Of a stretch of DNA of 64,000 bases, positions 1 through 64,000 are shown in pieces; position 1 is the first letter of the stretch; every line of letters starts with the position of its first letter. The notes beneath the pieces are model-generated. The model did no database searches. It worked only from the letters and a program-made list of their open reading frames with translations, and was not told where the DNA came from. A program made the position numbers and the translations under genes. Origin of the DNA: an uncultured bacterium (GTDB lineage Bacteria; UBA8481); assembly GCA_964499705.1 (NCBI GenBank), contig CAZCME010000002.1:62001-126000 (forward strand), given 5' to 3'.

Positions 1-2697
1 GCAGACGCGCTCGCCCTGATGCTCGCCCGCCAGATCCAGGTATCGCCAGCATCGGGGACACTTCTGCTTCTCCGTCAGCTCGACGCTCGTTTCACTTCCG
101 GAACGCATCTCCGCGATCTGGCAGAGCATGCGCAGGCGCTCCAGGTCGCCCTGGAATGTCGTCGTGACGGAAGCCATCTGGCTCGACTTGATGATGCCGG
201 CGGCGCGTTTCGCCTCGATGGCCTTCAGGATCTCGCCGCGCGCGGAAACGAACGGTTCGAAGAGAGAGAAGATCGACTCGTCTGGTTCTTCGACCGCGGG
301 CATGTCAGAGAGATGAACGGACTCGGCTTCGTCGCCGCCTTTCGCGACGTTGGAAAGGAGCCAGACCTCGTCGGACGTGAAGACGAGAACCGGCGCCATG
401 ATCCGGAGCGTCGCGGAGAGGATTTCTCGGCAGGTGATCTGCGCCGCGCGTCGCGAAGGACTCTCGACGCGGTCGCAGTAGAGCCTGTCCTTCACGATGT
501 CGAGATAGAACGACGAGAGGTCGTTCGTGAAGAACTCCAGCGTCGCGCGGTAGACGTCGTGGAAGGCATAGTCGTCGTAGGCGCCCCGGCAACGCTTGAC
601 GTAACGCTGCAGAGCGGAGACCGCCCAGCGGTCCAGTTCCGTGCGTCCGGATGAGGGCAGGGAAGCATCCGCGGGAAGATCGATGATGTTGGCCGCGAGG
701 AATCTCCATGTGTTCCGGATCTTCCTGTACGTGTCCGCGACCTGGTCCAGGATCGGGTAGGAGATGCGGAGATCTTCCCGGTAGTTTTCGGAGGCGACCC
801 ACAGGCGGATGATGTCGGCTCCATACTTGGCCATGACTTCCGACGGAGCGATCGCGTTGCCCGCCGACTTGTGCATCGCGCGGCCCGCGCCGTCCAGCAT
901 GAAGCCGTGCGTCAGGACCGCCCGGTAGGGCGGCTCGCCCGTGATCGCCAGCGACGGCCAGAGCGATGACTGGAACCAGCCGCGATGCTGGTCCGATCCT
1001 TCGAGATAAAGTTCGGCGCGAGGAGGTAGCGGAGTGGCTTCGTCTCGCGATCCGCCGGTCATGCGGTCGGCGGCAAACCAGGAGACGCCCGAATCGAACC
1101 AGACGTCGAGAATGTCCTGCTCGCGGCGCAGGGCTCCGCCGCACTGTGCGCACACGCGCGCAGGCGCGCCGCCCGAGAACCACTCGTCCAGTCGTCCGCT
1201 CTTCGCGAGCGCCATCGCTTCCCCGATGACGGCGCTGTCGATGACCTCGCCGTCGCAGGCTGTGCAGATGAGCGCAGGGATGGGAACGCCCCAGGCGCGC
1301 TGGCGGGAGAGGCACCAGTCCGGCCGTTCACGGACGCTGCCCACGAATCGATCCTTGCCCCAAGAGGGGATCCATTGGATGGAGTCCGCGGCCGAAAGGG
1401 CGCTGGTTCGGAGAGATCCCGATTCGCCGCCGGCATGATCGATCGACATGAACCACTGGCGCGTCGCCCGGAATATGATCGGCCCCTTGCACCGCCAGCA
1501 GTGAGGATACTGGTGCTCCAGTTTCCCGGAGTGCACGAGCGCGCCCCGCTCGCGTAGCAGATCGATTATCTCGGGGTTCGCGTCGAAGACGTATGTCCCC
1601 TCGCAGACGGTGGCTTCCTTTGTGAAGCATCCCGATTCGTCGACGGGCGCGAGGATCGGGAGCTTGTACTTCAGGCCCGCGATGTAGTCGTCGTGGCCGT
1701 GGCCCGGCGCGATGTGCACGACGCCGGTTCCCTGGTCTGTCGTGACGAAATCTCCGAGGATGACCGGCACGGTTCGATCGATGAACGGGTGACGGAATGT
1801 CCTGCCTTCGAGCTGAGCTCCGCTTACGCGATCCCCTGTCGTGTATTCGCTCCATCCCGCTTCCTCGGCCGTTTTTTCGAGCAGCGACTCCGCGACGATG
1901 AAATGCCTGCCGCCGGTTTTCACCGTGACATACTCCAGGTCGGCGCGCACCGCGACGGCAAGGTTGGCGGGAAGCGTCCATGGTGTCGTCGTCCAGATGA
2001 GGATCGATGTGGAGGGATCGTTCGTCGACGCGAACGCCACCGTGATAGCGTCCGTCACGTGCGTGGCGTATTCCGCCTCCGCGGTCGATGCCGCGAGCGC
2101 GGTCCGGCAATGCGGGCACCAGTGGATCGGCTTTTGTCCGCGATAGATGAAACCGCGGGAATGGAGCTCGCCGAAGGCCTCGATGATCCTCGACTCGAAT
2201 TGAGGATCCATGGTGAGATAGGGATCGTCCCATTTCCCGATGCATCCCAGCCGCTTGAAACCCTCGCGCTGGATGCCGACGTATTTCTGCGCATAGGATC
2301 GACACTTTTTGCGGATGGAGGAGAGTTCGGCGGCATCCGCCTTTTTTGCCTTGTCGTGCGAACGCTCCGATTCCTTCATCACATTGTGCTCGATGGGAAG
2401 ACCATGGCAGTCCCAGCCGGGAACATAGGGCGCGTCGTAGCCCGCCAGCGATTTGTAGCGGACTATGATGTCCTTCAGCGACTTGTTGAGCGCGTGCCCC
2501 ATGTGCAGCTCACCGTTGGCATACGGAGGCCCGTCATGCAGGACGAACCGAGGGGCGCCCGCGCGCTTTCGGGCTAGGCGCTCGTACAGGCGCTTCTTTT
2601 CCCACTCCGCAACCGCTTTCGGCTCGTTCTGCGGGAGATTGGCGCGCATCGGGACGGGGCTTTCCCGGAGCTGCAGCGTTTTACTGTAATCGGCCAT
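1..2697 (-). CDS. ileS: Isoleucyl-tRNA synthetase (3' end runs off the window)
   Basis: Manual translation: MADYSKTLQLRESPVPMRANLP; VLHDGPPYANGELHMGH (HIGH-type); THGFMLDGAGRAMHKS (KMSKS position); C-terminal KCPRCW zinc finger. Absent from the ORF track because no stop codon lies in the window. Confidence 0.97.
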   Translation of the reverse strand, partial: MADYSKTLQLRESPVPMRANLPQNEPKAVAEWEKKRLYERLARKRAGAPRFVLHDGPPYANGELHMGHALNKSLKDIIVRYKSLAGYDAPYVPGWDCHGLPIEHNVMKESERSHDKAKKADAAELSSIRKKCRSYAQKYVGIQREGFKRLGCIGKWDDPYLTMDPQFESRIIEAFGELHSRGFIYRGQKPIHWCPHCRTALAASTAEAEYATHVTDAITVAFASTNDPSTSILIWTTTPWTLPANLAVAVRADLEYVTVKTGGRHFIVAESLLEKTAEEAGWSEYTTGDRVSGAQLEGRTFRHPFIDRTVPVILGDFVTTDQGTGVVHIAPGHGHDDYIAGLKYKLPILAPVDESGCFTKEATVCEGTYVFDANPEIIDLLRERGALVHSGKLEHQYPHCWRCKGPIIFRATRQWFMSIDHAGGESGSLRTSALSAADSIQWIPSWGKDRFVGSVRERPDWCLSRQRAWGVPIPALICTACDGEVIDSAVIGEAMALAKSGRLDEWFSGGAPARVCAQCGGALRREQDILDVWFDSGVSWFAADRMTGGSRDEATPLPPRAELYLEGSDQHRGWFQSSLWPSLAITGEPPYRAVLTHGFMLDGAGRAMHKSAGNAIAPSEVMAKYGADIIRLWVASENYREDLRISYPILDQVADTYRKIRNTWRFLAANIIDLPADASLPSSGRTELDRWAVSALQRYVKRCRGAYDDYAFHDVYRATLEFFTNDLSSFYLDIVKDRLYCDRVESPSRRAAQITCREILSATLRIMAPVLVFTSDEVWLLSNVAKGGDEAESVHLSDMPAVEEPDESIFSLFEPFVSARGEILKAIEAKRAAGIIKSSQMASVTTTFQGDLERLRMLCQIAEMRSGSETSVELTEKQKCPRCWRYLDLAGEHQGERVC

Positions 2698-2708
2698 TGG
2701 ACCGGATC

Positions 2709-2737
2709 AAAGTACAGTCCCATGCCGGGAGGGTCAA
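2709..2737 (-). promoter_or_regulatory. Sigma70-type promoter of ileS
   Basis: TTGACC-17nt-TACTTT on the minus strand, ending 11 nt before the ATG. Confidence 0.55.
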
Positions 2738-2945
2738 GGGATCGATGGCCCGCGAAATCCGCAATTCGACTCTCTAAGTCCTGAAAAAGTTCGGATGATG
2801 TGTAATCATTTTCACTTTAATCCCGCTCAAGACCGATCTCGCGTCTCGAAAAAATATTCGGAACCGCACCAAAGCTGAGCAAGTCTAATCAGGCTGGAAA
2901 CGTTGAAAACATTGGAGAAAAAAATGCGATATTTTTTACAGACTC

Positions 2946-2975
2946 TCGACAGATTTATCCGATATATGGTATTAT
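2946..2975 (+). promoter_or_regulatory. Sigma70-type promoter for the DUF1318 lipoprotein gene
   Basis: TCGACA-18nt-TATTAT with TGn extended -10 in an AT-rich intergenic region; AAGGAGG SD precedes ATG 3041. Confidence 0.45.
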
Positions 2976-3040
2976 CCCTTCATAAGGGGCGGAAAACTAA
3001 CTTCTCCCGGATACGGGAGGAGGCGAGAAAGGAGGCCTTA

Positions 3041-3700
3041 ATGAAGCGCAGCTTTATTTATGCGATGTTTGTCGCGGTTATCGCAATGACAACCGCCGGA
3101 TGCCTGCCTACGCAGACGATCATTGTTCGCTTTGAAGATTTGAAATCGGACTTCATAGCGCTCGAATCATCTCTGGAAACAAATGATTGGGCGAAATTCG
3201 ATTGGGACAAGATGATCATCACCATCTCTTCCAAGTATCTGCCCGTCTCGACCCAGCCCGTAGCTCTCGGCGCGTTTGAAACGCCGACAAAAAATTCGCA
3301 GCCTGCCAAGTCGGAACCTTCCGTCGCCGCTGATCAGCCGGATCTGGATCTCAAGCGCATCGAGATCACGGATACCATCACGCAGATCATGCGGCGGCGG
3401 CAGGCCCGGCTCCAGGTTGTCAAGAACCTCAAGAAGACCGGCGTCATCGGCGAATCCAACGTCGGCACGCTCATGCCCCCCAAGGGCGGTTCGCTCCTGA
3501 CTCTCGAAGAAAGCATCCGGAAAAGCGTCACCGATGAAAACACCGACCGAAGACTTCTTTTTATCGAGATCCTGCGCCAACGCGGACTCGGCGAGGATCA
3601 GATCGATCGCGTCGCCCGCACCTTTGCCCAGGCGCAGCGCGAACTCGCTGACCCCGGCGTCTGGGTTCAGTTCGACGACGGAAACTGGCAGCAAGCTTAA
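3041..3700 (+). CDS. Lipoprotein with C-terminal YdbL/DUF1318-like domain
   Basis: Strong SD; signal peptide with lipobox TAGC; GVIGESNVGTL...ENTDRRLL...G.WVQ..DG.W pattern typical of DUF1318. Confidence 0.75.
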   Translation: MKRSFIYAMFVAVIAMTTAGCLPTQTIIVRFEDLKSDFIALESSLETNDWAKFDWDKMIITISSKYLPVSTQPVALGAFETPTKNSQPAKSEPSVAADQPDLDLKRIEITDTITQIMRRRQARLQVVKNLKKTGVIGESNVGTLMPPKGGSLLTLEESIRKSVTDENTDRRLLFIEILRQRGLGEDQIDRVARTFAQAQRELADPGVWVQFDDGNWQQA

Positions 3701-3739
3701 CTTTTTCCCTCATTCCTTCCCGTAAGTAATCGACCGGAT

Positions 3740-4441
3740 ATGAAACTCAGGCAGAAGTCCCTCTTCGCGCGGCTCGTCCTGGAATTCGTCCAGGCCTCTC
3801 TGGCTTTCATCATTCTGCTCGTCTGCACTCCTGTCGCCCTGATCCTCCCGCTTTCCCGCCTTGATCCACCGACGACATCCCTGCAGACGCAGAGGAGGTT
3901 CGAATCCTGGATCGATCTGCGCGCATACGACAAGGATATGCGCTGGGTTCCTCTTCGGGAAATCTCGCCCCGGCTTCGCCGGGCTGTTATCGTGGCGGAG
4001 GATGGCTGGTTCTATCGGCATCCCGGGGTCGATATAGAGGCTGCGGAGAAGGCCTACGAGGAGAGCAGGAACGGGAAGAAGATGCGCGGTGCGTCCACGA
4101 TTACGATGCAGCTCTGCAAGAATCTCTATCTCTGGGAAGGCTGGACGATCTACGACACCGCGTTCCGAAAAGGTGTCGAAGTCTACCTCGCGCTCTGGAT
4201 GAACCAGCTGCTTTCGAAGGAACGAGTCCTCGAGCTCTATCTCAATGTGATCGAATGGGGAGACGGGATCTATGGCGCGGAGGCGGCCGCGCAACGATAC
4301 TACCGCGTCGCCGCGAGGAATGTTTCGGCTTCCCAGGCCGCTCATCTTGTCGCTTCGCTCCCGGCGCCGATCCGGCATACTCCGATCGATCAATCGCTCT
4401 TTGTGGAGCGCCGTGCGGCGCGTATTTTGGGGAGAATGTAG
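3740..4441 (+). CDS. mtgA: Monofunctional peptidoglycan transglycosylase
   Basis: GT51 motifs AEDGWFYRHPGVD, GASTITMQLCKNL, RKGVE, KERVLELYLN, GIYGAEAAA; N-terminal TM. Confidence 0.93.
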   Translation: MKLRQKSLFARLVLEFVQASLAFIILLVCTPVALILPLSRLDPPTTSLQTQRRFESWIDLRAYDKDMRWVPLREISPRLRRAVIVAEDGWFYRHPGVDIEAAEKAYEESRNGKKMRGASTITMQLCKNLYLWEGWTIYDTAFRKGVEVYLALWMNQLLSKERVLELYLNVIEWGDGIYGAEAAAQRYYRVAARNVSASQAAHLVASLPAPIRHTPIDQSLFVERRAARILGRM

Positions 4442-4445
4442 TCTC

Positions 4446-5684
4446 GTGACGAATCATCGTGAACTGCGGGCCAGGCTCGCCGCCGTCGAATCGCGCGGCG
4501 TCACATTTCTCGCGGACGATTTCCCTCCTTTCTGGGAGAGCGCGTCCGGCAGCGAGGTCGTCGATGCGGAGGGGATGCGATACATCGACTTCACGTCCGC
4601 ATTCGGCGTGGCCTCGGTGGGGCACTCTCACCCGGACGTGGTCGCCGCGATCCGCGATCAGGCAGGCTCGTTGATGCACGCGATGGGGGATGTGCATCCG
4701 AATGAGCTGAAGGTTCGATTGATGGAGAAGCTGGCCGCCTTCCACGGAGCGCCTGCGAAGGTGATGCTGTCCGTGACGGGGTCCGATGCCGTGGAGACGG
4801 CGATGAAGACGGCGAGATTGGCGACGGGTCGGAACGGGATTCTTGCATTCGAGGGCGCGTATCACGGTCTTGGTTATGGATCGATGACGCTTGCGGGACG
4901 CGAAGTCTTCCGTGCGCCCTTCCGCGATCAGGAGGCGGATGTCGTCCGGAGAGCGTGCTATCCTACGAACGGTCATGTGGAGCAATCCATCGCGCAGGTG
5001 GGCGCGGCGCTTTCTGCGGGCAAAATCGGCTCAGTCATCATCGAACCCATTCAGGGGCGTGGAGGAATCGTGGTTCCTGCGGATGGAGCGCTGCGTCGGA
5101 TTGCGGAACTCGCCAGGAAGAGCGGCGCGCTTGTCATATTCGACGAAGTCATGACGGGCTTCTGCAGGACGGGCCGCCGCTTCGCGTTCGAGCATGAACA
5201 AGTCAGGCCGGATATTCTCGTGGTGGGGAAAGCGCTCGGCGCAGGAATGCCCATCTCCGCGATTGTCGCTCCGCCGGAGATCATGGATGCCTGGCCGCGT
5301 TCAGAAGGGGAGGCGATCCAGACCGGAACGTATTTCGGTCATCCCCTTGCCTGCGCGGCGGCGCTCGCGACGTTGGACATCATGGAGCGCGAAAACTTGG
5401 CGGAGAGAGCGGAAGGACTCGGAGAGCGACTCCTGCGACGTCTGTCGCGATTCGGCGCGCGTGGCCGCGGGCTCATGGTCGGCATCGAATGCGAAAGCGA
5501 GGCCCTCGCGAAAAAGGCTGGCGCCGAGGCGTTGAAGCGCGGCTTGATCGTCCTCGTGGACGGCGACAGGTCGAACGTGATCGAGTTGCTTCCGCCCCTG
5601 ACGATTTCAGAGAGTCTGTTGGACGAGGGAGTCGGTAAGCTGGAACAATCCCTGGCCGCCGCCGGAGTCGTGCCCGCTTGCTGA
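4446..5684 (+). CDS. Class-III PLP aminotransferase (GabT/ArgD-like)
   Basis: YIDFTSAFGVASVGH, GSDAVETA, FEGAYHG, IIEPIQGRGG, FDEVMTGFCRTG, PDILVVGKALG; GTG start chosen just after the mtgA stop. Confidence 0.9.
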   Translation: MTNHRELRARLAAVESRGVTFLADDFPPFWESASGSEVVDAEGMRYIDFTSAFGVASVGHSHPDVVAAIRDQAGSLMHAMGDVHPNELKVRLMEKLAAFHGAPAKVMLSVTGSDAVETAMKTARLATGRNGILAFEGAYHGLGYGSMTLAGREVFRAPFRDQEADVVRRACYPTNGHVEQSIAQVGAALSAGKIGSVIIEPIQGRGGIVVPADGALRRIAELARKSGALVIFDEVMTGFCRTGRRFAFEHEQVRPDILVVGKALGAGMPISAIVAPPEIMDAWPRSEGEAIQTGTYFGHPLACAAALATLDIMERENLAERAEGLGERLLRRLSRFGARGRGLMVGIECESEALAKKAGAEALKRGLIVLVDGDRSNVIELLPPLTISESLLDEGVGKLEQSLAAAGVVPAC

Positions 5685-6622
5685 AATTGAAGGCGCGCGT
5701 GCGCGAGCTCATCGCCCGCGGTTTCGAGACGGAAGTATCCGATGGGGAATTCAACGAGCTCGCGCTCGCGATCCACGCGCATCAGGCCGCGCATTGTGCC
5801 GAGATCGGACGCGTCTCTCCGACGCGCCCCTCGGATTGGAGAAATATTCCGCTCGTGCCGACCTCGCTCTTCTCCCGGTTCCGTCTCGCCGCCTTTCCGC
5901 CGGACAATACGTTTCGTGTCTTTCGATCCAGCGGCACGACGGCTTCTACAAGAAGCGCTCATCACTTCGATGACCTGGACCTCTATCGTGCCGCTTCCAT
6001 GGCCGGAGCGCGCTGGGCTTTGGGCGAAGGTTCGTTCGATGTCCGATCTCTCGTTACGGATGATCCCGAATCGTCTCTCGCATGCATGGCGACCTGGCTT
6101 AGGGAGGATTTATCCTCTCTGGCCACGAGCCGCCGGCTCGTCCTCGGCTCGGCATTCTCCTTCGTGCCCATGATCGATAAGGACGCGCGTGATCCGCTGC
6201 CGGCAGGCTCGGTCGTCATCGAGACGGGCGGATACAAGGGCAGGAGCCGTGAAATATCCCGGAGCGAACTTCACGCCGGCATCAGCCGGATCCACGACGT
6301 TTCCGACGACCGCATCATCTCCGAGTACGGCATGTGCGAACTCTCCAGTCCCCTGTGGCAGCAGGTGGGCGACCCGCGAGTTCCGGACGAGAGATTATTC
6401 CGCTCCGCCGGCTGGACAAGAATCCGCATCGTCGATCCGGAAACGGGAGAAGATGCCGAGGAAGGCCTGATCGGAATTCTCGACCTCGCGAACGTTCATT
6501 CGTGCGTGGGAATCCTCACCGGGGACCGCGGCCGCCTGGAAGGAAATGAAGTGCGCCTTCTGGGCCGCCTGCCCGGTATTTCCTCCAAGGGCTGCTCGCT
6601 CACCGCGGACAGGACCCCATAA
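5678..6622 (+). CDS. LuxE-like acyl-protein synthetase (adenylate-forming)
   Basis: FRSSGTT, IETGGYKGRSRE, SEYGMCELSS, GILDLAN, TGDRG, LLGR..KGCS with C-terminal Cys; overlaps the upstream stop. Confidence 0.8.
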   Translation: MLKLKARVRELIARGFETEVSDGEFNELALAIHAHQAAHCAEIGRVSPTRPSDWRNIPLVPTSLFSRFRLAAFPPDNTFRVFRSSGTTASTRSAHHFDDLDLYRAASMAGARWALGEGSFDVRSLVTDDPESSLACMATWLREDLSSLATSRRLVLGSAFSFVPMIDKDARDPLPAGSVVIETGGYKGRSREISRSELHAGISRIHDVSDDRIISEYGMCELSSPLWQQVGDPRVPDERLFRSAGWTRIRIVDPETGEDAEEGLIGILDLANVHSCVGILTGDRGRLEGNEVRLLGRLPGISSKGCSLTADRTP

Positions 6623-6640
6623 CACGGAGGTGTTACGGAG

Positions 6641-6710
6641 ATAATACGGGGACAGTATACTATTTTCCGTGAATTTATTCACGGAAAATAGTATACTGTC
6701 CCCGTATTAT
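6641..6710. repeat. Perfect 34-bp inverted repeat with 2-nt loop (REP-like palindrome, GGGGACA core)
   Basis: ATAATACGGGGACAGTATACTATTTTCCGTGAAT-TT-ATTCACGGAAAATAGTATACTGTCCCCGTATTAT. Confidence 0.95.
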
Positions 6711-6719
6711 GGTCATGAC

Positions 6720-7133
6720 ATGGTCGAGCTGAAAATTCATGTGGTCGTTGCCGCGGCCTTCATTCCCATGATCGTCGGGATGCTCTGGTACTCTCCCGTT
6801 CTCTTCGTCAAGCCCTGGCTCAAGGGAATGGAATGGACGCCGGAGATGATCGCGGCGCGGATGAAGCGGGGCATGGGAACGGCTTATGCCGTCATGTTCT
6901 TCGCGTCGCTTGTGGAGGCGACAGTATTGGCCATCTTTATCAAGCAGCTCGGCGTCGTCACGTTCCTGCGCGGCGCATGGATCGGCGGTTGGATCGGGCT
7001 CGGTTTCATCGCGACCACAAGCGTCGCCTCCGTCTTCTTCGAAGGGCGATCGAGCATGGTCTGGTTTCTCGGGTGGGCTTATAACCTCGTCTGCCTCATG
7101 CTGATGGGCGGAGTGATCGCTGCCTGGAGCTGA
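6720..7133 (+). CDS. DUF1761-family small membrane protein
   Basis: Four hydrophobic segments; GMLWYSP.LF.KPW and W.GF motifs. Confidence 0.8.
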   Translation: MVELKIHVVVAAAFIPMIVGMLWYSPVLFVKPWLKGMEWTPEMIAARMKRGMGTAYAVMFFASLVEATVLAIFIKQLGVVTFLRGAWIGGWIGLGFIATTSVASVFFEGRSSMVWFLGWAYNLVCLMLMGGVIAAWS

Positions 7134-7134
7134 T

Positions 7135-8085
7135 TCAGTCCAGCGCCGCGAGATTCTCGTCCAGGTGTTCCTTCGATTTCATGCCGACCAGCGCGCAGGC
7201 GATACCGGGTGTGGAGAGCACGAAGCGAATTGAGGCTTGAGCAGGGGAGCCCGCGTAATCTGACGCGGGACCCGATTTGGCCGCCGCGAGTTTTCCCTGG
7301 GACAGCGTCGCGGATGTGAAGACTTTCAGACCCAGCGTGGTTGCGGCATCCAGTGTGCTCACGCCGCGCTGATTCTTCAGATCGCGCAATTCCGTCATCG
7401 CGCCATTGTAAGGCCCCTGGATGTATCGGAAATGATGATTCTCCCCGCCGGCTTCTCTCGCCAGGTCCCAAAGCCGGTGCAGGTCGAGATACTCCTGCGC
7501 TTCCGGATCGACGCGGAATCCGTTCCAGGTCGCCATGCCATAGGCGCCGATGCGCCCTTCCCCGGCTTCCTGCTCCAAAGCCACGAATGCTTCCCGTATC
7601 CGCGCCTCAAAGACCGGTCGGTTGTTCTCCGCAAGCTGCGCTTCCGGATTGTGGACGTAGAAGAGATCGATCCGGTCCATGCGGAGATTCCGGAGCGAGA
7701 GCTTCAGGGAATGCTTCAGGTAGGCCGCCGCGATGCAGTGGCAGCCGTCGACGATCTCCTCGGTCTTCATGACGCCGTTGCGGAGAAGCGTGTCGCGGAA
7801 GATGTTCTGCATCGACATCGTGGCGCGCGCGTCGCCCGGGATATATCCGCCTTTCGTGGCGATGAAGAGCTGATCGCGCTTGATGCCCCTGCCCTTCAGA
7901 TGGAGCATGGCGGTCTCGATGGCGTGCTCCGACCGCTGCCTCCGGTAGTTGACCGCGGTATCGATCACGTTGATCCCGCGCGCACAGGCCTCCACGATCG
8001 TATCGACATACTCGTCGTTGACCGTCTCCGTGTCCTTGCCGAGATACGTGCCGATCCCGATACGCGACAACACGGGAACGCTCAT
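7135..8085 (-). CDS. Aldo/keto reductase
   Basis: SRIGIGTY, GINVIDTAVNYR, IATKGG, IDLFYVHNPE, LVGMKS.EHL.EN. Confidence 0.9.
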   Translation of the reverse strand: MSVPVLSRIGIGTYLGKDTETVNDEYVDTIVEACARGINVIDTAVNYRRQRSEHAIETAMLHLKGRGIKRDQLFIATKGGYIPGDARATMSMQNIFRDTLLRNGVMKTEEIVDGCHCIAAAYLKHSLKLSLRNLRMDRIDLFYVHNPEAQLAENNRPVFEARIREAFVALEQEAGEGRIGAYGMATWNGFRVDPEAQEYLDLHRLWDLAREAGGENHHFRYIQGPYNGAMTELRDLKNQRGVSTLDAATTLGLKVFTSATLSQGKLAAAKSGPASDYAGSPAQASIRFVLSTPGIACALVGMKSKEHLDENLAALD

Positions 8086-11000
8086 TGAAACCTCTTGCCG
8101 ACGCGGTCCATGAATTGATACATCCTCATCCGCTCGATGTGCAGCACGGTCTGGATCTGCAGAAACGCGAAGGGCGATATTTTCTCCATGATCGTGAATT
8201 TCTCCAGCGGCTTGATCGGGCCCTGCACGAGGATGTCGGCGAAGATCTCGTTCCGGCTCGTGAAGTTATGGAACGCGCGCGACGCGGCCGCCGAGTAGAA
8301 GTTCTTCTTGAACTCCAGCTTGATCGTCGCGTCGGTGAAATACCAGATATCGAGGGAGGACAGGGCGGATTTGATGATGTTGCCTTCATCCTGCTTTGCC
8401 CCCTGGAATCCCTGCAGGAGTTCCGAGCCGAGGATACCGTTTTTGATGACGAAGTCCGCATCGAGCGCCGTGAATTCCGTGCCTTCGGTCTGTATCTTCA
8501 GCTGCCCGGCGGCCCGGCCCTCCAGCTGGCCCTTGAACGGCTGCATGGTGCGGTACACGATGCCGACGGAACATCCCTCGATTTTCCCGATGAAGGCCGT
8601 CCTCGGCTTGTCCCACGTCGGAAAGTCGATGACGAAGGCGCCGCGCCCCTGTCCTTCGGCGAAGTTGTAATCCATCTTGTCGAAGTGGAGGGATTTCTCG
8701 TTGAAACGCGCCTGGCAGGCGATTTCCCGGACGATGAAATCGGCCCACGTGAGCCGTTCGATCGTGAGACGCTTTGATTCCAGTTCCCCGAGCGCCAGCA
8801 GTTTCGCCTTCTGCAGCCGGAACGGAACCTCCCCGTTGATTCCGGAGAAGAGAATCTTGCGGGCCGGAAACCGGACGGAGGCATCGTGAAACTGGAGCGT
8901 TCCCTCGATGTTGGCATCCGTCCAGCTTCCGATCACCGTCAGGTTCGCGCCCGCCGATCCCCTCCACTCCATGACCCCGCGTTCCATCGTGGAATCGAGG
9001 TCGGCGAAGGATTGGAGGATCGCTTCCGGGGAGACCCGCGAGACGTTGACGAGGAGCGTCGGCTCCTTGTCCGTGAGGTGGCCGGTCACGCTGAAGTCGA
9101 GCGGCGATCCGCGCAGCATGAGGTTTCCGGCGAGATTCAGTTCGGCGGATATGGCCTCGCCGCGCTTGTCGAGGTCGACGGTGCCCTTCACGACGCCGTC
9201 GACATTGAGCTTCTCCGTGAACCTGTTGGGCGAGAAGATCTTCGCGGCGTTTTTCAGATGGTCGTAGTGGAGCCTGTCGATGGTCAGGCGCGTCGCAACC
9301 TGGTCGGTCTTCAACGGGGTGTTTCCGATGGAGAGTCGCGACTTGCCGTCATCGATCGACAGGGACGCGGAACGGATCATCACGGGCAGCTGCTTGTTGT
9401 CGGGCGCGAGCAGTTCCGTCTGGAGAGAGAGGGCATGCATGTTGTCGGATGTTTCCGCGGCATCGGGAGGCGCGAGCTTGCCGCGGCGGGTGGAAGCTTT
9501 CCCGTTGAACCGGAGCCCTGCGGGATCGCTGCCGGTCGCGTCGGCGAATTCGGCCGTGCCGTCGATATCGATGGTCCGGACATGGCGCGCGAGCTGGTCG
9601 AGATACTCGTGGGATCGGAATCGGCGAACCGCATCGACATCCAGGCCCTTCACGTCGATCTTCGCCTGCCTGATATCGTTGTTGACGAGCCGTGCGTCCA
9701 CATCGCCCCTGGCGCCGAAGGCCTCCAGGTGCCCGTCAAATCGCCCGCTGATTCCCCGCGCTCCTTCTGTCAGGTCGACCTTCGCCTTCTCGATCCGGAA
9801 GCCGTTCCTGTGCCACGCCCCTTCCGCGCGATCGATCGTGCCCGTCACACGGAGGATCCTCCACTTCGCCCCGTCCTTCCTGAGCCCGGCGTTCTGCATG
9901 TCGATATCGAGAGAATCGACGGAGAGATCCGGCGTGTTCGCCCCGATCATGTTCCCGTCCAGTCCCGCGACACGGATGCCGCCGCCGAGCTCCGTCAACT
10001 CCCATCGGGAATCGAAGCCGACCTTGAATTTCCGCAGCTCCACGGCGCGGCCGGGAATCCTCCTGACTTTTCCTCGCAGGGATCTATCCGGGAAATAAGC
10101 GGTCGCGGCGGGCTCGGGCGCCGTCCGCACGATCCGACCCGAAGTTCCGCTTCGCGCCGGAGTGCCGTGCGTTGATGCTCCGTTCGCGGTCTCGAACCGG
10201 CTCGCATGACCCGTCAGCTCGATGGTCCGGCCGGAACCCGTGAAGCGGATGTCTCCGCCGTGGATGACGTTATCGCGGGCGGACGCCTTCGCGAATCGAA
10301 GCGTGCCGGAATACTGAGCCGGGGTCAGGCGGAACGACTCCGACAGGGCGGCCCGCAGATCGATGTTCCCCGTGAGATCCTCGACGGAAGCATCGCCGGA
10401 CATCGAGAGCCCCGCGGCACGCGCCTTCGCCTTGATCTCCCACTCGCCTTTGACCCCACCCGTCACCGACGCTCCATCGACCGCGATCGTGCCCTCGGAG
10501 AACCGGTCGCCCAGGTCCTTCGCCGCGAATTCGATCGTGCCGGTTGTGGCCAGGAGAAAACGCTTGTTGTCGAGATCGTCCACGGCGGCCACGAGGTCGC
10601 CCCGGTGCGGGCCGAATTCCCAGAACGCGGAGTCGGAACGGAGCGAGGACTCGTTGAACGAGAGAGCGCCGGCGATGCGCGCGGGCGTGCCCCTCAGGCC
10701 GGTCGTCAGGTCGAAGCTCACCTGCTTCGAGGCTTCCCGGAAGACTGTCGTCAGCTTCAGCGATTCAGGCCGCGCCATGATCGGAATGGAATCGAGCGCG
10801 ACGGTCAGGGAATAGACAGGATTGTTCTCCTCGCTTCCCGTGAATGTGAACTTCCCCTTCACCATGTGATCGTCGAAGCGGCACGTGTAATCGCCGAACC
10901 TGCCGAGCACGATGCTGACGTTCAACGTCCTCGAGAAGACCTGGCCGTTCGCATCGAAGTTGATCGTGGTCTTGGGCATCAGGAGTTTCCCCAGCTTGGG

Positions 11001-11432
11001 ATCGGCCGCCGGTTCGGATGGAAACAACCCCTTGATGCTCCAGCCCTTGTCTTCCCGATACCGGACATTGAGGATCGCCGAATCCACCGTGACGAATTCG
11101 ATGGTGGGATCGAACCGCAGCAGCGAGAAGAAATTGGGCCAGGCGCGCACGCCGGTCAGGACGAGCACCGGCCCCGTATCGATCACGCCGTCGCCCGGCA
11201 CGATGATGTCGTCGGCCCACAGGGAACGCGTCAGCACGGGATTTTCCACGGTGACGGGCCGGCCGAAGGCGCCGGTCAGGACGGTTTCGAGCTGATGCTT
11301 CAGACCCGCGTTGATGCGCACCACGAGAAACGTGATCGAAATGACGAACGCGATGAGAAAACCGACGACGATATGGCGGATCCGGGGGATTCGCAGCAGC
11401 CGTCGCCATTTACGTCGCGCATGATCTTCCAT
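8082..11432 (-). CDS. Large AsmA/YdbH-like intermembrane (lipid-bridge) protein
   Basis: Single N-terminal TM then about 1100 aa of beta-strand-rich, Gly-patterned sequence; C-terminus resembles the YdbH domain; GGAG SD before ATG 11432. Confidence 0.6.
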   Translation of the reverse strand: MEDHARRKWRRLLRIPRIRHIVVGFLIAFVISITFLVVRINAGLKHQLETVLTGAFGRPVTVENPVLTRSLWADDIIVPGDGVIDTGPVLVLTGVRAWPNFFSLLRFDPTIEFVTVDSAILNVRYREDKGWSIKGLFPSEPAADPKLGKLLMPKTTINFDANGQVFSRTLNVSIVLGRFGDYTCRFDDHMVKGKFTFTGSEENNPVYSLTVALDSIPIMARPESLKLTTVFREASKQVSFDLTTGLRGTPARIAGALSFNESSLRSDSAFWEFGPHRGDLVAAVDDLDNKRFLLATTGTIEFAAKDLGDRFSEGTIAVDGASVTGGVKGEWEIKAKARAAGLSMSGDASVEDLTGNIDLRAALSESFRLTPAQYSGTLRFAKASARDNVIHGGDIRFTGSGRTIELTGHASRFETANGASTHGTPARSGTSGRIVRTAPEPAATAYFPDRSLRGKVRRIPGRAVELRKFKVGFDSRWELTELGGGIRVAGLDGNMIGANTPDLSVDSLDIDMQNAGLRKDGAKWRILRVTGTIDRAEGAWHRNGFRIEKAKVDLTEGARGISGRFDGHLEAFGARGDVDARLVNNDIRQAKIDVKGLDVDAVRRFRSHEYLDQLARHVRTIDIDGTAEFADATGSDPAGLRFNGKASTRRGKLAPPDAAETSDNMHALSLQTELLAPDNKQLPVMIRSASLSIDDGKSRLSIGNTPLKTDQVATRLTIDRLHYDHLKNAAKIFSPNRFTEKLNVDGVVKGTVDLDKRGEAISAELNLAGNLMLRGSPLDFSVTGHLTDKEPTLLVNVSRVSPEAILQSFADLDSTMERGVMEWRGSAGANLTVIGSWTDANIEGTLQFHDASVRFPARKILFSGINGEVPFRLQKAKLLALGELESKRLTIERLTWADFIVREIACQARFNEKSLHFDKMDYNFAEGQGRGAFVIDFPTWDKPRTAFIGKIEGCSVGIVYRTMQPFKGQLEGRAAGQLKIQTEGTEFTALDADFVIKNGILGSELLQGFQGAKQDEGNIIKSALSSLDIWYFTDATIKLEFKKNFYSAAASRAFHNFTSRNEIFADILVQGPIKPLEKFTIMEKISPFAFLQIQTVLHIERMRMYQFMDRVGKRFQ

Positions 11433-11513
11433 ATAATTGCTCCGTGCCACGTTCAATTCGCGCCGTAAGGGGCGTCAATTTCACATCCACTCGCCTGGGA
11501 TGCCTTCACGACC

Positions 11514-12290
11514 ATGCTTGAAATTTCCGGACTCTCCAAGCGCTTCGGATCCCGGGAGATTATACGCAACTTCGATCTGACGGTCGAGGGCGGCTGTATC
11601 TACGGATTCCTGGGCCCGAACGGAGCGGGAAAGACGACGACGATCCGGATGATCACGGGAATTCTGAAGCCCACGACCGGCAGGATCACGATCGACGGCG
11701 TCGATCTCGCCTCCGATCCCGATCGCGCGAAACGCATGACCGGTTACATCCCCGATGCTCCGTATCTCTATCCGAAGCTGACGGGATGGGAATACATCGA
11801 GCTGATCGCCGATCTCTACGGCATGTCCGGTTTCCAAGTGCCGGCCCGCGACCTCCTGGACCGGTTCGACCTCCTTTCGCGCGCGGATGACTTCGTCGAA
11901 TCCTATTCGTACGGCATGCGGCAGAAGCTCTCCATCGTCGCGGCGGTCCTTCCGGACCCGAAGCTCATCGTCGTCGATGAACCCCTGATTGGACTAGATC
12001 CGCCCGCGGCCCGGAGCGTGAAGGATCTCTTCATCGAGCTGGCCGGGAAGGGCAAGGCCGTCTTCATGTCGACGCATCTCCTCGATATTGCGGAGCAACT
12101 CTGCCGCGACGTCGCGATCATTGACCGCGGAGAGATCGTCGCGCAGGGGCTCCTGGAGGATCTCCTGAAGCATCGCACGGGACGGCTGGAGGAAGTCTTC
12201 CTCCGGATGCTCGCGGAGCGTCGCGAGGAGGGTACCGAGGAGCGTCGCCGGTGGGATGCGCTCGCCGACGCCGCGGCGCTGCGGCCCTAG
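11514..12290 (+). CDS. ABC transporter ATP-binding protein
   Basis: Walker A GPNGAGKTT, signature YSYGMRQK, Walker B VVDEP, H-loop MSTH. Confidence 0.95.
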   Translation: MLEISGLSKRFGSREIIRNFDLTVEGGCIYGFLGPNGAGKTTTIRMITGILKPTTGRITIDGVDLASDPDRAKRMTGYIPDAPYLYPKLTGWEYIELIADLYGMSGFQVPARDLLDRFDLLSRADDFVESYSYGMRQKLSIVAAVLPDPKLIVVDEPLIGLDPPAARSVKDLFIELAGKGKAVFMSTHLLDIAEQLCRDVAIIDRGEIVAQGLLEDLLKHRTGRLEEVFLRMLAERREEGTEERRRWDALADAAALRP

Positions 12291-12293
12291 CCC

Positions 12294-14000
12294 ATGAGTC
12301 TGAAGGCGCTCCTGAAGGCCGACTTCCGCAACCGCTGGGCCGGCATCGAGCACGCGACGTTTTCACAGAAGTGCCGGGGCATGGTCTTTCTCTTCCTGCT
12401 GGTCGCGTTCTTCATCGCGGCCGAATATCTTTCCTATCGCGTTTTCAACGCGTTTCTATCCGTCGGCGGCGCGACCTTCGAATTCATCGCGCTCATCCTC
12501 GCGCTGCGCCTCCTCGGACTTCTCTTCCTCATCGTCATGGGACTTCTCTATTTCGGAGGAATGATCGCCGCGATCGAGGCGCTTTACTTCGACGATGACA
12601 TCGATTTTCTCGCCTCCGCGCCGGTGCGCCGCTCCGCGGTTCTCACGAAGAAGATCATCTCGATCTGGCTGACGAGCGCCTGGGTCGTCTTCCTCATCGT
12701 GACGCCGGTGATGACGGCGTACAGCAGGTCCCTGGGGATGGGCTTCGCGCATCTGCCTCTCTCCTGCTTCGCGCTCTTCATCTTCTCCATTCCCTCCGTC
12801 GCTCTCGCCTCCGCGACCGTGATGCTCCTGATGCGCTACATGCCGGTCGACAAGGCGAAGGAAGCCGTGCTCGGTTTCGGAGCGCTCCTCTCGTTCGGTC
12901 TCGTCTATCTCTATCGCCTTCTCTCTCCGAAGACGCTCGCCCGGCCCGATAAGCTCCTCGCGGACGCGAAGGGCTTCATCCAGGAAATGACGATGCCCGT
13001 GTCGTCGGAACTTCCCTCGAGCGTCATGGCGCAGTCGCTCATCGCGGCGGCGCCTCTGAACTACGAGCCGTATTTCATCGAGCTCGGCAAGCTCTCGCTC
13101 TTCGCTCTTGTGTCGCTTGTCATCTACTACGCCATAGGCAACTGGTTTTTCGAAACGGACCGCCCGGTCTCCGGAAACGCGTCCCGGCCGGGATTTCTGG
13201 AACGGAGGCTCGGGATGAAACCGCTCGTGGAATCCCTGGCGCGATTCTTTCCGCCCGGTCTGCGTGGGCTTGTCTTCAAGGAAGTAATGAGCAATCTCCG
13301 CGATCCGATGCAATTGTCGCATTTGGTGCTCATGATGAGCATCACGGCGCTGCACTTCATGAATCTCTCGGAGATTCCCGATATCGCGCTCGTTCCGGCC
13401 GCGCGCGTTCTCATCGCGTTCCTGAACCTCGGCCTCGTCGGCTTCCTGATGGCCGGGGTCGCCGTCCGGTTCGTCTATCCGTCGATCTCCCTTGAGGGAA
13501 AACCGTTCTGGATCATCGAGACCGCGCCCATCTCTCCGCTGCGCTTCGTGCTCCTGAAGTTCTTCGCAAGCTGGATACCGCTGACGGTCACGGCGCTTCT
13601 TGTCGTGACGGTATCGAACATCATGATCGGGATCGACCGGGAACTGATGATCCAGTGGAGCGTGGCGACGATGGCGATCGCGACGGTGACGACGGCCCTG
13701 GGGATCGCGATCGGGATCACGATGCCCGTCTTCGACCGCAAGAATGTCTTCGAGATATCCTCATCGCCCGGCGGCATCATCTTCATGCTTTTCGCCCTGC
13801 TGTACGTCGGCTCCGTCATCGTCCTTCTCGTGCCTTCGACCTACGAGGCCGCTTTTCACGGAGGGGTGTTCTATTCGAAGGAGACCATCACCTCGATCAC
13901 CGTTCTTGTCGTGATCGCGGCATGCCTCACGACCATCGCGCTCCGCGTCGCCGTGAATGCGATGAAGGTTTTCAGCGAGAGCAAGTACGGATTCAGTTGA
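12294..14000 (+). CDS. Putative ABC exporter permease
   Basis: About 12-13 TM segments, SISLEGKPFWII..AP motif; follows the ATPase by 3 nt. Confidence 0.85.
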   Translation: MSLKALLKADFRNRWAGIEHATFSQKCRGMVFLFLLVAFFIAAEYLSYRVFNAFLSVGGATFEFIALILALRLLGLLFLIVMGLLYFGGMIAAIEALYFDDDIDFLASAPVRRSAVLTKKIISIWLTSAWVVFLIVTPVMTAYSRSLGMGFAHLPLSCFALFIFSIPSVALASATVMLLMRYMPVDKAKEAVLGFGALLSFGLVYLYRLLSPKTLARPDKLLADAKGFIQEMTMPVSSELPSSVMAQSLIAAAPLNYEPYFIELGKLSLFALVSLVIYYAIGNWFFETDRPVSGNASRPGFLERRLGMKPLVESLARFFPPGLRGLVFKEVMSNLRDPMQLSHLVLMMSITALHFMNLSEIPDIALVPAARVLIAFLNLGLVGFLMAGVAVRFVYPSISLEGKPFWIIETAPISPLRFVLLKFFASWIPLTVTALLVVTVSNIMIGIDRELMIQWSVATMAIATVTTALGIAIGITMPVFDRKNVFEISSSPGGIIFMLFALLYVGSVIVLLVPSTYEAAFHGGVFYSKETITSITVLVVIAACLTTIALRVAVNAMKVFSESKYGFS

Positions 14001-14457
14001 TGGGGAGGATATCGCCTTCCCGGATTCCGATCCTGTCGGCGAGCCCGCCTTCGATCTCCAGGACATAGCGGCACGGCTTGCCGACGGTCAATTGCTCATC
14101 GCTGTCGGGCCGGGCTCGCCGGACGATCCCGACGATCCGCTTTTCCGAATCCAGGAAGATGATGTCGAGCGGGAAATGCGTGTTATGCATCCAGAAGGGG
14201 CGTTCGGATTCATAGGGGAAGATGAAGAGCATGCCGGCATCAGAGGCGAGCGAGGCGCGATCGGAGAGACCTTTCGCGTGTTCCGTGGATTCGTCGGCAA
14301 TCTCCAGGGTGAGAGTTTTCGTTTGGAAACGGCCCGACAGGGTGATTGTTGGAGAAGGTACAGCGACCGGCGAGAAGCGATCTTCGCAGGCGGAGCAGGC
14401 TGAGGAGACGAGGATGATCGCGGCGAGAAGAAGCGAGGCGGCATGAGGACGGATCAT
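13993..14457 (-). CDS. DUF192-family exported protein
   Basis: EIAD...KGLS.R..L..DAGMLFIF, FWMHNT.FPLDIIF, YVLEI.GG; ATGA overlap with the upstream gene. Confidence 0.88.
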   Translation of the reverse strand: MIRPHAASLLLAAIILVSSACSACEDRFSPVAVPSPTITLSGRFQTKTLTLEIADESTEHAKGLSDRASLASDAGMLFIFPYESERPFWMHNTHFPLDIIFLDSEKRIVGIVRRARPDSDEQLTVGKPCRYVLEIEGGLADRIGIREGDILPIN

Positions 14458-15254
14458 CGGGCCGGGATGTAAGAGCTGTCGGAGATATGGGCCGATTCCT
14501 CCCGCAGGCGGCCGATGAGCCGGGCACCGTTGAGGCTGGTCTTCCGGACGGCGAGCCGAAGAATCCGGCGCGCGGGAAGTTCCACGAGGGTCACGCGGTC
14601 GGCCGTGCGGTACTGGGTCATCGCGAACGAGGCGCGCTCCTCGGCGTTGAGGAGGGCGAATTCCGCGCCTCCCTGGAGGAGCATCTGCAGAGGGGAGGCC
14701 GTTTCCACGGGATCCGTGAGGGCGGAGAGCCGGGCCAGCCACGGCAGGAGAGTATCCGCGGCTGGAGATTCCGCCGAGCCGGCCAGTGTCAGGCCTGATG
14801 CCAGAAGCCTTTTCTCGATATCGGAATTGCTGGCCAGGCGGGGCTTTCCGTCATCGGAGAGCGTCTGTTCGGCGAACGCCAGGACCGTGCTCGGATCGCC
14901 GGATAATCGCGCTGATTCGTCGTCCGGACCGAGATCGTCGCGAACGGCAAGGGTGACGACATCGACGAGCCAGTCGCCGAGCGGGATGTAATCCCGCGGC
15001 GCCTCCGTGTTGAAATGAGCGAGGATATCGATCCCGGTATCCTTGAGAAGTTCGTCCAGCGTCGATTCGTCATATTCCAGGACCCGCACGTTCAGGCTCG
15101 TTCTGAGGACGGCCGCCCTGTACCCTCGCGGAACATGGATCGTGGCTTCCGGCGGCGGGGCGGTTTCCGGAGAAACCGAATGCGGGGAGGGTGTGGCACC
15201 GCAGGCCGCGATCGCGGACGCCAGAATAACGATGAGAGTGACGACGGATTTCAT
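14454..15254 (-). CDS. Hypothetical lipoprotein
   Basis: MKSVVTLIVILASAIAAC lipobox; Pro-rich tether. Confidence 0.65.
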   Translation of the reverse strand: MKSVVTLIVILASAIAACGATPSPHSVSPETAPPPEATIHVPRGYRAAVLRTSLNVRVLEYDESTLDELLKDTGIDILAHFNTEAPRDYIPLGDWLVDVVTLAVRDDLGPDDESARLSGDPSTVLAFAEQTLSDDGKPRLASNSDIEKRLLASGLTLAGSAESPAADTLLPWLARLSALTDPVETASPLQMLLQGGAEFALLNAEERASFAMTQYRTADRVTLVELPARRILRLAVRKTSLNGARLIGRLREESAHISDSSYIPAR

Positions 15255-15304
15255 GGTCGGCAGTCTAACCGCTGTCATTTGCGGCGAACAACGCAAATAT
15301 CGCT

Positions 15305-15332
15305 TTGCACCCTTCCGCCGATCCCCTATACT
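15305..15332 (+). promoter_or_regulatory. Sigma70-type promoter, probably leaderless transcript
   Basis: TTGCAC-16nt-TATACT-7nt-ATG, no SD. Confidence 0.6.
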
Positions 15333-15339
15333 TTTCGCC

Positions 15340-16020
15340 ATGGCTGCTTCTCCGACCAATCCAGGCATTTTCGCGGACCTGTCCGAAGAAATTCGGAAGC
15401 GTTTCGAAACGCTGATGGTGAAGAAGAACTTCGAACCCGGCGATGTTATTTTTCGCGAGGGAACGATCGGCGACGGGTTCTACCTGATTCGCGCCGGACG
15501 AGTCATGCTCTATTCCTTCTCCGCGCTCGGCGAGCGCAAGATATTCGACATCATATCCTCGGGCGACGTAATCGGCGAGATGGCTGTCATCGACGGCGAG
15601 CCTCGCTCCATGACGGCCGAGGCGCTGACAGAAGTGGAAGCGGACTTCCTGTCCAGGACCAACTTCGAGCGGGAGATCCTGTCGCACCGTGACGCGATCC
15701 TTCCGTTTCTGAAGCTGGTGGTCCGCCGGCTGCGGCGTCTCGACCAGCATGTGGAGGAAATTATTTTCCAGGGCGTTCCCGCCCGCGTCGCCACAGCCAT
15801 CGCCTATCTCGCCGACCGGTTCGGCCAGAAGGTCATCGAAGACGGGAAGGAAGCGATCCGCCTCGAAATCACCCACGCCGAAATCGCCGACCTCGTCGGC
15901 ACCTCCCGTGAATACACTTCCAAGTTCATCTCCCAGTTCCAGAAGGATAACCTCCTGAAGTGCGGCAGAGGCACAATCGATATCTACGACCTGAACGCCG
16001 TGAGGTCCTGGGCCCGCTAG
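15340..16020 (+). CDS. Crp/Fnr-family transcriptional regulator
   Basis: cNMP domain (IFREG..GDGFYLI, GEMAVIDGEPRSMTA) + HTH ITHAEIADLVGTSREYTSK. Confidence 0.93.
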   Translation: MAASPTNPGIFADLSEEIRKRFETLMVKKNFEPGDVIFREGTIGDGFYLIRAGRVMLYSFSALGERKIFDIISSGDVIGEMAVIDGEPRSMTAEALTEVEADFLSRTNFEREILSHRDAILPFLKLVVRRLRRLDQHVEEIIFQGVPARVATAIAYLADRFGQKVIEDGKEAIRLEITHAEIADLVGTSREYTSKFISQFQKDNLLKCGRGTIDIYDLNAVRSWAR

Positions 16021-16028
16021 GGCCGATA

Positions 16029-16151
16029 GGGGACATTCTCCAACATTCCAACATTCAGTTTACTCGACTTCAAGTGCACGATGGCGCGCTCCGCCCGCCT
16101 GGAAACCATAACTCCTTTATTCTGAATGTTGGAATGTTGGAGAATGTCCCC
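16029..16151. mobile_element. 123-bp MITE/REP-like element with perfect 30-bp terminal inverted repeats
   Basis: GGGGACATTCTCCAACATTCCAACATTCAG (16029-16058), 63-nt spacer, exact reverse complement (16122-16151). Confidence 0.75.
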
Positions 16152-16179
16152 GTTTATTTTGCCGACCCGTTTATTTTGC

Positions 16180-16207
16180 TCAAGTTTCTTCAGGCTTTTG
16201 CCGATAA
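16180..16207 (+). promoter_or_regulatory. Sigma28 (FliA/SigD) promoter of fliD
   Basis: TCAAGTTT-12nt-GCCGATAA; AAGGAGG SD downstream. Confidence 0.8.
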
Positions 16208-16261
16208 GTCATTCAACGGCCTATCCGTTTGGAGGTCGTACCCAAGGAGGGGTAAAGAAGA

Positions 16262-18466
16262 ATGTCAGGCATCTCGTTTTCCGGGCTGGCGTCCGGCATT
16301 GATTTTGATTCGCTTCGATCGGCGCTTTTATCCGTGGAGCGACAGAGCTTAAAGCGCATCACCGACAAGCAGGACCGGATCGAACAGCAGCGCGACGCCT
16401 TCAACGACATCAACAGCCGCCTCGCCAATCTCAAGACCAAGCTCTCGCCGCTCCTCGCGACCGGAACATCCAATCTCTTTTCGCAGGTCTCCGCGTCCTC
16501 TTCCAACACGAGCGTATTTTCCGCGACCGCGACATCGAGCGCCGCCGCGGGGACGTATGACATCCGCGTGAAGAATCTCGCGCTGGCGGAAAGCGTCATA
16601 TCCGCGCAGGGGTCGAGCGTCGGATCCTTCACCTCCTCCATCGGCGGGACCGATCTGAATGCGGACATCGATGCGGCCACAACGCTCGTCGGGTCGCTCC
16701 ATCGCCGCGACACGTCCGCCAGCTTCGTGGACGGCGATCTCGGCCAGATGATGATCGACGACGGCGTGACGGGCGCCGTCAACGTCGACCTCTCACTGGG
16801 CGTCACATCCGCCAGCACATTTTCCGATTTGACCACCTACATTAACGGCCAGCTCGCGGGCGCGGGCTCGGCGGTCACCGCGTCCGTTAACGCGACCGGC
16901 GACGGGATTCTCTTCTCCTCCGGTACGGGCAATGTTTCCATCGCCGACGGCGGCGACGGAAAGACGACGGCGACGAAATTCGGCGTGGCGACGGCGGGAC
17001 TTGTCGCCGCTCCGGTGGACGGCGGAGACCTGGACGCCGATCTGCAGAGCGACACGCCTTTGGCGAAGTTGAACAGCGGCGCCGGCGTCGCGGATCTCGC
17101 CAGCGGATTCAAGATCCGCAACGGTTCCTCGTCCGTGACCGTGGACGTTTCCGCCTCCGCGACCGTCAGCGACATCCTAGCGCAGATCAACGGCGCCGGC
17201 ATCAGCGCGACGGCCGCGATCGACGCGGCCAAGAACGGCCTCAGCGTCACTTCGACCGTCGCCAACCGATCTCTCGCGATCGAGGAGAACGGCGGCTCCA
17301 CCGCGGTCAATCTCGGCATCTTCGGAGACTCGAATGTTCTGCAGTTGAAGACCGCGGCGGATGCGTCCTACTTCAAGGTCTACCTCAACGGGTCGTACGA
17401 TGGAGACTCCGCCAACCTTTCGCTCGAGGACATCCGCGATTCCATCAACGCGGTCTCGGGAAAAACATTCTCGGCCTCCGTCGTCGACAGCCGCCTTTCT
17501 TTCCAGTCCGATAAATCCGGCGTGGCCAACGCCCTGCAGGTCAAGGACACGGAGGTGGGCGCCGGAATTCTCGAACAGCTCGGCATCCTCGATGTGAATC
17601 CAGCCGACGATTCGACGATTTCGAATGCGTTCGCCGGCAACAATGCGCTGGGCGGCTACCTGCAGACCGCCACGAACGCTGTCTTTTCCGTGAACGGACT
17701 CCAGGTCAGCCGAGCGTCCAACACCGGCATCACCGATGTCATCACCGGAGTCACACTGAATCTCGCGGGCGCATCCGCCTCTTCCGGCCCCGCATTTCCG
17801 ACGGACTACACATCGTCGAGCCTGACCATTTCGAAGAACACGACGTCCATGGCTAATTCCATCGAGGAGTTCGTGAACCAGTTCAATTCCGTCGTGGAAT
17901 TCATCAACACGTCGGCGCAGGTGAATCCGGACGGAGACGACGGCATCCTGGCGGGCAACAGCATCGCGCGGAGCCTGCGGGATTCGCTGGTGTCACGCGC
18001 GTCGCAGCTCAATCCCGACCTGGGCCAGACCTTCCGTTCGCTCTTCGACATGAAGGACTCCGAAGGCAACGCCGTCTTTGAGCTCACCGACTCCAAGAGC
18101 GGCCAGATCACGCTCAACAAGACCGCGCTCACGAATCTCCTGAACGAGGATCCCGACAGCGTCTCGGACGTGCTGCGCTACGACAGCGACGCCGACGGCG
18201 TCTACGACGGAGGAATCGCGCACGCGCTGAACGTGATCGTGGAGAGCTACAACAAGACGAACACGGGCATCATCGCTTCGCAGGTGACTTCGTATGAGGA
18301 CCAGATCGACGACCTCGATGACCAGCTTCTCCGGATGAACGAGACCCTCGAGAAACGCGATGCGCTCCTGAAAAAGCAATTCTCGTCCGCGGAGCAGCTC
18401 ATCTCGCAGATGCAGTCGCAGGGCAATTACCTCTCCTCCCAACTGGCGGGCTTCGCCAAGCGCTGA
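16262..18466 (+). CDS. fliD: Flagellar filament cap protein (HAP2), extended
   Basis: N-term ISFSGLASGIDF, AAAGTYDI.V.NLA; C-term NA.F.VNG..V.R.SN..TDVITGVTLNL, FV.QFN, LKKQFS..EQLISQMQSQ.NYL. Confidence 0.93.
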   Translation: MSGISFSGLASGIDFDSLRSALLSVERQSLKRITDKQDRIEQQRDAFNDINSRLANLKTKLSPLLATGTSNLFSQVSASSSNTSVFSATATSSAAAGTYDIRVKNLALAESVISAQGSSVGSFTSSIGGTDLNADIDAATTLVGSLHRRDTSASFVDGDLGQMMIDDGVTGAVNVDLSLGVTSASTFSDLTTYINGQLAGAGSAVTASVNATGDGILFSSGTGNVSIADGGDGKTTATKFGVATAGLVAAPVDGGDLDADLQSDTPLAKLNSGAGVADLASGFKIRNGSSSVTVDVSASATVSDILAQINGAGISATAAIDAAKNGLSVTSTVANRSLAIEENGGSTAVNLGIFGDSNVLQLKTAADASYFKVYLNGSYDGDSANLSLEDIRDSINAVSGKTFSASVVDSRLSFQSDKSGVANALQVKDTEVGAGILEQLGILDVNPADDSTISNAFAGNNALGGYLQTATNAVFSVNGLQVSRASNTGITDVITGVTLNLAGASASSGPAFPTDYTSSSLTISKNTTSMANSIEEFVNQFNSVVEFINTSAQVNPDGDDGILAGNSIARSLRDSLVSRASQLNPDLGQTFRSLFDMKDSEGNAVFELTDSKSGQITLNKTALTNLLNEDPDSVSDVLRYDSDADGVYDGGIAHALNVIVESYNKTNTGIIASQVTSYEDQIDDLDDQLLRMNETLEKRDALLKKQFSSAEQLISQMQSQGNYLSSQLAGFAKR

Positions 18467-18521
18467 CGCGGCACCAAAATCACGTTGGTTTCTCCGCTTC
18501 GATGATGGTACATTTGCCGCC

Positions 18522-18560
18522 ATGGCCATCATTCCCCGTTTCAAGCACGCGCGATCATGA
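18522..18560 (+). CDS. Putative 12-aa upstream ORF coupled to trpB
   Basis: TACATT-7nt-[15 protein letters not shown]; its TGA overlaps the trpB ATG (ATGA). Confidence 0.3.
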
Positions 18561-19729
18561 CGACGGCCTCGCCAGGTCGGTTCGGTCGATTCGGCGGCGT
18601 GTACGTGCCGGAGACGTTGTACCTGCCGGTCCAGGAACTGGCCGCCGCGTTCGACCGGTACTGCCGCGACGAAGCCTTCCTTTCTGAATTCCACAACCTG
18701 CTGAGCACCTACGCCGGCCGCCCGACGCCGCTCACGTTCGCGAACCGACTGTCCGACAAGCTCGGTGCGCGCATTCATCTCAAGCGCGAGGATCTCCTGC
18801 ATACCGGCGCCCACAAGATCAATAATTCGCTCGGCCAGGCGCTCCTCGCCAGGCGCATGGGCAAGACCAGGCTCATCGCGGAGACGGGCGCGGGGCAGCA
18901 CGGAGTGGCGACGGCGACGGCCGCGGCGAAACTGGGAATGACGTGTGTCGTGTACATGGGCACCGATGACATGAAGCGGCAGGCTCCGAACGTGGAACGC
19001 ATGCGGCTGCTCGGCGCGGAAGTGCGCGGCGTGGATGCGGGATCGAGGACGCTGAAGGACGCGATCAACGAGGCGATGCGCGACTGGGTCTCCAACATCT
19101 CGACGACCCACTACTGCCTCGGCTCGGCGCTCGGGCCGCACCCTTATCCCACGATGGTTCGCGAGTTCCACAGGATGATCGGCGACGAGGCGCGGCGCGA
19201 TTACCTGGCATCCGAGGAGCGGCTTCCGGACGTCGTGGTCGCGTGCGTCGGCGGAGGATCGAACGCGATCGGCATCTTCACGGCGTTTCTCGATGACGAT
19301 GTGAAGCTGATCGGAGTGGAAGCGGGAGGCCGTGGGGACAAGCCGGGAGACCACGCGGCGCGGTTCCTGGCCGGAGCGGAGGTCGGCGTCCTGCATGGAT
19401 GCGAGACATACCTGCTTCAGGATGAGGACGGCAATATTCTTCCGACGCATTCGGTTTCCGCCGGGCTCGATTACCCGGCGGTCGGCCCGGAACACGCGAT
19501 GTTGCATGATTCCGGCCGGGTCCGCTACGACCGCGTATCCGACACGGAAGCACTGGCTGCATTCGCGCAGCTGGCGAAGCTGGAGGGAATTCTTCCCGCG
19601 CTCGAATCGTCTCATGCGCTGGCATACGTCGCGCGCGCCTTTGCCGGATCCGGGAAGCGGGTCCTCGTCAATCTCTCCGGCCGCGGCGACAAGGACCTGG
19701 CCATCGTATTGGAGCAACTGCCGGCATGA
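18557..19729 (+). CDS. trpB: Tryptophan synthase beta subunit
   Basis: [64 protein letters not shown]. Confidence 0.98.
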
Positions 19730-20544
19730 CCGTCGCCATCCTGACAGCGCCTCGAGGGGTACGATCCGTCGAAGCGATCTTCGAGCGCGGGAAGGCGCTC
19801 ATCGCGTATCTCGTCGCGGGGCATCCTTCCGTCGCGGCCTCGCGGGAGTGCATCCAGGCTGCCATCGAAGGTGGCGCGGACCTGGTGGAAGTCGGAGTGC
19901 CCTTTTCCGATCCGATCGCGGACGGGAAGACGATCCAGGCTGCCGGGGAGATCGGGCTGCGGAACGGCATGACGTTGCGGCGATCGCTCGAACTGATCGC
20001 GGAGATCCGGCGGGCGCACTCGACGCCGATGGTCGTGATGAGCTATTACAATCCGATCCTCCGACTCGGCTGCGACAACTTCGTGAAGGAAGCGATGAAC
20101 CACGGAGTGGACGGAATGATCGTGCCGGACATGATTCCGGAGGAAGCGGGAGATCTCGCCGCCGCATCCACCGCGCGCGACTTCGCCTTCATCCACCTCG
20201 AGGCTCCCAATTCCGGCGACACCCGGCTCGAATATATCTGCCGATCCTCGACAGGATTCATCTATTGCCTGGGACTGGAAGGAGTGACGGGCGAGCGGGA
20301 CAGCCTTCAGGATTCCATCGGGCCTTTTCTCTCGCGCGCCAGGAAAGCGGAGGAAAGGACGCGGGAGAAGGGGAAGAAGAAGGCGATCGCCGTTGGGTTC
20401 GGCGTTTCGCGCCCGGAGCATGTCCGGAAGCTTTCGGGGCTTGCCGACGGCGTGATCGTGGGCTCCGCCGTGGTCCGCCGCGCCGGAGAATCGCCGGAAG
20501 CCGTCGCCCGTTTCATCCGCGAATTGAAGAGTGCCCTATGCTGA
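19726..20544 (+). CDS. trpA: Tryptophan synthase alpha subunit
   Basis: [43 protein letters not shown]. Confidence 0.97.
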
Positions 20545-21008
20545 ACATCAACGAACTGCTGCCCGAGATCCCGATCTTCTGCACGCTGGAGCCCGATGAA
20601 ATTACCGTCCTCAGGAAATATCTCGAGAGGAAGAGCTTTGCGGAGAACACGCATGTGTTTCACGAGGGAGATCCGGGCGACGGGCTCTTCGTCGTCGCGG
20701 TGGGCGCCGTCAAGATCGCGAAGAATATCGACGGCACGAACGAGAAAGTCCTGGCGGGTTTCGCGGAAAAGGAATTCTTCGGCGAGCTGGCGCTGTTGGA
20801 CGGCAAATCCCGCTCCGCGTCGGCGATCGCGACGCGGGCGAGCGTCCTGCTGAAGATCAGCGCGGAAAATTTCAACAAGCTGATGACCGAATCCCCCTTC
20901 GCGGCCTTGAAGATCGTCTCGCAGATCGCCTGCCATCTCTCCATGAGGCTCCGCGATACGAACATCCGGCTCTCCGAGCTGGAGAATTACCGGCTCCTCA
21001 GGGGATGA
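20538..21008 (+). CDS. Stand-alone cyclic-nucleotide-binding domain protein
   Basis: VFHEGDPGDGLFVV, FFGELALLDGKSRSASA; no HTH; overlaps the trpA stop. Confidence 0.88.
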   Translation: MLNINELLPEIPIFCTLEPDEITVLRKYLERKSFAENTHVFHEGDPGDGLFVVAVGAVKIAKNIDGTNEKVLAGFAEKEFFGELALLDGKSRSASAIATRASVLLKISAENFNKLMTESPFAALKIVSQIACHLSMRLRDTNIRLSELENYRLLRG

Positions 21009-22990
21009 ATCGCATCCCGCAACATATCGGCCTTGCCGGAAGCAGGAACCTCTTTCGCGCGTGCACAGTTCTCATGGTCGCCGGTTTCATATCCGCCTGC
21101 ATCCTGACCGGAGCGGAGAAGGCGGACAAGCTATACGCCGCGGGCGATTACGAACGATCCGCCGAGGCCTATCGCGACTTCATCCGCATGGAGCCGAAAT
21201 CGTCCTATCTTCCCGAAGCCTATCTGGGGCTGGCATGGAGCGAATACAAACGGGGTAACTTCGCCCAGGCTTCGGAAGCCGTGGAGCTCATGCGCAGCCG
21301 CCATCCCGGGCACAAGCTCGAAGCCACCGCGATGTATCTGCACGCGATGGCTCTCGTGGGCGAGCGCCGTTACGTGGAGTGCTCGAACCTGCTGCGCGAA
21401 CTCATTCTTCATCACCCTGATGATCCCGTGTTACCCGAGGCGAGATTCCTGCTCGCGCGCTCGGAAGCCGCGCTACTTCGATTCGCCTCCGCCGCGGAGG
21501 AGTATCGGAAATACCTGGATCTCTACCCCGGCGGACCCTACATCGCCGCCGCCCTGCTCGGCCGCGCCGACGCGCTCGCCCGGTCCGCGAAGTGGCAGGA
21601 ATCCGCGGACGTGCTGGCGGCCTACCTGGAGCAGTTTCCGAGGCATCCGGATCGCGTCGAGGCGATGCTGAACGTGGCGCGATTCCGCATGGCGTACGCC
21701 GATTTCGACGCGGCCGAAAAAATCCTGCTGCATCTCCGGAATAATGTGACCGCGCCGCCTTCCGCGGAAATCCAGGCGGTGCGGATGCTCGCGGAGATCT
21801 ACGACATCACGAGGCGGCAGGACAAGGCGATCGAGGCCTACGAGCAATTGCGCGGGCTCCTGCCGCGCGACTCGGAAGCCGACCGCGCGAAACTGGCCGT
21901 GAAATTCGCGGACTACTATGTGGGGCAGGGGGACACGGCGCGCGCAAGGGCCTACTACCAGCAGCTGGCCGATGCTCGGGATGCCGGTTCTGATGAGCAC
22001 GCTCGCGCTCTGACGTGGCTCGCGGCCGACGAAATGGCCCGGGGAAACCGGGAGCAGGCGGTGAGATACGGCGAGCGCTACATGACGTCCTATCCCTCCC
22101 GGATCGACGCGGGGGGCGTGGAGCGGATGCTCATCGATGTGCTGGTTTCTTCAGGCCGCGTCCGCGACGGGCGCGACCGCCTCGCCACGCTCCTCGAGAA
22201 AGAAGATGCGTTCGCATTGCCGAAAGATTTCTATCGACTGGCTTCGCTCAACATGGAGCTGAGGGATTATGACGAGGCGCTCGCGGCGGCGAAGGAAGGA
22301 CTGGCGCGCGCGCGGCGCCTGGAAGACACGCCGACGATCCTGTCGGGCCTGTATCACACCATGATCATCCATAATCTTAAAGGGGACCTCGCCCGCGCCG
22401 TCGAAAGCTGGTGGAACATCAAGGATATTTCGCCGAGTTATGTGACCGTGACGGAGAAGGTGTACTGGGACGACCGGGAGGAGGAATTCTACCGGCAGAA
22501 CAGGGAGATACCGGCGGCCATGCGGAGGCGCGCCGCCGACCGGAAGGGACTCCTGTCCATCCACGTCGCGGGATTCGAGTGGAGTTACGGAGACACGCAT
22601 GCCATGGATCTATCCTCCTCCCTGAGGACTCTCCTTGCGACATCCATCAGCGTCGATCCCGACATGAGCTATGTGCCGTATGAGGAGATGGTTCATATTC
22701 ACGAAATCATGCGTCGCGACGACTTCACCAATCTGCCCGATACCTGGTTTCCGCTCCGTTCGACCATCGGCGCCGACTGGATTGTCACAGGCTCCATCCG
22801 CACGGAACAGGCGGACGGGACGGATGCGCTCGTCGTGGTGCTCAGGTTGAAACTGCTGCGCGTCGATTATGGCGGGATCTTTCCCTTCGAGTATGTCTAC
22901 AAGTTTCTCCCTGTCGAAGCGGCGACGATTCCTCCGTCCATCGTCCGGGAAACGATGGAGAGACTGAAACTGTACCGGCCTGAGCGGTAA
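21005..22990 (+). CDS. Exported tetratricopeptide-repeat protein (BamD/CpoB-like repeats)
   Basis: Signal/lipoprotein-like N-terminus; repeated A..Y..(F/Y)...YP....A.Y TPR units. Confidence 0.75.
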   Translation: MNRIPQHIGLAGSRNLFRACTVLMVAGFISACILTGAEKADKLYAAGDYERSAEAYRDFIRMEPKSSYLPEAYLGLAWSEYKRGNFAQASEAVELMRSRHPGHKLEATAMYLHAMALVGERRYVECSNLLRELILHHPDDPVLPEARFLLARSEAALLRFASAAEEYRKYLDLYPGGPYIAAALLGRADALARSAKWQESADVLAAYLEQFPRHPDRVEAMLNVARFRMAYADFDAAEKILLHLRNNVTAPPSAEIQAVRMLAEIYDITRRQDKAIEAYEQLRGLLPRDSEADRAKLAVKFADYYVGQGDTARARAYYQQLADARDAGSDEHARALTWLAADEMARGNREQAVRYGERYMTSYPSRIDAGGVERMLIDVLVSSGRVRDGRDRLATLLEKEDAFALPKDFYRLASLNMELRDYDEALAAAKEGLARARRLEDTPTILSGLYHTMIIHNLKGDLARAVESWWNIKDISPSYVTVTEKVYWDDREEEFYRQNREIPAAMRRRAADRKGLLSIHVAGFEWSYGDTHAMDLSSSLRTLLATSISVDPDMSYVPYEEMVHIHEIMRRDDFTNLPDTWFPLRSTIGADWIVTGSIRTEQADGTDALVVVLRLKLLRVDYGGIFPFEYVYKFLPVEAATIPPSIVRETMERLKLYRPER

Positions 22991-23220
22991 GGATGAATTA
23001 TGAAGCACAGGACTTCCCCATCAAAAATATTAACAGGATGAACAGGATAGGCAGGATCGATTCAGGGTGGCATAGAATGCGATTTAGTCATGTTATCGGG
23101 AAGTGGTTTTCATTCCTCCTAAATCCTGCCCATCCTGCCCATCCTGTTAAATTTTCCGCCATCGGATGGGGAACTTCCATATGAAGCACTTCATCCTTCA
23201 TAATTCCCCCTTCATCCTTT
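22989..23220. mobile_element. Nested palindromic elements with 10-bp target-site duplication
   Basis: Direct repeat TATGAAGCAC (22999-23008, 23180-23189); IR TTCCCCATC/GATGGGGAA; inner 28-bp IR (25/28 match) of CAGGAT 9-mer repeats; outer GGATGAA/TTCATCC heptamer palindrome. Confidence 0.8.
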
Positions 23221-23225
23221 AGACT
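23197..23225 (+). promoter_or_regulatory. Candidate leaderless promoter of accD
   Basis: TTCATA-17nt-TAGACT-6nt-ATG; the -35 lies within the repeat element. Confidence 0.5.
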
Positions 23226-23231
23226 CCCCAC

Positions 23232-24068
23232 ATGGATTGGTTCAAGAAAGTCAAGTATCGCTCCCGCAAGATCGCGAAGGAAGAGGCTGTAACAGGCCTC
23301 TGGACGAAGTGCGCGGGCTGCGAGGCGATGCTGCCGAAGAACGAGCTGAAGGAGAACCACCAGGTCTGCACGATCTGCGGGCACCATCACAGGATCGGCG
23401 CGCGCTCGCGCATCAAGATGATCCTGGATCCGAACACGTTCGACGAGCAGGACGCGCGGATGCAACCGCAGGACCCTCTCGAATTCGTCGATGAAAAACC
23501 GTATCGGGAACGTATCGAGGAAGCCCGGGGGAAATCCTCCGAGAAGGAAGCGATCCTGACGGGCTACGGAAAAATCGAGGACCGCGATGTGGCGCTCGGG
23601 GTCATGAATTTCGATTTCATGGGCGGATCGATGGGATCGGTGGTCGGGGAGAAGATCGCGCGTCTCGCGGAACGAGCCATCGAGCACCGGAGGCCGCTCG
23701 TCTTCGTCACTGCTTCCGGCGGCGCCCGGATGCAGGAAGGGATTCTCTCGCTCATGCAGATGGCCAAGACCGTCGCCGCGCTCTCCAGGCACAAGAAGGC
23801 GGGGCTCCTGTCCGTGACGATCCTGACCGATCCGACGACCGGCGGCACCACCGCGTCCTTCGCGACGGCGACGGACGTGATCCTCGCGGAGCCGGGCGCG
23901 CTCGTCGCCTTCGCGGGTCCCCGCGTCATCGAGCAGACGATCCGGCAGAAGTTGCCGGACGGATTCCAGCGCTCCGAATTTCTGCTGTCACACGGCCTCG
24001 TCGATGCGATCGTCAAACGGGGCGAAATCCGTCCCACCTTGTCGAGGCTCTTTGCGTTCGCCGGATAA
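23232..24068 (+). CDS. accD: Acetyl-CoA carboxylase carboxyltransferase beta subunit
   Basis: LWTKC..C...VC..C zinc finger, FMGGSMGSVVGEKI, SGGARMQEG, PTTGG, FAGPRVIEQT. Confidence 0.98.
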   Translation: MDWFKKVKYRSRKIAKEEAVTGLWTKCAGCEAMLPKNELKENHQVCTICGHHHRIGARSRIKMILDPNTFDEQDARMQPQDPLEFVDEKPYRERIEEARGKSSEKEAILTGYGKIEDRDVALGVMNFDFMGGSMGSVVGEKIARLAERAIEHRRPLVFVTASGGARMQEGILSLMQMAKTVAALSRHKKAGLLSVTILTDPTTGGTTASFATATDVILAEPGALVAFAGPRVIEQTIRQKLPDGFQRSEFLLSHGLVDAIVKRGEIRPTLSRLFAFAG

Positions 24069-24094
24069 CGCGTCGCCTTGAAGCACCCGCAGTC

Positions 24095-25282
24095 ATGACA
24101 CACACGTTGAGCGCTCTCGATTCCCGCATAGAACGGGGATGGCGGCTGGGGCTCGACGGGATGAAGGATGTCCTCTCGCGGATGGATCCGGTGAAGTATC
24201 CCGTCGTCCTCGTCGGAGGAACGAACGGAAAAGGATCCGTCTGTCGGCGTCTGCATGACTGGTTTCGCCATTGCGGAAATCGCACGGGCCTGACGATTTC
24301 GCCTCATCTCGTCGATGTGCGGGAGCGAATCATGGTGGACGGCGTCCTCGTGTCGGTCGACGAATTCGACGAACTTTTCACGGAAATATCGCGCCTTGAC
24401 GGCGATCGATCGACCTATTTCGAGACGCTCGCGCTGATGGCGATCCGGCATTTCCAGAAGAAGAAGGTCGATATCGCCGTCGTCGAAATCGGCCTGGGCG
24501 GGCGCCTGGACGCCTTCAATGCGCTTGATCCCGCGGTCAGCGTCATCACGTCGATCGGGTTCGAACATGAGCAATACCTGGGAGACACCCTGGAGAAGAT
24601 CGCGATGGAGAAGGCGCAGATCGCCCGAAACGGGCGAACCTGCATCCTGGGGTGCGATCTGCCGGCCCTGGAGCAGGAAGTGATGCGGATTGGCGCGCGC
24701 ATCGAGATTATCTCGCCCTCGGTAGAGGAGACCTTCGTGGAGCGGAACATCGAGACGGCTGTTGCGGCGGCAAGGGCCGTGCAAACCCTGCGTGGCGCGG
24801 ATTTCGACGAGGAAGAGTGCCGGCGCGTCTGCGAAGCGTCCCGCTGGCCTTGTCGATTCGAAGTGATTTCCGCTTCGCCCGAGATCGTCCTGGATGCCGC
24901 GCATAATCCTCCCGCCGCGGAAGCCCTGGCACGCGCGCTGAAAAAGTTGCCGCCCCGCAGGAAGACAGTGGCGCTTGTCGCGTTCGTATCCGATAAGGAC
25001 ATTCCCGGCTTCTTCGTCCGGCTGGACGAAGTCGTGGATGAATGGATTGTGACGGAGTTTGAAGGCGGCAGGGCCATGAAAGCCTCGGATATCGCCGCCC
25101 CCTTCAATTCCAGCGTGGAGCCGAACATGGAAAACGCCCTGCGCCGGGCGCGAGAGGCCGCGGGTCCCCACGGCCGAATTCTTTTGACTGGATCGCTGTA
25201 TTTCCTGGGAGAGTTGCTGAGACGAAATGTGGTTGATTCTCCCTCCTATCGCACGCTGAATCCGTCGTTTCGCGGGATCTGA
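24095..25282 (+). CDS. folC: Folylpolyglutamate synthase/dihydrofolate synthase
   Basis: GTNGKGS, SPHL...RERI, TYFE, EIGLGGRLDAFN, LDAAHN, GSLYF.GE; accD-folC synteny. Confidence 0.95.
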   Translation: MTHTLSALDSRIERGWRLGLDGMKDVLSRMDPVKYPVVLVGGTNGKGSVCRRLHDWFRHCGNRTGLTISPHLVDVRERIMVDGVLVSVDEFDELFTEISRLDGDRSTYFETLALMAIRHFQKKKVDIAVVEIGLGGRLDAFNALDPAVSVITSIGFEHEQYLGDTLEKIAMEKAQIARNGRTCILGCDLPALEQEVMRIGARIEIISPSVEETFVERNIETAVAAARAVQTLRGADFDEEECRRVCEASRWPCRFEVISASPEIVLDAAHNPPAAEALARALKKLPPRRKTVALVAFVSDKDIPGFFVRLDEVVDEWIVTEFEGGRAMKASDIAAPFNSSVEPNMENALRRAREAAGPHGRILLTGSLYFLGELLRRNVVDSPSYRTLNPSFRGI

Positions 25283-25307
25283 ATTTTCGCTAAAGAGTGC
25301 GCCATGC

Positions 25308-26045
25308 TCAAACGGCGAGGAAATAGAGGAGCCACGCGATCAGCGAGAGCGTGGCTCCGAAGAAGCATGGCGCCAGAGGCATGATGCGGTCGTCCACGGT
25401 GAAGAAAAATGCAACCGTCCTGGCGCCGGAATCTCGCCATGAAAATTCAAAGAATTCCGAAATGACGAAGGCCGCGGTAAAGAGAAAGAGGGCGGCCAGT
25501 CCAGCCATCGAAAGACCATAAACCTCCACGATCTTCACGGCGGCCGGCTTCATGTGCATGTGTTCCAGGAGAAAAATAGGAACGGCTCTCAGGATGGCCC
25601 GGATGGAGAATGGTGCCGTCACGACGCCCAGGGCTCCGCTGACGAGAAGAAACATCTTTCCGAAGATGATGAACATCTCGTGCGCATCAGGTAACTCGGA
25701 TCCGAAGAAGATCGTGCGTACGTCGCGCCGGACATCCTCCCAGAATTCCTCGTAGCTGACTTCCGTGTAGTGCCGCGCCCGGTTGCGTGCCGACCGGGCC
25801 CATTCGTCATATTCGGGATTGACTCCGCCCGAGACCTCCCTCTGCCCGTCGTAGATCTTCCGCTTCCAAGGATCGGCGAGAATTTCATAGGCTTCATAAG
25901 CCTCCATGAATCGGTGCCTGGCCTGGGGCGACGGATTTTTATCGGGGTGCCACTTGAGCGCGGCCTTTCTGAAAGCCGTCTTGATCTCGTCCTGTCTCGC
26001 CGCCGGTGAGACGCAGAGGACGGCGTAGTAGTCGCCGGAAAGCAT
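25308..26045 (-). CDS. J-domain membrane protein
   Basis: DYYAVL, EIKTAFRK.ALKWHPDKN (HPD), EAYEIL.D; three C-terminal TM segments. Confidence 0.85.
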   Translation of the reverse strand: MLSGDYYAVLCVSPAARQDEIKTAFRKAALKWHPDKNPSPQARHRFMEAYEAYEILADPWKRKIYDGQREVSGGVNPEYDEWARSARNRARHYTEVSYEEFWEDVRRDVRTIFFGSELPDAHEMFIIFGKMFLLVSGALGVVTAPFSIRAILRAVPIFLLEHMHMKPAAVKIVEVYGLSMAGLAALFLFTAAFVISEFFEFSWRDSGARTVAFFFTVDDRIMPLAPCFFGATLSLIAWLLYFLAV

Positions 26046-26114
26046 GCGGTACGTTTATGGGAACCGGTGCGAGGGTCAATGATTAAATGAGGGGATATGC
26101 CGCCCGTCGCATAC

Positions 26115-26552
26115 TCAATAAATGCCGCCCGACAGAGCCGCCTGGTTCTGGCCCATCGTGCCTGTTCCGACGGCGCCGGCGAACATGCTCCGCAGGGGGC
26201 CGCCCAGCGCGACGAAGGTGAGCATGCTGGCGATCACGATCGCAGCCAGGGCCAGGGCGATGAAGGGGCCGGAGGAGTAGGCAGATTCCCGGAGGCCGGA
26301 TCCACCCCGAGCCGCGGCCGAAGTCCCGCCTTTCATCGAGCGCCGCTTTCTGTTTTCCGCGAGGAAACGCTTTGTCGTCAATTCATCGAGCGGCGCGGGC
26401 GGAACGAGCGCCGCGGATAGGGCTCGGATACGCGCGACTTCCTCCCGGCATTCGGAACATGACGCGAGATGAGATTCGACCGCATTCCGCTTCGCCGCAT
26501 CCAGCTCCCCGTCGACGAACGCGGAGAGCAGTTCTCCGGGATGCTCCTTCAT
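26115..26552 (-). CDS. Zinc-finger (zf-HC2) membrane anti-sigma factor
   Basis: LLSAFVDGEL...VESHLASCSECREE (HxxxCxxC) + TM; ATGA overlap with the sigma gene. Confidence 0.88.
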   Translation of the reverse strand: MKEHPGELLSAFVDGELDAAKRNAVESHLASCSECREEVARIRALSAALVPPAPLDELTTKRFLAENRKRRSMKGGTSAAARGGSGLRESAYSSGPFIALALAAIVIASMLTFVALGGPLRSMFAGAVGTGTMGQNQAALSGGIY

Positions 26553-27145
26553 GCCGTCATCTCCTTCCACCAGGGATCCAGGATTTTCCGGAGCCTGGAT
26601 CTTGCCGAGTGGAGCCTGCTCATCACGGTGCCGATGGGAATATCAAGCGCCGCGCAGACTTCGCGGTATTTCATACCGGACTCCTCGTGCAGCATGAAGA
26701 CCGCGCGTTCGGCTTCGGGAAGATTTTCCACCGCGCTGGAGATCGCGCTCGCTAGCGACCGCGCCTCGGCCACCTCGGATGGCCCCTGTCGATCGGAACG
26801 CGTCCTGTCATCGACCTCATCGGCGCTCTCGTTGCGCCGCACGCGGATTCGATCGAGCGCGCCTCGCGCGGCAATTCCGCACACCCACGTGGAAAACGCC
26901 GCGTCGCCGCGGAATTCCGACAGCTTTCTCCACGCCTTCACGAATGCCTCCTGCGCCACGTCCCATGCCTCGTTCTCGTCGCGGATCATCCGTCGGGAAA
27001 CGGCGAGAACCTTGGGAAGCGCTTCCTTCACGAGCCGTTCAAACGATGGCTCGTCGCCACGTCTTGCCCGTTCCAGAAGGCTCGCCTGATCCATGCGCGC
27101 CTGTTCCGGACGGGCCTGCTTGATGTCCTTTTCCGCTTCCACCAT
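26549..27145 (-). CDS. ECF RNA polymerase sigma factor
   Basis: DVAQEAFVKAW..L..FRG..AFSTW; LPE.ERAVF.L....GMKY.EV...L.IPIGTVMSRL..AR. Confidence 0.93.
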   Translation of the reverse strand: MVEAEKDIKQARPEQARMDQASLLERARRGDEPSFERLVKEALPKVLAVSRRMIRDENEAWDVAQEAFVKAWRKLSEFRGDAAFSTWVCGIAARGALDRIRVRRNESADEVDDRTRSDRQGPSEVAEARSLASAISSAVENLPEAERAVFMLHEESGMKYREVCAALDIPIGTVMSRLHSARSRLRKILDPWWKEMTA

Positions 27146-27305
27146 TCTGACGGCGATTATGTGGCGATTATTCGACGATTCAAGCGTGATGCGTGCGAGA
27201 AATTCCGATTATGACGGCTCGTGCAGGGAGAGGAGAGACGCCTCTTTCTGCTGCGCATGGAAAATCATCATCGAATCCTCCGGTCGTGATAGGATTCCAG
27301 CGGTC

Positions 27306-28676
27306 ATGAGCGTGATATTACTCTTATGCGCGACGATTGCTTCCGGGCAGGTGGATTCCGCGGGACGATGGGAGCTCGCGCGGGAAATCGTGTCGCGTTC
27401 CAATATTGCGGATACGGAATATCCGGGGTGGATCGCGAGCCCGCATGCCTGTGTCCGGAAAGCGGCGCTTTTCCGGATGATGGAGGAGGGCGATGCTTCT
27501 TTCGAAACGATGATCCAGCCGTGCTTGAAGGATTCGAGCTGGTCGGTGCGGCGGCAGGCGGCGCACGCTCTGGAACGATGCGGCACCGGCCGATCCCGGG
27601 TTCTGCTCGAAAACGTCGCCCTCTCCCTGGATTCTCCCGCGGTTCGTTCACGCGCGATCTACGCTCTCGGTTTTCTCGCCGATACCCGCTCATTCGATGT
27701 CTTCGCCTCGCTGTTGGTTGATCCCGCATGGGATGTGCGCGGGCTGGCCGCGGACCAGATCCGCTATTTCGGCCGACGGGACATCCTGCCGGCGCTGGAG
27801 ACGCTGGCCGCGAGCGATCCGACGGAGTACGTGAAACTGCGCGCGCGTGGTTCGATCGACCATCTCTCCCCGCCAGACCGGAACGACGTCAACTCGTCCC
27901 CGGCAGCGCCGCCGCCGGATCAGACCATCACGCAAAGATTCCTGATCGCCGCCTCGACGGGGATTCTTATCGTCCTCATTACCGGCATGTTCATCGGCAC
28001 TGAGCGATCGCGCAGGGCGGCCAGCGTGCTGGTGCTTATCGTCGCGATCGTGGTCGGCGGCAGCGTGACCTCCGCGCTCTTGTTCCGGAACGATCCGTCA
28101 TCCTCTAAGAAGGTGGCGATTCGAGTCGAGCCCGCACTGCGATCGTACTGGCAGGATCAGTACGGAATAACCGTTGAAGATATTCTGAAGTATCAGGTCC
28201 TGTTCCTGCGGAAGGAGATCGGCTGCGACGCCTTGACGGCGATCGAATCCTGTCCCATCGCTCCGGCATACAATGCCGTGCGCGCCCAATACAATACCGA
28301 CTCTTCCCTCCGTATCCTGCTCGGGTCAGGAGAAGCGCGGATCATTTATCTGACGGGAAGCGATCTTTACCAGGAACCGTTTCATCACACCATGGGAGTC
28401 GGTTGTCCCGGCGCCGCCATAATTTCAGCCGCGCGCCTCGATCCGCTCTGGCTCGAGGAAGGGCCCGGTGATTCGGAGGATGCCGTCCAGTTCGCGGAAC
28501 GTTACGGCAAACTCGTTCTGCATGAAATCGGACACCTGCTCGGACTGGGGCATTGCACGCGGGAGCGCTGCCTCATGAGATCGGTGGAGACACCGGAGGA
28601 GTTTTTCAGGCTGGATGGGGTGTATTGTTCCACCTGCACGGCGAAGGCGGCAGCCCAGGTCCGCATGACACGATAG
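27306..28676 (+). CDS. HEAT-repeat / two-TM / archaemetzincin (M54-like) zinc protease fusion
   Basis: PBS-HEAT repeats (D.SW.VR..AA.AL, DPAWDVR.LAA), two TM helices, HEIGHLLGLGHC...CLM...CSTC. Confidence 0.75.
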   Translation: MSVILLLCATIASGQVDSAGRWELAREIVSRSNIADTEYPGWIASPHACVRKAALFRMMEEGDASFETMIQPCLKDSSWSVRRQAAHALERCGTGRSRVLLENVALSLDSPAVRSRAIYALGFLADTRSFDVFASLLVDPAWDVRGLAADQIRYFGRRDILPALETLAASDPTEYVKLRARGSIDHLSPPDRNDVNSSPAAPPPDQTITQRFLIAASTGILIVLITGMFIGTERSRRAASVLVLIVAIVVGGSVTSALLFRNDPSSSKKVAIRVEPALRSYWQDQYGITVEDILKYQVLFLRKEIGCDALTAIESCPIAPAYNAVRAQYNTDSSLRILLGSGEARIIYLTGSDLYQEPFHHTMGVGCPGAAIISAARLDPLWLEEGPGDSEDAVQFAERYGKLVLHEIGHLLGLGHCTRERCLMRSVETPEEFFRLDGVYCSTCTAKAAAQVRMTR

Positions 28677-28714
28677 CGATGGCTTCCCGCCCTCGTTTTC
28701 GCTAACCTGTGCCC

Positions 28715-29020
28715 ATGATCAGGAGCTTTGACGACTTGTTTGACGACGACCATGGCAGGGCCTTCGGAGATGCCCTGGCGAAGCTGAAGGCCGAAGCGAA
28801 GACGGGGCGGATTGAGCATGTCCTACATCGAATCATGGATGAAGCTTCGCGTTGCGGCGAACCTCGCGATCGGGATCCGGAACAAGCCCTTCGGCTCCTG
28901 GCTCTTGATGGCTATCTCACGGAAATACTGGGATCCGGGCTGGTGGCCGGCGATCGGCCGGATCTGAGCAAATATACGCAAGTATTGACCGGAGACATTC
29001 TCCGGGCTGCCGATAATTAA
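28715..29020 (+). CDS. Hypothetical protein (first gene of the glycosylation operon)
   Basis: 101-aa ORF preceded by TAACCT-6nt-ATG; ends 3 nt before the next ORF. Confidence 0.55.
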   Translation: MIRSFDDLFDDDHGRAFGDALAKLKAEAKTGRIEHVLHRIMDEASRCGEPRDRDPEQALRLLALDGYLTEILGSGLVAGDRPDLSKYTQVLTGDILRAADN

Positions 29021-29023
29021 TCC

Positions 29024-29632
29024 ATGGGTGCGAACAGGCCGGTGACAACCATGATTCATCCAACGGCGATTATCGATGCGGGTGCCGAGATCGGAGAAGA
29101 TACCAGGATCTGGCATTTCAGCCATGTCATGCCGGGAGCGCGAATCGGGAGCCATTGCAATTTCGGGCAGAACGTTTACATCGACAAGAACGTCATCGTT
29201 GGCGACCGGTGCAAGCTGCAGAACAATGTCTCGATCTACACGGGAGTCACGCTCGAAGAGGGCGTCTTTTGCGGCCCGTCCTGCGTCTTCACGAATGTCA
29301 TCAATCCGCGCGCCATGGTGGAGCGAAAGGACGAATTCAGGCTGACCCTTGTCAAGCGCGGGGCTTCCATCGGGGCCAACGCGACGATCGTCTGCGGCGT
29401 GACTCTGGGGGAATATTGTTTCATCGCCGCAGGGGCTGTTGTCACGAAGGATGTGGCTCCTTACGCGGTTGTCGCCGGCGTGCCGGCCCGGCGCATCGGC
29501 TTCGCCTGCGCGTGCGGGGATTTACTGAAAGAATTGTCCGCGGGGAAAACGAGAAGGTGCGCACGGTGCGGCGCCGAATATTCCCTGGAGGGCGACATGC
29601 TCCGCCGCCATTCCGCGAGTCCCGCCGGCTGA
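29024..29632 (+). CDS. Hexapeptide-repeat sugar N-acyltransferase (WbpD-like)
   Basis: [59 protein letters not shown]-terminal Cys motif; start may be ATG 29051. Confidence 0.9.
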
Positions 29633-29642
29633 CGATCCGCTC

Positions 29643-30353
29643 GTGACCGATCCATTCACCCCCGGCAGCGGCGTCACTCAGCTCGTCCTTCAGTCCCGCG
29701 TGGGTTCGACAAGGTATCCGGGAAAAGCTCTGGCCGATATTGCGGGGAGGCCATTGCAGGAACGCGTGATGATGCGGCTTGAGGTTTTGCATCCCGGTCC
29801 GTATATTCTCGCGCTGCCCGACACGGCGGCGAATGATCCGCTTGAGGAGATCGGCAGAAAGCGCGGCTGGCTGGTCTTCCGGGGCAGCGAATCGGATGTG
29901 CTCGGCCGCTTCGCCGGAGCGGTGCGCGCTTTTCGACTGACGCGTGTCGTTCGGGCCACCGCCGACAATCCCCTGGTCGATCCCGCCGCCATGAGCGGCG
30001 TCTGCCTGGCGTTGGCTGATCATGAGTGCGTCGGCACACATGGCTTCAGTCACGGCGCGGCGGTCGAGGGAGCCTCCGGCGACGCGCTGTTGCGCGCCGC
30101 CGAGGAGGCGACTGATCCGTATGAGCGGGAACATGTAATGCCCCACTTTTACCGCCACCCGGAAATATACGCCACGACCTATGTGGATGCGCCCGCGTCA
30201 TCCCGATATCAACAGTCGTTCACGGTGGACACAGCCAATGATGTGGAACGAGTCCGTTCGGTCTTCGCCGCGCTGGGCGATATGCCGGAACTGGCCGATG
30301 TCGAGGCCTATCTGTCACGACGGCAATCTGTCGTCGTTGGAAATCTCACATGA
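29643..30353 (+). CDS. SpsF/PseF-like cytidylyltransferase
   Basis: QSRVGSTRYPGKAL, FRGSESDVLGRF, VRATADNPLVDP, EREHV.P, TVDT..D. Confidence 0.88.
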   Translation: MTDPFTPGSGVTQLVLQSRVGSTRYPGKALADIAGRPLQERVMMRLEVLHPGPYILALPDTAANDPLEEIGRKRGWLVFRGSESDVLGRFAGAVRAFRLTRVVRATADNPLVDPAAMSGVCLALADHECVGTHGFSHGAAVEGASGDALLRAAEEATDPYEREHVMPHFYRHPEIYATTYVDAPASSRYQQSFTVDTANDVERVRSVFAALGDMPELADVEAYLSRRQSVVVGNLT

Positions 30354-31357
30354 CGGTCACATCCTTCCGCGTCGATGCCAATCCCGATGCCGGGCTGGGT
30401 CATTTTCATCGCTCCGTCCGGATCGCCTCGGAGCTGGCCCGGCGGGGCCACAGGCCGGTCTTCGTCACGCGCGACCGCGAAGCTCTGGCCCGGCTCGCCG
30501 TCGGGCAGGGATTCGACCACATCGTGGGATTCGCCGAAGACAAGGACGAAATCAACGCGATCCTCTCGCCGGGTCCAGGACTTGTGATCTTCGATAACGG
30601 ATCGACAACCCACGACATGGTCGCGGCCGTGAAGGAGGTCGGATGCTTCGTCGTGACGTTCGATGATCTCGGTGACGGCCGCTACCTGGCCGACATTGCC
30701 GTGGACGCCAATCTGACGGAATCCACGAATCCGCAGAAGATGAGAACGACCACGCGCTACCTGCTGGGCCCCGGCTTTGCCGTCGTGTCTCCGCATTGCC
30801 GCACGGCCCGAAAGAAGAGAAAAAATTTCCGCGACGTCCACCGCGTGATCGTCTCATGCGGCGGCAGCGATCCGGCGGGGGTGACGCCGCGCATCGTGAT
30901 GGCGCTCGGAAATTATGACACGGAAGTGGAGATCCAGCTCATTCTGGGCCCCGCTTTCGCTCACAGGGCGGAGCTGGACAAGGCTCTGCTTTCAGCGGCC
31001 CGGACTTTCGAGGTTGTGGAGGCGCCCGACGATCTGCCGACGCGGCTGCGCGCCGCCGACGTCGGCATACTTTCCGGCGGCGTCACGCTCTTCGAGGCGG
31101 CCTTTCTCGGTCTGCCCTCGATCGTCATCGCGCAGAATCCGGCGCAACTGCGGAACCTTCCTCCGTTCGAGAAGCGCGGCGGTATCGTCAACCTGGGTCT
31201 TGCCGCGCACGAGCCGTTCGCCAATATACCCGCGGAGCTGAAACTGCTGCGCGACAGGGGAAAATTGCGCGCCATGTCCGAGGCGCAGGAAACGTATGTG
31301 GACGGCAAGGGGCTCGATCGTGTGGTATCTGCGATTCGGGAGTTGCTGGGAACATGA
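30350..31357 (+). CDS. PseG/SpsG-like NDP-sugar hydrolase (GT28 fold)
   Basis: FRVDA....GLGHF.RS, FDD, GGSDP.G.T, GG.TLFEA..LGLP, VDGKG..RV. Confidence 0.85.
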   Translation: MTVTSFRVDANPDAGLGHFHRSVRIASELARRGHRPVFVTRDREALARLAVGQGFDHIVGFAEDKDEINAILSPGPGLVIFDNGSTTHDMVAAVKEVGCFVVTFDDLGDGRYLADIAVDANLTESTNPQKMRTTTRYLLGPGFAVVSPHCRTARKKRKNFRDVHRVIVSCGGSDPAGVTPRIVMALGNYDTEVEIQLILGPAFAHRAELDKALLSAARTFEVVEAPDDLPTRLRAADVGILSGGVTLFEAAFLGLPSIVIAQNPAQLRNLPPFEKRGGIVNLGLAAHEPFANIPAELKLLRDRGKLRAMSEAQETYVDGKGLDRVVSAIRELLGT

Positions 31358-32142
31358 CGCCTCGACGTTCCCGACAACCGGCATTTCGCGGGTACGCCCG
31401 CGCCGTGGAGGCGACCCGGCGACTGGTGAGCGAACACGCCTGCGTGCTCATGAAGATCGCGACCGAGGACGAGGCTCTGACGCACGAGGACGTGCGCCGG
31501 CGATTCGATGCTTTTTCGAGCGCGATTCCCATCGAGCTGAAGATCGGCGGACCGGGCGCTCGAGGAGATCTGGTGCTCTGCCGGGACCTGGGCATCAGGC
31601 ATATCATCGCGCCGATGGTGGAATCGGCCTATGGGCTCATCGATTTTCTCGGCGGTGTCCGCGAGGTTTTCGGCGCGGGTGCGAAAGGGCTGAAACTGGG
31701 CGTGAATATCGAGACGGAAGGGGCGGCCCGGGACATTAAAGCTGTACTGAAAGGGGACGACAGGAACGAGCTCTACCAGGTGACGGTGGGCAGGGGGGAT
31801 CTGTCCCGGTCGATGGGGAGGACGCCGGATGACGAACGCGTGATGAAGCTGGCCGGTTCCGTGATCCGATGCGCGCATGGCCGGGGCTATGTCACTTCGG
31901 TCGGGGGTGGAGTTCATCCCGGTAATGTCACCCTGATCCTCCGGCGGGTGAGTACGGAATATGTGAACACGCGTAACTTCGCGTTCCGCGCCGCTCCTGG
32001 ACATGAGGCGGAATCTCTTCGCCGTGCGGTGCGGTGCGCGCTGGAAGCGGAGATTCTTCTATGCCGCGCCACAGGAACCGCGCTTGCCCGGGCTCGCGCG
32101 AAAGCTCTTGCGGAACGGCTCCGCGTGGAGGGCAAGCCATGA
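31354..32142 (+). CDS. HpcH/HpaI aldolase-citrate-lyase family protein
   Basis: LKIGG..AR.D, IIAPMVES, GVNIET, VGRGDLS.S, SVGGG. Confidence 0.75.
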   Translation: MTPRRSRQPAFRGYARAVEATRRLVSEHACVLMKIATEDEALTHEDVRRRFDAFSSAIPIELKIGGPGARGDLVLCRDLGIRHIIAPMVESAYGLIDFLGGVREVFGAGAKGLKLGVNIETEGAARDIKAVLKGDDRNELYQVTVGRGDLSRSMGRTPDDERVMKLAGSVIRCAHGRGYVTSVGGGVHPGNVTLILRRVSTEYVNTRNFAFRAAPGHEAESLRRAVRCALEAEILLCRATGTALARARAKALAERLRVEGKP

Positions 32143-34346
32143 TATTCATCATCGGAGCGGGTCTCATGCAGATCCCCGCGATCCGCATCGCGAGCCAGAT
32201 GGGTCTGAAGACGATCGTCACGGACTACAATCCGGAGGCTCCGGGTCTGGCCCTGGCGGACGTGCCGATCGTGATGTCCACGAAGGACATCGAGGGCACG
32301 GTCCGCACCGCCCGGCAATATCATCACAAGATTCGCGGCGTGCTGACCGTGGGAACCGACGCGTCGCTCACGGTATCCGCCGTTGCCGGCGCTCTCGGGC
32401 TGACCGGCATCCACTACGAAGCCGCTGAAAAGGCCACGCATAAGTTGAAGATGCGCAACGCGCTCCGGAACGCCGGCGTGGCGGTCCCGGAATTCGCCGG
32501 TGTCTGGTCGATCGATGAAGCGCGTGGAGCGGCGGAACGCATCCGGTATCCGGTCGTTTTCAAACCGGTCGACAACATGGGTTCGAGGGGTGTCATTCGC
32601 GTCGACAACATTACCCAGGTCGAGCAGGCTTATCGCCACGCCAAGTCGTGTTCCACGAGCGGAGAGGTGATCGTGGAGGCGTTCATGGACGGACCCGAGC
32701 TGTCCATCGATTCGCTGGTCTGGAACAGCGAGATCATCTGCTCGGGGGTCGCCGACCGCATCATCGCTCGTCCACCCTACTTCATTGAACTGGGTCACAA
32801 TCTTCCTTCGGCGCAGCCGCCTGAAATCCAGGAGGCCGCCGTGGAATTGATGCGGGGCGCCGTGAAAGCCCTGGGCATCACCTGTGGCGCCGCCAAGGGC
32901 GACGTCAAGATCACGAAGGACGGTCCCATGATCGGCGAATGCGCGGCGAGGCTCTCCGGCGGATGGATGAGCTCGCACACGTTTCCGCTCTCGACGGGCT
33001 ATTCGATGATCCGCGGCGCGATCGAGATTGCGATCGGCAGGAAGCCGGTGATTCCGGAGTTTCTTAACCGCGTGGCGATGGAGCGTGCCGTGCTGGCGGT
33101 GCCGGGGCGGATCACCCGGATCGATGGAGTGAACCAGGCGCTCCGGATAAAAGGCGTCAAGGATATCATCATGAAAGCTCGCATCGACGATATCGTGACC
33201 GTGCCGATTTCGAACATGGAGAAGCAGGGGCATGTGATAGCGGTTTCGGAGACGAGCGAAGAATGCGAAGCGATCGTGAAGAAGGCGCTGGAGACGATCC
33301 GCATCGAGACCCATATCGATCAGCCGTTGAAGATGGCGGATATTCATGGCCGCGCGAGAAACCTCTTCGGCAAATACTGCCGGGCCTGCCGGGTCTGTGA
33401 CGGCGTCTTCTGCGCGGGCATGGTGCCGGGCATGGGCGGAATCGGGACGGGATACAGCTTCATGGCCAATCTCGAGGCGCTCGGGAAGTACAGGATGGTG
33501 GAGCGGCTCATTCATTCCGTTTCCAGCCCGCGCATGGCCACCACGCTTCTGGGACTTGAACTTTCGATTCCCGTCATCGCGGCTCCGATCACGGGAGCCG
33601 TCACCAACATGGGCGGTGCCATAACGGAGGAGGATTTCGCGGAAGCGATGGTGATGGGAAGTCTGCGCGGCGGCACCGTCTCCTGCGTCGGCGACGGCGC
33701 GACGCCCGACAAGTACCGCATCGGCCTCGATGCCGCGTCCCGCGCGGCGGGAAAGGCGATTCCCATCTTCAAGCCCCGGGCAAAATCCGAGGTGATGACC
33801 CGCGTTCGCGCGGCAATCGCTTCCGGCTGTCCCGCCATCGGCATGGATATTGACGGAGCCGCCTTTGTGACCATGAGATCCCGCGGCCAGAGCGTCGGGC
33901 CCAAGGACGCCGATGAGCTCCGCTCGATCATCGCGGAGTGCGAGGTTCCGTTCCTCGTGAAGGGCATCATGAACGCGCGCGACGCGGAGACCGCCGTCAA
34001 GGCCGGCGCGGCCGCGGTCATTGTCGGAAATCATGGAGGACGCGTCATGGATCAGATGCCGGGCGGCGCGGAAGTTCTCCCCGAGATCGTCGCCGCGATA
34101 CGAGGAAGCGCGGTGATCATCCTGGATGGGGGCATTCGAACGGGAGAGGATATTCTGAAATCCTTGGCGCTGGGCGCGGATCTCTGCATGATCGGGCGGC
34201 CCGTCGCGATCGCGGCCGTCGGCGGCGGCAGCGAAGGCGTCGCGCTCTACTGGAAGGAATTGAAGGAGCAGATCGAACGCGCGATGATCCTGACGGGGCA
34301 GGAGAGCGTGGAGAGGATCGATCCCGGTATCATCCGGAAAGCGTGA
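32139..34346 (+). CDS. Fusion: ATP-grasp ligase + FMN-dependent alpha-hydroxy-acid dehydrogenase
   Basis: N-half IIGAG..Q, K.KMR, VFKPVDNMGSRGV, EAFMDGPELS, E..ARL.GG; C-half CRACRVCDGVFC, APITG, VKGIM, GNHGGR, DGGIRTGED..K.LALGA...IGRP. Confidence 0.88.
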   Translation: MIFIIGAGLMQIPAIRIASQMGLKTIVTDYNPEAPGLALADVPIVMSTKDIEGTVRTARQYHHKIRGVLTVGTDASLTVSAVAGALGLTGIHYEAAEKATHKLKMRNALRNAGVAVPEFAGVWSIDEARGAAERIRYPVVFKPVDNMGSRGVIRVDNITQVEQAYRHAKSCSTSGEVIVEAFMDGPELSIDSLVWNSEIICSGVADRIIARPPYFIELGHNLPSAQPPEIQEAAVELMRGAVKALGITCGAAKGDVKITKDGPMIGECAARLSGGWMSSHTFPLSTGYSMIRGAIEIAIGRKPVIPEFLNRVAMERAVLAVPGRITRIDGVNQALRIKGVKDIIMKARIDDIVTVPISNMEKQGHVIAVSETSEECEAIVKKALETIRIETHIDQPLKMADIHGRARNLFGKYCRACRVCDGVFCAGMVPGMGGIGTGYSFMANLEALGKYRMVERLIHSVSSPRMATTLLGLELSIPVIAAPITGAVTNMGGAITEEDFAEAMVMGSLRGGTVSCVGDGATPDKYRIGLDAASRAAGKAIPIFKPRAKSEVMTRVRAAIASGCPAIGMDIDGAAFVTMRSRGQSVGPKDADELRSIIAECEVPFLVKGIMNARDAETAVKAGAAAVIVGNHGGRVMDQMPGGAEVLPEIVAAIRGSAVIILDGGIRTGEDILKSLALGADLCMIGRPVAIAAVGGGSEGVALYWKELKEQIERAMILTGQESVERIDPGIIRKA

Positions 34347-35629
34347 TCAAGGTGGAGCGGGAACCGACATCCACGGGATTCGACACACTGGTTGTCGACG
34401 GCCGGTATTTTCACAGCCGCGTAAATCCTCGCAAGGAAGCATCACGCGCGGCGTCGGCCGTCGCGCCGGATGCGCTGGCGCTCATCCTGTCTCCCGGCCT
34501 CGGTTACCTGGCGGACGCGCTCAAGCCCAGGGACGTGATTTCCGTCGAACGGCATCCGCAACTTGCCGTCCTGCGCCCGGATCTGAATTCCCTCGTGCAT
34601 CCCTCGTGCGAGGAATTGGAAAGACTGGTGGAGACCCTTGCGGCGGAGCGCCGGCCGAAGATCGCCGTCCTGACCGGAGCTCATCGGGAGGAGGATCATG
34701 AATATTACGAGTCGCTCCGGAAGGCGATCACCCGCGCGCTGGAGAAGAGCGTCGAGCGGATACTGACGACGGATGCCTTTGCGAAGGTCTGGGAAAGAAA
34801 CCTGCGAGCCAACGTCATGCGGATCCTGCAGGCGCGAAACGGCGAAGTGTCCTGGAGTTCGGCGCTGGAGCCGCGGCTGAGAGGATCGCATTGCGTGCTC
34901 CTGTCCGCCGGACCGACGCTTGGCGAGGAACTTCCGCTCCTGTCGAAGATGCTGCACCGGGGCAAGTACCTTATCCTGGTTGTCGATTCAGCGTTGCCGG
35001 CCGCTCTTTCCGCCGGAATCAGCCCGGACCTGGTCTTCACGATCGATCCCCAGCCCGTCAAAGCCGCGGTGTTGAGCAACCTTGAGGATATACCCCTCGT
35101 TGCCTCGGTGCTTTCGCCACCGGAAATTCTCGCGCGCGCCGGCAGGCTCTATCTCTTCGGCCAGGGGCATCCTATGGAGCCTTCTGTGGGTGTGCCGCTG
35201 GCGGAGATGATACAGGAATTGGGAGGATCGGTGGCGACGGCCGCCGCGACGATCGCCGTACGGCACGGCGCGGCGACGCTGGTTCTTGCAGGCCAGGATC
35301 TCGCGTTCATCGGCGATCGCACGCACGTGCGGGGAGCAGCGCAGGAAGCCGCGAGCGCCGCCGGTCTGGAGCGATTTTCGACCATGGAACATGCTAAGAT
35401 GAGAACCATGATCGGCCGAAATCTGAGATGCGTGCCGTCCGTCGCGGACGGGATGGTCATGACCACTCCCGTCATGGACTCTTACCGCATCTATCTGGAA
35501 CGGCTCGCCCGCGACAATCCCGGCACGAGATTTGTGCATACGAGTTCTCGCGGAGCGCGGATGGCAATGCCCCATCTTAGCCTCGCGGAATGGTTGAACG
35601 AATTCGGCTCCGGCGCCGATAAAGTATAG
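34343..35629 (+). CDS. Motility-associated factor (Maf/DUF115) flagellin glycosyltransferase
   Basis: G.Y.HSR.NP..EA, GLGY, SAGPTL, VDSAL, PD.V..IDPQ, GGSVAT.A, L.GQDLAF; immediately upstream of fliS. Confidence 0.85.
   Translation: MIKVEREPTSTGFDTLVVDGRYFHSRVNPRKEASRAASAVAPDALALILSPGLGYLADALKPRDVISVERHPQLAVLRPDLNSLVHPSCEELERLVETLAAERRPKIAVLTGAHREEDHEYYESLRKAITRALEKSVERILTTDAFAKVWERNLRANVMRILQARNGEVSWSSALEPRLRGSHCVLLSAGPTLGEELPLLSKMLHRGKYLILVVDSALPAALSAGISPDLVFTIDPQPVKAAVLSNLEDIPLVASVLSPPEILARAGRLYLFGQGHPMEPSVGVPLAEMIQELGGSVATAAATIAVRHGAATLVLAGQDLAFIGDRTHVRGAAQEAASAAGLERFSTMEHAKMRTMIGRNLRCVPSVADGMVMTTPVMDSYRIYLERLARDNPGTRFVHTSSRGARMAMPHLSLAEWLNEFGSGADKV
35595..35622 (+). promoter_or_regulatory. 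Sigma28 promoter of fliS embedded in the maf 3' end
   Basis: TGAA-16nt-GCCGATAA, same spacing as the fliD promoter. Confidence 0.6.
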
Positions 35630-35636
35630 GAAGTCC

Positions 35637-36056
35637 ATGGCGGTCAATCCCTACAAGCAATACAAGACGACATCGATCCAGACGGCCAGCCAGGGGCGCT
35701 TGATCGCGATGCTGTTCGAGGGCGCCATAAAATTCATGAATTTCTTCATCGAAGCTGTCCATACAGGGAAGATCGAACTGGCTCATGAGAATTCCATGAA
35801 AGCGCAGAGGATCATGACGGAGCTGATCCTGGCGCTCGATCATTCGAAAGGCGGCGACGTTTCGCGCGCGATCGAGGCGGCCTACGACGATATACGCACG
35901 CGCATGGTGATTTCAAACATCCGCAAAGATCCCGTGCTCGCCGCCGCCGTCATCAAGGATCTGGACTCTTTTCGCGAGACATGGTCGAAGGTATTCAAGG
36001 AAGTGGATGTCGCGTCGCCTCCGGCCATGCAGGCGGGAGTCTCCATCAAGACATGA
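35637..36056 (+). CDS. fliS: Flagellin export chaperone
   Basis: NPYKQYK..SIQTAS..RLI.MLFEGAI, KAQ.I..EL...LD...GG, ETW. Confidence 0.92.
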   Translation: MAVNPYKQYKTTSIQTASQGRLIAMLFEGAIKFMNFFIEAVHTGKIELAHENSMKAQRIMTELILALDHSKGGDVSRAIEAAYDDIRTRMVISNIRKDPVLAAAVIKDLDSFRETWSKVFKEVDVASPPAMQAGVSIKT

Positions 36057-36502
36057 GTCCTCTGAAGGAATGGATGCGTGAAACGGCGCTGCTCTACCGT
36101 GATTATTCCAGGAAGCTGGCGATCTGGGCGGAGGACACCGATGAGCAGGCGAAGCTGGAAGACCGTCTGGCGGACCTGGCGTTGATGGAAACGGAGTTCA
36201 TGGAGCGATCGCATGAGATCACCCGCAACGTGGATGAGGGCCGCCGCATGCAATCCAGGCGGGTGGGTCACGATGTCACCCTTCACGAATGGGCACGCTC
36301 CGAGGGGATTCTTCCGGAATTCGAGGAGGCTGCCGCGGCCGTGGCTGACGTCTCCCGGAAACGGGTCGAGGCCATGAGAATCCTGGAAGAGGTCCGCAAT
36401 AAAATTAAGAGCGAGCGGGACAAGATTTCCCGTGCCAGGAAGACGAACAGCAAGTATACTAGACCACGTGAAAGCGGTCGCCGGCTCAATGGTCAAGCTT
36501 AA
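36053..36502 (+). CDS. Helical flagellar chaperone-like protein (FliT/FlgN-like)
   Basis: ATGA-coupled to fliS; coiled-coil; C-terminal Y...R.NGQA tail. Confidence 0.5.
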
Positions 36503-37313
36503 CCGTTTCGCGGCCGCGTCTGCGATCTTGTTCCTCTCCATCCTGCCATCATCGTCGTCGATCTACGCCTACACGGATGCCCAGGGAAGAATCAGGATCA
36601 CGGACATCCCGGATCGTGACGGCCAGGAAATCGTTCTTCCCCGGATCAGGGCTTCGCATGGGCCGGTCGTCATTGCCGGCAATGTCGGATCCCGCTCCTC
36701 CACTTCGAGCCCTCGCACAGCCTATTCGGCGGGAACCTCCGCAAGGCGCTACAGCGCGGAAGATTATCGAGCGCAGGTTCGAGCCGCCGCGCAGACGCAT
36801 CGTTTATCGGAATCGCTCATCTTCGCGGTGATGCGCGCGGAATCGAACTTCAATCCCCGCGCCGTCTCCCGGGCGGGGGCTCAGGGGCTCATGCAGCTTA
36901 TCCCTTCCACGGCGAGACTGGTCGGAGTTCGGGATATTTTCGATCCCCAGCAGAACATCAACGGAGGCGCGCGCTATCTCCGGATGATGATGGACCGGTT
37001 CGGCCGCGTCGATCTGGCCCTGGCCGCCTACAATGCCGGACCGGAAGCCGTCGAGCGGCATGGCGGGATCCCCCCTTACCAGGAGACGCGCAACTACGTG
37101 CCGCGAGTGATGAAATACTATCGCGAATTCGGAGGTTCGGGCGAACTCGTTCTGACATCCGTGAAGCCGCTGACACCTTCCCGCGCGACGACCGCGCGCA
37201 CGACGTCCCGCCCCCGGACCGGTTCCACGCCGTCCGTCATTGCGCGCGCGGCTTCCAATCCCATCTTTTACTTCAGGGGACCCGACGGGCAGATCTATAT
37301 CTATAACAGATAG
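36489..37313 (+). CDS. Lytic transglycosylase (SLT domain)
   Basis: [49 protein letters not shown]; signal peptide. Confidence 0.93.
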
Positions 37314-37320
37314 GGATGCA

Positions 37321-38025
37321 TCATGAAGGATGAAGCGCTTCATCCTTGAACTGAAGAATATGCACCCATGCCGGCGGCACGTTAAGCCGCACCATCTTTC
37401 TCGAAATCCTGTGCCGGTTCAGATAATCCGAGAGTATGGTGTCGATGCGCTTCAACCGGATAAATTCCGTTTTCTCGCGACCGATACGGAGCCGCACATT
37501 CCGGACGTGACAATATTCGAAGAAGGCGAGCTTTCCGTCCTCCGCCAGCGTTTCCTCGAAGGCAGCCATGCATTTCCGGACGAGCGTCGACGGAAAATTA
37601 TTGAAGGGGAGGCTGCAGATGGCGAAGTCGAATTGTTCGCCGGTGACGCCTTCCGGGAAGGGCAGCACCCTGAGCTCCATGCCGCGGTCCCGCCAGTCCG
37701 GATCGTGCACTCGCCGGGCTTCCAGAATGCGGGCGAATTCCTGGGATAATTCGTAAACGACCAGAGTATCGTCCGGCCGGATCGCCTTGAGGATTTCGGA
37801 GGTTATGGCGCCTGTGCCGGCGCCGACCTCGAGTATGCGGAGCGGCTTCCGCCTGTGATGCCGATCCGGCAGAATGGATGTCATGGCGCGCGCCAGCGAG
37901 CGCGAGGAAGGAATGATCGAGCCGGTCTGCTTCCAGTTCGTGGCGAATCCGGAAACAAAGCCGACAATCGCGCGTATAGGATGGCTCGGTGACTTTGCCT
38001 TGGGGCGGTGCCCGCGGGAAGTCAT
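37321..38025 (-). CDS. SAM-dependent lipid N-methyltransferase (PmtA/OlsG-like)
   Basis: TGSIIPSSRSLARAM, ILEVGAGTGAIT, ICSLPFNNF, FFEY, NVPPAWV. Confidence 0.8.
   Translation of the reverse strand: MTSRGHRPKAKSPSHPIRAIVGFVSGFATNWKQTGSIIPSSRSLARAMTSILPDRHHRRKPLRILEVGAGTGAITSEILKAIRPDDTLVVYELSQEFARILEARRVHDPDWRDRGMELRVLPFPEGVTGEQFDFAICSLPFNNFPSTLVRKCMAAFEETLAEDGKLAFFEYCHVRNVRLRIGREKTEFIRLKRIDTILSDYLNRHRISRKMVRLNVPPAWVHILQFKDEALHPS
37326..37347. repeat. Perfect 22-bp palindrome of the GGATGAA heptamer family; possible bidirectional terminator
   Basis: AAGGATGAAGCGCTTCATCCTT at the junction of two convergent genes. Confidence 0.75.
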
Positions 38026-39083
38026 GATCGCGCACCGGGAGGATCATCCGGGGCCAGGTTCAGGACGAGAAGGCAATCGTCACCGGAATCCTGGATCCGG
38101 GCGAATGTTCCCTCCAGGATCTGTTCGCCCGAGTTCCATCGCGGCGCCGTGATGGCGACGAGGCGCTGCACAAGTCTTTCCGCGATAAGGGACCCGGCCA
38201 GAGTGCGGCCGGATTCGAGAAGAATGGCCAGAAGTCCTCTCCGTGCGAGCGCGGACAAGGCGGCGCCCGGATCGATGCGCCCGTTTTTCAAGGGAACCCG
38301 GATGACCTCCGCGCCGAGGTTTCTCTCGGGAGCATCCTGCCCCGCGACGACGAGCGTTCTGGAGTCGACGTTGTTTCGAACCAGCGAGCATGATTCGGAA
38401 ATGCGGAGGCTCGAATCGAAGACGATGCGCCAGGGATCCCGTCCTGCGCCTGACCGGACGCGCAGCGACGGATCGTCGATGCGAACGGTCTCCACGCCCA
38501 CCAGAACGGCATCCGCCTCCGAGCGCATCACGTCCACTCGGCGATCCGACTCCTCGCAGGAAATCCGGGTGCGCCGTCCGGGAACGAGCGTGAGCGAGCC
38601 GTCGAGGGTCCGCGCGAATTTCCAGGTGACGAACGGGAGGCCGGTTGTCTGAAACCGGATGAAGGCCTCGTTCTGGCGTCGCGCTTCCGTTTCCATGACC
38701 CCGGACGCGATCTCGATCCCCGCATCACGCAGCCGCGCTGCTCCTTTGCCCGCCACAACCTCGTGAGGATCCTCGATCGCGAAGACGACCCGCGCGATGC
38801 CGGCCTCGATGATCGCATCCGTGCAGGGGGGAGTTTTCCCCTGATGGCAGCATGGTTCGAGCGTGACGTAGAGAGTCGAGCCGCGTGGATCGTGGCCGGA
38901 TTTATTTGCGTCACGGATGGCTTCGACTTCCGCATGGGGCGCTCCGAATCGCGTGTGATATCCGGTGCCGATGACCTGACCGTCGTGAACGAGGATCGCG
39001 CCGACGAGCGGATTCGGGTGAACGAGCCCGCGACCGTTGTCGGCGAGTTCGAGCGCCATCGACATGAAGGAGGCATCCGGCAT
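38022..39083 (-). CDS. ribD: Riboflavin biosynthesis deaminase/reductase
   Basis: PNPLVGA, HAE, YVTLEPCCH.GKTPPC, K.A.TLDG, DA.LVG..TV..DDP.L. Confidence 0.95.
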   Translation of the reverse strand: MPDASFMSMALELADNGRGLVHPNPLVGAILVHDGQVIGTGYHTRFGAPHAEVEAIRDANKSGHDPRGSTLYVTLEPCCHQGKTPPCTDAIIEAGIARVVFAIEDPHEVVAGKGAARLRDAGIEIASGVMETEARRQNEAFIRFQTTGLPFVTWKFARTLDGSLTLVPGRRTRISCEESDRRVDVMRSEADAVLVGVETVRIDDPSLRVRSGAGRDPWRIVFDSSLRISESCSLVRNNVDSRTLVVAGQDAPERNLGAEVIRVPLKNGRIDPGAALSALARRGLLAILLESGRTLAGSLIAERLVQRLVAITAPRWNSGEQILEGTFARIQDSGDDCLLVLNLAPDDPPGARS

Positions 39084-39089
39084 AGGAGG

Positions 39090-39118
39090 AGGATAGGTGG
39101 GGAGCGGAGGAAGTGCAA
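39090..39118 (-). promoter_or_regulatory. Sigma70 promoter of ribD, leaderless
   Basis: TTGCAC-17nt-TATCCT-6nt-ATG, no SD. Confidence 0.7.
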
Positions 39119-39129
39119 GAAGAGGCGGG

Positions 39130-39210
39130 AAAATCGGGCGGGAGCCCGGCCGGGACCCTCCCGGATCCGAGCTCCCGCGATTCGTCGCGCTTTCACGACA
39201 GCGAAGGCGC
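39130..39210 (-). ncRNA. Candidate small structured RNA or terminator
   Basis: TAATAT box upstream; two GC-rich hairpins ending in a T-tract; no known family recognised. Confidence 0.25.
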
Positions 39211-39368
39211 AGTGAATATTAACTACATCGTCGAGACGGTTTTTGCCCGGGAACTGTAAAAAACTTCACGAAGAAGATTCACGGCGGCCGTTCCTGTTCG
39301 GGGATCCGCAAGCCGTGAATCCTGCCCACCCTGATGGAACAATACGAGGGATCCTGCGGAACCCGATA

Positions 39369-40286
39369 TCAACCGTTGACCAGCCCATGGGCGAATTGCT
39401 CCGCGTCGAACGGCAGGAGATCCTCCGCGGTTTCGCCGACGCCGATGAACCGGATCGGCAGGGAGAATCGGCGTGCCGCCTGGATCACGACTCCCGCCTT
39501 CGCCGTACCGTCCAGCTTGGTGATGACGAGCCCGGAGAGGGGCAGCGACCTCGCGAAGGATTCGACCTGGAGGATTCCGTTCTGTCCGACGCTTCCGTCG
39601 AGGACGAGAAGTATCTCGATGGGATCCCGCAGCTTACGCACGACTCGGCAGATCTTGTCGAGCTCGTTCATGAGATTGACCTTCGTGTGAAGCCTCCCGG
39701 CCGTGTCAATGATGACGCGGTCGGCATGACGGGAGATACCGGCCTGGACCGCGTCGAAAGCGACCGCGGCTGGATCGGCGCCTTCCGGCTGAGCCACGAC
39801 ATCCGCGCCGATCCGATCGCCCCAGATCTTCAACTGGTCCGCCGCAGCCGCGCGAAACGTGTCGGCGGCACCGAGCACGATCTTTTTGCCGTCCTGCATG
39901 TCCCGCGCCGCGATCTTGGCAGCCGTCGTGGTCTTGCCGGTGCCGTTGACGCCGACGATGAGAGTGACTACCGGAGGATTCGCCGCATCGGGTACCGGCT
40001 GAGACGAGGAAACATCGAGCATCCGGGCGATCTGAAGCGCCAGGGCTTCCTTCACCGTCTCCACCGTGAGCCCGCCTCCGGCATCGCTTACCCATTGCTT
40101 CAGGTACCGCGCGAGCTCTTCGGCTTGCTCCGGTCCCGCATCCGCGAGGATGAGCGCCTCCTCGATGCCCTCCGCCGCCTCATCGTCGAAGACGCCGCGG
40201 CCGACGGCCAGGTCGAGCATATCGCCGAGCCGCTCCCGCGATTTCGCCAGCCCTTTGGCAAGTCGATGGATGACGGAAAAAACCAT
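39369..40286 (-). CDS. ftsY: Signal recognition particle receptor (NG domains only)
   Basis: [41 protein letters not shown]...DL.PF. Confidence 0.96.
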
Positions 40287-40292
40287 GGGGAT

Positions 40293-41357
40293 CTATTCTT
40301 CCGGGATATCGGGCAAGTTGCGCTGCTCCGCCAGGCGGAGCATGGCGACGGCGATCAACATGGAACCCACGAGGATGCCGAAGATCCAGAAAGACGTGGT
40401 CACGTCGGAATAGACCATCGACAGGCCAAGAACGGAAGCATAGGCCGTGACGATGTAGAGGATGATGACCACGTGCTTGTGAGGCATGAGCCTCAGGAGC
40501 CTGTGATGCACATGCTCGCGATCGGCCTGGAAAATATTCTTCTTCAATCTTTTTCGGCGGATGATGGCGAGAATGGTATCCGTGACCGGGAATGCGAGCG
40601 CCGCGACCGGAACGATGAGGCTGACCATGATGGATGACTTCGTGAACGACACGAGGCTCATGGACGCGATCAGGAATCCGATCGTCAGGCTTCCCGTGTC
40701 ACCGAGGAAGATCTTGGCGGGATTGAAGTTGTGCGGCAGGAATCCGAGCAGCGCGCCGACGAGCGCGATGGCGAGGAAGGAGAGAACAAGTTCCTCACGC
40801 CATATGCCGGTCAGGAAGAGTGTTGTGGCGGCGATGGCTCCGATGCCCGCGCAGAGTCCGTCCAGGCCGTCAATGATGTTCATCGCGTTGATGATCGCCC
40901 AGAACCAGAAGATGGTGACGAACCACTCGACGACCGGACCCAGCACGAAAGTTCCGCCCCAGGGCGAGGAAATCGATCCGATCCGGAACCCGTAGCCCCA
41001 GAGAACGGTCGCGGCGACGGTCTGAAAGACGAGCTTGATGGTGGCGTTGGATCCGCCCAGGTCGTCGAATATGCCCAGCAGGAAGATGATGGACGCGGCG
41101 ACAAAAAGGCCGATGAATTCCTGGAGAAATTCGTATCGGAACGGCCGGTCGAGATGGAGCGCGACACCCAGCGACATCATGAATCCGAAAAAGACGGCGA
41201 CACCTCCGAGATAGGGAACGGCAAACTGATGGACTTTCCGTTCGCCCGGCATGTCCAGGAGACGAAGCTGGTGGCAGATGCGGCGCATGACGAGCGTGAT
41301 GAGATAGGAGATCGAGGAGGAGATCAGGAAAACGAGAAAGTAGGGATGTTCCATCAT
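40293..41357 (-). CDS. WecA/TagO-like undecaprenyl-phosphate HexNAc-1-P transferase
   Basis: DMPGERKVH..VPYLGG, GIFDD, NAMNIIDGLDGL, NFNPAKIFLGDTGS, ADREH.HHRL. Confidence 0.92.
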   Translation of the reverse strand: MMEHPYFLVFLISSSISYLITLVMRRICHQLRLLDMPGERKVHQFAVPYLGGVAVFFGFMMSLGVALHLDRPFRYEFLQEFIGLFVAASIIFLLGIFDDLGGSNATIKLVFQTVAATVLWGYGFRIGSISSPWGGTFVLGPVVEWFVTIFWFWAIINAMNIIDGLDGLCAGIGAIAATTLFLTGIWREELVLSFLAIALVGALLGFLPHNFNPAKIFLGDTGSLTIGFLIASMSLVSFTKSSIMVSLIVPVAALAFPVTDTILAIIRRKRLKKNIFQADREHVHHRLLRLMPHKHVVIILYIVTAYASVLGLSMVYSDVTTSFWIFGILVGSMLIAVAMLRLAEQRNLPDIPEE

Positions 41358-43141
41358 GAAGCGCGCCGCCTGATGCGATACATGATTTCCGGAGTGGCGA
41401 CGAGAACGTCCTGAAACGCCAGCACGTCGACCGCCCCCTGAAGATAGGACTTCAAGGCATCGTCCGCTGTCCGGACGATCGGCTCCTCGTGGATATTGAA
41501 GGACGTGTTGATGACGATCTCCTTGCCCGTCAGCTTACCGTATTCGACGAGCAGATCCCGAAGAAAAGGTTTGTCGTCGCCCACGACCTGGGGACGGGCC
41601 GTTCCGTCGACATGAACAATGGCGGGAGCATCGCGGCGGCAATCGTCGGTGACATCGTATGTGACCGTCATGAACTCCGCCGCGCGATCGTTTCGATTCC
41701 ATCCGATGAGATAACGGGCCGCCGCGCTTTCTGTCATGATGGGAGCGAAGGGCATGAACTCGGTCCGCTTGAGCCGGACATTCAGGCTGTCGTTGACCGA
41801 GGCGTCATCCGCGGAGACGAAGATCGTGCGGTTACCGAGCGCGCGGGGGCCGTACTCCATCGGACCGGCCGCGCGCCCGCCGATGAGGCCTTCGGCGAGG
41901 GCCGCAGCGACGGCGCGCGGCATGCCGGTCGCTCCCGCGCCCTCCCCGGCGCTCGCGACATTTCCCGCATCCTGCGGATTGTCCGGACGCCAGACGTCCA
42001 GGGAGTTCGCCGATACCATCGCGTCCGTAATCATTCCGGCATCATCTCCCAGGTAGGCATGCGGCATGGCTGAGCGAACGCCCTCGTGAAACAGCGCTGA
42101 TCCAGCCGAGAGGCCGCCGTCTCCCATGTGCGGATGAATCCAGAGCCGGCAGCGAGGATTCGAGTCGTCGCGTGGAATGAGCTCATGGATCTTCTGGTTC
42201 ACGCGGACGTTGGCGAAGACCCCGCCCGCAAGGGCGACGCAGGACATGCCGGTATCGTCGAGGGCATCGCGGACGATCGCGGCGCAGATCTCCTCCGTGT
42301 GTCGCTGCAGCGCAGCGCAGATATCCTCCCGGGAATGTTTTCGGCATAACTCATCGATCCACGAGGTCTTCCACTCCGCGTCGACTTTTTCCGCGAAGAG
42401 ATGCGGAATGAACGTGGAGCGAAGCTCCCTGTCTTCATACCGGAGCCGTTTCCGGAACTCCTGGATGAGCACGTCGGAATTTCCGTGCGCCGCCAGGCCC
42501 GTGATCTTGCCTTCGTGCCGGGCGGGCTTGAATCCGAAGGCCTTGGTGACGTACGAGTAGAGAATCCCGGGTGAAGCGTAACCTGTGAAGGAGCGAATTC
42601 TTCGGAGTTTCCCGGCGGAGGCGGCATAGACGGCTCCGCAATGAGCGGAATCCCCGATCCCGTCGAGCGTGACCACGGCGCAGGATTCGAAGGGGGATGT
42701 GTAATACGCGGAGGCCGCGTGAGCGTCGTGGTGCGCTACGAAATGAACCGCCGCAGTCATATCAGGCGGGCCGTAACGCTTCAGCTTCTTGGCCGTCAGC
42801 GCGGAATAGAGCCAGCGATTCGGCAGAATGATGCCCGTGGAACGGGCCAGCTTGACGAGCTCGGACGCCATGAGCCGCGCTCGTGGCAGGGGAGGCAGAC
42901 CCGCCATGGCGACGGTCCTGATATCTTCGGGCCTGACATTCGCCAGTCGCAGCACGGTCTCGATGGCCGCGGACGGCCAACGTCCTTCATTCTTCATCCG
43001 CGTGATCCGCTCCTCGTTCACCGCAGCCAGGATCCTGCCCTCGCATACGATCGCGGCTCCGGAATCATGATGCGCGACATCGGGTTTGTCGGACGAATAG
43101 CCCCAGATACCGAGTACCGGCCGGGGCGATGAATCGGTCAC
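41354..43141 (-). CDS. Carbamoyltransferase (NodU/CmcH family)
   Basis: HDSGAA, EER.TR.K, HH.AHAASAYY, DG.GD, EGK.TGLAA, AGGVFANV..N, EYGPRALGNR, FMPFAP, HVDGTARPQ, NTSFN.H.EPIV. Confidence 0.93.
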   Translation of the reverse strand: MTDSSPRPVLGIWGYSSDKPDVAHHDSGAAIVCEGRILAAVNEERITRMKNEGRWPSAAIETVLRLANVRPEDIRTVAMAGLPPLPRARLMASELVKLARSTGIILPNRWLYSALTAKKLKRYGPPDMTAAVHFVAHHDAHAASAYYTSPFESCAVVTLDGIGDSAHCGAVYAASAGKLRRIRSFTGYASPGILYSYVTKAFGFKPARHEGKITGLAAHGNSDVLIQEFRKRLRYEDRELRSTFIPHLFAEKVDAEWKTSWIDELCRKHSREDICAALQRHTEEICAAIVRDALDDTGMSCVALAGGVFANVRVNQKIHELIPRDDSNPRCRLWIHPHMGDGGLSAGSALFHEGVRSAMPHAYLGDDAGMITDAMVSANSLDVWRPDNPQDAGNVASAGEGAGATGMPRAVAAALAEGLIGGRAAGPMEYGPRALGNRTIFVSADDASVNDSLNVRLKRTEFMPFAPIMTESAAARYLIGWNRNDRAAEFMTVTYDVTDDCRRDAPAIVHVDGTARPQVVGDDKPFLRDLLVEYGKLTGKEIVINTSFNIHEEPIVRTADDALKSYLQGAVDVLAFQDVLVATPEIMYRIRRRAS

Positions 43142-43151
43142 AAAGGCGGGA

Positions 43152-43358
43152 TCAAGGCAGCAGGGAAGCGCCGGCCGGTTCGTTCCGTTCCACCTGCCCG
43201 TCGAAGATGCTCTGCTGGAAGTCGGTGACCGTCACGAAGAGGACGACCAGCGCGACGAGAACGCCGACGACGAGGACGATCCAGATATGCAGCATCTTGC
43301 GCGTGCCGGCGGCGAGTGCGTCCGGCGTGGTATCATCGCTGATTTCCGGGGCGGCCAT
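43152..43358 (-). CDS. Small single-TM membrane protein
   Basis: 68 aa with one TM; preceded by a near-consensus promoter. Confidence 0.6.
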   Translation of the reverse strand: MAAPEISDDTTPDALAAGTRKMLHIWIVLVVGVLVALVVLFVTVTDFQQSIFDGQVERNEPAGASLLP

Positions 43359-43364
43359 GGTCCT

Positions 43365-43392
43365 AGAATATGGCGCACCGGCTTGAAGTCAA
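43365..43392 (-). promoter_or_regulatory. Sigma70 promoter, leaderless
   Basis: TTGACT-16nt-TATTCT-6nt-ATG. Confidence 0.7.
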
Positions 43393-45062
43393 GAATGTCC
43401 GCCTTCGCGGGGCTGTACCGCGATGCGACGGGTGTGTCTGCCACCGCTCATGGTGCGGATAAGCAGGAGCGCGGCCGGCAGCAGCGGCACGGCCACGGTC
43501 GCGACCGCCGCCGCGATCAGTTCGGGCCGGCCCGAGCCCAGCCTCGGCCAGTTGAAGATGAAGAGGTCGGCCGTGTAGTGCGAGAGAATGACGGTCAGGG
43601 CGTCGAATCGGAGAAAGGCCCAGCCCCAGACGCAACTGACGAGCGTCAGGGCGACGGCGCGGCCCCAGAAGGGCTCCGCCGGAGGGAGAAAATCGAAGGG
43701 CGTGTGCGCGAGGCCGTAGATGACGGCGGGCAGCGCGATCGCGATGAATTTATTGCCTGTCTTTTTCATGAGCCACGCTCCGCCGAAAAATCGATATCCG
43801 AGTTCCTCCGTCAGGGCGACGAAGAGGAAGAACAGGAGGATCGAGAATGTCGGCGATGTGGAGTTGATCCCGTAGAAGAAGAAGCCGCGAGGCTGAATCG
43901 AGACGGAGCCTTGCGTCAGCCATCTGATGGTGGAAATGGAAAGAGTCAGGACTCCGCCGCAGCAGAGGCCGATCAGGAAGCCTCGCATGGAAGCCGCCGC
44001 GACCTTTGCGTCGGAGAGGCGGCCGCGGCAGAGGGCCCATAACGATTCCCCGCGACCGGATCCTTCCCTGCGATCGATGGCGTCGCCGGCTCCGATGAAG
44101 GCCAGCAGAAGGATCATGAGCTGGAGATATCCCGCCATGTTCCAGACTGCGGTCCCGGCGTAGGAGATCCCCTTGGGTTGAAGGGGATCCCAGTCGAGAA
44201 AATAGCCCGAGGGGCGGAGCAGATCGGCGCCGGCGAGGCAGGCGAAAGCGACCGCCGCCATGGCCAGGACCCTTCCCAGGAGGACATCGCGGTCGTTGAG
44301 GCGATTGAGGAAGAAGAGGAAAGCGATCACGCTGCCTGCGGCGATCAGGGCGTAACCGATCGCGGTGAGAGCATCGCGCGGAGCGCTTTTCACGCGCGAG
44401 GCGCGCGCCTCGGCGGGAGGAACGATGAGCGCGCGCGAAGCGGAGGCGATCCGTGATCCGGCGAGATGAACGCTCATTTCCTCGCGAAGTTCCGGCTGGA
44501 AGGAGAGATATCGTTCCCATGTGAAGTAATGATCCTGGCGCTTGTCGAGAATTTTCGTCGACGCGGCCTTGATCGCGAGCGTTGTCGTGTCCATGCCCAG
44601 GCGGTCGCTGATCGCGCGGAGCGCGATGGTCCGGGCGTGTTCAAGATCGAGGCTGTCTCCTTCATCGTCGTCTTCGAAGCCGCAACTCCATCCGAGCAGA
44701 AGGCCGGATGGATCGAGCGTCACGGTGAAGATGCGGGGTTCGCCGGCCTTCTTGAACGCGACGCTGTAGGGATAGATGGGAAATCCGCTCGCAATCATTC
44801 TCTGCGCCGTATCCGGGCCGAACGCGGATTCGAGATAGTCGAGGACACGGTCTTTCACATCGAGCCTTGTGTTGAAATCCCGATCCCGTGCTTCGTATCC
44901 CTCTTTCGCGAGTTGCTCCACGGCCGTTGCGCGGAGCGATTCCCGGTCGCGGAAAAGATCGGCGTCGGCTAGCGGCCAGAGGCGATGGACGGTCGAGAAG
45001 AAGAGGACGCCGGACGCGAGAGCCGAGATGATCAGAAGACCGTTCCGACTAAAGCTCGTCGT
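43389..45062 (-). CDS. CPBP (CAAX/Abi) intramembrane metalloprotease; probable ACG start
   Basis: EE..YR, GLAH and SHY..D motifs; frame open 47 codons upstream of GTG 44921 and encodes a TM helix; GGAGG 6 nt before ACG 45062. Confidence 0.8.
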   Translation of the reverse strand, partial: TTSFSRNGLLIISALASGVLFFSTVHRLWPLADADLFRDRESLRATAVEQLAKEGYEARDRDFNTRLDVKDRVLDYLESAFGPDTAQRMIASGFPIYPYSVAFKKAGEPRIFTVTLDPSGLLLGWSCGFEDDDEGDSLDLEHARTIALRAISDRLGMDTTTLAIKAASTKILDKRQDHYFTWERYLSFQPELREEMSVHLAGSRIASASRALIVPPAEARASRVKSAPRDALTAIGYALIAAGSVIAFLFFLNRLNDRDVLLGRVLAMAAVAFACLAGADLLRPSGYFLDWDPLQPKGISYAGTAVWNMAGYLQLMILLLAFIGAGDAIDRREGSGRGESLWALCRGRLSDAKVAAASMRGFLIGLCCGGVLTLSISTIRWLTQGSVSIQPRGFFFYGINSTSPTFSILLFFLFVALTEELGYRFFGGAWLMKKTGNKFIAIALPAVIYGLAHTPFDFLPPAEPFWGRAVALTLVSCVWGWAFLRFDALTVILSHYTADLFIFNWPRLGSGRPELIAAAVATVAVPLLPAALLLIRTMSGGRHTRRIAVQPREGGHS

Positions 45063-46179
45063 AGATCGCCTCCAGGTTATTCACCATCGTTTGAGCGGAG
45101 AATAGCTCGGAGACGAATGCGCGCCCTCTCGCGCCCATCGCGCGGCGTTCTTCCGGCGATGAGATCAATTTTCGCAATGCATCGCGCCATGCCTCTGTGT
45201 GACCGACGTGAAGAAGAAATCCGCCGTCGCGGATGACATCCACCATGCCGCCGACGCGGTTGCCGATGACCGGGACGCCGCAGGCCTGCGCTTCCAGCAG
45301 GACGCGCCCCATGCCTTCGAACTCGGACGGCAGTACGGCGATATCCAGGGCGGCGGTGACATCCGCGGGATCGGGATGGAATCCGGCAAAGATGACGTGA
45401 GGAGCCCCAACTCTGTTCCGCGAGTCCAGTTTTTCCGCTTTCTCGCGCAGTCTCCGCTCGATCGGCCCTTCGCCGATGAAGACAAGCTTGACGTTTTCGG
45501 AGAGAAGCGGAGCGGCGGCCTCGATCAGGAAGTCGTGGCCTTTACCTTCCCACAGCTTGGAGACAAGCCCGATCGCGATCTGGCTTTCCTCCAGCCCGAT
45601 CAGCGCCCGGCCGCGCATGCGGTCCGCGGCATGAAACCGTGCGACGTCGATGCCCGACCAGACGATTCGGTAATCGCCCTTCGTTCCGATCCCTTCCCGC
45701 TCCCCCCATTCCGCCAGCGCGTTCGAAATCGCGATCGTTCGATGCGCCCACGGAAATGCGGCACGCTCGAGATTTTTAAAAAGCGTCCGCCTTGGCCACG
45801 ACTCGCTGTCGTGAAACGCGAAGCCGTGGACCGTGTGGACGATCTTCACGCCCGGCACGAAACGTCCGGCCAGCCGGCCCAGGAATCCCGCCTTCGAATT
45901 GTGGGTATGCACGATATCGGGATGAATGCGACGATAGAGCTGGATCAGCTCGCGAACGGCCTTGATATCGTTCCCGGGCGATACTTCCGCGCGCATGGAG
46001 GAGACCGGATAGAAAGCCATGTTGTTCAGGCGGACCAGGTCCTCCAGTCGTCCGCCCGGCTGACAGGCGAGCGCGCCGACGTATTTTTCCCTGTTGAGGA
46101 GTTTCATGGAGAAAAATGTGTTGATGCCGCTTCCGCTCACCCAGGGAAGCGTGTGAACATGAAGAACGAGGCGGGGCAC
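45049..46179 (-). CDS. GT4-family glycosyltransferase
   Basis: PDIVHTHNSKAG, VHTVHG, KG...L, PS.FEGMG.VLLEAQACGVPV. Confidence 0.92.
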   Translation of the reverse strand: MPRLVLHVHTLPWVSGSGINTFFSMKLLNREKYVGALACQPGGRLEDLVRLNNMAFYPVSSMRAEVSPGNDIKAVRELIQLYRRIHPDIVHTHNSKAGFLGRLAGRFVPGVKIVHTVHGFAFHDSESWPRRTLFKNLERAAFPWAHRTIAISNALAEWGEREGIGTKGDYRIVWSGIDVARFHAADRMRGRALIGLEESQIAIGLVSKLWEGKGHDFLIEAAAPLLSENVKLVFIGEGPIERRLREKAEKLDSRNRVGAPHVIFAGFHPDPADVTAALDIAVLPSEFEGMGRVLLEAQACGVPVIGNRVGGMVDVIRDGGFLLHVGHTEAWRDALRKLISSPEERRAMGARGRAFVSELFSAQTMVNNLEAIYDEL

Positions 46180-47171
46180 TACCTTAGCTTCTGTCGTATC
46201 CAGGCCCACAGTTCCGCGTAGGTATCTTCTCCGCGAAAGAGCGCGGCGCGTCCGGCGACTCCGTCGGCCACGGGGGGATTGTCGACGATCGAGCGCCATC
46301 CTTCCACGTCGGAGGGCGCGACGTAGGCCGCGCACTCGCCGGCGATTTCGCGGTGCGATGGAATGTCGGACAGGGCGACGGCTGTGCCGCAGGCCATGGC
46401 TTCGAGGGGCGGGAGGCCGAATCCTTCCTGGTGAGCGGGATGAATGAGGAACCGCGCGTGGCGGTACAGGACGGCGAGATCGGCATCGTCCAGCTTCCGG
46501 ATGCGCATCAGCGGCTTCGGCAGATCGTGACGTTCCGTGCCGACGACGGCGACGGGCGGCATGTCTCTCTCCCTGAAAGCTTCCACCAGCGTGGAGAGAT
46601 TCTTGTGCGGCCGGTCGTCGACGACGACAAGAATATAATCGCGCCACTTCAGGCCGTTGCGCTCAAGGACTCTCGCGTCTTGAGCCTGGGTCTCCGGCCG
46701 GAATACCTTGCTGACCGCGTTCCGCACCATGATGATCCTGTCCGCGCTGACGTTCCAGTTGCGGATCAGGTCGTCGCGGGAAGCCGTGGAGACCGTCGCG
46801 ACGCGCTGCGCCCGCTTCAGGTTCATCTTGAGGCGGAGACTGAAACTGAGCTTCCGGTGGAGGATGGTCGCGGGGATCGTGTCATGCACGGTGGAGACAG
46901 CTTCGATTTCGAGGCCGGGAGGGATCTTGAAATAGGGCGAGAGCCAGAGCCCGATCTTTTCGGCGGCGATGATCCGGTTAAGCGCTTTCGGTCCATGGAG
47001 CGGACCGGGCCAGGCGATCGCATGATGGGCATTCTTGTGATAGCTGCCGATGCCCACCACCTGGACATCCGGAGCGAGCGCTTCGCGGACGTCCAGGAAA
47101 TTACCGATCCAGCGACCGATGCCGGTGCCGGGCCGCTGGAGCTCCCTCATGTCCATGCCTAGGCGGAGCAT
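46179..47171 (-). CDS. GT4-family glycosyltransferase
   Basis: TGIGR, TVHD.IP, HKN, EGFGLPPLEAMACG. Confidence 0.9.
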   Translation of the reverse strand: MLRLGMDMRELQRPGTGIGRWIGNFLDVREALAPDVQVVGIGSYHKNAHHAIAWPGPLHGPKALNRIIAAEKIGLWLSPYFKIPPGLEIEAVSTVHDTIPATILHRKLSFSLRLKMNLKRAQRVATVSTASRDDLIRNWNVSADRIIMVRNAVSKVFRPETQAQDARVLERNGLKWRDYILVVVDDRPHKNLSTLVEAFRERDMPPVAVVGTERHDLPKPLMRIRKLDDADLAVLYRHARFLIHPAHQEGFGLPPLEAMACGTAVALSDIPSHREIAGECAAYVAPSDVEGWRSIVDNPPVADGVAGRAALFRGEDTYAELWAWIRQKLR

Positions 47172-47177
47172 GCGGGA

Positions 47178-48878
47178 TCAGGCCATCCCGCCGGAGCGGA
47201 TCACCGCGATCATGTGCCCCAGGTTTTCGATCGGCGTCTCGCTTGTTTCGCCTGTGGCCCGGACGCGCACCTCCGCGATGCCTTCGGCGATCTTGCGGCC
47301 GAGCGTCACCCTCAGCGGCATGCCCATGAGATCGGCGTCCTTGAATTTCACTCCGGCGCGAAGGTCGCGATCGTCCACGAGCGCTTCGATTCCGGAAGCC
47401 GCGAGGATGCGTTCGACCTCGCCCAGCTTGTCGCGGCCCTGCTCGTTGGCCAGAACGACCGCGCATTGAAAAGGCGCGACCGATATCGGCCAGATGATGC
47501 CGTCCTTGTCGAGATTCTGCTCCACGATGGTCGCCATAAGACGTCCTGAACCGATGCCGTAACACCCCATCACGAACGGGTGCTCCTGGTGGTTGGCGTC
47601 CTGGAACGTGGCGTTCATGGAGGCGGAGTAGCGCGTGCCGAGCTTGAAGATGTTGCCGACCTCGATGCCCCGTTTCGCCGTGAGAGGCGCGCCGCATTGC
47701 GGACAGGCCGCGCCTTCCTCCGCGGAGGCGATCTCAGCGACGGCATCGGGCTGAAAGTCCCGGCCCATGTTGACATTCTGGAAGTGAAATCCCTCGCGGT
47801 TGGCGCCCGAGACGAGATTCCTCGCGCCCGTGAGAGAGGTATCGGCGATGACGAACGCGTTCTTCACGCCGATCGGCGAAGCGTAACCCGCGACGGCGCC
47901 GCAGGAGGCAATTTCTTCCGGGTGAGCGGGCCTCACTTCGGACTCTCCGGTGGCGCGAAGAAGAAAGCTCTCGTTGATCTCATAGTCTCCGCGCAGGACG
48001 GCGAAGATGAGGCCGCGCTTTTCGCCGTGGAAGAAGACAGCTTTGGCCGTCTGCGATTTCTTCATGCCGAGAAATCCAGCGACCTCCTCGATGGTCCTGC
48101 AACCGGGCGTCGCGACCTCCTCAACGGGCTTCATCGGATCGAGCGATGAATCATCCCGGCGAAACCGCGCGACCTGCCGGTTGGCGGAATATCCGCACGC
48201 CGCGCAACTGATGATGGTGTCCTCGCCGATTTCCGAGTGCGCGATGAATTCATGCGCCGTCTTTCCTCCCATCATGCCCGGATCCGATTCGACGATGACA
48301 TACTTCAGGCCGCATCGCGTAAAGATCCGTTCGTAGGCCTCGTACAATCTCGGGTACCACTCATCGAGGCTGGCCTCGTCAGCATGGAATGAATACGCAT
48401 CTTTCATCGTGAACTCGCGCGTCCGGATCAGGCCGCCCCGGGGCCGGGGCTCGTCGCGGAATTTCGTCTGGAGCTGATAGAGAAGAACAGGAAGCTGGCG
48501 GTACGATTTCACATCGTGCCGGACGAGGTCGACGATCGCTTCCTCGTGCGTCATGGCCAGGCACATGTCGCGATTCATCCTGTCCTTGAACCGCAGCATC
48601 TCCGCGCCGACCTGGTCCCATCGTCCCGATTCGCGCCAGAGTTCCGCGGGCTGCGTGACCGGGAGGAGCACTTCCTGGCCGCCGACCCGGTTCATCTCCT
48701 CCCGCAGGATGGCCTCGATCTTCTGGATGACCCGGAGGCCCATCGGCAGGAGCGAATGGATGCCGGCTCCGAGGGAACGCATGAAGCCGGCGCGGAGAAG
48801 CAGCCGGTGGGAGGGCGATTCCGCCTCGGCGGGATCCTCCCGGTAGGTCGGAGCCAGATAGGATGTCAATCGATGCAT
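47178..48878 (-). CDS. proS: Prolyl-tRNA synthetase (bacterial type with INS editing domain)
   Basis: SH.LLLRAGF, LW.ESGRW, THEE, KFRDEPRPRGGL.R.REF.MKDAYSF, GIEVG.IFKLG..YS, MGCYGIG. Confidence 0.98.
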   Translation of the reverse strand: MHRLTSYLAPTYREDPAEAESPSHRLLLRAGFMRSLGAGIHSLLPMGLRVIQKIEAILREEMNRVGGQEVLLPVTQPAELWRESGRWDQVGAEMLRFKDRMNRDMCLAMTHEEAIVDLVRHDVKSYRQLPVLLYQLQTKFRDEPRPRGGLIRTREFTMKDAYSFHADEASLDEWYPRLYEAYERIFTRCGLKYVIVESDPGMMGGKTAHEFIAHSEIGEDTIISCAACGYSANRQVARFRRDDSSLDPMKPVEEVATPGCRTIEEVAGFLGMKKSQTAKAVFFHGEKRGLIFAVLRGDYEINESFLLRATGESEVRPAHPEEIASCGAVAGYASPIGVKNAFVIADTSLTGARNLVSGANREGFHFQNVNMGRDFQPDAVAEIASAEEGAACPQCGAPLTAKRGIEVGNIFKLGTRYSASMNATFQDANHQEHPFVMGCYGIGSGRLMATIVEQNLDKDGIIWPISVAPFQCAVVLANEQGRDKLGEVERILAASGIEALVDDRDLRAGVKFKDADLMGMPLRVTLGRKIAEGIAEVRVRATGETSETPIENLGHMIAVIRSGGMA

Positions 48879-48981
48879 GGGACGTGACTCTTGTATCGCA
48901 TGCGCGCCGGGTTTGCAATTTGAATACGGTGCGGGATGTTGAAATTCGAAGGGGAGGAGCACGGAAGCGTCATTTTGGATA

Positions 48982-49009
48982 TTGCATTTTCGAACGGCTG
49001 TTTTACGAT
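48982..49009 (+). promoter_or_regulatory. Sigma70 promoter, leaderless
   Basis: TTGCAT-16nt-TACGAT-6nt-ATG. Confidence 0.7.
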
Positions 49010-49015
49010 GGGTTC

Positions 49016-49999
49016 ATGGGAACCTCCTGGAATCTTCGGATCACGGATCGCCGCGGCCGTGCCAAAGTTCTTCCGATGCCGGCGCTCCCCCTGGTCTTCG
49101 GACGGGACGACGGGCTGCCCGTGCCGCTGGACGATCCGCAGATTTCCCGCCGCCATTGTCAGCTCGATAGCAACGACGACAAGTCGTTCAAGGTCCAGGA
49201 CCTCAATTCCACGAACGGCACGCTCCTGAACGGCCGGAAGGTGACGCGCGGCGTCGCATCCGACGGCGATCGCATCAAGATCGGCGACACGATCCTGGAA
49301 TTCGTGAAGGTCGAGGAAGTCTCCGTCGACGAAGACACGGGCATGCGGAATCTCTCCGTCCTGAAATCGTTTTCCGGAGGTGGCGGTGGAGGAGGTTCCG
49401 TCGGCGCCGGCGCGGCTTCTCCGGAACAGAAGGGCGGACTGCAGTTCAAGGCGGACAAGAACGCGGCCGTTCTCTCGCGCATCGGTAATCCCGGCGGCGG
49501 CGGCGCCAGCAACAATCGCCTCACGCTGATCGCCGAGATCGGGCACATTCTCACCGAACTGACGGATCGCGATGAAGTCCTGAAGATGATTCTCTCCGGC
49601 CTCATAGAGGTCTACCCGATCGAGCGTGTCGCGGTCCTTGTGAAGAATGAGGAGCGCGAATCGCTGGAGCCGTGCGTGTCGAAGAGCAAGGAAGGAATCA
49701 CGACCGGCATCATCGTATCGCGGACGATCTGCCAGCACATCCTGAAGACGGGGGAGGCCATCATCACGGAGAGCGCGATCGCCGATCCGCGATTTTCCTC
49801 GGGCGATTCGATCATCGAACATCGCGTCGGATCCGTCATTGCCGCTCCCGTGAAGGCGCGCGGCCAGTTGCTGGGAGTGCTGTACGCGTCCACGACGGAG
49901 AAGGCCGCGCACTTCAGCGACGCCGATCTCTCCTTCCTCGCCCTCATCGGCAATCTCGTGGCGCTCGCCATCCTGCTCGACAGGAAACCGGCCGCCTGA
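49016..49999 (+). CDS. FHA + GAF domain protein
   Basis: FHA: GR......D..ISRRH, DLNSTNGT.LNG; Gly linker; GAF: D.RF...SI....SVIAAP.....LGVLY...F...DL.FL. Confidence 0.88.
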   Translation: MGTSWNLRITDRRGRAKVLPMPALPLVFGRDDGLPVPLDDPQISRRHCQLDSNDDKSFKVQDLNSTNGTLLNGRKVTRGVASDGDRIKIGDTILEFVKVEEVSVDEDTGMRNLSVLKSFSGGGGGGGSVGAGAASPEQKGGLQFKADKNAAVLSRIGNPGGGGASNNRLTLIAEIGHILTELTDRDEVLKMILSGLIEVYPIERVAVLVKNEERESLEPCVSKSKEGITTGIIVSRTICQHILKTGEAIITESAIADPRFSSGDSIIEHRVGSVIAAPVKARGQLLGVLYASTTEKAAHFSDADLSFLALIGNLVALAILLDRKPAA

Positions 50000-51012
50000 T
50001 GTCAGACCGGTTCGAGCCCGGTTCCGTCATATCGCAATCCTTCGATATCCGCATCGTGGAGAAGATCGCCGAGGGCGGCATGGGCGAAGTGTACGACGCG
50101 GTTCTTCTGGGAGCGAGCGGGTTCGAGAAGCGCATCGCGTTGAAGATCATCCGCTCGGAGATCACGGGAGTTCCCTCCACGGAGACCCAGGCAGGAAGAC
50201 GCCGTGACTTTCTCGACCGTTTCATCAACGAAGCCAAGCTCGTCTCCAATCTCATCCATACGCACATCGCCCAGATGTACCTGCTCGGCATGATCGGCGA
50301 ACCAGGCCGGGAAATCGGTTACATCGCGATGGAACTGGTGAACGGCATCAATCTCCGTTCGTTCATCGACAAGCATCTCTTCGAGGAGAAGCATGTGCCC
50401 GTCGATATCGCGGTGTACATCGCCTCGCGCGTCGCCCGCGCGCTCGAATACGCGCACAACGCGACCGGCCGGGGCGGAGACCTCCTCGGGATCGTTCACC
50501 GCGACGTCTCCCCGACGAACATCATGGTCTCCATCGAGGGAGTCGTTAAACTCTCCGACTTCGGCATCGCCAAGGTCGTGACCGACGAATCGCACGGCCG
50601 CGACTATGTGGCGGGGAAGAGGAGATACATGGCGCCGGAACAGACGCAGACGGGGAACGTCGATTTCCGCGCGGACATCTATTCGCTCGGCCTCGTCCTC
50701 TTCGAACTCCTCACGAACCGGATGCCGGATCCCGATCTCCCGTTCGTCAGCTGCTCGAGCTTCCGCGGTGGTGTGCCGGCGGAGATCGAGCGGATCCTGC
50801 ATCGCTCGACGAACCGTCATCCAAGGGAGCGATACGGGACGACGAGCGAGCTGGCGGTGGACCTGGAGAAGGCCATCTACGACAAGGGTTACGGGCCGAC
50901 GTTCGTGACCATGTCCAACTACCTGAAGGATCTCTTTCCCGCCCTGGCCGTCGAGATGCCTCAGGTCGGCGCCGAGGAAGCGACGATCATCTTCGACAAG
51001 ACTCAACAGTAG
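49999..51012 (+). CDS. Soluble Hanks-type Ser/Thr protein kinase
   Basis: IAEGGMGEVY, ALK, HRDVSP.N, KLSDFGIAK, GK.RYMAPEQ, DIYSLG. Confidence 0.95.
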   Translation: MSDRFEPGSVISQSFDIRIVEKIAEGGMGEVYDAVLLGASGFEKRIALKIIRSEITGVPSTETQAGRRRDFLDRFINEAKLVSNLIHTHIAQMYLLGMIGEPGREIGYIAMELVNGINLRSFIDKHLFEEKHVPVDIAVYIASRVARALEYAHNATGRGGDLLGIVHRDVSPTNIMVSIEGVVKLSDFGIAKVVTDESHGRDYVAGKRRYMAPEQTQTGNVDFRADIYSLGLVLFELLTNRMPDPDLPFVSCSSFRGGVPAEIERILHRSTNRHPRERYGTTSELAVDLEKAIYDKGYGPTFVTMSNYLKDLFPALAVEMPQVGAEEATIIFDKTQQ

Positions 51013-51044
51013 CGAACTCGTCTTACCGAATCTCGCGCCTGAAC

Positions 51045-51371
51045 ATGCCCTTTCTTCTCTTCACCGAGGATTTCAACCGGAGCGCGCTGTATGAGGCGCT
51101 GGGCTCGATCGTAACGACTGCGGACTGGCGCGGAGCCATCGGTTACCTGCGATGTCACGACGATGTCGCGATCTTCTGCGAGCTGTCATCCGCGCGCGCG
51201 ATCGATGTTCTGCGGGCGGTCATGCGCGATGAGGAGCTGAAGAAGGTGCGCGTCATCGGGATCGACATGGATCCGGAGACAACCGCGACCGCGCGCGTGA
51301 TGGGGCTCCAGGAGATTGTCCCTGAGGGACGAATCGATGCGATACGCGATATGATTGCGGCGCCCCTGTGA
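51045..51371 (+). CDS. Hypothetical protein (degenerate receiver-like alpha/beta fold?)
   Basis: 108-aa ORF with GTGA overlap to the next gene. Confidence 0.55.
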   Translation: MPFLLFTEDFNRSALYEALGSIVTTADWRGAIGYLRCHDDVAIFCELSSARAIDVLRAVMRDEELKKVRVIGIDMDPETTATARVMGLQEIVPEGRIDAIRDMIAAPL

Positions 51372-51832
51372 AAACCATTCGCCCGAAGCCGCGTCTTCTC
51401 TTCGTCTGCCTCGGTAACATCTGCCGGTCGCCTCTGGCGGAAGCTGTCATGCGTTCGAAATACGGCAAGCTCTGCGGCGAGATCGATTCCGCGGGGACCA
51501 ACGGGTATCATGATGGCGAAAGCGCCGATCCCCGGATGTCGAAAACAGCTACCGCTCACGGCGTCGATCTTTCCCGGCATGTCAGCAGGCGTGTAACCCG
51601 CGCCGACTTCCGCGATTACGACTTTCTGCTCGCCATGGATGAATCCATCCTGAGGGACATGCGCGGGTTTCGGCGCGAGGGCGACGGAGACGCGGCGACG
51701 GAGATGTTCATACCCGGAGAAAAGGTTCCCGATCCGTATTACGGAGGCGAGGACGGTTTCGAGCGCGTCTACGAGATTGTGGAGGAAGGGTGCGATCAGC
51801 TGGCGCGGAGGCTGGGGATTGTTTCCGGCTGA
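51368..51832 (+). CDS. Low-molecular-weight protein tyrosine phosphatase
   Basis: FVCLGNICRSPLAE, DSAGT, DPYYG. Confidence 0.95.
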   Translation: MKTIRPKPRLLFVCLGNICRSPLAEAVMRSKYGKLCGEIDSAGTNGYHDGESADPRMSKTATAHGVDLSRHVSRRVTRADFRDYDFLLAMDESILRDMRGFRREGDGDAATEMFIPGEKVPDPYYGGEDGFERVYEIVEEGCDQLARRLGIVSG

Positions 51833-52649
51833 AGAAATACTGGGGGAACGGATCGTCAAGATTCGCGCTCTATCGGGCGGCAGCATTCACGAAACGTCCC
51901 GCATCGAGACGGAATCGGGTCGTACGTATGTTCTGAAGGAATCGGCCCCGGGCGAGTATTTCGAAGCGGAAGCGGATGGGTTGGGCGAACTCGGCAAAGC
52001 CGGAGCGATCCGCGTTCCGGAAGTGCGCACCGTGTCGAAGGAATTTCTCATCATGGAATGGATCGAGCCTGCCGCGAAAGGGCCGGGGTTTTTCGCGGGA
52101 TTCGGCCGCGCGCTCGCTCGAATGCATCGTGTGACCGGAACTCGATTCGGCCACGCCCGGAACAATTTCATCGGCTCGCTTCCCCAGGACAACGCCTGGT
52201 CGGAATCGCTGTCGGAATTCTTCGCGGAGCGAAGATTTCGCGCGCTGGTGGCGATCGGTCGGGACCGCCGGATGCTCGATCGCGCCCTGTGCATTGCCGT
52301 CGAGAACGTCTGCCGGAAACTGTCTGAACTGTTGGCGCCGATCGAGGAACCTCCCGCGCTCCTGCATGGAGATCTCTGGGGAGGCAATTATCTCTCCTCG
52401 TTCGACGGCCCGGTGCTCATCGATCCCGCGGTGTATTATGGGCCACGTGAGGCCGATATCGCGATGACCCGCCTCTTCGGTGGATTCGACGGGAGTTTCT
52501 ACACCGCCTACGAGGAGGAATATCCGCTGGCTCCGGGTTGGCGGGACCGAGTCGATCTCTTCAACCTGTATCACCTGTTGACGCACGCGATCATGTTCGG
52601 GGGCGGATACGCGGGACAGGCGCTGGCGGCTGCAAAAAAATACGGCTAA
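51819..52649 (+). CDS. Fructosamine/ribulosamine kinase family protein
   Basis: GGSI, F.AEA.GL, P.LLHGDLWGGN, IDPAVYYG.RE.D.AM..LFGGF; TTG start with GGAGG SD. Confidence 0.93.
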   Translation: MFPAEEILGERIVKIRALSGGSIHETSRIETESGRTYVLKESAPGEYFEAEADGLGELGKAGAIRVPEVRTVSKEFLIMEWIEPAAKGPGFFAGFGRALARMHRVTGTRFGHARNNFIGSLPQDNAWSESLSEFFAERRFRALVAIGRDRRMLDRALCIAVENVCRKLSELLAPIEEPPALLHGDLWGGNYLSSFDGPVLIDPAVYYGPREADIAMTRLFGGFDGSFYTAYEEEYPLAPGWRDRVDLFNLYHLLTHAIMFGGGYAGQALAAAKKYG

Positions 52650-53758
52650 TTCTTCAGAACCCGCTCCAGATAAGTGTCATAGATCTTCCCCAGCATTCCC
52701 AGCGAGGCGATTTCCACCCACTCGTGGACGGAATGTACGCCGCCGACGTTCGGCCGGGACATAATGACGGGGATGCCGTGCTCGGTGACATAACGGGCGT
52801 CGCTGCCTCCGTGAGCGCGGATCAGTCGCACGGATCCGCCGGTCACTTCCTCCGTGATGCGGATGAAGAGCGGATCCGGCTGCAGCGTGGTGGGAGGCGC
52901 GCCGTAGAGGTGCTCGATGCTTCCCCTGGCGGAGAGTGATCCGTGAACAAGCGCCAGCAATTCGCTTTCCTTCTCCTGGTGCGTGTAGCGGATATCCAGC
53001 GTGGCGCTGGCGTGGGCGGGAATGCAGTTGTTGGCGGGATGGGGCGTGCTGATGTTCGTGACGGCGCAGGTCGGATGCCAGTGATCCTCGCCGGTGAATC
53101 CGGCAAACCGGTCCCGCAGCAGCGCCAGCGACGAACAGATCTCGTCGAGCGCGTTCCGGACGAGCCAGGGGCGAGCCCCGTGGCCCGCTTCACCTTCCTC
53201 CGTGATGCGGATGTGGAGGATTCCTTTCTCGGCCGTGGCGATTTCGAGGAGCGAACCGGAGTCGGGAAGGATGACCGTTCCCGCGCGTAATCCCTTTTTG
53301 CGGAAGAGAAATCCGATCCCGTTCGCGCCTCCCGTCTCCTCGTCGGACGTGATCGCGATGCCCACGGAAGAACCGGGACGCCTTTTCTGCGCGTTCAGAA
53401 AGACCTCCATCATCAGGGCGACCGCTCCCTTCATGTCGGCGGCGCCGGGGCCGACGATCCGCCCGTCCTCCATGCGAGCGCGATAGTCGGATGTCTCCGC
53501 GATCTTCACGACATCGATGTGACCGGTGAAGAGAATGTCCGGTCGCGTGACACCGCGCGGCATGGCGACGAGCGAAGGATTTCCTCCGGAGGAGTAGCGG
53601 TCGACCCGGACTCCGTCGACCTCCAGCGTGTCCGCGATGAAGTCGATGCAGCGCTCGATATCGTCGGGCCGGTCGGTCGCGCTGGGGATGAGAATCAGCT
53701 CGCGCACCAGCTCCGCGACGTCATGAAGCCGCTCCGGCGGCATGGAACGGCTAGTCAC
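52646..53758 (-). CDS. M20-family (ArgE/DapE-like) metallo-amidohydrolase
   Basis: GHIDVV, G.GAADMKG, DEE.GG, GH...PW...NA, GGSDARY, HS..EWV. Confidence 0.9.
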   Translation of the reverse strand: MTSRSMPPERLHDVAELVRELILIPSATDRPDDIERCIDFIADTLEVDGVRVDRYSSGGNPSLVAMPRGVTRPDILFTGHIDVVKIAETSDYRARMEDGRIVGPGAADMKGAVALMMEVFLNAQKRRPGSSVGIAITSDEETGGANGIGFLFRKKGLRAGTVILPDSGSLLEIATAEKGILHIRITEEGEAGHGARPWLVRNALDEICSSLALLRDRFAGFTGEDHWHPTCAVTNISTPHPANNCIPAHASATLDIRYTHQEKESELLALVHGSLSARGSIEHLYGAPPTTLQPDPLFIRITEEVTGGSVRLIRAHGGSDARYVTEHGIPVIMSRPNVGGVHSVHEWVEIASLGMLGKIYDTYLERVLKN

Positions 53759-55037
53759 GCGCGAAGCGCCTCGTTCCCAGGAGGTCGCACGTTTTCGCGA
53801 GGAGCGAATCGCATCGCGATCGCTCGGGCGCGATCACGAGGAACTGGGATTTCACCAGGGTGTCGTCCTCGAAGTTGAAGTTGAACGGCAGGATTCCCTC
53901 GTCCCGGCCGGGGAAATAAAGAATCCCGTTCCGTTCCAGCAGTCCGAGAATCCGCTCCACGGAAGGCGCATCGTCGAAGCTGACATTGCGCATGAGCCAC
54001 GAGGACTCCGGGCGAAAATGGCGCGCCAGGAGCGCGGGATAGGTGGCGCCGGTCACCCGCGCATTGACCTCGCATGCATACACATGCGGCCCATCATGGC
54101 GCATCACCGCGATGAAGTCGATGCCCGCCGTGCCGCGGTATCCGGTCGCGTGAATGAAGCGTCCGATCTCCCCGGCCTGTTCCAGGATTTCCTCCTCGAG
54201 ACCGGGATGCGCGGCGAGATACGGCGGCGGCGCAACATTGCCCTCGTGAATCGATTCGCGGCTCAGATACTGCTCCGTCAGGTCATACAGCCAGACACTG
54301 TCATCATGGACAAAGACCTGGACGCTTGGGGAGCCGATGGAGCTGACTCCGACGACCGTGTCATCCAGCCAGCCCTGCACCATGCAGGGCTTCTCGTGAA
54401 AGAGATAAGCGGGAGGTCGAGCATGAGGGCCTTTCAGCGAGTGGATCCAGAGCCCGCATCCGGAGGCTCCTATGGCCGACTTGACGACGATCCGTTCGTA
54501 ACCGAGACCGCGAAGTTCCGCGGCGGCTCCGTCGAATTCCTCCGGACTCGATATGAGGAATGTGTCCATGGTGGGCAAGCCGGCTTCCTGGAGATGAAGA
54601 TAGAGAAGAACCTTGTTGTTGGCGTCCCTGCATCCCTGCTGCGTATTGATGGTGCTCTTGCCGTGGCGCGCGGCGAGTTCTTCCAGGGACGTATCCGTGA
54701 CGAATCCGTCCACGCTCGGAGCAGGATTCTCGTGAAGAGAAACGATCGCGTCATCCGGCGAGACCATCTTCGGAAGCGAGAGGCTCAGGCGCCGGAAGTA
54801 TTCGAGCGCCTCCCCGGGCGGATTCTGTTCGAGGACGAGCACATTATCTTCGGAAGGATACAGGAGACCAAGCACGGTCGCGAGCCGCCCTCCGTAATGG
54901 GAGATGCCGCGGATTTCCCGGACGAGGATTTCCGTCTGATCGATGTTGCCGAAGAAGAGCGATCGAAGGTTGGCGAAGAACGTGATGCCGCGTCGCGGAA
55001 AACGCGGAAGCGAGCCCGTTGATGACACGATCCTCAT
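53751..55037 (-). CDS. ATP-grasp peptide ligase (PGM1-like)
   Basis: NNK, VVK...GASG.G, VQGW, SPSVQ, Q.L.....H.GN, GYRG..GIDF, CEVNAR.TGATY; TAAAAT-6nt-ATG. Confidence 0.75.
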   Translation of the reverse strand: MRIVSSTGSLPRFPRRGITFFANLRSLFFGNIDQTEILVREIRGISHYGGRLATVLGLLYPSEDNVLVLEQNPPGEALEYFRRLSLSLPKMVSPDDAIVSLHENPAPSVDGFVTDTSLEELAARHGKSTINTQQGCRDANNKVLLYLHLQEAGLPTMDTFLISSPEEFDGAAAELRGLGYERIVVKSAIGASGCGLWIHSLKGPHARPPAYLFHEKPCMVQGWLDDTVVGVSSIGSPSVQVFVHDDSVWLYDLTEQYLSRESIHEGNVAPPPYLAAHPGLEEEILEQAGEIGRFIHATGYRGTAGIDFIAVMRHDGPHVYACEVNARVTGATYPALLARHFRPESSWLMRNVSFDDAPSVERILGLLERNGILYFPGRDEGILPFNFNFEDDTLVKSQFLVIAPERSRCDSLLAKTCDLLGTRRFARD

Positions 55038-55192
55038 GCATCAATTTTATACGAGAGGAGGGGTGGAATGTGCTTGCATGTTTTTACGGAATTCATATTC
55101 TTTCTTTCAGATCGCGGCAGACAATGTTGATTCTACGTGCACCATACGCGCCGGACGATCTCGTTATTCCGCTGCGCCTTGAGGCGTAACTG

Positions 55193-57217
55193 ATGTGCGG
55201 GATCGCAGGCTTCGTGGCCCTCCATCATTCCCGAACACCCTCCGTGCGAACTCTTCAGCGGATGAATGCGATGTTGTCTCATCGCGGTCCCGACGATCGA
55301 GGCCTCCTGGCCGACGGCCGTGCGGGTCTGGCGATGAGCCGGCTCTCCATCATCGACATCGCGGGAGGACACCAGCCGATGGTGTCTCCCGACCGCGAGG
55401 CCATGGTCGTCTTCAACGGCGAGATCTACAACCATGTCGAGCTGCGCATCGAGCTGGAATCCCGCGGATGGCGTTTCCGCTCGCAGAGCGACACGGAAGT
55501 CGTGCTCGCGGCTTATCTGGAATATGGCCCGGGAATGGTGGATCGCTTCAACGGCATGTTCGCGATCGCGGTCTGGGATTTCCGCGGTCAAACGTGCCAT
55601 CTGTACAGGGACCGGTTCGGGAAGAAGCCGTTGTACTGGGCGGAACACGGCGGCTCGATCTATTTCGCATCCGAGATCAAGGCGCTGCTGGCCGTTCCGT
55701 CTTTTCCCCGCGAGCTCGATCACGATGCGCTCCGGCAGTATCTATACCTCGGCCAGATCCTGCCGCCGCGCACCGCCCTGAGGCGGATACAATCGCTGCC
55801 GCCGGGACACCAGATGTCCGTGACCGCCGAGGGAATTCGACCGTCGTACGCCTACTGGGATATCGCGATTCCCTCCCGCACACCGGAGCCCGCGGACGCG
55901 ACGAAGATGAGCCGGTACGAGGAGGAGCTCGACGAACGCCTGTCGGAAGCGGTCAGGATCCGGTTGCGAAGCGATGTACCCGTCGCGGCGACGCTTTCCG
56001 GCGGCCTCGATTCGACTTCCGTGCTCTATTATCTCAGGAGGCATTCCGCGCAGGTCTCCAGGGCCTTCACGATTTCATTCCGCGACGCGAAACTGGATGA
56101 GGATCGGAACGACGAATCCGCTTTTCAGAAATCCGCGCTCCGGTGGTTCGGAGTGGAATCGAGCGAATTCTCCTTCTTCGAGAACCGGGAGGAAATCGCC
56201 GAGGAGCTGCCGCGCGCGACGTGGATCTACGAATCGCCTGACTCCGTGGCGCAGCAGGAAATTCTCTTCACGTTTCTCTCGCGGGACATGAGGAACCTGG
56301 GATACAAGGTCGGCCTGGGCGGGGAGGGATCGGACGAGATGATGCGGGGTTATCCCTGGTACGATCCTTCCGTATCCCACATGGAGGCGCTTCGTCCCGA
56401 AGGCGTGCTGGATGACGATCGTGTGACGGAGGAGATGAAGCGAAGGGTGCGGGCCGAATCGTGGTTCATGGAACGATGGGGATACCCGACGTTTCATATC
56501 CATGAACAGATGGCCTGGTCCCGGCTCCAGCGTCTCTTCGATTCCGGGCTCCTGCCGCCCGCGTTCACCGATGAGGAGCGCGGCGGTCCCGACCACGCCG
56601 ACTTCTCCACGCATGTGCCGCGCGAAAGGTGGGCGGAGTTGCGCGGCATGGGTCTTCTGCAATATGCCGATATCAAGCTGCGCCTTCCTGAATTCATCCT
56701 GGGAGTCCAGGACAAGTTCACGATGGCGGCGTCCGTGGAGATGCGGTGCCCGTTTCTCGATCACACCCTTGCCTCCTGGCTTGTCCAACTCCCGGCGAAC
56801 ATGACCTGGCACCGGGGCCGGGAGAAGTGCCTGATGCGACGAATCATGCAGGGCCGGATTCCGCGGGAGATCCTTCGACGCCGGAAACAGGGATTCGGAG
56901 CGCCGCTTCTGCAGAGCGACCACGGCTACAATCGCGCCCGCGTACGGGAACTGACGCGGCCGGCGACCATTCGCCAGGCGGGCATCATCAGTCCGGCCTT
57001 CATTCAGCGATTGAGAATGGAGCAGGCCGCGCACGAGCTGGCGGGAAGAACGCCTGCCGCGTGGCAGGCGGACCTGGAGGTCGGCTTCTCCGTGCCCGAG
57101 CTCTATCTCCGCCGCATCGAGGACATCCAGAATTTCTGGCAGATCTTCATCCGGGATTACGAATCATGGCGAGACGATCACCTGCGGAGAGCGGTGCCGG
57201 TGGATCGAGCCGCCTGA
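55193..57217 (+). CDS. asnB: [10 protein letters not shown] synthase-type glutamine amidotransferase
   Basis: MCGIAG (Cys2 nucleophile), HRGPD, RLSIID..GG.QP, FNGEIYN, RDRFGKKPLY, LSGGLDS, GEGSDE, E.R.PFLD. Confidence 0.9.
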   Translation: MCGIAGFVALHHSRTPSVRTLQRMNAMLSHRGPDDRGLLADGRAGLAMSRLSIIDIAGGHQPMVSPDREAMVVFNGEIYNHVELRIELESRGWRFRSQSDTEVVLAAYLEYGPGMVDRFNGMFAIAVWDFRGQTCHLYRDRFGKKPLYWAEHGGSIYFASEIKALLAVPSFPRELDHDALRQYLYLGQILPPRTALRRIQSLPPGHQMSVTAEGIRPSYAYWDIAIPSRTPEPADATKMSRYEEELDERLSEAVRIRLRSDVPVAATLSGGLDSTSVLYYLRRHSAQVSRAFTISFRDAKLDEDRNDESAFQKSALRWFGVESSEFSFFENREEIAEELPRATWIYESPDSVAQQEILFTFLSRDMRNLGYKVGLGGEGSDEMMRGYPWYDPSVSHMEALRPEGVLDDDRVTEEMKRRVRAESWFMERWGYPTFHIHEQMAWSRLQRLFDSGLLPPAFTDEERGGPDHADFSTHVPRERWAELRGMGLLQYADIKLRLPEFILGVQDKFTMAASVEMRCPFLDHTLASWLVQLPANMTWHRGREKCLMRRIMQGRIPREILRRRKQGFGAPLLQSDHGYNRARVRELTRPATIRQAGIISPAFIQRLRMEQAAHELAGRTPAAWQADLEVGFSVPELYLRRIEDIQNFWQIFIRDYESWRDDHLRRAVPVDRAA

Positions 57218-57272
57218 AGAACCGCAGACGCGGGACCGGCATTTGGATTATGATCTTTCCGCGAGGTGAAAC

Positions 57273-57920
57273 ATGACCATTAAAGCCACATACATCGGAC
57301 ACTCCGCCGTTTACCTGGAATCGCCTTCGGCTCGAATCATCATCGATCCGTTCATCACGGGTAATCCATCGGCGAAGGCGAAAGTTCTCGATTTCAAGCC
57401 GGATTTCGTTCTTGTGACGCACGATCACGAGGATCACCTCGGCGACACGGAGGCGTACCTGAAGCAGGGAGCCACATTCGTCGGAATTCACGAGCTGGCC
57501 GTCCGGTTCGGAATGTACAAGACGGAAGGGATGAATATCGGCGGATCGATCACGGCCGGGCCGATCCGGATTCATATGACGCATGCCCTGCACACCTGCG
57601 GCACCGGACATTGCACGGGATTTGTCGTGGAAATGGACGGCAGGCAGATTCATCACGCGGGAGACACGGGGATTTCGAAAGACATGGAATTCCTGAAGGA
57701 ATTCTTCCGGATCGATCTGGCCTTTGTGCCGATCGGTGATCGATACACGATGGGGGCGCGATCGGCGGCGAGAGCGGTGGAACTGATGGGAGCGGCGAAG
57801 GCGGTGCCGATTCATTATGGAACGTGGCCGCCGATCCAGGGAGAGCCGGAGGAATTCGCGCGGCTGCTGGGCGCGAAAGCGGAGATCATGAAGCCGGGCT
57901 CCACTCTGAACCTGGGTTGA
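57273..57920 (+). CDS. Metallo-beta-lactamase-fold hydrolase (UPF0173-like)
   Basis: GHS, IDPF..GNP, THDHEDH, HAGDT, PIGDRYTM, PIHY.TWP. Confidence 0.92.
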   Translation: MTIKATYIGHSAVYLESPSARIIIDPFITGNPSAKAKVLDFKPDFVLVTHDHEDHLGDTEAYLKQGATFVGIHELAVRFGMYKTEGMNIGGSITAGPIRIHMTHALHTCGTGHCTGFVVEMDGRQIHHAGDTGISKDMEFLKEFFRIDLAFVPIGDRYTMGARSAARAVELMGAAKAVPIHYGTWPPIQGEPEEFARLLGAKAEIMKPGSTLNLG

Positions 57921-57933
57921 ACTTCTTCGCCCT

Positions 57934-58737
57934 GTGAACGCACCGCGGCACTTTCATATCGATCGACCCGAATTCTTTCATCCGGCGCTGCCGAAAGCCC
58001 TGGATGGATTTCGGATCGTGTACATCTCCGACCTGCACGTGGCGCGCGGCGGATGCGCCGAAGACGAGCTGGCGCATTTTCTATTGTCGCGCGAATACGA
58101 CCTCGGCTTATTCGGAGGCGACTACCAGAACGGATTCGGGCCCGTTTCCGAGCACGCTTTCGGGATCATCGCCCGGATCGTGCGGGCGGTTCGAGCCCGC
58201 CATGGAGTCTACGGGTGCGTTGGTAATCACGACAGTCCGGACGTGGTCGCAAGGCTCAAGTCGGAATCGATTCGCATGGATGAAAACTGTTCGTACGAGA
58301 TCGCGCCGGGATTTCATCTCGTCGTGATCGGCGATGCCTGGGACCGCCATGACGATGTCCCACTCGCCATGCGCGATCTGCCTTCTTCCGGATTCCGGAT
58401 GACGCTCTCGCACGCCCCGGACGTCGCCTGGAAGGCCTCCCGCGCCGGCGCGCACGCGCTTCTCTGCGGACACACGCACGGAGGCCAGGTGCGCCTGCCG
58501 TTCATCGACAGCCCGGTCAAGCGCATCCGCGGAGACCGCCGGCTGGTGCGCGGAGATTTCCGGCTCGACCGGATGCTTCTTCATGTCACGCATGGATTCG
58601 GGACGAGCCTTTTTGCCATCCGCTATGGCACGCGCCGGTCGATCGCGGAAGTGACTTTGCGACATGGAGAACTGTGGAAGAACGCGGCGCCCCGGATATT
58701 CTCGAAGGAGACATGGAGGAAGCTCCGGAGTGCTTAA
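57934..58737 (+). CDS. Calcineurin-like metallophosphoesterase
   Basis: SDLH, GD, GNHD, SH.PD, GHTHGGQ. Confidence 0.9.
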   Translation: MNAPRHFHIDRPEFFHPALPKALDGFRIVYISDLHVARGGCAEDELAHFLLSREYDLGLFGGDYQNGFGPVSEHAFGIIARIVRAVRARHGVYGCVGNHDSPDVVARLKSESIRMDENCSYEIAPGFHLVVIGDAWDRHDDVPLAMRDLPSSGFRMTLSHAPDVAWKASRAGAHALLCGHTHGGQVRLPFIDSPVKRIRGDRRLVRGDFRLDRMLLHVTHGFGTSLFAIRYGTRRSIAEVTLRHGELWKNAAPRIFSKETWRKLRSA

Positions 58738-59834
58738 GCGAGCAGTACTTTCACAACCTCGTCCACTTCCGCTTCGGTCATGCCGGGGAAGAGCGGAAGA
58801 GAGATGATCTCGCCGCACATGCCTTCGGATACGGGCATGGCGCCTTTCTGGTAGCCGAGGTTCGCGAAACCCTTCATGAGGTGAACGGGCATGGCGTAAT
58901 GAACGCCCCACGCGATTCCGGCTTCATCGAGCCGCTTGCAGAGCGCGTCGCGTTCTCGGGATTGGACGACGTAGAGATGGTAGACATGCTCGCGGTGCTC
59001 GCCTACCTTCGGCGTGACATAGCGGTCGCTGCCGGAGAGGCGATCGTTGTACCAGCGGGCGACCTCCTGGCGTGACGCGTTCCACGCGTCGAGATGGGGG
59101 AGCTTCACGCCGAGGACGGCGAACTGGATCGTGTCGGGACGGGAGTTGTCGCCCTTCTCGAACGACTCGTTCTTGTTTCCTCGGCCGTGGATCCTGATGC
59201 GCGTCATCTTATCCGCGAGAACCTGGTCGCTGGTCACACAGATTCCGGCGTCGCCGAACGCGCCCAGGTTCTTGGAGGGAAAAAAGGAAAAAGCCGCGAT
59301 CGTTCCGAAGGTTCCGATCTTATGCCCCTTCCATTTCGCGCCATGCGCCTGGGCGCAATCCTCGATCACGGCGATCCCGTTCCCGGCTGCGATCCGCATG
59401 ATCTCGTCCATGTCGGCGGCTTGTCCGTAGAGATGGACGGGAATGATCGCCCTGGTCCGCTCCGTGACGGCTTCCTCCACGAGCGACGTGTCGATGGTGA
59501 ATGTCTCCGGTTCGATATCCACGAGGACAGGCGTTGCTCCGGTGCGCTCGATGGCTCCCACGGTGGCCATGAAGGTGTAGGAGACCGTGATCACTTCGTC
59601 TCCCGGGCCGATGCCCAGCGCCTTCAGGGCGAGGTAGAGCGCGTCCGTGCCGCTGGCGCATCCGACGCCGTGCGGGACTCCGATGTAGGAAGCGAAGGCG
59701 CTTTCGAAGGATTTGACCTCCGGGCCGAGAATGAATCCCGTCGAATCCACGACTTTGCGAATCGCCTCGTCGATCTGGGAGCGGATCGGCGCGTGCTGGC
59801 GGTTCAGATCCAGGAGCGGAATACGCGTCTTCAT
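58734..59834 (-). CDS. DegT/DnrJ/EryC1/StrS sugar aminotransferase
   Basis: FILGPEV..FE, SGTDAL.LAL, PVHLYGQ, EDCAQA.G, FSFFPSKNLGAFGD.G. Confidence 0.94.
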   Translation of the reverse strand: MKTRIPLLDLNRQHAPIRSQIDEAIRKVVDSTGFILGPEVKSFESAFASYIGVPHGVGCASGTDALYLALKALGIGPGDEVITVSYTFMATVGAIERTGATPVLVDIEPETFTIDTSLVEEAVTERTRAIIPVHLYGQAADMDEIMRIAAGNGIAVIEDCAQAHGAKWKGHKIGTFGTIAAFSFFPSKNLGAFGDAGICVTSDQVLADKMTRIRIHGRGNKNESFEKGDNSRPDTIQFAVLGVKLPHLDAWNASRQEVARWYNDRLSGSDRYVTPKVGEHREHVYHLYVVQSRERDALCKRLDEAGIAWGVHYAMPVHLMKGFANLGYQKGAMPVSEGMCGEIISLPLFPGMTEAEVDEVVKVLLA

Positions 59835-60229
59835 GTCAGGCTCGACGGTCCGAACGCGCGGGGCAGCAGTTCGGAGATCGTTTTCACATCGTGATGTCCC
59901 GACGTCGTCGCCATGAGGACGCGGATGCCGGGTCCGAATTCGAAGATGACCTGCCGACAGGCGCCGCACGGAGCGGGCGGATCGGGGGAGTCGAGGACGA
60001 TCGCGATCGCCTGGAATTTCCGTCGTCCTTCGGAAACGGCCTTGAAGATGGCGGTTCGTTCCGCGCAGCATGTGAGCCCATACGAGGCGTTTTCGACGTT
60101 GCAGCCGGTGAAGACGGATCCGTCGTCGCAGAGGAGCGCGGCTCCGACGAGAAATTTCGAATACGGCGCATAGGCGTTGTTCCTGGCGTCGGCGGCGAGC
60201 TTTATCAGTTCTGTGTCAGTCATCAGCAT
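59831..60229 (-). CDS. cdd: Cytidine deaminase
   Basis: AYAPYS.F.VGAA, GCNVENASYGLTCCAER, PCGACRQ; start could be 60235 or 60223. Confidence 0.95.
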   Translation of the reverse strand: MLMTDTELIKLAADARNNAYAPYSKFLVGAALLCDDGSVFTGCNVENASYGLTCCAERTAIFKAVSEGRRKFQAIAIVLDSPDPPAPCGACRQVIFEFGPGIRVLMATTSGHHDVKTISELLPRAFGPSSLT

Positions 60230-60238
60230 TCCCATTTG

Positions 60239-60277
60239 TATTTCAGATCTGCGATCTTAGATCCAAGATTTGAAATA
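60239..60277. repeat. Degenerate 7-nt-period repeat within an imperfect inverted repeat
   Basis: TATTTCAGATCT...AGATTTGAAATA enclosing TCAGATC TGCGATC TTAGATC CAAGATT. Confidence 0.5.
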
Positions 60278-60284
60278 TTCAATT

Positions 60285-61010
60285 CTAAAGCTCTTCCGCT
60301 TCCAGTCGGACCGCCTCGTGAATGTCGATCTGGTGTTCATACAGGGCCTTTCCGACGATGACGCCCTCGAGGTCGGGAATGGCGGCGAGCTTCCTGAGGT
60401 CGTCCATGCAGGTGACGCCGCCGGAGGCGATGACCGGGATCGTGGACTTGGAGACGAGATCGTCGATCGCTTCGAAGTCAGGCCCGACGAGTTCCCCGTC
60501 GCGCTCGATTGCGGTGAAGATGATGCCGTGCGCCTTCCATTCCGCGGCCCGCTCCGTGATTTCCAGCGCGGTCCGGTTGGAGCTTTTCACCCAACCGTGC
60601 GTCGCGACGAAGCCCGCGCGCGCGTCGATGCCGATGTAGATTTTTCCCGGGTAGGCTTCGACGATGTCCGATGCAAGCTGGGGATTCTCGATGACGACCG
60701 TGCCGATGACGACGTAGGAGACGCCGTTTTCGATGAGAGTCCTGACCGCTTCCATCGTCCGGATGCCGCCTCCCACCTCGATCGGAGTCTCGACCTCCTT
60801 CGCGATGCGCGCGATCATCTCGAGATTCCGGGATCCTCCCTCGAAGGCGCCGTCGAGATCGACGACGTGGATGCGGCTGACGCCGGCCTGCGACCACTTG
60901 TGCGCGATCGCCACGGGATCCTGGTCGTACACCTTCTGCGAATCGCGTTCGCCCTGGGTCAGGCGGACGCACTTGCCGTCGATGATGTCGATGGCGGGGA
61001 TGATGATCAT
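60285..61010 (-). CDS. hisA: ProFAR isomerase
   Basis: IIPAIDI.DGKCVRL.QG, H.VDLDGA, VGGGIR, T.I.RDG...G, ASGGV, G.IVGKALY. Confidence 0.96.
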   Translation of the reverse strand: MIIIPAIDIIDGKCVRLTQGERDSQKVYDQDPVAIAHKWSQAGVSRIHVVDLDGAFEGGSRNLEMIARIAKEVETPIEVGGGIRTMEAVRTLIENGVSYVVIGTVVIENPQLASDIVEAYPGKIYIGIDARAGFVATHGWVKSSNRTALEITERAAEWKAHGIIFTAIERDGELVGPDFEAIDDLVSKSTIPVIASGGVTCMDDLRKLAAIPDLEGVIVGKALYEHQIDIHEAVRLEAEEL

Positions 61011-61035
61011 GAGAAAAGGATGAAGAAAGAGTTCT

Positions 61036-61671
61036 TCACGCGATGGATCCCAGCCATGCTTTAAGCAGATCTATGCCGGCCTCGCCGGATTTCTCGGGGT
61101 GGAACTGCGTCGCGTATATCGGAGGATCGGCGATCGCGGCGGTGTAGTTGATGCCGTAGTCGGTCGTCGCGGAAATGATCCGCCGGTCGGCGGGAGAAGC
61201 ATAATACGAGTGAACGAAGTAGAAGCTTTTTCCCGTGATGTCGGGGCCTCGGTTGGTCCCGTTGCAGTGCACGGTGTTCCAGCCCATCGCGGGGACGATC
61301 ATCTTCTCTCCGTTCACCTGCGCGGGAAACTTGACGACGGATCCGCGGTAGGCTCCCAGTCCCGGGATGTCCGGCGATTCGTCGCTCCGGTCGAAAAGAG
61401 TCTGGAGCCCGAGGCAGATGCCGAGAAAAGGCTTCCTGTTCGTGATCCACTCGCGCAGAGGTTGCGTCATGCCGGATTCGTTCAGGCGATTCATGGCGTC
61501 GCCGAAGTGGCCGACGCCGGGCAGGACGACCGCCTTCGCAGCCGCAAGGTCGGACGCGGAGCTCGTCACGCGAACCTCGGCACCGGCGGCGGCCAGGGCC
61601 TTAGTGACGGAATGGATATTTCCCATGCCGTAGTCGATGACGATGATTTCTTTGCAGGAGCTTTCGTTCAT
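61036..61671 (-). CDS. hisH: Imidazole glycerol phosphate synthase glutaminase subunit
   Basis: IDYGMGN, LPGVG.F, GICLGLQ, YFVHSY, QFHPEKS. Confidence 0.96.
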   Translation of the reverse strand: MNESSCKEIIVIDYGMGNIHSVTKALAAAGAEVRVTSSASDLAAAKAVVLPGVGHFGDAMNRLNESGMTQPLREWITNRKPFLGICLGLQTLFDRSDESPDIPGLGAYRGSVVKFPAQVNGEKMIVPAMGWNTVHCNGTNRGPDITGKSFYFVHSYYASPADRRIISATTDYGINYTAAIADPPIYATQFHPEKSGEAGIDLLKAWLGSIA

Positions 61672-62975
61672 TGCGGCAAGGAGGATAGCATTTCTCCGAT
61701 CGTTCTCACGATCTTTGTTGTGATGCCCTGAGGAGTCTCGACTTTCTGCTGAGGTATGAAGGCGTGTCGGAAGCCGAGCGCTCCGGCTTCACGGAGCCTT
61801 TGCTCGAGCCGGCCGGCGGGACGGACTTCGCCGCCGAGCCCGACTTCGCCGCAGAAGATCGTCGCCTCCGGCAGCGGTCGATCGCGAACCGCGGACGCGA
61901 CGGCCGCGATCACGCCGAGATCGACGGCGGTTTCCTTCAGGCGGAATCCTCCCGCGGAGTTTACATAGACATCGTCGCGGGATATGAGAATGCCGCCCCG
62001 GCGTTCCAGGACCGCGAGGAGCATGGCGAGGCGGTTCGGATCGATGCCCGTGGAGACGCGCCGCGGAAGGCCGAAGGCCGTCGATACGGTCAGCGCCTGG
62101 AGCTCCACGATGAGCGGGCGGCGCCCTTCCATCGAGGAGACGACGGCGGAACCGGGAGCCGTGACGGTGCCTCCGGGGAGAAGAATTTCCGATGGATTGG
62201 ATATCTCCCGCATGCCGGTCTCGTCCATCGCGAAGAGCCCGACCTCATCGGTCGAGCCGAAGCGATTCTTCATTCCTCGCAGCATCCGGTAGGCTCCGGA
62301 CGTGTCCTGTTCGAGAATGAGAACCGCGTCGACGAGGTGCTCCAGAAGCATGGGGCCGGCGATGTCGCCCGATTTCGTGACGTGGCCGATGATGATCGTG
62401 GGGATGCCGAGCTTCTTCGCGGCGCGGAGGAGGATGGCCGTGGCTTCGCGGATCTGGTTCACCGCGCCCGTTCCCGCCGACGGAGATTCGACGCGCATCG
62501 TCTGGATCGAGTCCACGACGACGAGGTCGGGCCTCGCGCGCTCGATCTCCGCGACGATGTGCTCCACCGCCGCATCGGTCGTGATCGTGATCCGCTTCGC
62601 GTCCGCGCTGATCCGGTCCGCGCGGAGCTTCACCTGCGCGGGCGATTCCTCCCCGGCGGCATAGAGCACATTCGTGAAGCCGCGGCAGAGCTGGAGCGCG
62701 AGCGTGGATTTTCCGATGCCCGGTTCGCCGGCGAGGAGGACGACGGAGCCGCGGACGAGGCCGCCTCCGAGGACGCGGTCGAGCTCCCCGATGCCGGAGG
62801 CGCGCCGGTCCGCCTGGAGCGCGTCGACGTCGGCGAGACGGATCGAGGAGCTTTTCGTGGATGAGGAGCCCCGTTCCTCGATCGTTCCCCACGCGCCGCA
62901 GGAAGGGCATTGCCCCAGCCATTGAGGTTGCGCCGAGCCGCATTCCGAGCAGGCGAACGCGGGAGATTTAGCCAT
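61668..62975 (-). CDS. radA: DNA repair protein RadA/Sms
   Basis: C..CG....W.GQC..C zinc finger, GEPGIGKST, DSIQT, KNRFG. Confidence 0.97.
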   Translation of the reverse strand: MAKSPAFACSECGSAQPQWLGQCPSCGAWGTIEERGSSSTKSSSIRLADVDALQADRRASGIGELDRVLGGGLVRGSVVLLAGEPGIGKSTLALQLCRGFTNVLYAAGEESPAQVKLRADRISADAKRITITTDAAVEHIVAEIERARPDLVVVDSIQTMRVESPSAGTGAVNQIREATAILLRAAKKLGIPTIIIGHVTKSGDIAGPMLLEHLVDAVLILEQDTSGAYRMLRGMKNRFGSTDEVGLFAMDETGMREISNPSEILLPGGTVTAPGSAVVSSMEGRRPLIVELQALTVSTAFGLPRRVSTGIDPNRLAMLLAVLERRGGILISRDDVYVNSAGGFRLKETAVDLGVIAAVASAVRDRPLPEATIFCGEVGLGGEVRPAGRLEQRLREAGALGFRHAFIPQQKVETPQGITTKIVRTIGEMLSSLPQ

Positions 62976-62992
62976 GGGCGAGACGGCTTATT

Positions 62993-64000
62993 CTATTTGA
63001 GCGCGCGACCGATGGTGGCCACAACCCTGGTGAGCGTCTTGTCGTCTATGACGAGCGGCGGCTGGATGCGGATCACGTTGGCGAAGACGCCGCCCGAACC
63101 GACGAGGACGCCGTTGTCGAGGCATCGCGCCTGGACATCGGATGCGAGGGCGGCAGCGGGAGTTCTCTTCCGGTCGGAAACGAGCTCGATGCCGATCATC
63201 AGCCCTTCGCCGCGGATCTCGCCGATGGCGCGGTGCTTTCGCTGCAGGACTTTCAACGCGGCCTTCAGCTTCCGGCCCTTGGTCTCCGCCTGCTTCACGA
63301 GCTTCACGCGCTGCATGTAGTTGATATTCGCCAGGGCCGCCGCAGCGGAAACGGGATTGCCGCCGAACGTGGAGAGATGCGAGCCGGGCGTGAAGGAGTC
63401 CGCGATCTCCGCGCGCGCCGTGAAGCCGCTGATGGGAAATCCCGCCGCGATGCCCTTTGCCGTCGTGACGATGTCGGGCTTGACGCCGGAGTGCTCGATG
63501 CCGAACATCCTGCCCGTGCGGCCGAACCCGGTCTGGACCTCGTCGCAGATGAAGAGGATCTTGTGCTTGTCGAGAATCTTTTTGACGATGGGAAAATATT
63601 CCTTCGGAGGCGTGACGATCCCGCCCTCGCCGAGTATGGGCTCCGCGATGAACGCCGCGACATTGCCGGAAGTGTTGTACCGGATGATGTCCTCCACCGC
63701 GTGGGCGCAGGCCATGCCGCATTTCGGATAGGTCTGCTTCAGGGGGCAGCGATAGCAGTAGGGGATAGGCGCGAAGGTGACGCCGGACGGATACGGGCCG
63801 CCGCTGTGCTTGCGCCCGCTGTTGCCGGTGATCCCGAGCGTCGCCAGGGTCCGGCCATGAAAGGATCCCTGCAGCGCGATAAATTCGTTCCTGCCCGTGA
63901 AATGCTTGGCCAGGCGCATCGCGCCCTCGATTGCTTCCGCTCCGGAATTTCCGAAGAATGTCTTCTGCATTTTTTCGCCGGGAACGATCTCCGCCATTTT
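62993..64000 (-). CDS. Class-III PLP aminotransferase (GabT-like), 5' end outside the window
   Basis: NSGAEA.EGA, SFHGRT, AEPILGEGG, DEVQTGFGRTG, AKGIA.G, STFGGNP. Confidence 0.92.
   Translation of the reverse strand, partial: KMAEIVPGEKMQKTFFGNSGAEAIEGAMRLAKHFTGRNEFIALQGSFHGRTLATLGITGNSGRKHSGGPYPSGVTFAPIPYCYRCPLKQTYPKCGMACAHAVEDIIRYNTSGNVAAFIAEPILGEGGIVTPPKEYFPIVKKILDKHKILFICDEVQTGFGRTGRMFGIEHSGVKPDIVTTAKGIAAGFPISGFTARAEIADSFTPGSHLSTFGGNPVSAAAALANINYMQRVKLVKQAETKGRKLKAALKVLQRKHRAIGEIRGEGLMIGIELVSDRKRTPAAALASDVQARCLDNGVLVGSGGVFANVIRIQPPLVIDDKTLTRVVATIGRALK

Follow-up and report, generated by a model that had tools for sequence, protein, structure and literature searches.

What would an aldolase-like protein and a ligase-dehydrogenase fusion contribute to a locus for flagellin glycosylation? 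The question is raised by a tight run of genes within a 64,000-nucleotide stretch of contig CAZCME010000002.1 from an uncultured bacterium (GTDB lineage UBA8481; assembly GCA_964499705.1), referred to here as the window. A first-pass annotation made from the DNA letters alone had proposed that the two proteins make a small hydroxy or keto acid and amide-link it to an amino group of the flagellin sugar. All of the genes that it named were found on the plus strand where it had placed them, and the run consists of the following features:

28715..29020, plus strand: 101-aa protein without a Pfam or NCBIfam match, first gene of the tight run
29024..29632, plus strand: hexapeptide-repeat (LbH) acyltransferase (Pfam Hexapep, 80.6 bits)
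29643..30353, plus strand: cytidylyltransferase (PF02348, 66.7 bits)
30350..31357, plus strand: PseG-like GT-B protein (TIGR03590, 132.6 bits)
31354..32142, plus strand: divergent HpcH/HpaI-type TIM-barrel protein of 262 aa (P0001), assigned from its homologues and fold
32139..34346, plus strand: ATP-grasp::Cys4::FMN-dehydrogenase fusion of 735 aa (P0002), with ATP-grasp_4, LAL_C2, and FMN_dh matches
34343..35629, plus strand: putative Maf-type (MptE-like) flagellin glycosyltransferase of 428 aa (P0003; PF01973, 88.4 bits)
35637..36056, plus strand: FliS flagellin export chaperone (PF02561, 100.9 bits; TIGR00208, 67.5 bits)
36053..36502, plus strand: charged protein of 149 aa (P0005) without a family match
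36489..37313, plus strand: SLT lytic transglycosylase of the flagellar type (PF01464, 108.8 bits), with the gene starting at either 36468 or 36489

The genes are packed with five 4-base start/stop overlaps (four ATGA and one GTGA), and the remaining gaps are 3 to 10 nt. ATGA overlaps flank the PseG-like gene on both sides and also join fliS to the 149-aa gene, and the GTGA overlap joins the start of maf to the stop of the fusion gene. The 101-aa gene ends 3 nt upstream of the acyltransferase gene; tblastn found it in 0 of the 80 best genome loci, and its place in the system is uncertain. Elsewhere in the window, FliD is encoded at 16262-18466. A methyltransferase gene at 37321-38025 on the minus strand is conserved in loci L016 and L017 (which, with L018, form the window's own clade) but was dropped as a candidate member: it has weak lipid N-methyltransferase matches and hardly resembles the methyltransferases that adjoin other members of the ATP-grasp family. 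A promoter scan found no sigma-28-like motif.

The sugar and flagellar genes agree with the annotation's view of the run as a Maf/FliS-linked sugar operon. The LbH protein is probably a sugar N-acyltransferase, as judged from its sequence; its TIGR03570 (NeuD/PglB/VioB) score of 95.5 bits is below the cut-off of 160.8, and counterparts that are 70 to 72% identical occupy the same position in L016 and L017. The cytidylyltransferase had been labeled SpsF/PseF; it is of the CMP-sugar type (PF02348 cut-off, 22.6 bits), but the PseF equivalog was unmatched at E<=0.001 and only weak KdsB-type NCBIfam matches were returned. Its homologues adjoin the ATP-grasp family in L049, L132, L160, and L173. The PseG-like protein, a probable nucleotide-sugar hydrolase, falls under the TIGR03590 cut-off of 153.55 bits, and its L160 homologue is above it at 171.1 bits. 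The putative Maf is well above the PF01973 cut-off (34.6 bits) and is followed by FliS, which exceeds the TIGR00208 cut-off of 53.75 bits; Maf homologues come after the fusion in L016, L017, L018, and L049. The 149-aa protein had been called a chaperone, a label that no Pfam or NCBIfam family match backs. Its L017 homologue is 39% identical, and a 150-aa open reading frame lies in the equivalent place in L018. The SLT protein matches NF047373 (flagellar-assembly lytic transglycosylase) at 107 bits, below the cut-off of that model, and its gene is kept after fliS in L016 to L018.

P0001 itself has no Pfam match at E<=0.001, but its homologues match PF03328 (HpcH_HpaI) at about 30 bits, and the ESM Atlas groups it with HpcH/HpaI clusters. 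A Foldseek search with its AlphaFold2 model (pLDDT, 94.3) returned the class II pyruvate aldolases YfaU, HpaI, and HpcH as the nearest structures, with TM scores of about 0.6 and only 15 to 19% identity. The family profile matches YfaU (E=2.6e-5) in an alignment that pairs the IET and GxxDLS motifs. Across 44 sequences of the family, E120 (N-x-E-T) and D149 (G-R-x-D-L-S) are invariant, and their motifs line up with VESKTA and GPADLS of YfaU and with the corresponding motifs of HpaI. We take these residues to be the Glu and Asp metal ligands of HpcH/HpaI enzymes. P0001 shares the fold and both metal-ligand motifs with the class II pyruvate aldolases but is divergent from them in sequence.

P0002 consists of a LAL-type ATP-grasp ligase (ATP-grasp_4, 47.9 bits; LAL_C2, 61.1 bits), a CxxCxxCxxxxC linker, and an FMN-dependent alpha-hydroxy-acid dehydrogenase domain (PF01070, 197 bits), in that order. 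Against PDB sequences, it matches the L-amino-acid ligase 3vot at E=9e-27 and hydroxyacid oxidases at about 1e-31. The best solved relatives of its N-terminal half are the L-amino-acid ligases BL00235 (3vot), RizA (4wd3), and BacD (3vmm), which have LAL_C2 in common with it; they are stand-alone dipeptide synthetases, whereas P0002 is fused to a Cys4-FMN domain and occurs in sugar and flagellar contexts. Seven residues are invariant among 42 sequences: C414, C417, C420, C425, K608, H632, and R635. The last three fall on the VKG and HGGR/HGAR motifs when aligned to lactate and hydroxyacid oxidases and are presumably the catalytic Lys and the His-x-x-Arg of PF01070. In glycolate oxidase, another Arg that binds carboxylate comes after the Asp motif of beta-4; the 42 sequences have no invariant Arg downstream of D570-x-D572, but the N-terminal half of the domain aligns poorly to solved oxidases, so that this position is mapped with little certainty. 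The AlphaFold2 model of the whole fusion (pLDDT, 88; pTM, 0.58; about 53 in the Cys4 stretch) is too weak for domain packing or a metal site. PDB entries 7f20 and 7f22, described as L-lactate oxidases of 720 to 736 aa, were considered as fused relatives and rejected, being tandem repeats of one oxidase domain.

The window contains no NeuB/PseI (no PF03102 match) and no PseB by profile searches, as the first-pass annotation had said. It had also suggested looking for neuB, pseB, and pseC in the rest of the genome. Five strong NeuB paralogs (PF03102) are present there, all on contigs other than that of the window, so the missing neuB is no sign of a NeuB-free pathway. No true PseB was found in the genome (completeness, 95.97%), in which the best match scores 173.1 bits against a cut-off of 407.75. 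Some 21 kb away but still in the window, a DegT-family sugar aminotransferase is encoded on the minus strand (58734-60071) beside hisA/hisH; its score of 238 bits with the PseC model is below the cut-off. The genome also holds five Maf genes and seven flagellin-sized genes. A search for the FlaA sheath family (PF04620) was uninformative, as neither the genome nor the control gave a match.

In 22 of 79 metagenome loci, the aldolase and fusion genes are immediate neighbours with a shared strand (fusion then aldolase in 18, aldolase then fusion in 4), and because of this adjacency we regard them as a functionally coupled pair. Among the other metagenome loci, 34 show both flanks of the aldolase and no fusion next to it, and 23 have a flank too short to judge. 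Adjacency is seen in 4 of the best 80 genome loci. Far from being unique to this organism, the fusion belongs to a large family, with ATP-grasp matches in 145 of 151 sampled Spirochaetota genomes and in 450 stretches of the species-genome collection. Of the 54 aldolase-positive Spirochaetota genomes, 44 encode the full fusion and, among the matches listed, the other 10 have the ATP-grasp in a separate frame of 409 to 479 aa, with a second match in 6 of them; the aldolase-versus-FMN profile is not discriminating. Both the ATP-grasp family and Maf are near-universal in Spirochaetota, and both are absent from 2 small genomes; their co-occurrence in this phylum thus carries little independent information. 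In Treponema-like genomes (MOSP_C in 4 of 5 tested), the ATP-grasp family is present, as a 560-aa form only, but neither the aldolase (E<=1e-10) nor the FMN domain was found. Treponema denticola is the species with the known unusual acyl group on its flagellin (PMC13439194), yet the aldolase went undetected in Treponema-like genomes.

The annotation had suggested checking whether the aldolase, fusion, and maf co-occur across genomes, and had staked its reading on the extra genes being linked to maf or pseG there. Such linkage is found in several separate lineages, but not in most carriers. In a FastTree phylogeny of 31 ATP-grasp domains, at least five separate branches include members linked to genes for PseG, cytidylyltransferase, NeuB, Maf, or flagellin. 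Within the window's clade, L018 carries the fusion, Maf, and FliS. L049 (GC, 32%) has a cytidylyltransferase, PseG-like protein, aldolase, fusion, and Maf, with neighbours 25 to 34% identical. L160 encodes on one strand PseG (171 bits), the fusion, the aldolase, a NeuB-like protein, Gfo/Idh, PseC (414 bits), a cytidylyltransferase, a PseB-like protein (345 bits), and flagellin. Linkage was also found in L182 (PseG-like protein, fusion, and aldolase), L173 (GT4, cytidylyltransferase, aldolase, and ATP-grasp), L132 (cytidylyltransferase, PseG-like::methyltransferase, and ATP-grasp), L135 (ATP-grasp, TPR protein, and NeuB), and G008 (ATP-grasp and TPR protein, 4 kb from a Maf). In contrast, most of the 80 best genome loci (75, largely Leptospirales) keep the fusion without the window's other operon genes by tblastn, apart from a distant SLT or cytidylyltransferase match in 3. 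Four annotated loci among those 75 have housekeeping genes on both sides of the fusion, and the aldolase is likewise a lone gene in annotated Leptospirales loci. In the commonest metagenome type (e.g., L147), ATP-citrate lyase adjoins the pair, and no sugar gene lies within 8 kb of it. Overall, the sugar operon, the coupled pair, and the linkage elsewhere speak for the earlier interpretation, and the many unlinked carriers speak against it.

We propose that the pair forms an acid from pyruvate and attaches it through an amide to the flagellin nonulosonate, for which we see about an even chance; the chemical steps, substrates, and reaction order are those that we infer. The operon would direct the Maf-dependent O-glycosylation of flagellin with a nonulosonic (sialic-acid-like) sugar: the PseG-like protein, cytidylyltransferase, and LbH acyltransferase would serve in hydrolysis, CMP activation, and N-acylation, respectively, and the 4,6-dehydratase, aminotransferase, and NeuB-type synthase would be supplied from elsewhere in the genome. 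The HpcH-like enzyme could add the metal-bound enolate of pyruvate to a small aldehyde, giving a 4-hydroxy-2-oxo acid, and the Cys4-FMN half of the fusion may set the 2-hydroxy or 2-oxo state of this acid. The ATP-grasp half would convert a carboxylate through an acyl phosphate to an amide on an amine of the sugar or of the hexose that precedes it, replacing acetyl, before Maf passes the CMP-activated sugar on to FliS-bound flagellin.

The pair could instead make some small metabolite of general use that has nothing to do with glycans, its operon place being an accident of gene order or a supply line (e.g., lactate to pyruvate). The fusion standing alone in most of the best genome loci, the lone genes in annotated Leptospirales loci, and the ATP-citrate lyase neighbour in L147-type loci all fit such a role. 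We consider it rather unlikely given the sugar and flagellar linkage on at least five branches, the translational coupling in the window, and the viral contigs, on which the aldolase family lies within amino-deoxy-sugar cassettes in 12 of 13 cases.

Two other explanations keep the genes within glycosylation. ATP-grasp amidoligases amidate glucuronate in Campylobacter capsules, and the ATP-grasp half might act only once the sugar has been built or transferred, by amidating the nonulosonate C1 carboxylate or by ligating a residue onto flagellin with a TPR protein as adaptor. The L-amino-acid-ligase type of the domain (3vot) is consistent with this, as are the homologous TPR proteins (about 455 aa) encoded next to the ATP-grasp gene in L131, L135, L136, and G008. 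However, the window has no adjacent TPR homologue, and the fusion gene sits between the sugar-nucleotide enzymes and Maf, which indicates a pre-transfer step; with an acceptor that is not distinguishable in silico, we consider late action quite unlikely. The HpcH-like enzyme could also make the nine-carbon acid itself from pyruvate, taking the place of the PEP-dependent NeuB/PseI. Such a replacement would account for an operon without neuB, the order of PseG-like gene then aldolase suits the use of a freed hexose, and the viral cassettes (DegT, 4,6-dehydratase, and aldolase) were unmatched by the L160 NeuB query. In L160, however, a NeuB-type gene directly follows the aldolase, so that a tailoring role is favoured over replacement of NeuB. 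Together with the link between ATP-grasp and NeuB in L135, the five NeuB paralogs in the genome, and an aldolase that travels with the ATP-grasp and not with PseG in 22 loci, this makes replacement highly improbable.

Described Pse/Leg and Maf islands, such as those of Campylobacter, Helicobacter, and Aeromonas caviae, resemble the operon in placing a Maf next to flagellar genes and in having an N-acyltransferase, a PF02348 cytidylyltransferase, and a PseG-like protein. Unlike these islands, the operon is without NeuB/PseI, PseB, and PseC, in a genome without a true PseB, and it adds the HpcH-like, LAL-type ATP-grasp, and Cys4-FMN dehydrogenase domains, which lie outside those pathways. Our literature search returned no paper that ties an HpcH-type aldolase, ATP-grasp, and FMN oxidase to nonulosonates. 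The operon would suggest that carboxylate-amine ligases and aldolases of a new kind act on the sialic-acid-like sugars of bacteria.

A chemical parallel is in T. denticola, in which the FlaB glycan is a 2-methoxy-4,5,6-trihydroxy-hexanoyl nonulosonic acid, with an N-acyl group that is a 3-deoxy-aldonic-type acid rather than acetyl (PMC13439194). The carbon skeleton of this acyl group is what would be expected from a pyruvate aldolase plus a redox step at C2, and our literature search returned no paper naming genes for it. We suggest, tentatively and with more doubt than for the window operon itself, that the LAL-type ATP-grasp, often fused to Cys4-FMN and paired with the aldolase, is the machinery so far missing for N-acyl tailoring of flagellin nonulosonate glycans of the spirochaete type, attaching pyruvate-aldol-derived 3-deoxy-aldonic or 2-oxo acids as on T. 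denticola FlaB. If true, the window operon gives a near-universal gene of spirochaetes a role in flagellar glycosylation, and the chemistry of the Leptospira FlaB glycan is predicted too; one preprint describes the Leptospira glycan as chemically uncharacterised (bioRxiv 10.1101/2022.03.03.482903). The operon would provide the first functional context, and a concrete, testable assignment, for an enzyme family present in nearly all sampled spirochaetes.

ATP-grasp genes also appear in two other flagellin modification systems. The sfmABCDE operon of Shewanella oneidensis lies beside Maf and modifies flagellin, and loss of SfmE, an ATP-grasp_4 protein, reduces the flagellin mass shift (PMC3765264). 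Sfm also has a NeuB-like protein, TPP enzyme, reductase, and methyltransferase, with no aldolase or FMN domain described. In Clostridium difficile, the ATP-grasp gene CDR20291_0245 (PF13535) is genetically required for an amide-linked terminal moiety of the type B flagellin glycan, which is described as other than a nonulosonate and as involving no Maf, with an ATP-grasp that has no fusion partner (PMC5207246). SfmE and CDR20291_0245 may thus be read as genetic precedents for ATP-grasp genes in the tailoring of flagellin glycans.

Ten closely packed plus-strand genes at 28715 to 37313 of the window form a Maf/FliS-linked sugar operon. Pfam and NCBIfam together name seven of them, and these names and the start/stop junctions (four ATGA overlaps and one GTGA overlap) confirm the ten-gene sugar and flagellar run described in the first-pass annotation. 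The recognizable members are as follows:

operon, plus strand, LbH acyltransferase (Pfam/NCBIfam)
operon, plus strand, PF02348 cytidylyltransferase (Pfam/NCBIfam)
operon, plus strand, PseG-like protein (TIGR03590, 132.6 bits, below the cut-off of 153.55)
31354-32142, plus strand, 262-aa aldolase-like protein, flanked by the PseG-like and fusion genes
32139-34346, plus strand, 735-aa ATP-grasp_4/LAL_C2/FMN_dh fusion (Pfam/NCBIfam)
operon, plus strand, Maf (MptE-like) protein (Pfam/NCBIfam)
35637-36056, plus strand, FliS (Pfam/NCBIfam)
36489-37313, plus strand, SLT transglycosylase (Pfam/NCBIfam)

In NCBIfam, the SLT protein best matches NF047373, a Borrelia-type flagellar-assembly lytic transglycosylase (107 bits, below cut-off), and the operon's 101-aa and 149-aa proteins have no Pfam or NCBIfam match.

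Neither NeuB nor PseB was found in the 64-kb window, as the first-pass annotation had stated. The 4.7-Mb genome (95.97% complete) nevertheless encodes five strong NeuB-family paralogs on other contigs (C7, C18, C3, C34, and C16), so the missing neuB reflects scattered genes and not a NeuB-free route; the best PseB match in the genome, at 173 bits, falls short of the 407.75-bit cut-off. The C34 copy shares a legionaminic-type cluster with genes for NeuC, a PseF-like protein, and WbuX/WbuZ/HisH. The C18 copy (within locus L097, 74.5 to 86.4 kb) is a 751-aa fused form with extra N- and C-terminal parts, neighbored by an LIC12133-type methyltransferase, a LegB-like dehydratase, and a PseC/LegC-like aminotransferase. 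A DegT aminotransferase in the window adjoins hisA/hisH, 21 kb from the operon. All seven flagellin-sized genes of the genome lie outside the window, and four of its five Maf genes (MptE-like) stand in tandem on C6 (approximately 42.4 to 48.6 kb, minus strand; L102 to L106, L115/L116) with no adjoining sugar-biosynthesis genes. Flagellar genes are dispersed in the window, like the sugar genes. Approximately 17 kb of housekeeping genes, including trpB, trpA, a TPR protein gene, accD, folC, and a DnaJ-domain gene, separates fliD (16262-18466) from fliS.

The window aldolase itself has no Pfam match, and PF03328 is found on many of its 47 relatives. The ESM Atlas groups it with HpcH/HpaI clusters, and the structures nearest to its AF2 model (pLDDT 94.3) are YfaU, HpaI, and HpcH, all class II pyruvate aldolases (TM of approximately 0.6, 15 to 19% identity). 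The family profile matches YfaU (E=2.6e-5), and the two metal-ligand motifs line up. Judged from alignments, the predicted catalytic motifs are conserved in both the aldolase and the fusion; 42 fusion sequences all retain the CxxCxxCxxxxC cysteines, the VKG lysine, and the HGGR His/Arg.

Among 7,999 candidates scored, 670 were fusion relatives (E<=0.001), at least 120 of them full-length and 50 to 86% identical. A relative is encoded on 450 stretches of contigs drawn from one genome per species, the best 80 of which are mostly from Leptospirales or Spirochaetota MAGs. All five genomes examined from the window's own phylum carry the fusion, which makes two loci of its clade (L016 and L017) kin rather than independent cases. 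The ATP-grasp family profile matches 145 of 151 sampled Spirochaetota genomes (E<=1e-50); a single match covers both fusion halves in 90, and in the rest the ATP-grasp half occupies frames of approximately 420, 560, or 725 aa, with MOSP_C, a Treponema sheath-protein domain, in four genomes of the 560-aa class. Maf/MptE-like genes match 149 of the 151; in the two Maf-less genomes (1.2 and 1.5 Mb) the ATP-grasp family is missing as well, and in four further, Maf-positive genomes it falls below threshold (E<=1e-50). The aldolase family matches 54 of the 151, all of which also have the ATP-grasp family. Because kin share traits, this co-occurrence is weak evidence.

The aldolase and the ATP-grasp(-FMN) protein are a coupled pair. 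Of 79 metagenome loci found by scanning contigs with the aldolase profile, 22 have the fusion as the immediate same-strand neighbor of the aldolase (18 in one gene order, 4 in the reverse) and 34 with both flanks visible do not; in the remaining 23, one flank is too short for judgement. The expectation that these genes would be linked to maf or pseG elsewhere held in several separate lineages but not at most of the best genome loci. L049 encodes a cytidylyltransferase, a PseG-like protein, aldolase, fusion, and Maf. L160 encodes, on one strand, an epimerase, a B12 radical-SAM protein, GT2, PseG, fusion, aldolase, a NeuB-like protein, Gfo/Idh, PseC, a cytidylyltransferase, a PseB-like protein, and flagellin, with no PseH-type acetyltransferase on the stretch in view. 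Nonulosonate genes also accompany the family in L182, L173, and two spirochaete loci (L132 and L135), a Maf gene lies 4 kb from the ATP-grasp and TPR genes in genome G008, and in L018, from the window's clade, the fusion lies immediately 5' of Maf and FliS. In a quick FastTree of 31 ATP-grasp domains, with some long branches, such contexts occupy at least five separate branches. By contrast, tblastn placed no other window operon gene next to the fusion at 75 of the 80 best genome loci, except for distant SLT/cytidylyltransferase matches in 3. Four such unlinked loci have housekeeping neighbors by Pfam, and in three of five genomes with an unlinked fusion the aldolase family occurs elsewhere, again as a solitary gene.

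The first-pass proposal of an N-acylated flagellin sugar is supported in part: the Maf/FliS-linked operon and the coupled pair favor it, whereas the acid chemistry and amide link are inferred. The aldolase would condense pyruvate with an aldehyde to a 4-hydroxy-2-oxo acid, the ATP-grasp half would convert the acid through an acyl phosphate to an amide on a sugar amine, and the Cys4-FMN domain would fix the oxidation state at C2, its cysteines perhaps serving as an electron conduit in anaerobes. Replacement of NeuB by the aldolase is unlikely, as L160 carries both. In L173 and up to 10 Spirochaetota genomes, the partner of the aldolase is an ATP-grasp form with no FMN domain, which makes the ligase the core and the FMN domain an accessory. 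The system is plausibly a variant of Maf-type flagellin glycosylation with uncharacterized tailoring enzymes, an assignment that extends far past the source genome.

Our literature search found no paper connecting the aldolase/ATP-grasp/FMN trio with nonulosonates. Genetic evidence is reported to tie ATP-grasp genes to the tailoring of flagellin glycans in Shewanella oneidensis (SfmE; PMC3765264) and Clostridioides difficile (CDR20291_0245; PMC5207246). The reported acyl group on Treponema denticola FlaB is 2-methoxy-4,5,6-trihydroxy-hexanoyl (PMC13439194). Its skeleton corresponds to a reduced, O-methylated 2-keto-3-deoxy-hexonate and may resemble the proposed product. Treponema-like genomes carry neither the aldolase nor the FMN domain, which weakens this analogy. 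Ser/Thr-linked densities are reported on Leptospira FlaB1 (PMC13144727), and one preprint states that Leptospira glycans are chemically uncharacterized (bioRxiv 10.1101/2022.03.03.482903).

A TPR protein of approximately 455 aa, homologous over its full length (21% identity, E of 1e-11 to 1e-26), adjoins the ATP-grasp gene in spirochaete genomes (L131, L135, L136, and L234 of G008) and may be a fourth component of the system. TPR proteins also adjoin this gene in L074, L134, and L147. The gene at L132:7620-9371 (genome G035), between the cytidylyltransferase and ATP-grasp genes, joins a PseG-like N-terminal part to a SAM methyltransferase domain; upstream lies a radical SAM/SPASM gene whose N-terminal part is NTP_transf_3, spiro-SPASM-like by architecture. 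In 12 of 13 IMG/VR contigs (L221 to L233; also L212, L214, and L215), the aldolase family belongs to a conserved cassette that also encodes a DegT aminotransferase, a DHQ-synthase-like protein, a TPP enzyme, an epimerase, and a 4,6-dehydratase, near eukaryote-type glycosyltransferases GT10, GT17, and GT34. The cassette gives the family a second sugar setting, one with no fusion, possibly in large viruses.

Elsewhere in the window, a 527-aa protein with HEAT repeats and an archaemetzincin-like (Peptidase_M54) domain (27093-28676, plus strand) was absent beside the operon in L016 and L017 by tblastn; its gene ends 38 nt before the first operon gene. A 1,124-aa ORF (8082-11456, minus strand), with no Pfam match at E<=1e-5, has a high GC3 of 0.82.
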